Assembly: GCA_964532435.1 (NCBI GenBank)
Contig: CAZHIE010000003.1
Coordinates: forward strand, 1-44,445
Direction: 5' to 3'
Source of the DNA: an uncultured Planctomycetales bacterium
Lineage (GTDB): Bacteria > Planctomycetota > Phycisphaerae > UBA1845 > Fen-1342
Length of the DNA stretch: 44,445 nucleotides
This document shows, piece by piece, positions 1-44,445 of the stretch. The notes under the pieces were generated by a model that saw nothing but the letters and a program-made list of their open reading frames with translations, searched no databases and was not told the DNA's origin. The position numbers and the translations under genes were made by a program. Positions within the stretch are counted from its first letter, which is position 1. Each line of letters starts with the position of its first letter.

Positions 1-59
1 ATGAGGCGGTGGAGAAGGGCTGCAAGGTGGAGTTCAGGGCGGAGGAGTTTGTGGTGTGA
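1..59 (+). CDS. 3' end of an unidentified CDS (partial, runs off the left edge)
   Basis: Reading from position 3 gives ...EAVEKGCKVEFRAEEFVV followed by TGA at 57-59. Third codon positions are almost all G/C, as in the clear genes here. Too short to name. Confidence 0.3.
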   Translation, partial: EAVEKGCKVEFRAEEFVV

Positions 60-182
60 TGACTGCGCCCGCGCCGCGCGCGTCACCATCGGGTTGAAGT
101 TCGGTTCGCGGCGCACTATTCTCGTGTGAGCCAGCGCCGGTTGTGCGCAACGGTAGTTTCGAGATTGTGCGGCGGGTGAACC

Positions 183-596
183 GTGTCAAAGCGACTCGCG
201 CGAAATAGTGTTGGACGAACTGCACGTCGCGGAAAACGCGCGCATGCGGAACACTCTCGCCGTACACCGCTTCCGACGCCGCCGCTGCCCAAAGTCCGGG
301 GGGCCGGAAAGCCGACCACCTCGCTGGAGGGCACTGTCGTCAACGGCCGTATTCTGCTTGATTCGGCGAACGCCCTCCCCGACGGAACGCGCGTTCGCGT
401 AACAATCCGAAAAGATGTACGGCAGATTGCGAGGAAGCGCGGACAAAAGTCGACGTCGAAGCCACCGCGCACCCGCGCAAAGACCATTTGCGATCCCGAA
501 CTACTGGCGCTGGGCGGAACGGCCCTGGGGCTCCCCGCCGACCTGTCGCTCAATCTCGATCACTATCTGTATGGCGCCACGAAGCGCAGGCGATGA
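183..596 (+). CDS. Putative type II antitoxin, partner of the downstream PIN toxin
   Basis: GTG start at 183 (start uncertain). Contains LEGTVVNGRILLDSANALPDGTRVRVTI and a C-terminal DHYLYG-type tail, as in small antitoxins paired with VapC. Its TGA (594-596) overlaps the toxin ATG (593-595) as ATGA. Confidence 0.55.
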   Translation: MSKRLARNSVGRTARRGKRAHAEHSRRTPLPTPPLPKVRGAGKPTTSLEGTVVNGRILLDSANALPDGTRVRVTIRKDVRQIARKRGQKSTSKPPRTRAKTICDPELLALGGTALGLPADLSLNLDHYLYGATKRRR

Positions 597-991
597 AACG
601 GGTTTTCGCCGACACGGCATTTTTCATCGCATTCGCGAACCCGATGGACCCACATCACGAACGGGCGATGGAGATTATGCGCACCTACCCCGGGCGCGTG
701 ATAACGACAGTCTGGATTGTGGTGGAGTTCGGCAACGCCCTACTGCATCGGCGAACACGGCAGGTTGTGCCGGAGATTATCAAACGCGTGCGAGTCGATC
801 GACGGTTTGATATTCTCGACGCAGCCGAAGCTTCATTCGACGCCGGACTTGCGCTCTATGGAGCTCGGGTCGATAAGGAATGGTCCCTTGTCGATTGCAT
901 TTCATTTACGGTCATGCACATGCACGACGTGCGCGACGCACTGACATGCGATCATCACTTCGCGCAGGCGGGCTTCCGAATCGTGCTTTGA
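593..991 (+). CDS. vapC: PIN-domain ribonuclease toxin, VapC family
   Basis: MKRVFADTAFFIAF... about 132 aa with the expected conserved acidic residues (D near the N-terminus, E in VVEFGN, D in LVDCISF, D in TCDHHF). 4-nt overlap with the upstream small ORF. Confidence 0.85.
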   Translation: MKRVFADTAFFIAFANPMDPHHERAMEIMRTYPGRVITTVWIVVEFGNALLHRRTRQVVPEIIKRVRVDRRFDILDAAEASFDAGLALYGARVDKEWSLVDCISFTVMHMHDVRDALTCDHHFAQAGFRIVL

Positions 992-3021
992 TGAAGATGC
1001 AATGGCGAGTCGCGATTCGTTACCTGGCCTCGGGCTTGCTCGCGCAGGCCGGCGCGCTTGCGGTTTCCCAGGAGCTCCTCCGCACCGACAGCCCCGCCCA
1101 ATACGTCCACCGCATCACGCTCTACGATCATGCCGGCCGCGCCATCGACCCGGCCGACCCCGATGCGCCGCCCTACTCGCCCATCCGCACGTGCGGAAAG
1201 TGCCACGAAGTCGGACAGGTCTCGCACGGCTGGCACTTCAATGCGTGGGAAAGCCACGCAGCCACGCAGCCACGAAGCCACGAAGGTGCAAATGTGCCGC
1301 CGGGCCGGGCCGGCGAGCCGTGGATCCTGACCGATCGCGCCAGCGGCACACAGGTTCCGCTCTCCTACCGCGGTTGGGAGGGCGTTTTTTCGCCCGAGGA
1401 GTTCGGGCTGACGCCGTGGGACATGACGCTGCGCTTCGCCCACCACATTCCCGGCGGGGGATTCGGTAGTCCGCTCGCGCCGCCGGGCGAAACCGGACCT
1501 GGCGCGGCTGGCGCGCAGACCGCGCCGCAAGCGACGCCCGCCGCCGCGATTGCGCCCGGCGGCCGCTGGGCCATCTCCGGCGTGCTCGAAATCGACTGCA
1601 TGATGTGCCACAGCGCGGGCGCAGAGCACGACCCGGCCGAGTTGGAGCGGCAGATCGAGCGGCAGAATTTCCGCTGGGCGCCCACCGCGGCGCTGGGCCT
1701 GGGCATCCTTCGCGGCGACGCAAAATCTCTGCCGGATGACTATGACCCCGCTGTGCCGCCGCCGCCGGATCGCCAGGACTTGAAGCCGCCGACCATTCAA
1801 TACGACAAGTCGCGCTTCGACGGCGACAACCGCGTCTATTTCAACGTCACGCGCCGCCCGCCGGTCGATCGCTGCCTCTTCTGCCACGGCACGCGCGTCG
1901 TCGGGCCGACCGCGCCGCCAAAGTGGCTGACCAGCGCCGACGTCCACATTTCCGCCGGGTTGCTCTGCACCGATTGCCACCGCAACGACATCGGCCACGA
2001 CATCACGCGCGGCTATCCGGACGAAGCCGCCACGCGCGGCGAGCCGGCGCGGGCGGCGCTCTCGTGCGAAGGCTGCCACCTGGGCGTGCGCGCCGCGCCG
2101 CGAACCGGCGGCGCCACGGGCGCGACCAGCGCCGACAATCCGATGGCGATTCGCGCCGTCGGCGGGCTTTACGGCGCGCCGCATCCGCAGCACGGCGGCC
2201 TGCCTGCGTTTCATCTGCAATTGCTCACCTGCACAGCGTGCCACAGCGGCCCCTGGCCGGAGCAGACGCCCCGGCGATTTCAAACGGCGATGGCGCATGG
2301 GCTTGGCGTGCCGACCAAGCTGCGCCGCGACGATGATCCGCCGCGGATCGTCGGTCCGTATTTCGAGCGCGGCGTCGATGGGCAGATCACGCCGATGCGC
2401 GTGGTCGATACGGCGTTTTTCGCGCGCGAGAAAGACGGGAAATTCCGGCCGATCCCGCTGTCCGCCGTGCAACAGGCGATTCGAAAACTCCGCGGGCGCG
2501 AGAGCGCCCGGCGAAATGCGCCCGCCTCTGCGCCCAGCGCCGACGAGCTGAAGATCTTGCTGGGGCAGCTTTCGTCCGCCGACGGCCGGGCCGCCTATCT
2601 GCACAACGGCTGGGCGAGCTATCTGGCCGACGGCGGCGCGCTGGAGACGCGCTTTGAGCCCACCGCGGCCGCGTATGCCTGGCCGATCGCGCATGACGTG
2701 CGGCCGGCCCGCCACGCGCTGGGCGCGGTGCGCGGGTGCCAGGACTGTCATCGCGAAGATTCGCCGCTGTACACCGGCGCGCAGAGCGCGAAGCCCGGCG
2801 CGCCAGGCGCCGCCGACGCGACGGCCGCTCAGCCGCGCCGCGCGCTTCATCCCGAGCAGCCGGCGCTGCTGCGCGCGTGGGCGATCGTCATGGCGAATCG
2901 TACGGTGGCCGAGATCGGCGGCTGGTTTCTCGCCACGGTCGTGGGCTGCGTGGCGACGTGGTTCATCGCCTCCGGGCTGATCGGGTTCATTCAGAGGACA
3001 TGCGGGTGGCGACGGAACTGA
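991..3021 (+). CDS. Heptahaem c-type cytochrome with signal peptide and C-terminal TM anchor
   Basis: Seven CxxCH motifs: CGKCH, CMMCH, CLFCH, CTDCH, CEGCH, CTACH, CQDCH. N-terminus MKMQWRVAIRYLASGLLAQAGALAVS looks like a signal peptide. A hydrophobic helix GGWFLATVVGCVATWFIASGLIGFI lies at the C-terminus. The ATG at 991 overlaps the vapC TGA by 1 nt; ATG 997 is an alternative start. Confidence 0.8.
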   Translation: MKMQWRVAIRYLASGLLAQAGALAVSQELLRTDSPAQYVHRITLYDHAGRAIDPADPDAPPYSPIRTCGKCHEVGQVSHGWHFNAWESHAATQPRSHEGANVPPGRAGEPWILTDRASGTQVPLSYRGWEGVFSPEEFGLTPWDMTLRFAHHIPGGGFGSPLAPPGETGPGAAGAQTAPQATPAAAIAPGGRWAISGVLEIDCMMCHSAGAEHDPAELERQIERQNFRWAPTAALGLGILRGDAKSLPDDYDPAVPPPPDRQDLKPPTIQYDKSRFDGDNRVYFNVTRRPPVDRCLFCHGTRVVGPTAPPKWLTSADVHISAGLLCTDCHRNDIGHDITRGYPDEAATRGEPARAALSCEGCHLGVRAAPRTGGATGATSADNPMAIRAVGGLYGAPHPQHGGLPAFHLQLLTCTACHSGPWPEQTPRRFQTAMAHGLGVPTKLRRDDDPPRIVGPYFERGVDGQITPMRVVDTAFFAREKDGKFRPIPLSAVQQAIRKLRGRESARRNAPASAPSADELKILLGQLSSADGRAAYLHNGWASYLADGGALETRFEPTAAAYAWPIAHDVRPARHALGAVRGCQDCHREDSPLYTGAQSAKPGAPGAADATAAQPRRALHPEQPALLRAWAIVMANRTVAEIGGWFLATVVGCVATWFIASGLIGFIQRTCGWRRN

Positions 3022-3536
3022 GCCTCGCACTGCTGATCGCCGCGGCGGGCGTGGTGGCGCGCTTCGTGCTGCCGCGCCGGCGCGGTCCGGACGCCGCAGC
3101 GCGTGCGGATTACCCCTGCGGCCGCTGGCCCACTCGCGCGGTCACGGTCGTGCTATTGCTGGCGTTGGCTGCGCTCGCGCTCACGTCGATCGTCGGATTG
3201 GTGCGCTTCGGGCAATTTCGCGGCTGGCTGCTTCTAACGCACGTGCTGGTCTCGCCCGTGTTCCTGATCTGCCTGGCGCTGTGGGCGCTGCTGCTGGCCG
3301 CGCGGCGCAACGCGGCGCCCGCGACCGCGCGCCGCGACGGCCTGACGGCGGCGGGCGACGCGCTGCTGCTGGTCGGCGGCGCCGCGTGCGTTCTGTCGAT
3401 CCTGTTCGTGACGCTGCCGACCGTCGGCTATACTCTTCAGCCGAAAGCGCTGGCGGTTCACCATTACGCCGGCCTGGCGCTGGTGGTCGGCGCGATCTGG
3501 AAAGTCGTCGCGGTGCTGTTGCTTCGCGCGCGCTGA
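3000..3536 (+). CDS. Polytopic (about 5 TM) membrane protein, possible partner of the cytochrome
   Basis: ATG at 3000 preceded by AGAGGA (2993-2998); overlaps the cytochrome 3' end by 22 nt. Five hydrophobic segments. His residues sit in or at TM segments (LLLTHVLV, AVHHYAGL). Confidence 0.6.
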   Translation: MRVATELSLALLIAAAGVVARFVLPRRRGPDAAARADYPCGRWPTRAVTVVLLLALAALALTSIVGLVRFGQFRGWLLLTHVLVSPVFLICLALWALLLAARRNAAPATARRDGLTAAGDALLLVGGAACVLSILFVTLPTVGYTLQPKALAVHHYAGLALVVGAIWKVVAVLLLRAR

Positions 3537-3593
3537 GCCGCGTCACAACGACTCGCGCGACCCATCGTCCACACACGAAGCGGGTGCTCGCAC

Positions 3594-4337
3594 ATGAAAC
3601 GTCCCGGAATCACGACCATCGCGTTCGTCGCGTACCTGTGCGCGACAATCGGCCCGCTCGCCGCGCAGGACAAGCCGCCCGCCAAGTCCGCCGCGCCCGC
3701 GGCGGGCACGCAGCCGGCCGCGTCGCAGCCGGCGGGCGACCTTGCGCCGCTCGACCTGAAGCTGCCGAAGCCGGCGTTTCGCGGAACGCCGAAGGACGTT
3801 CCGCCCGGCGCCAACCTGGAGCCGCCGCGCAAGGGTCCGCGCCCACCGCTCATGGCGCCGAAGGGCACGGCGCTGCTTTCGGCCGGGAAGAAAGTCACCG
3901 CCAGCGACACCGATCCGATCATCGGTTCTGCCAAACTGATCACCGACGGCGACAAGGAGGCGAAGGAGGGGAGCGCGGTCGAGTTCGGCCCCGGCCTGCA
4001 ATGGGCGCAGGTCGATCTGGGGTCGCGCTTTGCGATACACGCCGTCGCGATCTGGCACTTTCACGCCAACGCGCGAATCTATCACGACGTCGTGGCGCAG
4101 GTGAGCGACGATCCCGACTTCGTGAAGGACGTGAAGACGATCTTCAACAACGACCACGACAACTCGTCCGGCCTGGGCATGGGCACGGACAAGGAATTCT
4201 GGGAAACGTACGAAGGCAAGCTGATCGAGGCCCGCGGCGTCGTCGGGCGCTACGTGCGCTGCTACAGCAAGGGCAGCACCGCCGACGATCAGAATCACTA
4301 CACGGAGATCGAAGTCTACGGCACGCCGGCCAAGTAG
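3594..4337 (+). CDS. Secreted F5/8 type C (discoidin)-like domain protein
   Basis: Signal peptide MKRPGITTIAFVAYLCATIGPLAAQ, then a Pro/Ala-rich linker. Followed by ...ITDGDKEAKEGSAVEFGPGLQWAQVDLGSRFAIHAVAIWHF..., typical of galactose-binding-like/discoidin domains. Confidence 0.65.
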   Translation: MKRPGITTIAFVAYLCATIGPLAAQDKPPAKSAAPAAGTQPAASQPAGDLAPLDLKLPKPAFRGTPKDVPPGANLEPPRKGPRPPLMAPKGTALLSAGKKVTASDTDPIIGSAKLITDGDKEAKEGSAVEFGPGLQWAQVDLGSRFAIHAVAIWHFHANARIYHDVVAQVSDDPDFVKDVKTIFNNDHDNSSGLGMGTDKEFWETYEGKLIEARGVVGRYVRCYSKGSTADDQNHYTEIEVYGTPAK

Positions 4338-4348
4338 CGCCAAGCGCC

Positions 4349-4843
4349 CTATTCGCCCGCGCGGGCTCGCATCGCGACGTACGCTTCGAGCTGGAGCACG
4401 TTCTCGCCGGCCAGCGTCGCGACTTGCAGCAGTTGCTCCATCGAGCCGATCTCCTCGACCTGCTCATCGACGAACCACTGCAGGAAACTGCGCGTCGCGT
4501 AGTCCTTCTCCTGTTCCGCCAGCGCGACCAGCTCGTGAATCTGCCGCGTGACGTGCTTCTCGTGCTCCAGCGCGGCCTCGATCGCGGCGCGCACGCCCGC
4601 GTGAGAGGCCGGCGGCGCGGCCAGTGGCGCCAGCACGACTTTCGCCCCGACGCTCAGCAGATAATCGAGAATCTTCAGCGCGTGCGAGCGCTCCTCTTCG
4701 GTCTGTTTGCGAAAATGCCCGGCCAGCGCGGCCAGGCCCGTTTCCGCGAACTGGCACGCCATCGCCAGATACGCCTGCGACGCGCCGAACTCGTTGGACA
4801 CCTGTTCGTTGAGCTTGGCGGCGACCGCCTTGGGAATCTGCAT
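4349..4843 (-). CDS. ftn: Ferritin-like iron storage protein
   Basis: MQIPKAVAAKLNEQVSNEFGASQAYLAMA...EEERSHALK...FLQWFVDEQVEE: ferritin four-helix-bundle signature with di-iron site residues. GGGAGG RBS just upstream of the ATG (complement of 4841-4843). Confidence 0.85.
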   Translation of the reverse strand: MQIPKAVAAKLNEQVSNEFGASQAYLAMACQFAETGLAALAGHFRKQTEEERSHALKILDYLLSVGAKVVLAPLAAPPASHAGVRAAIEAALEHEKHVTRQIHELVALAEQEKDYATRSFLQWFVDEQVEEIGSMEQLLQVATLAGENVLQLEAYVAMRARAGE

Positions 4844-4984
4844 GATTCGACCTCCCGGCGCCGGCGGGCACAGCCGCTCGGCATGAGCAGTGTAGCCCCA
4901 GCACGGTCGCTTGCCACGCGCGCCGGGCCGCGCGAAGGCCGGTCGGCGTGCGCTCTTTCCGTCGCCGCGCGATATCCTGCGCGC

Positions 4985-6328
4985 ATGGATCTCTTCGAGG
5001 AGCAGCGCGAGGCGGCTTTGGCCGCGGCGGCCCCGCTGGCCGTTCGCATGCGCCCGCGCACGCTGGACGAATTCGTCGGACAGTCTCACTTTCTCGGGGA
5101 GGGCCGGCTGCTGCGGCGCATGCTCGAAGCGGATCGCCTCACGAGCGCGATTTTCTACGGCCCGCCCGGCTGCGGAAAGACGACGTTGGCGCGCGTCATC
5201 GCGACGCAGACGCGGGCCGCGTTCGAGACGCTGCACGCGGCCGAAGCGGGCGTGAAGGAAGTGCGCGGCGTGATCGCCACGGCCCGGCAGCGTCTGCTCA
5301 GCGGGCAGCGCACCGTGCTGTTTCTCGACGAGATTCACCGCTTCAACCGCGCGCAGCAGGACGTGCTGCTGCGCGACGTCGAAGAGGGCGTGCTGATCCT
5401 CATCGGCGCGACCACCGAGAACCCGTTCTTCTCCGTAAACGCCCCGCTCGTATCGCGCAGCAACGTGTTCGAGTTCCAGCCGCTCTCGCCCGCGGAGCTG
5501 CTCGCGCTCCTGCGCCGCGCGCTGGCCGACGAGGAACGCGGGCTCGGCCGGCTCCGCGCGCGCGTGGACGAAGACGCGCTGCGCTTCCTGGCCGAAACCG
5601 CCGACGGCGACGCCCGCCGCGCGCTCGCCGCGCTCGAGATCGCGGTGCGCTCCACCGCGCCCGCGCCTGCCGCGCCCGGCCCGCACATAACGCGCGCCAT
5701 CGCGGCCGAGTCCGTGCAGCGCAAGCCAATCTCGTACGACGCCGCGGGCGACACGCACTACGACGTCGCCTCCGCGCTGATCAAGAGCATTCGCGGCAGC
5801 GACGCCGACGCGGCGCTCTACTGGCTCGCGCGGATGCTCGAAGGCGGCGAAGACCCGCGCTTCATCGCGCGCCGTATCGCCATCGCCGCGTCCGAAGACG
5901 TCGGCAACGCCGACCCGCACGCCGTCGTCGTCGCCGCCGCGGCCGTTCAGATTTCCGAGCTGGTCGGCCTGCCCGAATGCCAGTATCCGCTGGCGCAGGC
6001 GGCGATTTACCTGGCGCTGGCGCCGAAATCCAACGCGGTGAAGCGCGCCATCGCCGCCGCCGGCGACGCCGTCCGCACACAGCCGATTCTGCCCGTGCCG
6101 CCGCACCTGCGCGATCGCAGCTACTCCGGCGCGGAGCGCCTCGGCCGCGGCGAGGGTTACGTCTATCCTCACGATCTGCCCGGCGCGATCGCGGCGCAGG
6201 ACTATCTCGGCGCGGTCCGCGACTTCTATGAACCTACCGAGAATGGCGCCGAGGCGGAGCTCGCCCGCAGGCTGCGCGCCGCCCGGGCTGTCCTGCGCTC
6301 GGCCGGCGACGACGGAAGAAAGCCATGA
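4985..6328 (+). CDS. rarA: Replication-associated recombination protein A (AAA+ ATPase)
   Basis: MDLFEEQ...RPRTLDEFVGQSHFLGEG..., Walker A GPPGCGKTT, Walker B LFLDEIHRFN, and a MgsA-type C-terminal domain (DAALYWLARMLEGGEDPRFIARR). Confidence 0.9.
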   Translation: MDLFEEQREAALAAAAPLAVRMRPRTLDEFVGQSHFLGEGRLLRRMLEADRLTSAIFYGPPGCGKTTLARVIATQTRAAFETLHAAEAGVKEVRGVIATARQRLLSGQRTVLFLDEIHRFNRAQQDVLLRDVEEGVLILIGATTENPFFSVNAPLVSRSNVFEFQPLSPAELLALLRRALADEERGLGRLRARVDEDALRFLAETADGDARRALAALEIAVRSTAPAPAAPGPHITRAIAAESVQRKPISYDAAGDTHYDVASALIKSIRGSDADAALYWLARMLEGGEDPRFIARRIAIAASEDVGNADPHAVVVAAAAVQISELVGLPECQYPLAQAAIYLALAPKSNAVKRAIAAAGDAVRTQPILPVPPHLRDRSYSGAERLGRGEGYVYPHDLPGAIAAQDYLGAVRDFYEPTENGAEAELARRLRAARAVLRSAGDDGRKP

Positions 6329-6900
6329 CCAAGAAGGAGACACGGGCCGAAGTCCGCAGCCGGTTGGCCGGCGTCGATCCGGCGATGCGCGCGGCGCGCA
6401 GCGCCGTCGCGTGTCAGCGGCTGTGCGCACTGCCCGAATACCGCCGCTCCGCCGTCGTCATGATCTACCTGGCGATGCCGGGCGAGATCGACACCATGCA
6501 CGTCACGCTCGACGCATGGGCTTCGCACAAGCGCATCGCCGCGCCGCGCGTCGTGTGGGACGAATCGCAGATGACTCCGGTCGAAATCTCGTCGCTCGCC
6601 AGCCTCGGCGAAGACCTCGACGGCGCCGTCGCGCAGCCGCCCGACGGTCCGCCCGTGCCGATCGAAGAGATCGATCTCGTCATCGTCCCGGGCCTGGCGT
6701 TCGACGAATTCGGCAACCGGCTCGGGCGCGGACGCGGCTTTTACGACCGCTTTCTGGCGCGGCCGGGGTTTCGCGCGTTTCTGTGCGGCCTGGCTTTCGA
6801 GGAGCAGGTCTTCGCGCGCATCCCCGTCGAAGCGCACGACGTTCCGATTCACGCGCTGGTCACCGACGCAAGCGTGCGGCGATTCCCGCCGCCCGCATGA
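6325..6900 (+). CDS. 5-formyltetrahydrofolate cyclo-ligase
   Basis: IDLVIVPGLAFDEFGNRLGRGRGFYDRFL matches the family signature. ATGA overlap with the rarA stop. Confidence 0.85.
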   Translation: MTKKETRAEVRSRLAGVDPAMRAARSAVACQRLCALPEYRRSAVVMIYLAMPGEIDTMHVTLDAWASHKRIAAPRVVWDESQMTPVEISSLASLGEDLDGAVAQPPDGPPVPIEEIDLVIVPGLAFDEFGNRLGRGRGFYDRFLARPGFRAFLCGLAFEEQVFARIPVEAHDVPIHALVTDASVRRFPPPA

Positions 6901-6931
6901 CCTCGCCGCCGCCGCGGCGTAGGATGCGCGC

Positions 6932-8569
6932 ATGCAGACGATCGCCCGTCGCCGCTACCTGACGAATTTCGATCATCACCGCCTGCCGCACCTGTTCACC
7001 GACGTGCTCGTGCTCGGCACCGGCGTCGCCGGGCTGCGCGCCGCGCTCGCCGCGGCCGAAGCGGGCGACGTCCTCATCCTCGCGAAGGACTCGGCCGAGT
7101 TGTCCTGCACGGCCTGGGCACAGGGCGGTATCGCGGCGGCCATCGGCGCGGGCGACGCGCCGGAGGATCACGCCCGCGACACGCTCAGCGTCGCCGGCGA
7201 GCTTGGCGACCCGGCGATCACCCGACTCGTCGTCTCCGAGGCGCCCGCCGCGATTCGCGAACTCGCGCAGTGGGGCGCGGCGTTCGACACGACCGGCGCG
7301 GACCTCGCACTCGGCCGCGAAGGCGGACACAGCACCGCCCGCATCATTCACGCGCATGGCGACGCGACCGGCGCGGAAGTCGCGCGCGTGCTGCTGGCGC
7401 AGGTCCGCCGCGGCGGCCGTCTGCGCCTCTTCGAGCGCTGCTTCGCGATCGATCTGCTGACGCACGACGGCCGCGTCGTCGGCGCCGTGACGCACCATCC
7501 GAAGTACGGCCACCAGTGCATCTGGGCGAAGGCCACGATTCTCGCCACGGGCGGCGCCGGGCGCGTCTATCGCGAGTCGACCAACCCCGCCACGGCGACG
7601 GGCGACGGCCTGGCGCTGGCGCTGCGGGCCGGCGCGACGCTGCGCGACATGGAGTTCATGCAGTTTCACCCGACGACGCTCTACGTTGCCGGCGCGGCCC
7701 GCGCGCTGATCAGCGAAGCCGTGCGCGGCGAAGGCGCGCGGCTGGTCACGCGCAGCGGCCGGCGCTTCATGCTCGACTACGACGCGCGGGCGGAGCTGGC
7801 GCCGCGCGACATCGTCAGCCGCGCGATCAATGCGGAGATGAAGCGCGAATCGGCCCCCTGCGTCTATCTCGACGCGCGCCATTTCGCCCCCGGGCGATTC
7901 GTCGAGCGCTTCCCGCACCTCGATCACCTGTGCCGCGATTTCGACATCCGGCCGGAGCGCGACCTCATCCCGGTCCGGCCCGGCGCGCACTACACCATCG
8001 GCGGCGTGCGCTGCGACACCGACGGGCGCACCGGCATCCGCGGGCTGCTCGCCTGCGGCGAAGCCGCGTGCAGCGGACTGCACGGCGCAAACCGCCTGGC
8101 CAGCAACTCGCTGCTCGAAGGGCTCGTGCTCGGGCGGCGCGTCGGGGCGGCCGCCGCGGCCGACGTCTGCGCCGCGGGCGAAGCCAGTTGGCGCGTGCCG
8201 CCGTTGTCGCACGTTCTGCCGGTTTCGCTGCGCACGGAGCTGGACGTAAGCGACGTGCAGAACAGCTTGCGCAGCCTCATGTCGCGCAGCGTCGGCGTGG
8301 AGCGCACCGCCGCCAGCCTGCACGAAGCGCGCGAATCGCTGGATTTCTGGGCTCGTTACGTGATGGAGAAAGTGTTCGACGGGCCAGCGGCGTGGGAGAC
8401 GCAGAACATGCTCACCGTCGCCGTGTGCATGGTTCTCGCGGCCGACGCGCGCCGCGAATCGCGCGGCGTCCATTTCCGCGCCGATTACCCGCAGCCCGAC
8501 CCGGCCCAGCGCCGCCACAGCGAGATCACGCGCGTCGGCGAAGAGCTGATCCTGCGCACAACGGGCTGA
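6932..8569 (+). CDS. nadB: L-aspartate oxidase
   Basis: FAD-binding VLVLGTGVAGLRAAL, ...CTAWAQGGIAAA..., HGANRLASNSLLEGLV; length and order typical of NadB. Confidence 0.9.
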   Translation: MQTIARRRYLTNFDHHRLPHLFTDVLVLGTGVAGLRAALAAAEAGDVLILAKDSAELSCTAWAQGGIAAAIGAGDAPEDHARDTLSVAGELGDPAITRLVVSEAPAAIRELAQWGAAFDTTGADLALGREGGHSTARIIHAHGDATGAEVARVLLAQVRRGGRLRLFERCFAIDLLTHDGRVVGAVTHHPKYGHQCIWAKATILATGGAGRVYRESTNPATATGDGLALALRAGATLRDMEFMQFHPTTLYVAGAARALISEAVRGEGARLVTRSGRRFMLDYDARAELAPRDIVSRAINAEMKRESAPCVYLDARHFAPGRFVERFPHLDHLCRDFDIRPERDLIPVRPGAHYTIGGVRCDTDGRTGIRGLLACGEAACSGLHGANRLASNSLLEGLVLGRRVGAAAAADVCAAGEASWRVPPLSHVLPVSLRTELDVSDVQNSLRSLMSRSVGVERTAASLHEARESLDFWARYVMEKVFDGPAAWETQNMLTVAVCMVLAADARRESRGVHFRADYPQPDPAQRRHSEITRVGEELILRTTG

Positions 8570-8607
8570 GCGCGGGATGTCCGGGATTTCCGCATTCGCG
8601 CCCCGTA

Positions 8608-9138
8608 CTACTTCGCCGGCGCAGGCGGAGTCATCACGGCCCCGCACTTCCGGCACGTGCGCATCGCCTCATTGCCTGCGCCCCAGAACTGCTCCATTAC
8701 CGACTTGAGCTGCCCAACGATGTCCTTCAGGTCGAATTCCGGCTCGTACACAACCGCCCCGCACTTGTCGCAGTAAAAGCGCAGATGGTCTTTCATCCCC
8801 GCCGGACGCTGCCGCTCCACCACCATGCCGACCGTGCCGGCCGGCCGCTGCGGCGAATGCGGAATTCCCGGCGGGAGCAGGAACAGCTCGCCCTGCCGAA
8901 TGGGGACGTCGCGCTTCACGCCGTTCTCGATCACCTTGACGGTGATGTCGCCCTCCACCTGGTAGTACAACTCCTCGGTCTGGTTGACGTGATAGTCCTT
9001 GCGCTGGTTCGGGCCGCCCACGATCATCACGATGAAGTCGCGGTCCTTCCACACCATCTGGTTGCCCACCGGCGGCTTGAGCAGGTGGCGATGCTCATCG
9101 ATCCAACCCTTCAGGTTGATGGGCGGCGACATCGACAT
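8608..9138 (-). CDS. nbaC: 3-hydroxyanthranilate 3,4-dioxygenase (cupin)
   Basis: INLKGWIDEHRHLLKPPVGNQMVW...RKDYHVNQTEELYYQVEGD...PPGIPHSPQR, plus C-terminal CDKCG...CRKCG rubredoxin-like Cys pairs. Start chosen at the ATG with an AGGAGA RBS (ORF-track start 9168 is an upstream GTG). Confidence 0.85.
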   Translation of the reverse strand: MSMSPPINLKGWIDEHRHLLKPPVGNQMVWKDRDFIVMIVGGPNQRKDYHVNQTEELYYQVEGDITVKVIENGVKRDVPIRQGELFLLPPGIPHSPQRPAGTVGMVVERQRPAGMKDHLRFYCDKCGAVVYEPEFDLKDIVGQLKSVMEQFWGAGNEAMRTCRKCGAVMTPPAPAK

Positions 9139-9228
9139 GGGCGTCTCCTGGCAGGTCTTGCGCATCACGCGCGGCGACGGCGCTCCGGCGCGAAGTCTAC
9201 GTGCCCGTCGCGCGGCCGGTCAACTTTT

Positions 9229-9304
9229 GGGGGGCCGGCCTCTGGCCGGTCTCTTAGATTCGAAGCGCAACCTAGGGGGGAGACCGGCCGGAGGCCGGCC
9301 CCCC
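9229..9304. repeat. 25-bp GC-rich inverted repeat (stem-loop, 26-nt loop)
   Basis: GGGGGGCCGGCCTCTGGCCGGTCTC (9229-9253) pairs with GAGACCGGCCGGAGGCCGGCCCCCC (9280-9304). The only non-Watson-Crick position is a G-T (G-U) pair. The loop contains CCTAGG. Confidence 0.85.
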
Positions 9305-9380
9305 GTTGACATTCCCCCCGTTGACATTCCCCCCCAATCAAATTCCCCCCATCACATTCCCCTCAACACCATTACCCCCC
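9299..9380. repeat. Phased C-tract plus A/T-rich 8-12-mer direct repeats (6 C-tracts, 14-16 bp period)
   Basis: C6-GTTGACATT, C6-GTTGACATT, C7-AATCAAATT, C6-ATCACATT, C4-TCAACACCATTA, C6. The first two units are identical 15-mers, each carrying TTGACA. Confidence 0.85.
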
Positions 9381-9528
9381 GCCGCGGGGCGCTTCGCGCC
9401 GCCCTCCGGCGCGTCCGATAGAGAAGTACATGATGGCGCAGGAAATCCCTCGTGCGCTTTCACAGCGCACGCCGCGCCAAACTCCTCGTCACCGCGGCGC
9501 GGAACGAGTCGTCGCAGGAACGCCGCCC

Positions 9529-10842
9529 ATGCGGATGCGCACAGCCCAAATCGCCGCCCTGCTCGCGTCTCTCGCGCTGCCGGCCGCATCCGCGCAGACG
9601 GACGACGCCGCCCCCGCCAGCGCCCCGGCGGCCGAGTCGCAGCCGTCGCAACCCCCGGCATCCCTGCTCGACCTGCTCGAAAGCGACCGCGCCACCGGCG
9701 ATTGGATCGGCGCGCGGGCCTGGCTCGAAGAGCACGGCCTTGAGATCGCGCTGACGCTCACCAGCCTGTATCAGCAGAACGCGCACGGCGGGCGAAACAC
9801 GCATCACGCGCACGACGTCAGCGGCGTATACGACCTCGAATTCACGTTTGACACACACAAGGCGGGCTTGTGGGCCGGCGGCTCGCTCTACGCCTACGCC
9901 GCGGGCGGCTGGAAATTCGGCGCCGGCGAGCACGTCGGCGACCTGATGGGCGTGAACTACAACGCGACCGGCGACGAGGAAATCGTCGTGCGCGAATTGT
10001 GGTACGAGCACAACTTCGCCGACGCGCTGCGCGTCCGCGTGGGACGGATCACGCTGACGCTTGATTTCGACACCAACGCATTCGCCAACTACGCGAGCGA
10101 ACAGTTCCTGCACAGCGCGCTGGTCAACAGCGCGAACATTCCCTTCCCGGATTACGGCATGGGGGCCCAGGCGATTCTCACACCGTGCGAAGCGTGGTAC
10201 GCCGCCGCGGGTGTCGCCGACGCGGACGCCGACGAAAAGCACACCGGGCTGGACACCGCATTTCACGGCCCGGACAACACGTTCAGCATGGTCGAGACGG
10301 GATTCACGCCGACCTGGCAAACACCGGTGGGCAAGCTCCCGGGCCACTACCGCGCCGGACTCTGGTACGATCCGCAGCCGAAAGAGGCGTACTTCGACGA
10401 CGTGTACGGCATGCGCCGCCACGCGCCGATCCGTCGCGACGACACGGGCTTCTATCTGAACATGGATCAACTCGTGTTTCGCGAGAACCCGGCCGACGAC
10501 GACGACGAGCAGGGCCTCGGCCTGTTCGCCCGCTACGCCCACTCGCACGCCGACGTCAACGAGCTTGAGGACTTCTGGAGCATCGGGGCGCAGTATCAGG
10601 GGCCGATCCCGCTGCGCGACGACGACGTGCTGGCCTTCGGCGCGGCGCAGGGTTTGCTCAGCGACAGCATCCGCCGCACCGGCCTGATTCCACACCGCGA
10701 GACGGCGCTCGAATGCTACTACCGGCTGCGGATCACGCCGTGGCTGTCGATCTCGCCGGATTTTCAGTGGATCCTGCGGCCGGGCGGGTTCGACGGTCCG
10801 GACGCCTTCGTCGCGGGCCTGCGTATGCAGGCGGTATTCTGA
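9529..10842 (+). CDS. OprB-family (carbohydrate-porin type) outer-membrane beta-barrel
   Basis: Signal peptide MRMRTAQIAALLASLALPAASAQ. TGDWIGARAWLEEHGLEIALTLTSLYQQNAHGG resembles the OprB N-terminal signature. Alternating beta-strand pattern and a C-terminal ...RMQAVF. The family call is from memory. Confidence 0.7.
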   Translation: MRMRTAQIAALLASLALPAASAQTDDAAPASAPAAESQPSQPPASLLDLLESDRATGDWIGARAWLEEHGLEIALTLTSLYQQNAHGGRNTHHAHDVSGVYDLEFTFDTHKAGLWAGGSLYAYAAGGWKFGAGEHVGDLMGVNYNATGDEEIVVRELWYEHNFADALRVRVGRITLTLDFDTNAFANYASEQFLHSALVNSANIPFPDYGMGAQAILTPCEAWYAAAGVADADADEKHTGLDTAFHGPDNTFSMVETGFTPTWQTPVGKLPGHYRAGLWYDPQPKEAYFDDVYGMRRHAPIRRDDTGFYLNMDQLVFRENPADDDDEQGLGLFARYAHSHADVNELEDFWSIGAQYQGPIPLRDDDVLAFGAAQGLLSDSIRRTGLIPHRETALECYYRLRITPWLSISPDFQWILRPGGFDGPDAFVAGLRMQAVF

Positions 10843-10891
10843 CGCAGCGGCGGTGCGATTCTGCACAACGCGGAAACTGGGAGTAAGAACG

Positions 10892-11086
10892 ATGCGCAAC
10901 GTGAGGAAGCTTGGGCTAATCGTCGCACTCGGCGGCCTGCTGCCGCTTTCAAGCTGCGCCGTCGACGTCCGCGACGCGGTCATCTTCGGCGCGCTCGACT
11001 TCATCAGCACGCAGACCGGCGATCTGCTCAACAACGTGCTCGCCGGGCAGAATCCGCTCGGCGACGCGGCGGCGCAGCAGCCGTAG
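10892..11086 (+). CDS. Small lipoprotein (64 aa)
   Basis: MRNVRKLGLIVALGGLLPLSSC lipobox; GGGAG RBS at 10879-10883. Confidence 0.5.
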   Translation: MRNVRKLGLIVALGGLLPLSSCAVDVRDAVIFGALDFISTQTGDLLNNVLAGQNPLGDAAAQQP

Positions 11087-11345
11087 CGCCGCCGCTGGCG
11101 GGCGTCGGCCGCACGGCGCGGACGTTTGGCGCGCGCTTGCGGGTCGCGTCCGCTAAGAACCGCGCGCTGCGCGGCGCAGCGGCAATTGCGGCGCTTGTGT
11201 GGCGCGCCGCGTTGACCGCCGGCGCGGCGCGGCCTACGGTTTGATGTCGGCGGTTGCCCCGCGTCGCGGGAGCGCCGTCCGCGGTTCTGGAGGAAGAACC
11301 TTGCCGCCTCGCAGCACGAATCCCATTCAGCAGCAGCGGCGGACG

Positions 11346-11765
11346 ATGTCCGCGATGCTCGCTGCCTGCCTGGGATCGGCGCTGCTGGTCGGTTGCGCAG
11401 CGCCGCAGCCGGCCGCGACCGGCCTGCCCGAACTGACGCGTGCATACCAGACCGCGACGAGCCACGGAACGCGCGCCGTGCGCGGCCCCGCCCGCGAGCG
11501 CCGCGGGCTGGCGCTGCGCCGCATCGAACGCGGCGCCGGCGACCTTCTGCAGCAAAGCTCCGACTGGACCAGCGATACAAGGCTTGTGTCCGTCCGCGAT
11601 CCCGAGCGTCCCGTCATCCGCGCGACGGTCGGCGAGTTCCGCACCGCGCTCGAATCGCTCCGCGCAGCGGCCCGGCGCGGCGACCTCGCGAGTGTTCGCA
11701 CAGACTATGCCAGCGCCCTGGCCGCATATCGCCGGCTACCGCGCGGCGTGCCGGCCGCGGAGTAA
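11346..11765 (+). CDS. Lipoprotein of unknown function
   Basis: MSAMLAACLGSALLVGC lipobox followed by a helical, Arg-rich body. GC3-rich frame. Confidence 0.55.
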   Translation: MSAMLAACLGSALLVGCAAPQPAATGLPELTRAYQTATSHGTRAVRGPARERRGLALRRIERGAGDLLQQSSDWTSDTRLVSVRDPERPVIRATVGEFRTALESLRAAARRGDLASVRTDYASALAAYRRLPRGVPAAE

Positions 11766-11885
11766 CGAAGCCACACGAAATTCCGTCTCTCCTGTTGCCC
11801 GGCCGCGATGGATCGCGGCTTTCTTTCCTGACTGCTGTTTCGCAAGGTTCCCCTGCCGGCCGACGCCGGGAGGGGAATCTGCGTT

Positions 11886-12701
11886 ATGGGGCGCCTCTGC
11901 TGGACAGCCGCGCTATGCACGATGCTGGCGGCCGGCTGCCGAACGTCTGACCCGGGCGAGGCGCGGCAGGCGGATTGGCGCAGAGTCTGCGCGTGCCTCG
12001 CCCCTTCGACTCCGACGGATCTTTGCTCCGCACCGAACGCCGCGCTGGCGCAGCGCCTGTCCGCGCTGGCGGGCGTCGCGCGCGCGTCCGTGGTGACGAT
12101 CGCCGTGCAGCGTCGCGACAGCGCCGCGGCCGGCACAAGCCTGGCCGGCGCGATCGACGGCGGCAGCGGCTTTGCCATCGCGCCGGGCTGGATACTGACC
12201 TGTGAGCACGTCGTTCGCGGCGCGGGCGACATTCGCGTCCTTACGCCGGATGGTCGCGGTTGCCGCCCGCGAAGCGTGCATGTTCTGACGGGGCGCGATC
12301 TCGCGTTGCTCGAAATCCCCGACCTCGGACGGCGCAGCATCCCGGCGCTGACGCTTGCCGAGACCAGCGGCCCGTTGCGTCGCGTCGCCGGGAGCGGCGT
12401 CGTCCTGATCGGCGCTCCACCGACGCACGACGGCCCGGCGATCGCCCGAGCGGGCGTCGTGATCGGGAGCGCGTCGATGCAGGCGCGGCTCGACCCGGCG
12501 GGGACACGCGACTATTCCCATATGATTGAGAGCACCGCGCCCGCCGAGCCGGGCTGCTCCGGCGGCCCCATCCTCGACGAGACCGGCCGCGTCGTGGGCG
12601 TCGCCGCAGCGGCCGATACCACAGCGCGGCGCAGCTATGCGCTGCCGCTGGATGCGGCGACGGTGCATGAGATTTCGCGGTACACGCGCGACAAGCCGTA
12701 G
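11886..12701 (+). CDS. Trypsin-like (S1) serine protease, lipoprotein
   Basis: Lipobox MLAAGC. Catalytic triad contexts LTCEHVV (His), GRDLALLEI (Asp), EPGCSGGPIL (Ser). GGGAGGGG RBS upstream. Confidence 0.8.
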   Translation: MGRLCWTAALCTMLAAGCRTSDPGEARQADWRRVCACLAPSTPTDLCSAPNAALAQRLSALAGVARASVVTIAVQRRDSAAAGTSLAGAIDGGSGFAIAPGWILTCEHVVRGAGDIRVLTPDGRGCRPRSVHVLTGRDLALLEIPDLGRRSIPALTLAETSGPLRRVAGSGVVLIGAPPTHDGPAIARAGVVIGSASMQARLDPAGTRDYSHMIESTAPAEPGCSGGPILDETGRVVGVAAAADTTARRSYALPLDAATVHEISRYTRDKP

Positions 12702-12731
12702 CGGACCGCAGCCGAGAGCGGCCGCGGTCCG
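12702..12731. terminator. Possible bidirectional stem-loop between convergent genes
   Basis: CGGACCGC (12702-12709) pairs with GCGGTCCG (12724-12731), 14-nt loop. No U-run, so only a candidate. Confidence 0.3.
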
Positions 12732-12758
12732 GACTTCCACGAATCGCCAGACACGGAA

Positions 12759-13433
12759 CTAATGAACATCCAGCCTTCGCAGGTTCACGCCGCCCGCGGC
12801 GTCGACGCTTACTTCCCAGCGCTGCCCCGGCCGCACGCGCGCCGACGGCGCTTCGAGCTGCGCCACGCGCACGCCGTATTGCGCCGCCGCTTTCGGATCG
12901 TCGGCCAGCTCCCAGAAGCGCGCCCACAGGCGCGCGTGCTCGGCTTGCATCGCGGGCTTTTCGTCGGTTGTCGGCGGCGACGTGCGCTCCAGCGATGGCC
13001 CGCTCTCGGGCGCCTGCTGATCGCCGAACGCGCGGCGAAACAGCGCCAGGCTCTCGCCGCGCTGCTCGTCGCCGGCGCCGACCAGCGCATGATCGAATTT
13101 CAGGATCAACGCTTCGACGTAAAGCTGTGAACCCAGCGTTTCGATCTCGGACGGCTCGCCCAGCACGCCCGCGCCGCCGACCTGCTGAAAGCGGCTGCGC
13201 GTCACCACGCGACCGCTGGCGTCGGCCGATTGATCGAGGATGTCGAGCTGCGCGACGCGGCGCGACGCGCTGAGCCGCCGTACAAAATCGACCAGCCGCT
13301 GCTTCTCGCGCTCCAGTTCGTCCACGCGCGCTTCCAGCCGCCGCACGCGAAAATCGCCGAACTCGACCGCCAGCCACCCGGCCAGCCCCAGCGCCGCCAG
13401 CGCCAACAGCGCCGTCCGCACGTGCTTCATCAT
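12759..13433 (-). CDS. N-terminally membrane-anchored coiled-coil protein, unknown function
   Basis: MMKHVRTALLALAALGLAGWLAV anchor, then RRLEARVDELEREKQRLVDFVRRL. AAGGAG RBS 9 nt upstream of the ATG at 13433. Confidence 0.6.
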   Translation of the reverse strand: MMKHVRTALLALAALGLAGWLAVEFGDFRVRRLEARVDELEREKQRLVDFVRRLSASRRVAQLDILDQSADASGRVVTRSRFQQVGGAGVLGEPSEIETLGSQLYVEALILKFDHALVGAGDEQRGESLALFRRAFGDQQAPESGPSLERTSPPTTDEKPAMQAEHARLWARFWELADDPKAAAQYGVRVAQLEAPSARVRPGQRWEVSVDAAGGVNLRRLDVH

Positions 13434-13490
13434 CCCACTGCGCTCCTTCGCCTCATCGCACATCCATGTGTCGCCGTCCGCCGCGCGACG

Positions 13491-14411
13491 CTAGAGCGAC
13501 CGCCGCCCCGGCGCCGGCGCGGGGGCGCTCTCCACCCCGCCGTGATACCGCCGCGCCAGCTCGCGGATGCGGGCGTCCGCACAATACATCAACGCAAACC
13601 GGGCGTTGTACGCCGCGGCCGGCGACGGACCCGCCAACACGTCGATCAGCCGCCCCCGCACCGCCTCATCCGGCCGCGACCCGAGCCAGATGCACGCCGC
13701 GCGCACCAGATTGTAATCCTGCGACGATAGCGCGAGCAGCTCCGGCGGCCCGCTCGAACACCGCACGACGTCGTCCTCAAACGGATACGTCCACACATCC
13801 GCGGCGCGCCGCGATAGCACGCGAAACAGATTGTCGGTCATCGGCCGCAGCGGCCGGCCCAGGAGCGTCTCCGCGGAACTGTCGCGGGCCGTCACCCACC
13901 ACTCGCAGACGCGCCGCCGATCGCCCTCCACGTCGATCCGCGCCGCCAGCGCGTGGTTGAACGCGGCCGGATAAAGCTCGTGCCAGCGCCGCGGCGGCCG
14001 GCCGCACACGAGCGGCGGGCCGAGCGGCTGGCCATCGACCTTCAGGTCGAAGTGCAGCAGGTCGAAACCCGTTTCCAGCGCGCTCGCCGACAGCCGCGGG
14101 CCGCGTCCGGGCCGCGAAAGCAGTCGCACCAGCGAGCATGTCACCAGCACGCGCAGATCGTCCGGAGCGGCGGTCGCCCGCATTTCCGGACGATGCACGA
14201 GATAGTCCACCGCGCTCGGGCCCAGCTCGACCAGGGCGTTGAACTGCTCCGTCCAGCAGGCGTCGGGGTCAAGCTCCAGCAGCGGCGCCGCGGCACGCGC
14301 CGCTCGAATTTCGAGCGCCGGCGGGCCGATCTGGCACCCCGCGCAGCCGGCGGCCGCGGCGCACAGCCCCAGCGCGAACCACAACGAGCGCAATCTCCGC
14401 GCGACACGCAC
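13491..14411 (-). CDS. Lipoprotein of unknown function (helical-repeat-like)
   Basis: GTG start with a GAGGA RBS. RSLWFALGLCAAAAGCAGC lipobox-like N-terminus. No recognisable catalytic motif. Confidence 0.55.
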   Translation of the reverse strand: MRVARRLRSLWFALGLCAAAAGCAGCQIGPPALEIRAARAAAPLLELDPDACWTEQFNALVELGPSAVDYLVHRPEMRATAAPDDLRVLVTCSLVRLLSRPGRGPRLSASALETGFDLLHFDLKVDGQPLGPPLVCGRPPRRWHELYPAAFNHALAARIDVEGDRRRVCEWWVTARDSSAETLLGRPLRPMTDNLFRVLSRRAADVWTYPFEDDVVRCSSGPPELLALSSQDYNLVRAACIWLGSRPDEAVRGRLIDVLAGPSPAAAYNARFALMYCADARIRELARRYHGGVESAPAPAPGRRSL

Positions 14412-14450
14412 GTGCTGAATCCTCGCCCGGCAGCGGTCGATAGCGACTAC

Positions 14451-17294
14451 GTGTTATCGTACCGCCGCGCTCCCGATTTTCGCCGCGCTCGCCCGCGCCG
14501 CGCCCGTTCGCCGCACGCGCTGCGGGCGGTAACGACCTTCGTCTGCGCCGTCGCGCTCGTGCAATCCGCGGTCGCGACGCCGGGCGCCGCCGGCGCGCGG
14601 CCGCTGCCGACGGCCGCACGAACCGCCGCCGCGCCGGAGGATTCCGGCAACGCGGCCTATCGCCTCCTGCGGCTGTTCGACTTCGACGAGCGACCGCTCG
14701 GCAACTACGAATCCGTCCCGATGTACTGGAACCGCCTCAGCGGCGAAGGATTGCCGCGCTACTCGGCCGGACGGTTTGACGAGGAAACCGGCCACGACGG
14801 CGCGCCCTCGTTCCGATTCGACCTTCTGGGCGGAAGCATCTGCTACGAGTATCGCCGCGACGACCTGAGGATCGTGCCGGCGGCCGATTACCTCGTTGTC
14901 GCGTACATCCGCACCGCCGACATGATCGACGCGGCCGCATTCGTCGAAACGCACTTCGTCGACGGCGATGGCGCGGTGATCGCCGAGAGCACGCGCGTCA
15001 GCGATGTGGTGCGCTCCGCGGAGCCGGCCGGCGCGGCCGCTGGCGAACCGGCAGCCGACGACTGGCGCCGCGTCGAGATCACGCTGACCGGCGATTATCC
15101 GCTGGCCGCGGCGCTCCGACTGCGCCTGTGGGTGTTGCAGGATCACGTCTGGCGGCCGCGCGATTCCACCGCGATCGATCCGATCATCCGGCAGGACGTC
15201 CGCGCGACGGCGTGGTTCGACGACATCGCCGTATATCGCCTGCCGCGCCTGCGCCTGCGGCTCGACAGCCCGGGCGGCATCGTCAGCGCCGGCCAGCCGG
15301 CCGCGCTCGTGGTCGACGCCAACAACGGGCTGGACACGCCGCTGGCGGCCGAGCTGCTGATTCTCCGCGGGCGCGAGCAGGTACACACGCGGCAATTCAC
15401 GGTTCCGCCCGCCGCGGAGGCGCCGCTGCGGACCGAGATCGCCGATCTTCCGCCGGGCTATTACGAGGCACAGGTGCGCCTCACCGGCGGCAGCCGCAGC
15501 CCGAATCAGCGCTCAGTCCGCTTCGCCGTGCTGCCCGAGCTGCCCGCCCGCGGACCTCCCGACGCGCGCTGGGCGACCGGGCTGGGCGTCTGGCGCAACG
15601 GCGACAGCGGCGGGGCCGACGCGCTGCTCGCCGAACTGGGCGTCGGCACGGTGCGATTCGACGTCGCCATGACCGGGCTGCCGAAAACTTCGGCCGAGGC
15701 CGCGTCGCAACAGGGCCTGCGCGAGCTGGTCCGCCTGCTCTCCGTGCGAACGGTGCGAACGGTCGGGAACATTCTCCCCCCGGAGGCGATGCTGGACAGC
15801 GAGCACGGCCCGACCACGTTCGAGCACATTCGATATGGAAGCGCGTGGCACGACGGATTCGACCCGATCATCGCGCAGATGGGCTCGGCCGTCGGCGCGT
15901 GGCAGCTCGGGCACGAGTCGCGCGAGAGCCGCCGGCCGAAGACCTGGGACGCGGCCAGCGTCGGGCGCCTGCGCCGCTATCTGCAAAGATTCGTGACGCT
16001 GCCGCAGCTCGTCGTGCCGCGCAGCATCCTCGACGGACAGGCCGCGGCGCTGGCGACCGAACGCGCCGGCCGCGCGGCTCACACGATCTGTTTCTGGGTT
16101 CCGGCCAACGTCCCGGACGCCGATCTGGCCGGTCAGCTCTCCTTTCTCGTGCCGGCCACGGGAGAGCGCGGCGCCGGCTCGCGCGCGCAGCCGGCGCCGG
16201 CGGCGCCGCCGGTCTGGCTCTCGCTGGAATCGCTCGCCGCGCTGGGGCTGTCGCCGGAGCGTGCCGTGGCGAGCGACGCGCAGCGCCTGGCGATCGCGCG
16301 GGCGTTCGAGCCCGACGCGGTGCTTTTCGCCGCGCCGCTGCGGGTCGCCACTTCGGGCGGTCAGCCGCTGTGGGAGCCGGACGAGCGCTACATTCCGCTG
16401 CGGACTCTGCTGCACGGCCTGGCCGGCATGCACGCGGTCGGCACGCTGTCGCTGGGCGACGATCGATTCGGCATTCTGTTTCGCGACGGCGAGCGAAGCT
16501 GCCTGGTCGCGTGGCGCCGCGCGCCGCAGGAGCAGGAAAGCTGGTGCGATCTGTACCTGGGCGGGCGCGCCCGCGGATTGCGCCTCTCGGGCGAGCCGTT
16601 CGAGGTCCGACAGGAGGCACGCCGCTGTCTGCTGCCGCTGTCGCCGGCGCCGGTTCTCATCCTGGACGTCGAGGTCGAGCTGATTCTTCTGCAATCCGGC
16701 GTGCGGCTCGAACCGCGCGAGTTCGAGCTGCACACCGACGGCGAGCAGCCCGCGCTGCGCCTGCGGAATCCGTTCTCCAACGTCCTCAACGGCGTCGCCC
16801 GCATCAGCGGGCCGCCCAACTGGCGCGTGCTGCCCGCGTCGTCGCCATTCTCGCTCGCGCCCGGACAGGCGCTGGAAATCCCGCTGGAACTCGAGCTCCC
16901 GCCGCGGCAACTGGCCGCCGCGCTGCCCATCGACGTTCGTCTCGAATTGCGCGATCCGGTCGCCACGTCGCTCGACTTCCGGTTTCCGGTGGAAATCGGG
17001 CTGCGCGACATCGCGCTGGCGGTCGAAACTCGCTGGCGCGGCGACGATCTACAGGTCGACGTCACGCTCACCAACCGAACCCCGCAGCCGATCTCCTTTG
17101 CCGGATTCTGCCACCCGCCCGGCCGCCGGCGCAGCGAGGGCGAATTCGTCGGCGTCGCCCCGCAGGGCGGCCGGCAGCAGACTTTCCTCATTTCCGGCGC
17201 CGCCGACCTGGTCGGGCGGCAGATTCACATCGGCGTGCGCGAGCTGGGCGGGCCGCGGGCCCTCGATCAGCTTGTTGAAGTGCCCCCGCGATGA
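14451..17294 (+). CDS. Large secreted multi-domain protein, unknown function
   Basis: Long GC3-rich frame. There is no in-frame ATG upstream of the hydrophobic signal-like segment AVTTFVCAVALVQSAVA, so a GTG start at 14451 (or 14412) is assumed. The body looks like a beta-sandwich N-domain, a central alpha/beta region and Ig-like C-terminal domains; I recognise no family. Confidence 0.55.
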   Translation: MLSYRRAPDFRRARPRRARSPHALRAVTTFVCAVALVQSAVATPGAAGARPLPTAARTAAAPEDSGNAAYRLLRLFDFDERPLGNYESVPMYWNRLSGEGLPRYSAGRFDEETGHDGAPSFRFDLLGGSICYEYRRDDLRIVPAADYLVVAYIRTADMIDAAAFVETHFVDGDGAVIAESTRVSDVVRSAEPAGAAAGEPAADDWRRVEITLTGDYPLAAALRLRLWVLQDHVWRPRDSTAIDPIIRQDVRATAWFDDIAVYRLPRLRLRLDSPGGIVSAGQPAALVVDANNGLDTPLAAELLILRGREQVHTRQFTVPPAAEAPLRTEIADLPPGYYEAQVRLTGGSRSPNQRSVRFAVLPELPARGPPDARWATGLGVWRNGDSGGADALLAELGVGTVRFDVAMTGLPKTSAEAASQQGLRELVRLLSVRTVRTVGNILPPEAMLDSEHGPTTFEHIRYGSAWHDGFDPIIAQMGSAVGAWQLGHESRESRRPKTWDAASVGRLRRYLQRFVTLPQLVVPRSILDGQAAALATERAGRAAHTICFWVPANVPDADLAGQLSFLVPATGERGAGSRAQPAPAAPPVWLSLESLAALGLSPERAVASDAQRLAIARAFEPDAVLFAAPLRVATSGGQPLWEPDERYIPLRTLLHGLAGMHAVGTLSLGDDRFGILFRDGERSCLVAWRRAPQEQESWCDLYLGGRARGLRLSGEPFEVRQEARRCLLPLSPAPVLILDVEVELILLQSGVRLEPREFELHTDGEQPALRLRNPFSNVLNGVARISGPPNWRVLPASSPFSLAPGQALEIPLELELPPRQLAAALPIDVRLELRDPVATSLDFRFPVEIGLRDIALAVETRWRGDDLQVDVTLTNRTPQPISFAGFCHPPGRRRSEGEFVGVAPQGGRQQTFLISGAADLVGRQIHIGVRELGGPRALDQLVEVPPR

Positions 17295-17401
17295 GATAAT
17301 TCGGGTTTCGGCCGAAGGCGCGTGTCGGCGGAGCGCTGTTTGCCCGCCGGCGCGAGATTTGCCGCGCGACGCGGCGCCGACAGCCAGGCCCGGAGTATCG
17401 C

Positions 17402-18781
17402 ATGGTCGCGCTGCCGCAGGTGCAGGAAAAGACGTTGGGCGAATCGCACGGCTGCGGTTCGAACTGCGGCTCGGGGCTGGAGAAGATCTATCCGACAACG
17501 GCGGTCCGCTTCGGCGCGATGAGCTGGATCGGGGAATTCTCGTACAAGAGCGGCACGACCTTCCGCTGCGGCGCAAAGGTCGTCATCGCGACCGACCGCG
17601 GCGTCGAGATCGGCCAGCAGGTCAGCCTGTCCTGCAATGGATGCAGCAAACAGGTGACCCGCGAGCAGATCCTCTCGTACGTCAAGCACAGCGGCCCGGA
17701 GTTCTACAAGCTCAGCGCGGGGCGCATTCTCCGCGAGGCCACGCCCGCCGACGTCAACGAGCACGACCATCTCAACGGCCACGTCGGAGACGACATCGAC
17801 CTGTGCGCGCTGCTCTCGGCGCAGCTTCAGTTGCCGCTCAAGATCGTCACGTGCGAACACCTGCTGGGCGGCGAGCGCATTGTCTTTTATTTCCGTTCCG
17901 ACGAGCGCGTCGATTTCCGCGACCTCGTCCGCGAGCTGGCCCACCACTACCACACGCGCATCGAGATGCGCCAGGTCGGAGCGCGCGACGAGGCCCGCCT
18001 GGTCGCCGATTACGAAGTGTGCGGCCGGGAATGCTGCTGCAAGAACTTCCTCAAGAAGCTGCGCCCGGTAAACATGAAAATGGCCAAGGTCCAGAAGTCC
18101 ACGCTGGATCCGAGCAAGGTTTCCGGCCGCTGCGGCCGCTTGCGCTGCTGCCTGCGTTACGAGCACGAGGGCTACGAGGCGCTGCTGGCCAAGCTGCCGC
18201 GCGTTAACACGCGCGTCGCCACCGAATTCGGCCATGCAACCGTCATCGACCGTCAGATTCTGACGCAACTGGTGCTCGTCCGGCTGGACGACGAGCGCGA
18301 GGTCACCGTTCCGCTCGAAGAAATCACCGAATTCAACCTGCCGCCCGCGCCGCCGCGCCCGCCGGCGCCCGCCGGGCGAGAGGGCCCGCCGCCGCGCGGC
18401 GAGATGCGCCGCCCGGGAGCGCGCGGCCCAATGCCGCGCAGCGACGCACCGCGCGACCGAGGCGGCGCCGAGGGCGGCCCGCCGCCGCGGCCGGCCGAAG
18501 GCGAGCGCGGCCCGCGCCCGCGCGGCCCCGTTTCCCGCGGCCCGCAGCAGCCCGGCGACGTACAATCGGAGATGGCCGCCCCGCCGCCGGCCGATCGACC
18601 CGCCAGCCCGGCAGACGCGCCGCCGGGAGAAGGCGCGGAGCAGCAGGCCGCCGGCCGGCGGCGCCGACGACGACGACGGCGCGGCGGCCCGCGCCCGGAA
18701 GACGGCGGCGCCCGGCCGCCGGAGCTTCCGCGCGACGAATCGAATGGCCCGAGCGGAGCGCCCTCGGAAGGAAACGAGTGA
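17402..18781 (+). CDS. PSP1 C-terminal domain protein (RicT/YaaT-like) with a long Pro/Arg/Gly-rich tail
   Basis: YEVCGRECCCKNFLKKLRPVNMKMAKVQKSTLDPSKVSGRCGRLRCCLRYEHEGY is the PSP1 Cys-rich signature. The last ~145 aa are low complexity and include a run of nine Arg. Confidence 0.85.
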   Translation: MVALPQVQEKTLGESHGCGSNCGSGLEKIYPTTAVRFGAMSWIGEFSYKSGTTFRCGAKVVIATDRGVEIGQQVSLSCNGCSKQVTREQILSYVKHSGPEFYKLSAGRILREATPADVNEHDHLNGHVGDDIDLCALLSAQLQLPLKIVTCEHLLGGERIVFYFRSDERVDFRDLVRELAHHYHTRIEMRQVGARDEARLVADYEVCGRECCCKNFLKKLRPVNMKMAKVQKSTLDPSKVSGRCGRLRCCLRYEHEGYEALLAKLPRVNTRVATEFGHATVIDRQILTQLVLVRLDDEREVTVPLEEITEFNLPPAPPRPPAPAGREGPPPRGEMRRPGARGPMPRSDAPRDRGGAEGGPPPRPAEGERGPRPRGPVSRGPQQPGDVQSEMAAPPPADRPASPADAPPGEGAEQQAAGRRRRRRRRRGGPRPEDGGARPPELPRDESNGPSGAPSEGNE

Positions 18782-19218
18782 TGCGTTCCGATTTGACGAA
18801 AGGCGCCGGGAAGCTTCGAGCCGTTATGGAAGCCGCGCATCAAATTGAGCAGGCCATTCGCGAGGACGGCCGCTACCAGCCCGAAGCGTTCGAGTTTCTG
18901 CACCGCGGCCTGGCGCTGGCCGCTAACCAGGTGCATGGCGATCGCAGCGGCTCGGAGGCTCAGCACGTCAGCGGGCAGCAGCTTTGCGAGGCGCTGCGCG
19001 AGTTGGCGATCGGCGAATTCGGACCGCTGGCGCGGCTGGTGCTTTCGCAGTGGGGAATCCACGCCACGCGCGATTTCGGCGAGATGGTGTTCCTGATGAT
19101 CCGGCTGGGGCTCATGGGGCAGCAGGAGTCTGACCGGGTCGAGGATTTTGACGACGTATATGAGTTTCGCGAGGCGTTCGACCGGTATCAGATCGATCTC
19201 TCGCACCTCGGCGGCTGA
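18781..19218 (+). CDS. Conserved hypothetical protein (Minf_1886-like, PVC-restricted family as I recall it)
   Basis: GTGATG junction with the PSP1 stop. EDGRYQPEAFEFLHRGLALA...HVSGQQLCEALRELAIGEFGPLARLVLSQWGI..TRDFGEMVF resembles that family. Assignment is from memory only. Confidence 0.6.
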   Translation: MRSDLTKGAGKLRAVMEAAHQIEQAIREDGRYQPEAFEFLHRGLALAANQVHGDRSGSEAQHVSGQQLCEALRELAIGEFGPLARLVLSQWGIHATRDFGEMVFLMIRLGLMGQQESDRVEDFDDVYEFREAFDRYQIDLSHLGG

Positions 19219-19266
19219 AGCCCCGCAGCCCGCGCGAAACCGACCAATCCCGGAGGGTCGCCACGG

Positions 19267-21234
19267 ATGGCCGCCAAGCTCAAGTCCCCCCCAACCAAAC
19301 GCCCGGCGCCATCGCTCTTTGACAGCGCTCCGGCGCCGCGCTCTTCGCGCGCCGCCGAGACGATCGAGCCGGCGCCGCAGGTCGGCGAGCCAACCCGCGA
19401 TCCGCCCGCCGCCGAGCCGGAAGCGGCCGCGGAAAAGCACAACGGCCAGCCCGCCGCCGCGCGCGGCCGGCGCGCGGAAACCGCCGAGACGATGGGCGCC
19501 CGGCAGCGCGAAATCTCCGTCTCCGAGTTTTTCGCCAAGAACCGGCACCTGCTCGGCTTCGACAACAAGCGCAAGGCGCTTCTGACCACCGTCAAGGAAG
19601 CGGTCGACAACGCCCTCGACGCCTGCGAAGAAGCCGGCATCCTGCCCGACGTGTGGGTGACGATCGAGCAGCTCGCCGACGAGCGCTTTCGCGTCACCGT
19701 CCGCGACAACGGCCCCGGAATCCTCAAGACCCAGGTGCCCAACGTCTTCGGCAAACTGCTCTACGGCTCGAAATTCCACCGCCTCAAGATGAGCCGCGGC
19801 CAGCAGGGCATCGGAATTTCCGCCGCGGGCATGTACGGCCTGCTTACCACCGGCAAGCCGATCCTCGTCACGTCGCGCACCGCCCCCAGAAAGCCGGCCC
19901 ACCACTTTCAGATTGCGATCGACACGGCCAAGAATCGCCCGGACGTGATTCGCGACGAAGAGAGCGACGTCGCCTGGGACCGCGGCACCGAAGTGGCGAT
20001 CGAGCTGGCGGCGACGTACATGAAGGGCCGCCAGTCGGTCGACGAGTATCTGGAGCAGACTGCGATCGCCAATCCGCACGCGCAGATCGAATACAAGCTC
20101 GTGCTCGCCGGCGAGAGTTCGCCCACGCTGCGCGTCTTTCCCCGCGCCAGCCAGGAGCTGCCGGCCGAAACACGCGAGATTCAGCCGCACCCGCACGGAA
20201 TCGAGCTCGGCGTGCTGATGAAGATGCTCAAGGACGCCGGCGCGCCGCGCCCGCGCGGCGGCGACGGCGGGGCGCGCTCGTTGGCCGGCTTTCTGCAGCA
20301 GGAATTCTGTCGCGTCACGCCGCGCTCGGCCGGGGCGATCTGCGAGGCTGCGAAGCTCTCGCCCAAGGCGCGCCCCGCGCATCTGACCGGTCCGCAGGCC
20401 GAAGCGCTGTACCAGGCCATGCAGAGCGCCAAATTGATGGCGCCGCCGACCGATTGCCTGGCGCCCATCGGCGTGCGCGCGATTCTGGCCGGATTGCTCA
20501 AAGAGGTGAAGGCGGAATTCTATTCGGCCACGACGCGCGAGCCGGCCGTCTATCGCGGCAATCCGTTTCTGATCGAGTGCGGCGTCGCCTATGGCGGCGC
20601 GCTGCCCGGCGACGAGTCGGCCCGCGTGATCCGCTTCGCCAATCGCGTGCCGCTGCTCTACCAGCAATCGGCCTGCGCCTCGTTCAAGAGCGTGCTCGAC
20701 GTCGACTGGCGCAATTATGGCCTGTCGCAGCCGGGCAGCGCCGCGCCGGTCGGCCCGCTCGTCGTGATGATCCACGTCGCGAGCGTGTGGGTTCCGTTTA
20801 CCAGCGAGAGCAAGGAAGCGATCGCCGACTACGACGAAATCCGCAAGGAGATGAAGCTCGCACTTCAGGAATGCGGCCGCAAGCTCGCCGCATACGTTCG
20901 CCGCCGGCGGCGTCAGAAGCTGGAGGGCGAGCGGCGCAGCATCTTCGAGCGCTACATCGCCGACGTGGCCGAAGCGCTCGCCAGCCTGACGGGCGCCGCC
21001 GAAGGCCGCATCCGCGAGCAGCTTCAGGCGATCGCGCGCCGACGGACGGCCGAGGCCGACGTCGAACTTGACGAGGACGGCAAGCCGATCACCAAGCCAG
21101 CCGAAGCCGCCGAGGAGCTGTCGAGCGACGAGAGCATCGTGATCGTTCCGGAGAACGAGGCCGCCAGCGCGTCCACCGAGCTGTTCGACGCGCCGGCGGC
21201 GGACGAATCACCGCGCCGCCGGCGGCGCAAATAG
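19267..21234 (+). CDS. top6B: DNA topoisomerase VI subunit B (GHKL/Bergerat ATPase)
   Basis: ISVSEFFAKNRHLLGFDNKRKALLTTVKEAVDNALDACEEAGILPD (N box), VRDNGPGI (G1), SRGQQGIGIS (G2), and a transducer-domain tail ...WVPFTSESKEAI.... GGAGGG RBS 10 nt upstream. About 75 aa of low-complexity N-terminal extension. Confidence 0.9.
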   Translation: MAAKLKSPPTKRPAPSLFDSAPAPRSSRAAETIEPAPQVGEPTRDPPAAEPEAAAEKHNGQPAAARGRRAETAETMGARQREISVSEFFAKNRHLLGFDNKRKALLTTVKEAVDNALDACEEAGILPDVWVTIEQLADERFRVTVRDNGPGILKTQVPNVFGKLLYGSKFHRLKMSRGQQGIGISAAGMYGLLTTGKPILVTSRTAPRKPAHHFQIAIDTAKNRPDVIRDEESDVAWDRGTEVAIELAATYMKGRQSVDEYLEQTAIANPHAQIEYKLVLAGESSPTLRVFPRASQELPAETREIQPHPHGIELGVLMKMLKDAGAPRPRGGDGGARSLAGFLQQEFCRVTPRSAGAICEAAKLSPKARPAHLTGPQAEALYQAMQSAKLMAPPTDCLAPIGVRAILAGLLKEVKAEFYSATTREPAVYRGNPFLIECGVAYGGALPGDESARVIRFANRVPLLYQQSACASFKSVLDVDWRNYGLSQPGSAAPVGPLVVMIHVASVWVPFTSESKEAIADYDEIRKEMKLALQECGRKLAAYVRRRRRQKLEGERRSIFERYIADVAEALASLTGAAEGRIREQLQAIARRRTAEADVELDEDGKPITKPAEAAEELSSDESIVIVPENEAASASTELFDAPAADESPRRRRRK

Positions 21235-21248
21235 ACCGCGCGGGGTGG

Positions 21249-21267
21249 CCCGGGCATCCTGCCCGGG
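21249..21267. terminator. Possible bidirectional stem-loop between convergent top6B and the metalloprotease gene
   Basis: CCCGGGCA (21249-21256), loop TCC, TGCCCGGG (21260-21267). A second small stem GGGCT/AGCCC follows at 21271-21285. No U-run. Confidence 0.3.
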
Positions 21268-21305
21268 TACGGGCTCTGGAAGCCCGCACCACATTCGCCC
21301 TGCGG

Positions 21306-23717
21306 CTACAGCAGCAATCCGACGAAGGCGTCGATGTCCGCGTTGTCGTACTGCCCGTCGCCGTTGCAGTCGCCGCGCTTCACGCGATCGAGACCGGGGA
21401 ACGCCGTCTCGTAGCCGGCCGGGTCCGTCAGTCCCAGCACGAAGCCGTCGATGTCCGCGTTGTTCACGGCGTCGTCGCCGTTCATGTCGCCGCGCAGCGC
21501 GTACGTCGCCGTCACCGTGTCGTTTCCGTTGGCGACCCAGTCGAGCGAGTTGTCGCCGGCGGTCTGCGGCACGCCGTTGACCTGCCAGTAGCAGAAGGCG
21601 TACGTGAACGAACCGACCGCGCGCGTCAGCGGCGCGGTGAAGACGACCGGAATTCCGCCAACGTACACGCGCGTAAAGTTGGTCGTGCCGTCGCCGGCGA
21701 GGTTCATGTCCGGCGGGACGACGCCGATCAGATAGCCCGCGTTCGGCGCGGATTCCACGTTGACCGCGTAGGTCGTCTGCGGGAAGTAGTTCGCGACGGC
21801 GCTGGTCGTGTCGTTCACGGCGAACGTGATGATGCGCTGACCCAGCGGATAGTTGGTCGCGTTCACCGTCCAGCGCTCGAAATCGGCGCCCGGCACGGTC
21901 TCCGGCGCGTCGAGCGTGACCGACGTGCCGGGGTTGTACGAGCGGACGAACGGCGTCGTGCCGTTTCCGTTGCCGTTGTTGTCGTTGGGAGACACGAGAA
22001 TCAGCACGTTGCTCGCGCCGACCGAGCTGACCGTCAGCGCCTCGGCCGTCGTCCCGACGAACACGTCGTCGATGTACCACGCGTCGGTCGCGTCGCTCAC
22101 TTCCGGGCGGAAGCGCAGGCGGAACTCGTTGTGCCGCCCGTTCGACGGAACGGCGTGCGTGAATTGCGTGTAGACCGACTGATCGACGCCGTCGGACGTG
22201 ATGCGGTTGAGCTCGTTCCAGCGCAGGTTCGTGCCCCAGTATTCGACGACGAGCTGCTCGCCGTTCTCGACGCTGCGATGCTCGACCCAGTACGACACGT
22301 TCGCGCCGGTCACGCCCTGCAGCAGCATGAAGTTGGTGCGCAGGTCGTCGTCGGAATACGTCCCGCTGTTCACCGCGTTGAGCAGCGCCGAGAGCGTCCC
22401 GCTGGGCTCGCCCACGCCGGCCGACGAGATGCCCGCGCCGTCGTTGTAGATCCACTTGGTCGAGTCGAACGAGAGCGCCGGGAACGAGTCGCTGAACGGC
22501 AGCGTGCTCGCCGCCGGCAGGTTCGACAGGCACGAACGCGAGTTGCGGTGATTGACGATCTCCGCGATCGACTGCGCCGTGAACACCGAGCAGTTGCCGT
22601 TGCAGCCGCCCAGCCCCGAGCACATGATCGAGCAGGGCGGCGAGGCGTCGCAGTGCGACGCGCTCCAGTTGTGCCCGATCTCGTGAGCGCTCAGGCACGC
22701 GCGGATCGTCATGTTCGCCGACGAGCGCGACTGCACCACGCTGTAGCCGTTTCCGTTCGTAATGCTGTCGCAGACCACGGCCTGCCACGCGATGCCCAGC
22801 GTGTTGCCCGACATGTCCTTGCCCGTGAACAGCTCCGCGATGTCGCGGCGGATCGATTGCAGGTTCGTGTTCCACTCCGACTGCATCTCGACCAGCATGT
22901 TGTCGGCCACGAACGACGTGTACGGATCCGGCTCGGCCGTGCGAACGACGATCGTCGTAATCTCGAACGTAATGTCGCAGTCGCGCTCGTAGATCGCCTC
23001 GGTCACGTTCAGCACGCTCTCGATGTCGAACATCGTCGTGACCGGGTTGCTCGCGTTGAGCACGTAAAATTCGCGGTCGGCGTCGCACGCGATGTCGACG
23101 ATGCGGATCGTTCCGCCCGCGATGCCGCCCTCGACCGGAAGCTCGCCCGCGTCCGTGCGCGGCGCGTCGACGACGCCGCACACGCCCGGATTCGTCGGAA
23201 CAAAATCGGCCTGGCGATACGAAATGTGCAGCCCCGCCGGCAGGTTCGGCAGGTACTCCGACGCCGGCTGAACCGCCCACACCGCACCGTCCGGCATGTG
23301 AATCACCACGTCGAGCAGACCGTCGTGCAGCGAGCCGGCCACGCGGCTGCCCTCGACCTCCGCCACGTGCCCGCGGACGGTCGCCGCCGGCGGCGCGTCG
23401 GCCGCGCGGATTTTCCCGTCCTTGTCCTGCACGAGCAGGCGGAATCCGTCGCCGCGCATGCGATAGGGCGCCAGTTCGAGCGTGTAATCCTGTTCGCCGA
23501 GGCGAACGCGAACCGACGCGGCGACGCGTTCGTCCCCCGTGTCGGGGAGTTCAGGCGTGAAGACCTGAAAATCGAGCAGTTCGGGAATGACCAGCCCGTG
23601 CTGGCCGTCCTGCGCGGGCGCCGGGGCGACCGACTGCGGGGTCATGCCGGTCAGGCCGAACCAACCCAGCCCTGCCAATGCGAATGTGCCGACCAATGCG
23701 AGAAACTTGCGCGACAT
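21306..23717 (-). CDS. Secreted reprolysin/M12B-like zinc metalloprotease with jelly-roll and Ig-like domains and a C-terminal dockerin-like module
   Basis: Signal peptide MSRKFLALVGTFALAGLGWFG. Pro-domain, then the zinc site HEIGHNWSASH followed by a Cys-rich stretch. The C-terminus GDMNGDDAVNNADIDGFV...GDCNGDGQYDNADIDAFVGLLL contains two EF-hand-like dockerin repeats. Confidence 0.85.
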   Translation of the reverse strand: MSRKFLALVGTFALAGLGWFGLTGMTPQSVAPAPAQDGQHGLVIPELLDFQVFTPELPDTGDERVAASVRVRLGEQDYTLELAPYRMRGDGFRLLVQDKDGKIRAADAPPAATVRGHVAEVEGSRVAGSLHDGLLDVVIHMPDGAVWAVQPASEYLPNLPAGLHISYRQADFVPTNPGVCGVVDAPRTDAGELPVEGGIAGGTIRIVDIACDADREFYVLNASNPVTTMFDIESVLNVTEAIYERDCDITFEITTIVVRTAEPDPYTSFVADNMLVEMQSEWNTNLQSIRRDIAELFTGKDMSGNTLGIAWQAVVCDSITNGNGYSVVQSRSSANMTIRACLSAHEIGHNWSASHCDASPPCSIMCSGLGGCNGNCSVFTAQSIAEIVNHRNSRSCLSNLPAASTLPFSDSFPALSFDSTKWIYNDGAGISSAGVGEPSGTLSALLNAVNSGTYSDDDLRTNFMLLQGVTGANVSYWVEHRSVENGEQLVVEYWGTNLRWNELNRITSDGVDQSVYTQFTHAVPSNGRHNEFRLRFRPEVSDATDAWYIDDVFVGTTAEALTVSSVGASNVLILVSPNDNNGNGNGTTPFVRSYNPGTSVTLDAPETVPGADFERWTVNATNYPLGQRIITFAVNDTTSAVANYFPQTTYAVNVESAPNAGYLIGVVPPDMNLAGDGTTNFTRVYVGGIPVVFTAPLTRAVGSFTYAFCYWQVNGVPQTAGDNSLDWVANGNDTVTATYALRGDMNGDDAVNNADIDGFVLGLTDPAGYETAFPGLDRVKRGDCNGDGQYDNADIDAFVGLLL

Positions 23718-24001
23718 CGATGAGTCTCCAGGATAGCGGTGCGCGGCGGAGAACGGCCCGCCGCGCGTTAACGCGGTCCAGCGCCCTAAAACTCTCCCCC
23801 AACAGTAATTATGGAATTTCGCTCTGCGGCAGGACCCCGCTCCTATCGCAAGTATTGGTTATATCAGCGTAGAGGGGGCGCGGTCAATGACCCAGCGACG
23901 GCTTCGCGTCACTCCCCGCCCCGCAAAGCATCCCCGAGCCCATTGCAACCAACGCCCCGGGCGTGTCTGATAACTGTTCCCGTGGCGAAGGAGCGCTGCG
24001 A

Positions 24002-24571
24002 ATGCAGTTTCAAAACGCGACCGCACTCGACAGCAGCCGGTTGCTGGAACTCTTCACGCGCCATTCCCGCCCGTTCCGCCACGACCTGCTGAACGTCTAC
24101 GTGCGATACAGCCGCGGGGCCGCGTTTTCGGGCTCGTGCCATTACCGCGGCAGCCGCATCTACATCAACCTCGGCCGCCGCCTGCGCTTCCCGTTCTCGC
24201 TCGCCACGCACGTCGCCAAGGCGCGCTCCGGCCGGACGCATTGGTGGCGCGAGAGTTATGTGCTGACCGTTCGCGATGGGCACGAGCTGGCGCTGTTCAT
24301 CTACCTGCACGAGCTGTTTCACTACCTGGTGAAGGCTGCCGGCCGCTGCACGCGGCGCAAAGAGGCCATGTGCGACCGGTTTGCCACGCGCGTGCTAGTG
24401 GATTCTCACGGCGCCGCGCTGCGAACCGCGCGCGGCGAGCCCGTCGCGCGCGAAGCGTGGGACTTTCAGGATCTCGAAGCGTTCGTCGCCGCCGCCCCGC
24501 GGCAGCCGACGCAGGTCTTGCTGCCCTTCCGCGAGATCCCTGTCCTCATTCACGGCCTCTCCGCGGGATGA
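24002..24571 (+). CDS. HExxH-motif protein (putative zinc metallopeptidase-like), unknown family
   Basis: ATG at 24002 with an AAGGAG RBS (23988-23993). Motif LHELFHYLV followed by CTRRKEAMC. No signal peptide. Confidence 0.55.
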   Translation: MQFQNATALDSSRLLELFTRHSRPFRHDLLNVYVRYSRGAAFSGSCHYRGSRIYINLGRRLRFPFSLATHVAKARSGRTHWWRESYVLTVRDGHELALFIYLHELFHYLVKAAGRCTRRKEAMCDRFATRVLVDSHGAALRTARGEPVAREAWDFQDLEAFVAAAPRQPTQVLLPFREIPVLIHGLSAG

Positions 24572-24603
24572 ACGGCCATTGCGGGGCGCGCCGAGCAGCG
24601 CGC

Positions 24604-25992
24604 TCAGGCGCCGACGCGGCCGTCTTCGTGAAATTCGGAGAGCGTCAGCGCGGGGCCGGGCGCGTTGCGGCCGGGGCGGCGGATGCCGGCGCGATGCAGC
24701 TCTTCGAAGAATCGCTCGCGGCGCGACTGCACAAACGCGGGGTCGTAGACGCGGCGCACGAGATCGAACAAACCCGCCCGCAGGCGTTGCGGCGTCATGT
24801 TTCGCGGAATGAAATTGACGTCGAACAGCGTACATTTGTTCCACGCGCGCGGCTCGATCAGCCGCCCCTCGCGCTCCAGCCGGTCATACAGCGGCGTGCC
24901 GGGGAATGGCGTGAGCACGGTGAGCTGCACGTCGTACAGATTCGTGCGGTCGGCGAAATCGTAGATCGCGTCGAACGTCTCTTCGGTGTCGCCGTCGAGG
25001 CCGAGGATGAAACAGCCGTTCACCGTGATGCCGCGCATCTGGATGCGGTGGACGGCCGTTTCGTACGAGGGAAGCTGGCGCAGTTTCCAGTCGCGCTTGA
25101 GCTCGACGCCGCGCAGGCCCGTGGTGCGTGGGCTTTCGAGCCCGATCAGCACTTGCCGGCAGCCGCTCTCGCGCATCAGGTCGAGCAACTCCGGATCGTC
25201 GGCGATCGAGACGTCGGCCTCCGTGAACCACGGCACGCGCTCGTCGCGCACCGCCGCGAGCAGGCGCTTGTAATGCGCCCGCGCGGCGAAGCTGTTGTCG
25301 TCGGCGAACTCGATGAACGGGTGCGACCAGACCTGCTTGATCGCGCGAATCTCGGCGATCACCTTCTCGACGGGCTTCACCGTGTACTTCGGCGTCAACA
25401 ACACCGAGCTGGCGCAGAATTCGCAGAGGTGTGGGCAGCCGCGGCTGGTCTGAACCGTCAAGCGGTTGTATCGATCGATGTCGAGCAGGTCGAAGCGCGG
25501 CAGCGGCGCGGCCGCCAGGTCGAACCACACGCCCGGCGGCGGCGCATAACGCGGACGCAGGCGACCGTGGCGAAAGTCATCGACGATTTGCGGCCACGTG
25601 AGTTCGCCCTCGCCGACGACAACCGCGTCGGCGTGCGCGGCGGCTTCGTCGGGCAGGCGCGAGACGTGCAGCCCGCCCAGGATGACGGGCACGCCGCGTT
25701 TGCGGAACTCGTCGGCCACGGCGTAAGCGTCGAAGATCTGGGCGGAGAGCGAGGTGATCGCAACGGCGTCGAAGTCATTGGGCAGGTCGCCGGCCGCGCG
25801 CAGATCGGCCACTTCGTGGTACGCGACTTCGACGTCGGGCGGCGTCAGCGCCGCGAGCGTGAGGAGCGAAAGGCTGGGCAGCGACGCGACGACGCGGCCA
25901 CGCTCGACCACGCCGGGCAGCGAGAGCCCGAGCGCGAGAAGCTCCGGATCGACGACGCGGATGCCGCTGAACGCGATCAGCCCGATTTTCAC
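24604..25992 (-). CDS. B12-binding-domain (class B) radical SAM enzyme
   Basis: GTG start. N-terminal Rossmann-like B12-binding-type domain (FDAVAITSLSAQIFDAYAVADEFRKRGVPVILGGLH). Radical SAM cluster motif RGCPHLCEFC (CxxxCxxC). Confidence 0.9.
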   Translation of the reverse strand: MKIGLIAFSGIRVVDPELLALGLSLPGVVERGRVVASLPSLSLLTLAALTPPDVEVAYHEVADLRAAGDLPNDFDAVAITSLSAQIFDAYAVADEFRKRGVPVILGGLHVSRLPDEAAAHADAVVVGEGELTWPQIVDDFRHGRLRPRYAPPPGVWFDLAAAPLPRFDLLDIDRYNRLTVQTSRGCPHLCEFCASSVLLTPKYTVKPVEKVIAEIRAIKQVWSHPFIEFADDNSFAARAHYKRLLAAVRDERVPWFTEADVSIADDPELLDLMRESGCRQVLIGLESPRTTGLRGVELKRDWKLRQLPSYETAVHRIQMRGITVNGCFILGLDGDTEETFDAIYDFADRTNLYDVQLTVLTPFPGTPLYDRLEREGRLIEPRAWNKCTLFDVNFIPRNMTPQRLRAGLFDLVRRVYDPAFVQSRRERFFEELHRAGIRRPGRNAPGPALTLSEFHEDGRVGA

Positions 25993-26043
25993 CTGGAGCC
26001 CTCACACCGTTTCTGCGGAATGCGGCCGGCGCGGGTCGGCGCC

Positions 26044-26421
26044 TCACAACCCGAGCAGCGCCAGCGTCAGGCCCACGGCGCCGATGAGCAGGCTCGCGAC
26101 CGGCACGATGAAGATCGGCTTCAGCGCCGCTCGCCAGGCCGTCAATCCGCAGCACAACGGCATCGCAATTCCGCCGACGATCATAGACCACGAGGTGAGT
26201 CGCAAGTCCAAGCCTTTGTCGGAAAGTCTGTAGGCAGTGAGTGAATAAAGTACATTCAGAATGCCCAGGCCGAAGAACGAGATGTGCCCCAGCCGCACCA
26301 GCCGACGGCGATACGAGTCATATCCGCCGAGCCAGTCCGCCCGGTGAAAGAACAACCCCAGCACCGCGCCGCTCGCCAGCCCCAGGCTGATCCACAGCCA
26401 TCCAAAGATCTCATTGTTCAT
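26044..26421 (-). CDS. Small 4-TM membrane protein, first gene of the radical SAM operon
   Basis: MNNEIFGWLWISLGLASGAVLGLFF..., four hydrophobic segments, 51 nt upstream of the radical SAM gene on the same strand. Confidence 0.7.
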   Translation of the reverse strand: MNNEIFGWLWISLGLASGAVLGLFFHRADWLGGYDSYRRRLVRLGHISFFGLGILNVLYSLTAYRLSDKGLDLRLTSWSMIVGGIAMPLCCGLTAWRAALKPIFIVPVASLLIGAVGLTLALLGL

Positions 26422-26657
26422 GCCGAATCATACGCCCGTCCGGCCAGCGGGTTTCAGCCCGGCGTCGCCCTTTCGCCACGCCCCGCGCCGTTTCGGCAAT
26501 CCGCGGAATTCCGGCGAATTTCCGCTTACCGGACGAAAGAGGACGATACGCTTGGTTCCTGGCGGGATGCGCTGAAGCGGCCGCGACGCGCGGCGATCGT
26601 CCTCGGCGGCTCGTATCTCTCCCGCCCTCGCGCCAAACACGTCATCGGAGGCAAACG

Positions 26658-29534
26658 ATGTTTCGCGAATTCTCCCGCAGTGTCAGCGCTCTCCTTCGAT
26701 TCCCGCTCGCGCTCGGCGCGCTTGCTGCGCTGGCCGCTCCGCTGGCCGCGCAGGTGCGCGTGCAGTTTTCGACCGAGGTCGACTTCACCGCGACGGGCGG
26801 CCCGCACGCGGGTCAACAGATTCACGAGGGCGACCAGCTCGACACGCAGGGCCGCGTGGTTCGCACATATGCCGACCTGCTCTCCGGCTTCTGCCCGATG
26901 CCGCCGGTTGTCGACTACGGGCTCGACGCGCTGCACGTTCTTCCGGACGGCCGCGTGCTCTTCTCGACGGAGCGGGGCTGGTTCGACGAGTGCCTGAGCG
27001 AATTCGTTAGCGACGGCGATCTGTTGAGCAGCGATGGTCAGGTGGCGCAGACAACCCGCAGCCTGATGCGCAATTTCCACCCGATGCCGACGGTGCCGGA
27101 TGTCGGCCTCGACGCCGTTCACGTGCTGGCGTCGGGCGAAGTGCTGTTTTCGATCGAGACCGACATCTTCGATGAATCGCTCGGCGTCCTGCTCACGCAC
27201 GGCGACGTGCTGAGCGAGCGCGGTGCGGTCGTCGCGACCAACGATCACCTGCTTCGCAACTTCTGCCGCAAGCCGGTGGCCGGAAACGCCGGGCTCGACG
27301 CGCTCTACCTGCCGGGCAATGGCGAAGTCTGGTTCTCGGTCGAGACGGGCTTCTTCGACGAATGCCAGAGCCGCACGATCTCCGACGGCGACCTGCTGTC
27401 CGACGCCGGATACGTCGTGGCGACGAATCGCCAGCTTACGACCGCATTCTTCTCGGGCGGGCCGGCTCTTGCGGGTCTGGGCCTCGACGCGGTCGGCGCG
27501 CTGCCGCCGTTCGCCGATTGCGGCGTGCTGGCCCCCGGGCCGCAGGGCTGCATCTGGTTCGTCGCCGACGGCGGCGGCGCGTACTTCATCGAAAACGTGG
27601 GCGCGTTCGGCGTTGGCGATCGCGTGTACGTCGCGGGCCGGCTCAACCCGCAATCGTTCCTGTGCGCCCCGCCGATCGGGCCGGGCATCGAGGACAACAC
27701 GATCCAGGCCTGTTTCGCCGGCTGCGGCACGATCATCAATACTCCCGAGTGCCGCCTCTTTCACGCCGACGCGGGCGGAATCTTCGTCCTGACGAATCCC
27801 GGCGGAGCGAGCGTCGGCGAGCGCGTCTGGGTCAGCGGGCCGATCGAGCCCGATTGCGCCGGCGCGTGCGCGACGGATCTGCCGTGCATCCGCAATCGCC
27901 CGCCGGGCGAGTGTTTTGACGAATGCGGCGTGCTGGTGCAGGGGGTGGAATGCGTCCTGCTCCAGACCGCCGGCGGCGACTTGCTCGTCGTGCAGAATCT
28001 CGGCGGCTTCGGCGTCGGCGATCGCGTGCGCGTCCGCGGCAGCCTCGACCGGCTCTGCATCACATTCTGCCAGCAGGGACAGGGTTGCGTGAACGACAAC
28101 ACCATCGAGGCGTGCGCGCCTCGCTTCGCCGGCTGCGGCGTGCTCGTGCGCGGCGTGGAATGCACGCTCTTCGCGGCCGACTCGGGCGGGCTGTGGGTGC
28201 TCGACACGCTGGGCGGATTCGGCGCGGGCGATCGCGTGTGGGTCACGGGCGAGATCGAATCGCCATGCGTGACGTTTTGTCAGGAGGGCACGGGCTGCAT
28301 CCACAATGCGTCGATCGGCGCGTGTTTCGAGGATTGCGGCGTGCTGGTTCAGCCCGGCGGCAGCAACTGCCTCGTGATCGACACGGGCGGACAGCGCTAC
28401 GTCATCGCCAATCCCGGCGAATTCCAGCCCGGCGATCGCGTGTGGGTCGAGGGCTGCCTGGTCTTCGGCGGGTGCAGCGATGCATGTGGCGTCGATCTGC
28501 CGTGCGTGCTCGACAACACGATCGGGCGCTGTTTCGAGGATTGCGGCCGGCTGGAGAACGGGCCGCAGGGCTGCGCGGTCGTGATTACCGACGACGGAAC
28601 GAGCTACCTTCTGGAGCGCGACAGCGAATTGCCGCGCGGCACGCGCGTGTGGGTGCAGGGCTGCCTGAATCCGCAATCGCACGTCTGCCCGCCGTTCACC
28701 GCGCCGGGCATCGAGCGCAACCGCATCGGCCGCTGCGTGGAATCGTGCGGCGACCTGCGCTCCGGGCCGCAGGGTTGCACCGTGTTCGTCATCAACGAGA
28801 ACACTGGCTATTTCATCGAGAACACCGGCGCGTTCGGCTTGGGCGATCGCGTCTGGGTGAAGGGCTGCCTGGAGGCCGAAACGCAACTGTGTCAGCCGTT
28901 CACGGCGCCAGGCATCGTTCGCAACACGATCGGGCGCTGCTTCGAGGGTTGCGGTCGGCTGGCGGTCGGGCCGCAGGGCTGCACGGGGTTGCGCGTGTCG
29001 AATCTCGAGTTCTACGTCATCGAGAACACCGGCTCGTTCCAGATCGGCGACGAAGTGTGGGCGACCGGCTGCCTGAATCCGCAATCGCGACTGTGCCTGC
29101 CGCTGACGCTTCCGGCAATCGAGGACAACCGCGTGGGCGTGTGTTTCGACGAGTGCGGGCGACTGATCGGCACGCCGGACGGTTGCACGGTGCTGCTCAC
29201 GGCGACGGGCCGGTACGCGCTCGACAACCTCGGCGGGCTGCATCGCGGAGATGCGGCGCGCGTGCGCGGCTGCCTGGAGCGCGACTGCGTGTCGGCGTGC
29301 GGCGCCTTGGCCGGCTGTGTGCGCGACAACACGGTGTTCGGTCCGCTCGGCGACATGAATTGCGACGGGACGACGGACAACGGCGACATCGACGGCTTCG
29401 TGCTGGCGCTGATCGATCCGGCCGCGTACGCGGCGCAATTTCCGAATTGCGACATTCGCCGGGCGGACACGAACTGCGACGGCGCGGTGGACAATGGCGA
29501 CATCGATTCGTTTGTGCGGCTGCTGATTGAGTAG
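26658..29534 (+). CDS. Secreted tandem-repeat protein: 4 x ~62-aa repeats, 9 x ~68-aa Cys-rich repeats, C-terminal dockerin-like module
   Basis: GGAGG RBS. Signal peptide ...LGALAALAAPLAAQ. Repeat A (aa 37-284) has the form FS.E..FFDE......DGDLLS..G.VVATN..L...F.....GLDA. Repeat B (aa 285-897) has the form CFE.CG.L..GPQGC........Y.IEN.G.F..GDRVWV.GCL.....C......I..N.IG. The protein ends GDMNCDGTTDNGDIDGFV...DTNCDGAVDNGDIDSFVRLLIE. Confidence 0.85.
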   Translation: MFREFSRSVSALLRFPLALGALAALAAPLAAQVRVQFSTEVDFTATGGPHAGQQIHEGDQLDTQGRVVRTYADLLSGFCPMPPVVDYGLDALHVLPDGRVLFSTERGWFDECLSEFVSDGDLLSSDGQVAQTTRSLMRNFHPMPTVPDVGLDAVHVLASGEVLFSIETDIFDESLGVLLTHGDVLSERGAVVATNDHLLRNFCRKPVAGNAGLDALYLPGNGEVWFSVETGFFDECQSRTISDGDLLSDAGYVVATNRQLTTAFFSGGPALAGLGLDAVGALPPFADCGVLAPGPQGCIWFVADGGGAYFIENVGAFGVGDRVYVAGRLNPQSFLCAPPIGPGIEDNTIQACFAGCGTIINTPECRLFHADAGGIFVLTNPGGASVGERVWVSGPIEPDCAGACATDLPCIRNRPPGECFDECGVLVQGVECVLLQTAGGDLLVVQNLGGFGVGDRVRVRGSLDRLCITFCQQGQGCVNDNTIEACAPRFAGCGVLVRGVECTLFAADSGGLWVLDTLGGFGAGDRVWVTGEIESPCVTFCQEGTGCIHNASIGACFEDCGVLVQPGGSNCLVIDTGGQRYVIANPGEFQPGDRVWVEGCLVFGGCSDACGVDLPCVLDNTIGRCFEDCGRLENGPQGCAVVITDDGTSYLLERDSELPRGTRVWVQGCLNPQSHVCPPFTAPGIERNRIGRCVESCGDLRSGPQGCTVFVINENTGYFIENTGAFGLGDRVWVKGCLEAETQLCQPFTAPGIVRNTIGRCFEGCGRLAVGPQGCTGLRVSNLEFYVIENTGSFQIGDEVWATGCLNPQSRLCLPLTLPAIEDNRVGVCFDECGRLIGTPDGCTVLLTATGRYALDNLGGLHRGDAARVRGCLERDCVSACGALAGCVRDNTVFGPLGDMNCDGTTDNGDIDGFVLALIDPAAYAAQFPNCDIRRADTNCDGAVDNGDIDSFVRLLIE

Positions 29535-29622
29535 CGAATGTCGAATAGCGAATAACGAATTGTGGACGCGCCCGGGCGCGCAACTGTAATTCGTTATTCG
29601 CAATTCGCTATTCGCAATTCAC
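29534..29622. repeat. Palindromic intergenic element: inverted arrays of GCGAATA-type heptamers around a 14-nt GC palindrome (possible terminator)
   Basis: Left arm 29534-29561 (GCGAATG TCGAATA GCGAATA ACGAATT) pairs with right arm 29588-29615 (~28 bp: two mismatches, one G-T wobble). The apex contains CGCGCCCGGGCGCG. It starts at the last base of the TAG stop of the repeat protein. Confidence 0.85.
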
Positions 29623-29729
29623 ATGTTACACACTCGTTGCGCCGCGCACGGCCGCTCTCGTTATATTCCAAGTGAACGATGCCGCGGCCGGGACTTCGTC
29701 GCGCCGGCATCGCTTCGATGGAGCCGGTC

Positions 29730-31073
29730 ATGCGATCCCTTCTCGTTGCGATTCTCGGAATTTCGCTGGCGTGTTCCGCCGAGGCCGTCGAACCGGTGGC
29801 GGGCGACCTGGCCGTGGCCGCGGCGTCCGAGGACGCGGCCGCGGCGGCCGCCGCTGCGTCTGCGCTGCGCCGCATCGGCCCGCCGGGGCTGGACGCGCTA
29901 CTGGTGGAGTACCCGTCGCAGGCTTTCCGGGCGCAGCGCGAGGACGAGCACGGCGCGGCGTATCGCCGATCGGACGAATGGCGCCGAATCGCGGCGGCGT
30001 TCGATCGCGTCGCCGCCGCGCGCGACGCGTATCGAACCGTCTGCCGCAGCGATCCGGACGATCCATGCTCTTCGACCGTCGCCCTGTACTGGCACACGGA
30101 TTGGGAGCAGGCGCGCGCCGCCGCGGCGCAGCGGCACGTGCCCGTCCTGTCGCTGCGTCTGCTCGGCCGGCTCGACGAGGAGCTGAGCTGCGCGAACAGC
30201 CGCTTTTTCCGAACGGTGCTGTACGCTGATCCGGACGTCGTGCGCCTGCTGTCCGAGCGTTTCGTGCTGCACTGGCAGTCGGTGCGCCCCGCGCCGCGCA
30301 TCACGATCGACTTTGGCGACGGCCGCAAACTGGAGAGCACGATCACGGGGAACAGCGTGCATTACGTGCTGGCCGAGGATGGCGCGGTGCTCGACGTGAT
30401 CCCGGGGCTCGTCTCGCCGGAGATGTTCCAGTCGCTCCTCTCCGAGGCGGGGGCGCGACATGCACAGTACGCGGAGGTCGCCCCGCGCGAGCGGGCGGAG
30501 TGGCTCGCGCGCCAGTGGCGCCGCGAAGCGCTCGCCGGCGGGGAAGCGATTCGGGCGCTGGACGCGGCGGCCGGTACGGGTCCGGCGGCCGACGATCTGC
30601 CGATCCCGCGGCGCGTGGACGCGCGCGTCGCCGCGCCGATCGCGCCGGCGAAGTGGATGCTGGAAGCGCCAAGCCTGCGGGCGCTCGACGTGCGCTCGGC
30701 GACGGAGCGCCTCGCCATCGGGCAATCGCCCACGCTGCCGAGCGCGGCGCGTCACGTGCGCCGCTATTTGGACGGTTCGCGGCTGAGTCCTGAGAGCCGC
30801 GCGATGATGCGGACCAAGTGGCACGACGCGGCGACGTTTGACGCGGCCGCCGCCCGCTTCGAGGAGTCGATCGCGCTGGATACAGCGGAGAGCATCGAGT
30901 CGCTGCGCCCGCGCATCCTGCGGCGGCTTGCGCAAGCGCCGTTAGAGCCCGTCGATACGCTGAACGCCTGGGTGTACGGGCAGGTTTTTCTCACGCCGGA
31001 TTCCGACCCTTGGCTCGGACTACTTTCGCCGGATGCCTACGCGGCGTTGCCGAATAATGGTGTTGGTGAATAG
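29730..31073 (+). CDS. Secreted protein of unknown function (possibly thioredoxin-fold-like, CxxS)
   Basis: ATG 29730 with a GGAG RBS. Signal peptide MRSLLVAILGISLACSA. Central ...LGRLDEELSCANSRFFRTVLYADPDVVRLLSERFVLHW... loosely resembles a thioredoxin-like CxxS context. Weak call. Confidence 0.55.
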   Translation: MRSLLVAILGISLACSAEAVEPVAGDLAVAAASEDAAAAAAAASALRRIGPPGLDALLVEYPSQAFRAQREDEHGAAYRRSDEWRRIAAAFDRVAAARDAYRTVCRSDPDDPCSSTVALYWHTDWEQARAAAAQRHVPVLSLRLLGRLDEELSCANSRFFRTVLYADPDVVRLLSERFVLHWQSVRPAPRITIDFGDGRKLESTITGNSVHYVLAEDGAVLDVIPGLVSPEMFQSLLSEAGARHAQYAEVAPRERAEWLARQWRREALAGGEAIRALDAAAGTGPAADDLPIPRRVDARVAAPIAPAKWMLEAPSLRALDVRSATERLAIGQSPTLPSAARHVRRYLDGSRLSPESRAMMRTKWHDAATFDAAAARFEESIALDTAESIESLRPRILRRLAQAPLEPVDTLNAWVYGQVFLTPDSDPWLGLLSPDAYAALPNNGVGE

Positions 31074-31075
31074 AC

Positions 31076-31131
31076 CGCGCCCGGGCGCGCAACTGTAATT
31101 CGTTATTCGCAATTCGCTATTCGCAATTCAC
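31076..31131. repeat. Second copy (56 bp, identical by eye) of the core plus right arm of the 29534-29622 element
   Basis: CGCGCCCGGGCGCGCAACTGTAATTCGTTATTCGCAATTCGCTATTCGCAATTCAC occurs at 29567-29622 and 31076-31131. This copy lacks the left arm and overlaps the lpdA stop codon (31128-31130). Confidence 0.85.
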
Positions 31132-32534
31132 GCATTCAGCGCCCTTCCGTCCACCGCCAGCGCCGCCTCCTTGAGGCATTCCGCCAGCGTCGGGTGCGCG
31201 TGCGAGCTGCGGGCGATGTCTTCGCTGCTGGCGCCGAATGCGATCGCGACCGCGGCTTCGGCGATCAGGTCGCCGGCCCGCGGGCCGATGATGTGTACGC
31301 CCAGCACGCGATCGGTCTCGGCGTGCGCCAAAATCTTCACCCGCCCGTCGGTCTGCTGGAGCGCGCGGGCGCGGGCGTTCGCCCGAAACGCGAAAATGCC
31401 CTTGCGATACGGCACGCCGTCCTGCTTCAGCTCTTCCTCGCTCTTACCGACCGACGCGATTTCCGGGTTCGTGTAAACGACGCCGGGAATCGCATCGTAA
31501 TTCACGTGGCCGTGACCCGTGGCGATGATCTCCGCGCACGCGACGCCCTCCTCCTCGGCCTTGTGCGCCAGCATCGGCCCGCGCACCACGTCGCCGATCG
31601 CGAAGACGTCGGCCGCGCTCGTGCGGAATGCGTCGTCGATTTCGACTCGGCCGCGCTCGTCGAGCTTCACGCCGATCGCGTCGAGGCCGAGATCGTCCGT
31701 ATTGGGGATGCGGCCGACGGCCAGCAACACGCGGTCGCAACGGAGCGGTTCGCGGCCCTCGACCGCGACGACGCACTCGCCGTCCTTGGCGCCTTTCTCG
31801 CGCCGCGCGCCGGTCACTTTCGCGCTCAGGACGAATTCGATGCCCTGCTTCTGAAACGTGCGCAGCGCCAGCTCGGCCGTCTCGGCGTCCATGCCGGGCA
31901 GGATGCGCGGCAGATATTCGAGCACCGTGACGCTCGCGCCGAGCCGCTGCCAGACCGAACCGAGCTCCAGCCCGATGTAGCCCGCGCCGATCACGATCAT
32001 GCGCCGCGGCACCTCGGCATAGCTCAGCGCCTCGGTGCTCGTGCCGATGCGCTCGCCATCCAGCTCGACGCCGCGCAGCGGGGCGACCTTGCTGCCGGTC
32101 GCGAGGATCAGCCGCGCGGCTTCGACGACCTTCTCGCCGTCGGCGGCCTTCACGCGCACGGTGTATCCGTTCGCGCCGCGGCCGGTGATCCGCGCATGGC
32201 CCGCGTAGCGCGTGATTTTGTTCTTTTTCATCAGCCCGGCGACGCCGTCGGTCAGGCCGCGGACGATTTCGTCCTTGCGTTTGAGCATGGCGGGCAGGTC
32301 GAGCTGCACGTCGCCGCACACGACGCCGTGGACCGCCAGCCCCGAGCGCGCCTCGTGATAGCGCTCGGACGATTCGAGCAGCGCCTTGCTCGGAATGCAG
32401 CCGACGCGCAGGCACGTGCCGCCCAGCGCGGGCTCTTTCTCAACGATTGCGACGTTGAGGCCGAGCTGTGCCGCGCGGATGGCGGCGACGTATCCGCCGG
32501 GGCCGGCGCCAATGACAAGAAGGGCGTGTTGCAT
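31128..32534 (-). CDS. lpdA: Dihydrolipoyl dehydrogenase (E3)
   Basis: GAGPGGYVAAIRAAQLG, redox-active GGTCLRVGCIPSK, and a C-terminal HAHPTLSE-like HAHPTLAE dimer-interface motif. Confidence 0.92.
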   Translation of the reverse strand: MQHALLVIGAGPGGYVAAIRAAQLGLNVAIVEKEPALGGTCLRVGCIPSKALLESSERYHEARSGLAVHGVVCGDVQLDLPAMLKRKDEIVRGLTDGVAGLMKKNKITRYAGHARITGRGANGYTVRVKAADGEKVVEAARLILATGSKVAPLRGVELDGERIGTSTEALSYAEVPRRMIVIGAGYIGLELGSVWQRLGASVTVLEYLPRILPGMDAETAELALRTFQKQGIEFVLSAKVTGARREKGAKDGECVVAVEGREPLRCDRVLLAVGRIPNTDDLGLDAIGVKLDERGRVEIDDAFRTSAADVFAIGDVVRGPMLAHKAEEEGVACAEIIATGHGHVNYDAIPGVVYTNPEIASVGKSEEELKQDGVPYRKGIFAFRANARARALQQTDGRVKILAHAETDRVLGVHIIGPRAGDLIAEAAVAIAFGASSEDIARSSHAHPTLAECLKEAALAVDGRALNA

Positions 32535-32559
32535 CGAGTTAGCGTCCTAACAGGCGGAA

Positions 32560-32741
32560 AATGCTGAATGCTGAATTATGAATGCTGAATGACAGATGAC
32601 GGTCCGCGGCGTTTCAGCATTCGGGGGTCTCCGGCGCCCGGCCCACCACTTGCGTGGTGGGTTCGGATTGTAGCATTCAGCATTCAGCATTCAGCATTTA
32701 GCACTCAGCGTTCAGCATTTAGCATTTGGCATTTAGCATTC
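32560..32741. repeat. Inverted heptamer arrays (AATGCTG x ~5 versus AGCATTC x 10) flanking a GC-rich core, in the sucB-lpdA intercistronic region
   Basis: Left array 32560-32601 and right array 32672-32741 are reverse complements of each other. The core contains the perfect hairpin CCCACCAC-TTGC-GTGGTGGG (32642-32661). The right array runs over the sucB TAA (32733-32735). Confidence 0.85.
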
Positions 32742-33968
32742 GACAATCATTCGGGCCGGCTCTTCGACGCAGTCCTTGATCCGCCGAAGGAACGTCACCG
32801 CTTCGCGCCCGTCCACGATGCGGTGGTCATACGTCAGCGCGACGTACATCATCGGCCGGATGACGACCTGCCCGTCGCGCGCCACCGGGCGATCCTGAAT
32901 CGCGTGCAGCCCGAGAATGCCGCTCTGCGGCGGGTTCACAATCGGCGTCGAGAGCAGCGAACCGAACACGCCGCCGTTACTGATCGTGAACGTGCCGCCC
33001 TGCAATTCGTCGAGCTTGAGCTTGTTGTCGCGGCCGCGCGCGCCGAAATCGGCGATGGCCTTCTCGATTTCCGCAAAGCTGAGCCGCTCGGCGTTGCGAA
33101 TCACCGGAACCACCAGCCCCTTGCCGGCCGACACCGCGACGCCGATGTCGTAGTAATTGCGGTAGGCCACATCCGTGCCGCGAATCTCGGCGTTGAGCTG
33201 CGGAAACTGGCGCAGCGCGTCGATCGCCGCCTTCACGAAAAAGGACATCAGTCCGAGCCGCACGCCGTAGCGCTTCTCAAAGGCGTCCTGATGCTGCTTG
33301 CGCAGCGCGCTGACCGCCGACATGTCGATCTCGTTGAACGTCGTCAGCAGCGCCGCGACGGCTTGCGCCTCGACCAGCCGCTCCGCCACGCGACGCCGCA
33401 ACGGCGTCATCGGCACGATCTCTTCGGCGCGCTCACCATTGTGGGCGATTCGCCCGCCGGCCGGCGGGACGGCGCCGTCGGCTCGCGCCGGACCCGCTGC
33501 GGGTGCGGCCGGCTTCTCCACGTGCCGGGCGACATCTTCCTTCAACACGCGGCCGCCGGGCCCGCTCGGCGTGACCTCGCCCGGCGAAACGCCGCGCTCG
33601 GCGGCCAGCCGCGCCGCAGCCGGCATGACGCGCGGCGGAGACGCCGGCGCTGCGGCGGCCGCAGCGGGGCGACTTTCGGCCGGCGGTTTCGACGCCGGCG
33701 CGGCCGTTTCCTTCTTCGCGGCCGGGGCGGCGCCTTCCTCCATATAGGCGATCACTTCGCCGATTGCGGCCTTTTGTCCGGGCTGCTTGATGACCTTGGT
33801 GATGGCGCCGCTGACGGGCGCGGCGAGTTGAAACGTCGCCTTGTCCGTCTCGATCTCCATGACGACGTCGTCCTTGGCGACCGGCTCGCCGGGTTGCTTG
33901 AGCCACGGGCCGATCTCGACCTCGGAGATCGACTCGCCGACGGCGGGCACTTTCAGTTCGACGGGCAT
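32733..33968 (-). CDS. sucB: Dihydrolipoamide succinyltransferase (E2 of 2-oxoglutarate dehydrogenase)
   Basis: Lipoyl domain MPVELKVPAVGESISEVEI...VMEIETDKATF, Ala/Pro linker, E3-binding segment, and a catalytic domain with YDHRIVDGREA. Confidence 0.92.
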   Translation of the reverse strand: MPVELKVPAVGESISEVEIGPWLKQPGEPVAKDDVVMEIETDKATFQLAAPVSGAITKVIKQPGQKAAIGEVIAYMEEGAAPAAKKETAAPASKPPAESRPAAAAAAPASPPRVMPAAARLAAERGVSPGEVTPSGPGGRVLKEDVARHVEKPAAPAAGPARADGAVPPAGGRIAHNGERAEEIVPMTPLRRRVAERLVEAQAVAALLTTFNEIDMSAVSALRKQHQDAFEKRYGVRLGLMSFFVKAAIDALRQFPQLNAEIRGTDVAYRNYYDIGVAVSAGKGLVVPVIRNAERLSFAEIEKAIADFGARGRDNKLKLDELQGGTFTISNGGVFGSLLSTPIVNPPQSGILGLHAIQDRPVARDGQVVIRPMMYVALTYDHRIVDGREAVTFLRRIKDCVEEPARMIVEC

Positions 33969-34103
33969 GTTGGCTCTCTTTGCTGGTACGGACTCGTCCC
34001 GCGACCGGTCCGGGATCGCGCTGGCTCAAACCTCGAGCGCCTCGGATACGCACAATCGTCGAAGGCCGCCGGGCGGATGCAGCCGCCACTTCGGCCGCGA
34101 GGT

Positions 34104-34227
34104 TCGCTCGCTGACGCTCGCGGCTCTGATCGGATCGCTCGCTGACGCTCGCGGCTCTGATCGGATCGCTCGTTTACGCTCGCGGTTCAGATCGGATCGC
34201 TCGTTTGCGCTCGCGGCTTTGAAGAGC
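34104..34227. repeat. Four tandem copies of a 31-bp unit (TCGCTCGCTGACGCTCGCGGCTCTGATCGGA) at the sucA-sucB junction
   Basis: Copies at 34104-34134 and 34135-34165 are identical. Those at 34166-34196 and 34197-~34227 are diverged. Each junction carries GATCGGATC (six GATC sites in ~70 bp). The sucA stop (34174-34176) lies inside copy 3. Confidence 0.85.
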
Positions 34228-37101
34228 CGGCGAGCCGCGCGACGCGACGCCGCGCTCGGTCCCGCCGCCTTCGCCGCTCTCGCTTCCGAGCGGCCCGAAC
34301 GCGCCGCTCACCACGCGCTCCTGTTCGATGCGGTGGCTCGCGCCCGAGCCCGTGGCCGGGCTGGCCGCCGCCGGGCGCGACACGCACGTCCACGGAAAGC
34401 GCCCCAGCAGCCGCTCGCCATAGAGAATCCGCAAAAACCGCCAGGCGCCCATGTTTTCCGGCTCTTCCTGCACCCACACCGCCGGCGTGTCGTCGGCGAA
34501 GCCGGCCAGAGCCTGGCGCAGCGCATCGGTCGGCAGCGGGTAAAGCTGCTCAACGCGGATGATCGCTACGTCGCCGCGCTTCCGTTCGTTCCGCGCCTTG
34601 TCGAGCTCGTAGTAAATCTTTCCGGTGCAGAGAAGGATGCGCTTCACGTCCGGCCGCACCGCATGGTCGCCGTTGCCGTTCGATGGGCGCGGGCCGGCCT
34701 GCGCTTCGCCCATCGGCGTGTCGGCGATCACGCGCTGGAAGTCGCCCTGCGCGAATTCGGAGAGCGGCGAGACCACCAGCGGATTCCGCAGCATGCTCTT
34801 GGGCGTCATCACTACCAGCGGCTTGCGCCATTTACGCAGCACCTGCCGCCGCAGCAGGTGGAAGAGCTGCGCCGGCGTGCTCGGATACGCGACCTGCATG
34901 TTGTCGCCGGCGCAGAGCGACAGGAATCGCTCCGGCCGGGCGCTGCTGTGCTCGGGCCCCTGCCCCTCGAAGCCGTGCGGCAGGAGCACGACCAGCCCGC
35001 TCAGACGGTTCCACTTGTCCTCGGCCGAGCAGAGGAACTGGTCGAAGATGACCTGCGCGACGTTGGCGAAGTCGCCGAATTGCGCCTCCCACATCACAAG
35101 CCCGTCGGGACAATCGAGGCTGTAGCCATAGTCGAAGCCGAGCACGCCGATCTCGCTCAACGGGCTGTTGATCAGCTCGACGGCGCCCTGGTTTTTGCCC
35201 AAATTCTGAAACGGGCAGAACGATTGCCCGGTTTCAAAATCGTGGAAAACGCCGTGGCGATGGCTGAACGTGCCGCGCTGGCTGTCCTGCCCGCTCAGGC
35301 GGATGCGCACGCCCTCGGCCGCAAGCGTCGCCAGCGCGAGCGACTCGCCGCCCGACCAGTCGAGCGGGCGTTTGCCGGCGGCCATCTCGCGGCGCGCTTC
35401 GAGGAACTTGGCGATTTTCGGATGCGCGCGGAAACCGGGCGGAAGCTGCGTCAGTTGCTCCAGCGTCTGGCGGGCGCGCTCCGGCGAGACGGCCGTCGTC
35501 ACGTCGACCGCGTCGCTCTCCGGGCCGCCGGCGTAGCCGGCCCACACCGCGCTGACGCCGACGTGCCGATACTGGTAATCCTCGCGCCGCGCGATCGTCA
35601 GTTCCTGCTCCAGGCTCGCCTTGCGCTCGTCGGCGATTCGGGCGGCCTCTTCCGGCGCGACGCCGCCCAGCTTCAGCAGCCGCTCCAGGTACGCGTCGCG
35701 CACGCTGGGCCGCTGCTCGATCGCGCGGTACATCAGCGGTTGCGTAAACTGCGGCTCGTCGCCCTCGTTGTGCCCGCGCCGGCGATAGCAGTACATGTCG
35801 ATCACGACGTCCTTGCGATACTTGGCACGATAATCGAGCGCGATGTCGACCACCTGCGCGACCGCCTCCGGATCTTCGCCGTTGACGTGAAAAATCGGAA
35901 TATGCAGCATCTTGGCGACTGCGGTCGCGTACGTGCTCGATCGCCCCTCGGCCGGGCTGGTCGTGAACCCGATCTGGTTGTTGACGACGACGTGCAGCGT
36001 GCCGCCCGTCGTGTAGCCGGGCAATTCGCTGAGGTTGAGCGTCTCCTGGACGACGCCTTCGCCCGCGAAGGCCGCGTCGCCGTGGATCAGCACCACCAGC
36101 CCGCGCTCGCCGCGCACGTCGCCGCTGCGGTCCTGCTTGGCGCGCATCCGCCCGAGCGCCACCGGGTTGACGAACTCCAGGTGGCTGGGGTTGAAGCACA
36201 GCGAGAGCGCCACGCGCCGCCCCGTCGCCGCGGTCCATTCGCCGTTGTAGCCGAGGTGATACTTCACGTCGCCGCGCCCGCCCAGGTGCAGGGCCGGGTC
36301 GGCGTCCTCAAACTCGCGGAAAATCTGCTGCGCGCTCTTGCCCATCACGTTCGCCAGCACGTTGAGCCGGCCGCGATGCGCCATGCCGAGCACGATCTCC
36401 ACCACGCCCTGCTCGGCGGCTTTCTCGATGGACAGGTCGAGCAGCGGGATGAGGCTTTCCGCGCCTTCGAGCGAAAACGTCTTGGCGCCCAGATACTTCT
36501 TCTGGATGAACTGCTCGAAGATCACCGCGTCGGTCAGCCGCGTCAGGATGCGCAACTGCGTCTGGCGGCTCAGGCGGATGTGATTCTCCGACGACTCCAT
36601 CCGGTCCTGAAGCCACTTGCGCACGCTGTGATCGTCGATGTGCATGAACTGTGCGCCGATGAACCGGCAATACGTGTTGTGCAGCAGCAACAGCACTTCG
36701 CGCAGCGAGCAGACCCGCCCGCCGCCCAGCGAGTCGAGCGAAACCGCCCGCTCCATGTCGGCCTCGGTGAAGCCGTAATAGCGCGGGTCAAGCTCGGGCG
36801 GAACGTCGCGCGGCTGCCCCAGCGGATCGAGACACGCGATGATGTGCCCCCGGACGCGGTAGTTCCGAATGAGCTGATCGACGCGCTGCTGGAGCACGGC
36901 GATCCCGACATCCTGCCGGCTGGTCCCCGCCCCGTGAAACAGGCTGCCCGGCGAGCCGCTCGGACCCACCCCGCCATGCCACGATGAGAAATACGTCTGC
37001 CACTCGGGACCGACGGCCTGCGCATCGCGCAGGTAATCGACGTAGAGCGCCTCGACATAGGCGAGGTTGCCGGCCGCCGGCTGCTGTCCGGGAGTACTCA
37101 T
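34174..37101 (-). CDS. sucA: 2-oxoglutarate dehydrogenase E1 component
   Basis: MSTPGQQPAAGNLAYVEALYVDYL... start at ATG 37101. Full-length SucA-like body (GMAHRGRLNVLAN, HGDAAFAGEGVV, LLPHGFEGQGPEHSSAR). The last ~45 aa, beyond ...HRIEQERVVSGAF, look like a non-conserved tail running into the tandem repeat. Confidence 0.9.
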   Translation of the reverse strand: MSTPGQQPAAGNLAYVEALYVDYLRDAQAVGPEWQTYFSSWHGGVGPSGSPGSLFHGAGTSRQDVGIAVLQQRVDQLIRNYRVRGHIIACLDPLGQPRDVPPELDPRYYGFTEADMERAVSLDSLGGGRVCSLREVLLLLHNTYCRFIGAQFMHIDDHSVRKWLQDRMESSENHIRLSRQTQLRILTRLTDAVIFEQFIQKKYLGAKTFSLEGAESLIPLLDLSIEKAAEQGVVEIVLGMAHRGRLNVLANVMGKSAQQIFREFEDADPALHLGGRGDVKYHLGYNGEWTAATGRRVALSLCFNPSHLEFVNPVALGRMRAKQDRSGDVRGERGLVVLIHGDAAFAGEGVVQETLNLSELPGYTTGGTLHVVVNNQIGFTTSPAEGRSSTYATAVAKMLHIPIFHVNGEDPEAVAQVVDIALDYRAKYRKDVVIDMYCYRRRGHNEGDEPQFTQPLMYRAIEQRPSVRDAYLERLLKLGGVAPEEAARIADERKASLEQELTIARREDYQYRHVGVSAVWAGYAGGPESDAVDVTTAVSPERARQTLEQLTQLPPGFRAHPKIAKFLEARREMAAGKRPLDWSGGESLALATLAAEGVRIRLSGQDSQRGTFSHRHGVFHDFETGQSFCPFQNLGKNQGAVELINSPLSEIGVLGFDYGYSLDCPDGLVMWEAQFGDFANVAQVIFDQFLCSAEDKWNRLSGLVVLLPHGFEGQGPEHSSARPERFLSLCAGDNMQVAYPSTPAQLFHLLRRQVLRKWRKPLVVMTPKSMLRNPLVVSPLSEFAQGDFQRVIADTPMGEAQAGPRPSNGNGDHAVRPDVKRILLCTGKIYYELDKARNERKRGDVAIIRVEQLYPLPTDALRQALAGFADDTPAVWVQEEPENMGAWRFLRILYGERLLGRFPWTCVSRPAAASPATGSGASHRIEQERVVSGAFGPLGSESGEGGGTERGVASRGSPALQSRERKRAIRSEPRA

Positions 37102-37355
37102 GGGGCTTTCTGCGCAAAGCGCGTAAGTCTCGATTCTGTCAGAGCATACAACCGGTTGCCAACCTGGCCCGCCCCCCGCGCCCCGGCGCACGCCGCGAAC
37201 CCGGTAGTGTATCGCGCGCCGCCGCCTGCGTCGAGGAAGCGCCCGACCCATCCGCCCGACAATCCCAACTATATTATCGGCCGAAGTGCCGCGGCGACCG
37301 TTGTTTCGGCGCGAGGAATGGGCGCGGCCGGGCGGCCGGTTCGGGAGTGCAGCGA

Positions 37356-40172
37356 ATGAACGCACTGTTGCGGAGTCGGAGCGCCGGCGGTGTCACTACG
37401 CTCTTGGCACTTTGTCTCTATTGCGCCCCGCAGGCGGTCGGCCAAAACGAGCCGTTCAAGAAGCTGGGCGAGTGCAACGTGCGCTGGGAGACTCCCAGCG
37501 CCGATTGCCACGGATCGATGCCGATCGGCAACGGCGACGTTGCGGCGAACGTCTGGTGGGAGGCGGGCGGCGACCTGTGCCTGCTCATCGCCAAGTCGGA
37601 TGCGTGGGACGACAACGCGCGGCTCGTGAAGGTGGGCAAGGTCCGCGTTCAATTCGCGCCGAATCCGGTCATCGGCAAGAAGTTCTCGCAACTGCTGGAC
37701 GTCGCATCCGCAACGGTGCGCTTCACGCTCGGCGAAATGCCGATGGCGACGCAGGTAAACGTCTGGGTCGACGCCAACCTGCCGGTGATCCACATCGACG
37801 TGTCCGCGTTTCAGCCGATCTCCGCCACCGCCGTCGTCGAGCCGTGGCGCACGCAACCCGAAGCGCTCGCGCACACCGAAATCGGAGACGGCAACTATGA
37901 GCACAACGTCCCCGGCAATCAGCATCTCCCGCTGATCGTCGAGCCCGACACGTTTCTAACCGGGCAGAGCGGCCGCATCGGCTGGTACCATCGCAACGTC
38001 AAGTCGATCGGCCCGGCGTTGTCGGCCGAGTTGCAAGACATGGCCGACTTCAAGCAGCCGGACCCGCTCTTGCACCGCACGTTCGGCGCGATTGTGCGCG
38101 CCGACGCCGCGCTGCGAATCGACGATCGAACGCTGCGCTCCGTGCCCGACATCAGCCACCGCTTCGACATCTTCGTCCATACGAAACACCCGGCCACCGG
38201 GGAAGAGTGGCTGGCCGAGGTCGAGCAGCGCATCGCGGAAGCGGACGCAACGCCATTCCTGCAACGGCGCGTCGCGCACGTCGATTGGTGGCGGAAGTTC
38301 TGGGAACGAAGCTGGATCTTTGTGTCGACGCCGAAGGGAGCGCGCGGCGCGGCGGCGTTCGCGGCGAACGATCACCCGGTTCGCGTCGGCGTCGATCAAG
38401 CTGGACAGAACCGGTTCGCCGGGCAGATCGGGCGCGTCAGCCTGTTTGAATACGCCCTTTCGGACGCCGCCGTCATTACGCTGGCCGCGCTGCCGCGCGA
38501 TCAGGTGGCGCCCGCCGCCGGCGAGCCGCGATTCAGCGTGCTGGACGGCGCGCAGCCCGAACCGCCGCTGACGGCGCTCGATCTGTCCCGCGGCCTGACG
38601 GTGGAAGCGTGGATTCGCCCGGAGCAGCTTCCGCCGGGCGGCGCTCGCATTCTCGACAAGACGACGCCCGGCGGCGTGGACGGCTTCCTGTTCGACACTT
38701 ATCCCGGCAACAGTCTGCGGCTGATCACGCGCGCCTGCACGGTGACAAAACGCGACTGTCTGCCCGTCGGCGAGTGGTCGCACGTCGCCGCGGTGGTCGA
38801 TCCGGCGCGCGGCGAGTTCCGGCTGATGATCAACGGCGCGGTCGTCGCGCAGCAGAAGCAGGAAATCATCGACGACGGGGCGGTCGTGTCGCGGGCGTAC
38901 GCGCTGCAACGCCTCATCACCGCCTGCGCCGGTCGCGGCGCGTATCCGATCAAGTTCAACGGATCGCTCTTCACCGTGCCGCACGAGGGCGGCCCCGGCG
39001 GGCCGGATTACCGCCGCTGGGGCGCTGGCTATTGGTGGCAGAACACGCGGCTGACGTATGTGCCGCTCTGCACGAGCGGCGACTTCGACCTGTTGGCGCC
39101 CCTGTGGCGCATGTACGCCGGCGTGCATCTGCCGATGGCGCTGCACCGCACGCGCAAGGTCTTCGGCCACGGCGGCGCGTTTCTCAACGAGTGCGCCTAC
39201 TTCTGGGGCGCGGCGTTCAACGAGTCGTATGGCTGGACGCCGCTCGAAAAGCGCGAGTGCCGCGAAAACGAAAGCCGCTGGCACCGCTGGGAGTGGCAGG
39301 GCGGCATCGAGCTGGTCTGGATGATGCTCGATGAATACGACCACACGCGCGACCAGACGTTTCTGCGCGAAACCCTGCTGCCGTTCGGCCGCGAAATCCT
39401 GACGTTCTACGACCTGCACTACCGCGACGACGAGCGCGGCCGCATCGTGATTCAGCCGGCTCAGGCGCTGGAGACGTGGTGGGATTGCACGAATCCGATG
39501 CCGGAGATCGCCGGCCTGCGAGCCGTGACGCAGCGACTGTTGGACCTGCCGGAGAGCGCCGCTGCGCCGGCCGAGCGCGAGCTGTGGAAACGCTTGCAGC
39601 GGCGGCTGCCCGATCTGCCGATGCGCGACGTGGACGGCAAGCGCACGCTCGCGCCGGCCGAGCGCTTTGACACGAAGCGAAACGTGGAGAACCCGGAGCT
39701 GTATGCGGTGTTTCCATATCGTCAGATGGCCGTTGGCGCGTCCGACCTGGCGCCGGCGCTGGAGGCGTTGCGGCGGCGCGAGGATCGCGGGCACAACGGC
39801 TGGCGTCAGGACGTCATTTTCATGGCGTATCTGGGGCTGTCGGACGACGCCGGCGCGGCGCTTGTGGAGCGGGCGCGCCGCTTCGACGCGGGTGAGCGAT
39901 TTCCCGCGTTCTGGGGGCCGAATTTCGACTGGACGCCGGATCAATGCCACGGCGGCGTGCTCATGAAGACGTTGCAGTCGATGCTGATTCAAACGGATGG
40001 CCAGCGCATTTTCGTCGCGCCTGCCTGGCCGGCCGAGTGGAACGCGGCGTTCCGGCTGTATGCGCCGGGTCAGACGATCGTGGAGGGCGAGATCGCGGGC
40101 GGGAAGATCACGTCGCTGAAAGTGACGCCGCCGGAGCGCGAGCGCGACGTTGTGCGAATGATCGGGCAGTGA
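37356..40172 (+). CDS. Secreted DUF5703-like / (alpha/alpha)6 glycoside-hydrolase-like protein with an inserted LamG-type module
   Basis: GGGAG RBS; signal peptide. N-terminus MPIGNGDVAANVWWEAGGDLCLLIAKSDAWDDNARLVKVGKVRV resembles DUF5703/GH95-like N-domains (from memory). Internal GLTVEAWIRPEQL...GEWSHVAAVVD...FRLMINGAVV is LamG/concanavalin-like. Confidence 0.7.
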   Translation: MNALLRSRSAGGVTTLLALCLYCAPQAVGQNEPFKKLGECNVRWETPSADCHGSMPIGNGDVAANVWWEAGGDLCLLIAKSDAWDDNARLVKVGKVRVQFAPNPVIGKKFSQLLDVASATVRFTLGEMPMATQVNVWVDANLPVIHIDVSAFQPISATAVVEPWRTQPEALAHTEIGDGNYEHNVPGNQHLPLIVEPDTFLTGQSGRIGWYHRNVKSIGPALSAELQDMADFKQPDPLLHRTFGAIVRADAALRIDDRTLRSVPDISHRFDIFVHTKHPATGEEWLAEVEQRIAEADATPFLQRRVAHVDWWRKFWERSWIFVSTPKGARGAAAFAANDHPVRVGVDQAGQNRFAGQIGRVSLFEYALSDAAVITLAALPRDQVAPAAGEPRFSVLDGAQPEPPLTALDLSRGLTVEAWIRPEQLPPGGARILDKTTPGGVDGFLFDTYPGNSLRLITRACTVTKRDCLPVGEWSHVAAVVDPARGEFRLMINGAVVAQQKQEIIDDGAVVSRAYALQRLITACAGRGAYPIKFNGSLFTVPHEGGPGGPDYRRWGAGYWWQNTRLTYVPLCTSGDFDLLAPLWRMYAGVHLPMALHRTRKVFGHGGAFLNECAYFWGAAFNESYGWTPLEKRECRENESRWHRWEWQGGIELVWMMLDEYDHTRDQTFLRETLLPFGREILTFYDLHYRDDERGRIVIQPAQALETWWDCTNPMPEIAGLRAVTQRLLDLPESAAAPAERELWKRLQRRLPDLPMRDVDGKRTLAPAERFDTKRNVENPELYAVFPYRQMAVGASDLAPALEALRRREDRGHNGWRQDVIFMAYLGLSDDAGAALVERARRFDAGERFPAFWGPNFDWTPDQCHGGVLMKTLQSMLIQTDGQRIFVAPAWPAEWNAAFRLYAPGQTIVEGEIAGGKITSLKVTPPERERDVVRMIGQ

Positions 40173-40178
40173 GGACGC

Positions 40179-40226
40179 CAATTCGGGAATGCGCGAACGC
40201 AGCAATTCGGGACTGCGGGAACGCAC
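40179..40226. repeat. Tandem 24-bp duplication (21/24 identical)
   Basis: CAATTCGGGAATGCGCGAACGCAG (40179-40202) and CAATTCGGGACTGCGGGAACGCAC (40203-40226), just after the stop of the hydrolase-like gene. Confidence 0.7.
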
Positions 40227-40369
40227 GCAGAGGCGCAGAGCACGCGGAGAATTGGGAGAGTGGAAGCACTGGGGCGGGTGCGGAGCGACTGGCAGGCGCT
40301 GCCGATCACACGTCCTGGCGCCGTCGAGCGCCAGGGGCCGCGCCTCGCGGCGCGCGATTCCATTTCAAA

Positions 40370-40444
40370 CGAGGCCGACGGGGCTCGAACCCGCAACCTC
40401 CGCCGTGACAGGGCGGCGCTCTGAACCAATTGAGCTACGGCCCC
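40370..40444 (-). tRNA. tRNA-Asp (anticodon GTC)
   Basis: The reverse complement GGGGCCGTAGCTCAATTGGTTCAGAGCGCCGCCCTGTCACGGCGGAGGTTGCGGGTTCGAGCCCCGTCGGCCTCG folds by hand into a cloverleaf. It has a 7-bp acceptor, GCTC/GAGC D stem, CCGCC/GGCGG anticodon stem, CTGTCAC loop and GTTCGAGC T loop. CCA is not encoded. Confidence 0.9.
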
Positions 40445-40740
40445 AACCGTCCGGCTCGGCCCGCAAGCGGGCCGAGACGATCTTGGGGAGCAGAGATTGT
40501 AATCGGTCGGGGGCATGTGTCAATTTCATCCGGCGGCCCAAACCAATGTCTGCCTGATTCCACTGGGGGAGATCCGCGACGGCACGCGTGCGAACGTCGC
40601 CGCGCAGTCGCCCGGACTCGGCTATTACGGGACGGCGCACGACGCTCACGCCGAAACCCCGCCGTCGCGCCCGATCGCTCTGAAACTCGGCTGCGCATTC
40701 GGACGATCATTCCCTTGGCACTGCGGCCGGAGGCGGATGC

Positions 40741-41205
40741 GTGGATGTCTCCTACATCAATCCGTTCATCGACAGCGTCGACACCGTGTTCACCGCGATG
40801 CTCGGCGTTCGCCCGCACCGCAACGCCGTCAAGGTCAGCGACGCGGCCCGCTGCGACGTCGAGCAGCTCACGTCGCTGATCGGAATCAGCGGGCAGTTCA
40901 GCGGCGTCGTCGCGCTGCGTTTCCCCCCGCCGACGGCGCTGGCGCTGGCCGGCCGGATGCTCGGCGCCCCGGTCGCGGTCGTCAACGACGAGGTCGTGGA
41001 CGCGATTTCGGAGCTGGTGAACATCGTGGCCGGCTGCGCCAAGGCGAAGTTCGCGCACGATCCGCCGCTCCAGCTTGGGTTGCCGACCGTCGTCGAGGGC
41101 TTCGGCTACAAGGTGAAATATCCGAGCCGCTCGATCTGGCTCGAAGTGCCGTTCTGCTCCGACGCCGGCGATTTCTGCATGGAAATGACGTACTGCCCGA
41201 ATTGA
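40741..41205 (+). CDS. cheX: CheX-like chemotaxis phosphatase
   Basis: GTG start 7 nt after GGAGG. DVSYINPFIDSVDTVFTAMLG...SLIGISGQFSGVVALRF...DAISELVNIVAGCAK matches the CheX family pattern. Confidence 0.8.
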   Translation: MDVSYINPFIDSVDTVFTAMLGVRPHRNAVKVSDAARCDVEQLTSLIGISGQFSGVVALRFPPPTALALAGRMLGAPVAVVNDEVVDAISELVNIVAGCAKAKFAHDPPLQLGLPTVVEGFGYKVKYPSRSIWLEVPFCSDAGDFCMEMTYCPN

Positions 41206-41215
41206 GGTGCGCGCG

Positions 41216-41584
41216 ATGAAGGCACTCGTGGTCGACGACTCCCTGACGATTCGCCGCATCGTGATCAAGGCGCTTCAGCTCGCAGGCATCGTCGAAACCG
41301 CGGAAGCGGGCGACGGCAGCGAAGCGCTGGAAATGCTCAAGGCCCAGCCGTTCGACCTGATCCTGCTCGATTGGAACATGCCCAAGCTGACCGGCATCGA
41401 GGCGCTCCGCGCGCTGCGGGCCGAGGGAAAGCGCACGCCCGTCATCATGGTCACCACCGAGGCCGAAAAAGGCCGCGTGCTCGAAGCGATCAAGTCGGGC
41501 GCCAACGACTATCTGATCAAGCCCTTCTCGCCGGAACAGCTCGCGGCCAAGGTGAAGACCGTGCTGGGGGCGGCGACCGCCTGA
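41216..41584 (+). CDS. cheY: Single-domain CheY-like response regulator
   Basis: MKALVVDDS..., phospho-acceptor context LILLDWNMP, VIMVTT, DYLIKPF. 10 nt after the cheX stop. Confidence 0.85.
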   Translation: MKALVVDDSLTIRRIVIKALQLAGIVETAEAGDGSEALEMLKAQPFDLILLDWNMPKLTGIEALRALRAEGKRTPVIMVTTEAEKGRVLEAIKSGANDYLIKPFSPEQLAAKVKTVLGAATA

Positions 41585-41622
41585 CCCGCACGAGCCGCGC
41601 GGCGCGGCCGCGGCGCGAGCGC

Positions 41623-42180
41623 TCAATCCCGCAGCGGCGACTTGCCGTGGGCGGCCCGAAGCCGGTTCGTCTCCTGCCACGCGCGCGGACTGCCCGCGAG
41701 GAATTTCGTCAGGCTCGACGAGCTTACGCCCAGCCACGCCGCGGCGTCCTGCGGGCGGGCCTCGAAAGCCGCCAGCGCGTCCAGCGCCATCGCGACAACG
41801 TGAAAGTACCCCGCGTTCGTCGGCGCCACGCGCAAGTGCCCGCCCGAGATTCTCACGCTGTCCGGCCATGCGGGCGCCGCAGGCAGCGGACAATGGAACG
41901 TGACCGCGATCAACTCGCGCAGCCGCCAGAGCGCGTTCGCCGCGTTCTCATGCTGCGAGCGGCGCTCCTGCCCGGTCGCCACCAGCCCGCTCGGGCCGTG
42001 CAGCAGCCGCACGGCCGACTCGGTCTTGTTGCGATGTTGCCCGCCCGGTCCGCGGACGCGCCGGGTCTGAAACACGCACTCGGCCCGCAGTTGCTCGTCG
42101 CTCAGATCGAGCCGGCGGCGCAGCGCCTCGGGCGGTTCGCGCGGCACGCCTTCCTGGGGACCGGATTGTGTCGTGCTCAT
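41623..42180 (-). CDS. GGQ-motif (RF-1 domain) peptidyl-tRNA hydrolase-like protein with a non-canonical C-terminal domain
   Basis: RRVRGPGGQHRNKTESAVRL...RSQHENAANALWRLRELI is a class I release factor / ArfB-type GGQ domain. The C-terminal ~95 aa are not the basic ArfB tail and contain an HTH-like AAAWLGVSSSSLTKFLAG. Confidence 0.7.
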   Translation of the reverse strand: MSTTQSGPQEGVPREPPEALRRRLDLSDEQLRAECVFQTRRVRGPGGQHRNKTESAVRLLHGPSGLVATGQERRSQHENAANALWRLRELIAVTFHCPLPAAPAWPDSVRISGGHLRVAPTNAGYFHVVAMALDALAAFEARPQDAAAWLGVSSSSLTKFLAGSPRAWQETNRLRAAHGKSPLRD

Positions 42181-42233
42181 GCCGCGCTCCTGCGCCGCGC
42201 CGCGGGGCGCAGGCGCCGGTACAATCCGCCGCC

Positions 42234-43001
42234 ATGCGAATCCTGCTCGTCAACGATGACGGCATTCTCGCCGCCGGCCTTGAGGGACTGTATCACGCCG
42301 TGCGCGACCTCGGCGACGTCGAGGTCGTCGCGCCGGAGACTTCCCAATCCGCCGTCGGCCATGCCATCACCGTCCTCTCGCCGATGGCGGTGCAGCGCGT
42401 TCACGTCAACAACGCATTCTGGGGCTGGAGCGTCGACGGCCGGCCGGCCGATTGCGTGAAGCTGGCGCTGATCGAGCTGCTCGGCTGGCGCCCGGATTTC
42501 GTGCTGAGCGGCATCAACCACGGCGCCAACACAGGCGTGAACGTCCTGTACAGCGGCACGGTGGCCGGCGCGGCCGAGGGCGCGTTCTTCGGCGTGCCGT
42601 CGATCGCCTTTTCGCTCGAACTCTCCCACGAGCTCGACTTTCACCGCGCCGGACGAGTCGCCCGGGCCGTATTTCAGCAGTTTGCCGCGGCCAAGCCGCC
42701 GCCCGGAATGTGCCTGAACGTCAACATTCCGGCCCTCGATCAGGGCTGGCCGCTCGGCGTGCGCTGCTGCGCCCAAGGCAAGGTCAACATGCAGGAGCAT
42801 TACCTCAAGTCCGTCGGTTCCGACGGGCGCGCGATCTACCGGCTCGACGGCCGCCTGCCCGACCACGATCACTCGCCCAACAACGACCTGATGGCGATCC
42901 GCGAGCGTTATGTCGCCGTGACGCCGCTCCATTTCAATCTCACCGACCGATCCATGCTGGGCGAAGTGGAAAGCTGGAAGTGGCCCGGCTCGTTTGAGTG
43001 A
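42234..43001 (+). CDS. surE: 5'/3'-nucleotidase SurE
   Basis: MRILLVNDDGI..., SGINHGANTGVNVLYSGTVAGAAEG; length typical of SurE. Confidence 0.9.
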   Translation: MRILLVNDDGILAAGLEGLYHAVRDLGDVEVVAPETSQSAVGHAITVLSPMAVQRVHVNNAFWGWSVDGRPADCVKLALIELLGWRPDFVLSGINHGANTGVNVLYSGTVAGAAEGAFFGVPSIAFSLELSHELDFHRAGRVARAVFQQFAAAKPPPGMCLNVNIPALDQGWPLGVRCCAQGKVNMQEHYLKSVGSDGRAIYRLDGRLPDHDHSPNNDLMAIRERYVAVTPLHFNLTDRSMLGEVESWKWPGSFE

Positions 43002-44445
43002 ATCCGCCGCGGCCGGCGCCGGCTACGCTCATTCGCAGGCGATACACGCCGCTGCGCGCCGCGAGATAGAGCGTGCGGCCGTCGGCGTCGCCCCAGGCGA
43101 AATTCGCCGGTAATTGCGGGCACTTCAGAACCCCCAGGCGCCGCCCGTCGGCCGAGACCACCCAGACGCCGCCCGGCCCCGAAACATATACGTTGCCGCG
43201 CTCGTCCACTTTCAGCCCGTCGATCGCCTCGTCGCCCGGCTCGTCGCCGAGGTCGAGCAGAACCGCCGGATTCGCGGCCCGGCCATCGGCGGCCAGGTCG
43301 TAGCGCATCACGACCTTGCGTTTCTCGTCCCAGTTTCCGACATAGAGGCGCTGCTCGTCCGGCGAGAGCGCCACGCCGTTGGGACCATTCAGGTCTCCGA
43401 CGATCTGGCGCAGCACGCCCTCTTTCAGGCAATACACGCCCATGTGTTCCTGCTCGCGGGCGGGATCATCGGCCCCGCCCGGCAGACCGAACGCCGGATC
43501 GCTGAAGAACAGCGCGCCGTCGGAGCGATACGCGAGGTCGTTCGGCGAGTTCAGCCGCCGGTCCTCGTAGCGATCGGCCAATACCGTCAGCGACCCATTC
43601 CTCTCGATGCGCGTCACGCGCCGATTGCCGTGCTCGCAGATCGTCAGCCGCCCCTCGCCGTCGAGAGCCAGGCCGTTGGAGCCGGGCTGGCGATAGCGGG
43701 CCACGTCGACGCCGCGATAGCCGCTCTTCGCACGATAAACGCTCACGTCGCCGTCGCGCGTCACGCGATAGATGTTGTTGCGATTCGGATCGGACAACAG
43801 CAGATACCCATCGCCGATCGGCCGCGCGCCCGCCCCGCCCACCGCCGCGGGAATCCACACCGGACCCTCGGCAAATCCGAATCCGTCGGCCACCCGCTCC
43901 AGCGGCGCATCGGGCGGCACCAGCGCGTCCAGCGCCGCATCCAGCCGCACTACCTCCAGCGCCGCCGGCCGAGCAGCGCTGAAGCGCTCCGGCCGGTAGA
44001 AATCCAGCGTGGCCGATCGGATCCAGACGAAATTCGCCGGCGGTTCGGAGAGCGGCCCGTTGGCGGCGAAGATCGCGAGCTGAATGCGCTGACCGGGGCG
44101 CACGTCGCGCGCCAGGACCAGCCGATTCGGCGTGTTCCATCCCGCGATCAGCCCGCCGCCCGACTGGCCGATCACCTGCGGCAGCGCTCCATCGACCCAG
44201 ATTTCGGCGTAGTCGTCCAGCGTGATCTCGAGCACGGCGGTCGAGCCGCGCGCGTCGAAATCGCCGGCCCGCTCCGGAATCGTCAGTGCGATCCGGTACC
44301 AGACGAATGACAACCGCCCGCCGCCGCGCCGGCTTTCGAGCTTGTCGGGTTCGAGCCGCGCCCAGTGAGAATCGTCAAAATCCGCCGCGCCGGCGCGCGG
44401 CACAACGTCGTGCGTGCGCTTCGGCTCGCCCGGTAGCCCAGCCGC
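42940..44445 (-). CDS. SMP-30/gluconolactonase/LRE-family beta-propeller protein with an N-terminal galactose-binding-like domain (5' end probably beyond the window)
   Basis: FGFAEGPVW, NSPNDLAY, GPNGVALSPDEQRLYV and DGLKVDERGNVYV propeller motifs. The N-terminal FDDSHW... segment is sugar-binding-like. The frame stays open to the window edge; the GTG at 44403 is only a possible start. Overlaps the surE 3' end by 62 nt. Confidence 0.8.
   Translation of the reverse strand, partial: AAGLPGEPKRTHDVVPRAGAADFDDSHWARLEPDKLESRRGGGRLSFVWYRIALTIPERAGDFDARGSTAVLEITLDDYAEIWVDGALPQVIGQSGGGLIAGWNTPNRLVLARDVRPGQRIQLAIFAANGPLSEPPANFVWIRSATLDFYRPERFSAARPAALEVVRLDAALDALVPPDAPLERVADGFGFAEGPVWIPAAVGGAGARPIGDGYLLLSDPNRNNIYRVTRDGDVSVYRAKSGYRGVDVARYRQPGSNGLALDGEGRLTICEHGNRRVTRIERNGSLTVLADRYEDRRLNSPNDLAYRSDGALFFSDPAFGLPGGADDPAREQEHMGVYCLKEGVLRQIVGDLNGPNGVALSPDEQRLYVGNWDEKRKVVMRYDLAADGRAANPAVLLDLGDEPGDEAIDGLKVDERGNVYVSGPGGVWVVSADGRRLGVLKCPQLPANFAWGDADGRTLYLAARSGVYRLRMSVAGAGRGGFTQTSRATSSFPLRPAWIGR

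Follow-up and report, generated by a model that had tools for sequence, protein, structure and literature searches.

An uncharacterised, putatively secreted modular protein of a Phycisphaerae bacterium with a predicted propeller-like head, nine DUF5818 units and a divergent dockerin tail

Within the 44,445 nucleotides of DNA analysed here (the window), we found that a 958-aa open reading frame encodes a genuine protein of a Phycisphaerae (Planctomycetota) bacterium that, to judge from its N-terminus, is secreted. It is an uncharacterised modular protein and no novel type of system. We propose, with a probability of about 0.5, that it serves as a noncatalytic binding subunit docked at the surface of the cell in a planctosome-like manner. 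Planctomycetota, and notably Phycisphaerae, encode many large secreted proteins with no assigned function, and the organisation of their extracellular hydrolysis is poorly understood. The locus joins three reusable parts: an uncatalogued domain of about 250 aa that is predicted to be propeller-like, the family DUF5818, and a dockerin tag found across the lineage.

The reading frame has the codon-position GC content (GC1/2/3 = 0.67/0.51/0.84) of the window's real genes and is preceded by a GGAGG element (Table 1). Its N-terminus resembles a Sec signal, with a basic n-region followed by a LALGALAALAAPLAA core and then by LAA ahead of a Q; in close homologues, too, block 1 begins at about residues 22-43. 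These features bear out the original prediction of a 958-aa frame with a signal peptide and, together with the modules described below, support its view of a secreted modular protein. The whole protein contains 57 Cys, an odd number. The genes neighbouring the ORF in the window are housekeeping genes, and a search for conserved neighbours in the window and in two homologue loci returned none.

Table 1. Features of the 958-aa ORF and of a tagged peptidase gene; nucleotide positions are those of the window, aa positions those of the protein.
Feature	Position	Strand	Basis
Whole ORF, 958 aa + stop	26658..29534	+	homologues down to E 2.5e-178
Shine-Dalgarno-like GGAGG, 6 nt 5' of ATG	26647..26651	+	sequence inspection
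Putative signal peptide, aa 1-31, MFREFSRSVSALLRFPLALGALAALAAPLAA followed by Q	26658..26750	+	sequence features alone
Block 1, 4 x 62-63 aa, aa 34-283	26757..27506	+	repeat alignment, AlphaFold2, Foldseek, homologue profile
Block 1 repeat starts	aa 34, 96, 158, 220	+	
Block 2, nine DUF5818 units, aa 284-896	27507..29345	+	Pfam, unit alignment, AlphaFold2, Foldseek
Block 2 unit starts	aa 284, 352, 419, 486, 556, 625, 693, 761, 829	+	
Divergent type-I dockerin tag (putative), aa 897-958, two DxNCDGxxDNGDIDxF loops	29346..29531	+	profile + loop comparison
M12B reprolysin-like metallopeptidase, 803 aa	21306..23717	-	Reprolysin_3, E 1e-15

Two sets of repeats make up most of the protein: four copies of 62-63 aa that share 36-50% aa identity (block 1) and nine copies of 67-70 aa that share 25-54% (block 2). 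Local alignment scores between copies were compared with those of composition-preserving shuffles, and the similarity of both sets lies far above chance (block 1, mean z 17.6, minimum 6.8; block 2, mean z 17.9, minimum 7.1). For block 2 the mean z was 10.7 even when all Cys were taken out. The four repeats of about 62 aa and nine of about 68 aa that had been predicted are thus significant, and every motif of the predicted second-block consensus was found; the two blocks were placed correctly, with their exact boundaries off by a few codons. At the DNA level the copies are 44-64% identical, and Tandem Repeats Finder detected no array. The block 2 array is old because each of its units resembles a foreign unit more than its siblings (9/9 units are closer to some unit of a foreign protein than to any sibling), in agreement with the earlier description of an old array with diverged DNA; block 1, too, is judged to be old.

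Both repeats had been called unrecognised. This stands for the 62-aa repeat, which has no Pfam or NCBIfam entry. The Cys-rich repeat, by profile comparison, belongs to DUF5818 (PF19135) and is therefore catalogued, although uncharacterised. The whole protein scores 81.7 bits against a gathering cut-off of 27 (E 2.7e-23, in five stretches), single units match at E 1e-4 to 2e-3, and homologues bear precomputed PF19135 annotation. A literature search returned no paper mentioning DUF5818, and the family has no assigned function and, by PDB sequence search, no solved structure. No NCBIfam match was obtained with the whole protein and no accepted PDB sequence match with the protein, block 1 or DUF5818; matches to phosphoheptose isomerase structures (E 0.02-0.05) were discarded as chance. 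As predicted, Pfam returned no EGF, FG-GAP, PKD, cadherin or beta-helix match, and we found neither a well-characterised family nor any known adhesin or CBM with the identical fold.

An AlphaFold2 model of two block 2 units (pLDDT 93.6, pTM 0.85) shows five strands per unit and a single strand (residues 64-82) that spans the unit junction. DUF5818 units are therefore, on this model, predicted to be OB-like barrels of five strands, which a continuous strand links into a rod; within the literature searched, this is the first confident predicted fold and rod-like tandem arrangement given for the family. The top Foldseek matches were OB folds (RNase II, S1, HIN, Mpa, RPA and TOBE domains), with a best E of 1.5e-3 against the PDB and none ≤ 0.001. 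Single units aligned to OB domains with an rmsd of 3.1-5.7 Å over 69-80 columns and a TM(target) of 0.43-0.52, and a viral structure library yielded nothing further than OB folds. By sequence, no relation of block 2 to OB families rose above threshold; the sub-threshold Pfam matches of DUF5818 proteins were to the tRNA_anti-codon OB fold (E 4e-4 in P0240) and DUF5666. As global Foldseek matches are weak for both DUF5818 and block 1, the fold assignments rest on predicted models.

The number of DUF5818 units among relatives ranges from 1 to 10, and the idea that a nine-unit array is unique was rejected because 10-unit arrays exist. Some relatives consist of a signal peptide, an array of 4-10 units and a dockerin, with no head; because such proteins exist, the array is more than a spacer for the head, and a "pure spacer" role is weakened. 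These head-less proteins also favour a reading in which function lies mainly in the array, which would bind a polymer or metal ions polyvalently in the manner of OB domains, with the head as an accessory; the candidate polymers are glycan, extracellular nucleic acid and peptide. Such binding would suit the relatives of the OB-like fold, which bind oligonucleotides, oligosaccharides or, like the TOBE domains, small ligands, the polar and aromatic residues conserved in the units (Y-x-[IL]-E-N and G-D-R-V), and an additional Cys series that has no explanation. We nevertheless consider it unlikely, since no characterised binding family is significantly related to the units by sequence, most of their conserved residues (Gly, Cys and hydrophobics) look structural, and their copy number varies freely, as that of spacer domains does.

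Both C3, the first core Cys, which follows strand 1, and the glycine of V-x-G are invariant across an alignment of 39 units. With P0104, a single-domain DUF5818 member, and with P0093-P0101 the units share the G-D-R-V-x-V-x-G strand and a core pair of Cys, one following strand 1 and the other in the loop between strands 4 and 5. The copies of block 2 hold, in order, 3; 6, 6, 6; 7; 5, 5, 5; and 7 Cys, so that the repeat is Cys-rich as predicted but with a range of 3-7 rather than 4-6. Once assigned to columns with an HMM-anchored table, the Cys co-occur pairwise in units as disulfide partners would, which supports the view that they may act as within-unit staples. Because the unit of P0104 keeps a single Cys pair, the extra Cys of block 2 are a lineage-specific elaboration. 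Pairing leaves the 'C4' series (C600, C669, C737, C805 and C872) without explanation. Of the disulfide- or metal-stabilised mini-domains originally envisaged, disulfide-like pairing is retained, while the Cys-dependent mini-domain gives way to a predicted, ordinary OB-like barrel. A metal-cluster mini-domain of the metallothionein or zinc-ribbon kind was set aside in view of the predicted ordinary beta barrel, the lone Cys pair of P0104 and the pairwise Cys.

Block 1 had been described as four copies of a 62-aa repeat. Rather than an open array, it is better seen, on the basis of its model and homologues, as one closed propeller-like domain of about 250 aa in which the repeat number is nearly always four. 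The AlphaFold2 model is confident (pLDDT 93.1, pTM 0.89). Homologues, grouped at 50% identity, make up at least 523 clusters, in all 523 of which the block 1 profile aligns end to end (about 1-252) as a single stretch; nearly all of 92 homologues have exactly four repeats (about 80) or eight, equivalent to two tandem domains. The four Cys of block 1 are present all-or-none, in pairs, across homologues. By sequence, block 1 matched nothing in Pfam, NCBIfam or the PDB. With Foldseek, the top matches of the model were beta-propellers (probability 0.98-1.0, E down to 3e-5), whereas over their whole length propellers superimpose on this predicted model with a TM of at most 0.37 and an rmsd of 7-10 Å. 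The Pfam propeller repeats did not match block 1, nor did the hemopexin family even at E ≤ 10, and the four-bladed hemopexin structures 1hxn, 3c7x and 1itv gave no global match (TM 0.33-0.34).

In homologues, block 1 is partnered by beta-helix, DUF7901, FG-GAP/LamG/P-domain, PQQ/NHL propeller and dockerin domains. Being conserved, discrete and reused with many partners, block 1 resembles recognition modules. This is also what makes it very improbable that the protein serves passively as a structural fibre or as part of a surface layer and binds no specific ligand: such a fibre would agree with the predicted rigid rod, the abundant Cys, the missing catalytic domain and the housekeeping surroundings of the ORF, but would account neither for a strongly conserved globular domain combined with varied partners nor for a dockerin tag that is common to enzymes.

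Profile and loop comparisons identify the tail as a divergent type-I dockerin, which would bind Ca2+. Its two segments, DMNCDGTTDNGDIDGF and DTNCDGAVDNGDIDSF, each read as a Ca-loop plus helix with an EF-hand-like D-x-N-x-D-G-x-x-D-x-x-D pattern. The tail's own score lies below the cut-off of the Pfam dockerin family PF00404 (10.6 bits against 22.9, E 0.68-0.71). Among 30 copies of the tag, 28 match Dockerin_1 at E ≤ 1 (best 2.6e-8), D4, N6, D8, D15, D42 and D53 are invariant, and the tag profile matches the solved dockerins 5m2o_B (7.9e-6), 4fl4, 6kg9 and 1ohz. The "dockerin-like module" first noted thus has profile-level homology to dockerins, with both loops intact.

The tag occurs in at least 79 distinct ORFs from 50 Phycisphaerae/Planctomycetota MAG loci, and in nearly all of them the ORF and the tag end no more than about ten residues apart; MAGs such as JANQNU01, CAZWYT01 and JAEUIR01 carry dozens of copies. 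A genome scan with the whole protein recovered only this tag. The cargo sampled comprises M1 and M28 peptidases, GSDH, a BNR/sialidase-like protein, a lactonase propeller and an EEP nuclease/phosphatase. An M12B peptidase gene lies 3 kb upstream of the 958-aa ORF, and its C-terminal tag (nt 21309-21491) is 57% identical to the tail (E 1e-17); the two proteins are probably co-cargo of one docking system. A cohesin/dockerin 'planctosome' that docks M12B and M14 peptidases has been proposed independently for Phycisphaerae (PMC6461901).

The distribution of the tag can also be read in another way, as that of a lineage-specific secretion, sorting or envelope-anchoring signal that binds no cohesin, with a role analogous to that of the T9SS CTD, PEP-CTERM or IPTL-CTERM; the protein would then be an anchored or released adhesin. 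Its nearly constant position at the extreme C-terminus, its very diverse cargo and its many copies per genome fit this reading, and elsewhere DUF5818 units precede a T9SS Por_Secre_tail (P0244) or IPTL-CTERM (P0101). NCBIfam gives its related model the name 'GC-type dockerin domain-anchored protein', and a search of the window for a cohesin found none. Against this stand the profile relation of the tag to genuine type-I dockerins, the intactness of both Ca-binding loops and the cohesin modules reported in Phycisphaerae (PMC6461901), and we hold the signal to be the less plausible explanation, with a low probability. Far more doubtful still is the idea that the receptor or scaffold modules missing from the Phycisphaerae docking system are the DUF5818 arrays themselves. 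An adaptor scaffoldin consists of n cohesins and a dockerin, a layout mirrored by n DUF5818 units with a C-terminal dockerin. In that case the OB-like units would take the place of canonical cohesins as binding sites for the dockerin tags that abound on secreted hydrolases, and the protein would be a scaffold with nine such sites and a propeller head; as a possibility, the 'C4' Cys might hold these assemblies together through metal sites or through disulfides between molecules.

We therefore return to the docked binding subunit, a capturing role that we propose from the combination of head, rod and dockerin. The noncatalytic, three-module protein would be exported by Sec. Its N-terminal 250 aa or so, a closed beta domain with four-fold pseudo-symmetry, would be the likely ligand-recognition head. 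Nine DUF5818 barrels would follow head to tail, with a continuous strand across each C-F-E-x-C-G junction and with disulfide staples, and this stiff rod, by rough estimate some 25 nm long, would both set the head apart from the anchor and present repeated binding surfaces. The C-terminal Ca2+-type dockerin would attach the protein to its cognate receptor, either at the cell surface or in a multi-protein assembly, so that substrate or particles could be captured for a cellulosome-like ('planctosome'-like) surface system. Noncatalytic binders are linked by the tag to hydrolases, peptidases among them. If the docking model is true, such proteins would be binding subunits of a cellulosome-like, non-cellulosomal system; if it is false, the results still warrant entering a new domain family and annotating the DUF with a fold.

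Each module can be set beside a known system. With its fixed repeats and closed domain, block 1 is like the beta-propellers, among them virginiamycin B lyase, NHL, the four-bladed hemopexin and the designed Pizza proteins, and in the model its N-terminal strand and C-terminal GLDA strand look like a propeller's velcro closure. Classical blades, however, have about 40-50 aa and four strands, whereas DSSP assigns about six short strands and a helix to each 62-aa repeat of the model. The predicted small five-stranded barrels of block 2 recall the tandem OB domains of ribosomal protein S1, RNase II (CSD/S1), HIN-200, Mpa, RPA and TOBE proteins; unlike these, block 2 would be extracellular and disulfide-rich with a shared junction strand, and its topology may be OB or SH3-like. 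The single-domain DUF5818 members retrieved are proteins of about 100-126 aa, while block 2 strings nine units together through a C-x3-C-G junction motif; the units keep the core G-V-E-C ... G-D-R-V-x-V-x-G ... C-Q-Q-G of those members, and have more Cys than the one pair of P0104. The tail differs from the type-I dockerins of cellulosomes in its conserved Cys pair, its sub-cut-off score and its noncatalytic cargo. With cellulosome components and with the planctosome, itself a genomics hypothesis (PMC6461901), the protein shares a duplicated C-terminal Ca-loop plus helix that is common to secreted enzymes, M12B peptidases included.

The gene at 26658..29534 (+) is a real ORF of 958 aa: its codon-position GC (0.67/0.51/0.84) has the pattern of the other genes in the window, a GGAGG lies 6 nt 5′ of the ATG, and the best protein homologues match at E 2.5e-178. 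The N-terminus (basic residues, LALGALAALAAPLAA, LAA/Q) reads as a predicted Sec signal peptide. It is followed by four ~62-aa copies (block 1, aa 34–283, identity 36–50%) and nine 67–70-aa Cys-rich copies (block 2, units R1–R9, aa 284–896, identity 25–54%). Against composition-preserving shuffles, pairwise local scores in both blocks gave a mean z of ~18 and a minimum of ~7, and block 2 kept a mean z of 10.7 with every Cys deleted. The ORF, the copies, and the z-scores confirm the original observation of a two-block repeat protein, with the Cys count per block 2 copy corrected from 4–6 to 3–7 and the block boundaries moved by a few codons. At the DNA level, the copies were 44–64% identical and Tandem Repeats Finder reported no tandem array. 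The array had been proposed to be old, and this was borne out, because each block 2 unit is nearer to some unit of a foreign protein than to any of its siblings.

The Cys-rich repeat had been described as unrecognised. It is in fact catalogued, since the whole protein matched Pfam PF19135 (DUF5818) in five stretches at 81.7 bits (E 2.7e-23; cut-off, 27 bits) and individual units matched at E 1e-4 to 2e-3. With the age of the array upheld and its novelty as a family lost, the original interpretation is partly supported overall. The literature searched made no mention of DUF5818, and a profile search returned no solved structural relative. An AlphaFold2 model of R5–R6, two consecutive units, using an alignment of 27 unit pairs, was confident (pLDDT 93.6, pTM 0.85) and predicted five strands and a short helix per unit. 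All Foldseek matches were OB-type barrels (RNase II CSD/S1, ribosomal S1, HIN, Mpa, RPA, SSB, and TOBE domains of ABC ATPases), although weak ones (best PDB E-value 1.5e-3; single-unit superpositions, rmsd 3.1–5.7 Å over 69–80 columns). A relative also matched the tRNA_anti-codon OB fold and DUF5666 in Pfam at sub-threshold scores, in agreement with these barrels. We call the modelled unit OB-like; its strand order may instead be SH3-like. A single predicted strand (model residues 64–82, aa 616–634) spans the two units, starting as the last strand of R5, crossing the C-F-E-D-C-G junction, and continuing as the first strand of R6. Because of this continuous strand and the high pTM of the two-domain construct, the model predicts that block 2 is a stiff rod.

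To examine the cysteines, we tabulated 233 DUF5818 units anchored on HMM match states. The Cys of the unit-start CG was associated with a Cys just past the unit end (43/68 versus 2/10, p = 0.015), and the V-x-G-C Cys (C4) was present in first or single units only with an extra Cys ≤13 aa upstream (6/6 versus 0/57, p = 9e-5). Both associations are compatible with disulfide staples. In the 958-aa protein, C4 is found only in R5–R9 (C600, C669, C737, C805, and C872), where, given such staples, three Cys compete per junction. The 958-aa protein contains 57 Cys in all, which is odd. Among 45 relatives with more than one unit, the parity of the whole Cys complement follows that of the number of interior C4 residues (p = 0.011). 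The C4 residues could be unpaired thiols, ligands to a metal, or partners in disulfides between units or between molecules.

Using the array by itself as query retrieved many proteins lacking block 1, several of which consist of a signal peptide, 4–10 units, and a dockerin and nothing else (P0235, seven units; P0236 and P0238, six; P0241 and P0248, ten). Others carry a T9SS sorting domain (Zixibacteria), DUF3160, or fn3. Single-domain members (~100–126 aa) comprise a signal peptide and one unit, some ending in IPTL-CTERM or a hydrophobic tail; the unit of one, P0104, has just one Cys pair. Across all fetched proteins, unit numbers were 1–7, 9, and 10, so nine is large yet not unique. Since proteins without the head (block 1) exist, the array must serve some purpose besides spacing the head. 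A rival reading makes the DUF5818 array the principal binder. Among individual relatives, P0270–P0278 (~800–1070 aa) carry a single unit N-terminal to DUF3160, P0244 (Zixibacteria) has six units and a T9SS sorting domain, and P0101 has one unit and IPTL-CTERM. After its two units, P0006 has about five ~38-aa Cys-rich repeats (residues ~431–650) with the motif A-C-C-x-x-D-G-x-C ... G-G-x-P-Q-G-x-G-x-x-C.

Block 1 had no Pfam match even at E ≤ 10, no NCBIfam match, and no meaningful PDB sequence match. It is a single closed domain rather than an open array. Four copies occurred in about 80 of 92 homologues and eight (two domains) in three, while three were detected in the most distant. Searching 1.84 billion representatives with the block 1 profile returned at least 523 clusters at E ≤ 0.001 (252 at E ≤ 1e-30), nearly all covering profile positions ~1–252 in one stretch. 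From the repeat register, the N-terminal VQFST and C-terminal GLDAVGAL strands appear to be placed for ring closure. A confident AlphaFold2 model (pLDDT 93.1, pTM 0.89) gave each repeat roughly six short strands plus one short helix. Foldseek matched it to beta-propellers with probability 0.98–1.0 (virginiamycin B lyase, E 2.9e-5; BT4663 sensor; NHL; hemopexin; designed Pizza), but global TM was ≤ 0.37 (four-bladed hemopexins, 0.33–0.34). As the probability is high and the global TM low, the model suggests a domain that resembles propellers at the level of the blade and to which no solved structure is close. The four Cys of block 1 (aa 79, 112, 203, and 236) are present or absent pair by pair (CCCC 7, CC-- 1, ---- 70), a pattern that fits two disulfides and an oxidising environment. 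The domain was found in Phycisphaerae, other Planctomycetota, Verrucomicrobiota, and a few Anaerolineae MAGs, with DUF5818, right-handed beta-helix, DUF7901, FG-GAP/LamG/P-domain giants, PQQ/NHL propellers, EF-hands, and dockerins as partners. Such reuse with varied extracellular partners is typical of a recognition module; the competing view is that the 958-aa protein is purely structural.

The neighbours of the gene are unrelated to it, and no common neighbours were found between two homologue loci and the window or between the two loci themselves. The window contains no cohesin. A topoisomerase VI B-like gene was observed in this planctomycete genome.

Features of the window around the 958-aa gene
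Feature	Position (nt)	Strand	Remarks
713-aa multihaem cytochrome c-like protein	880-3021	+	
1113-aa ORF	13953-17294	+	good GC3; no Pfam match
PSP1-domain gene	17402-18781		directly upstream of topoisomerase VI B-like gene
Topoisomerase VI subunit B-like protein	19267-21234	+	Topo-VIb_trans + HATPase_c
M12B reprolysin-like metallopeptidase, 803 aa	21306-23717	-	dockerin tag at 21309-21491, 57% identity, E 1e-17
125-aa membrane protein ORF	26044-26421	-	divergent from 958-aa gene; good GC3; no Pfam match
464-aa ORF	29679-31073	+	directly downstream of 958-aa gene; good GC3; no Pfam match
2-oxoglutarate dehydrogenase set	31128-37365	-	E3 31128-32534; E2 32733-33968; E1 34174-37365
1062-aa DUF5703_N + LamG_3 + GH95-like protein	36984-40172	+	
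B12-binding radical SAM enzyme			neighbour of 958-aa gene

The C-terminal tail scored below the Pfam dockerin cut-off (10.6 versus 22.9 bits). In a GTDB genome scan, this 60-aa module recurred in 50 Phycisphaerae/Planctomycetota MAG loci at 41–67% identity, often several times per locus, with nearly every copy ending no more than about ten residues before the stop. The copies belong to at least 79 different ORFs, whose lengths range from roughly 100 to 2217 aa. Dockerin_1 was matched by 28/30 copies (best, 2.6e-8) and the NCBIfam GC-type dockerin weakly by fourteen/30; the profile also matched solved dockerins (5m2o_B, 7.9e-6; 4fl4, 6kg9, and 1ohz). The two Ca loops are both intact, and a pair of Cys is conserved almost without exception. 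By sequence comparison, the tail is thus a putative divergent dockerin and lineage-wide tag; alternatively, it would be a sorting signal. A random sample of tagged proteins included M1 and M28 peptidases, a glucose/sorbosone dehydrogenase, a BNR protein, a lactonase propeller, an EEP nuclease/phosphatase, and Ig-like proteins. Tagged genes were clustered in four MAG loci (L004, L035, L030, and L039; Phycisphaerae/Planctomycetota), a single ~16-kb locus containing as many as four or five.

We put at about 0.5 the probability that the 958-aa protein is a secreted non-catalytic binding subunit. Its N-terminus would present the propeller-like head, the nine disulfide-stapled, OB-like DUF5818 units would form a rod that also offers repeated surfaces, and the dockerin tail would anchor the whole. 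Modular dockerin-tagged extracellular proteins are already known as a class; this one differs in its uncatalogued head domain and its predicted, undescribed DUF5818 rod. For Phycisphaerae, a cohesin/dockerin "planctosome" that docks M12B and M14 peptidases has been proposed from genomics (PMC6461901). The tagged M12B peptidase in the window belongs to this cargo class, and the 958-aa protein would be a non-catalytic member of a planctosome-type set.
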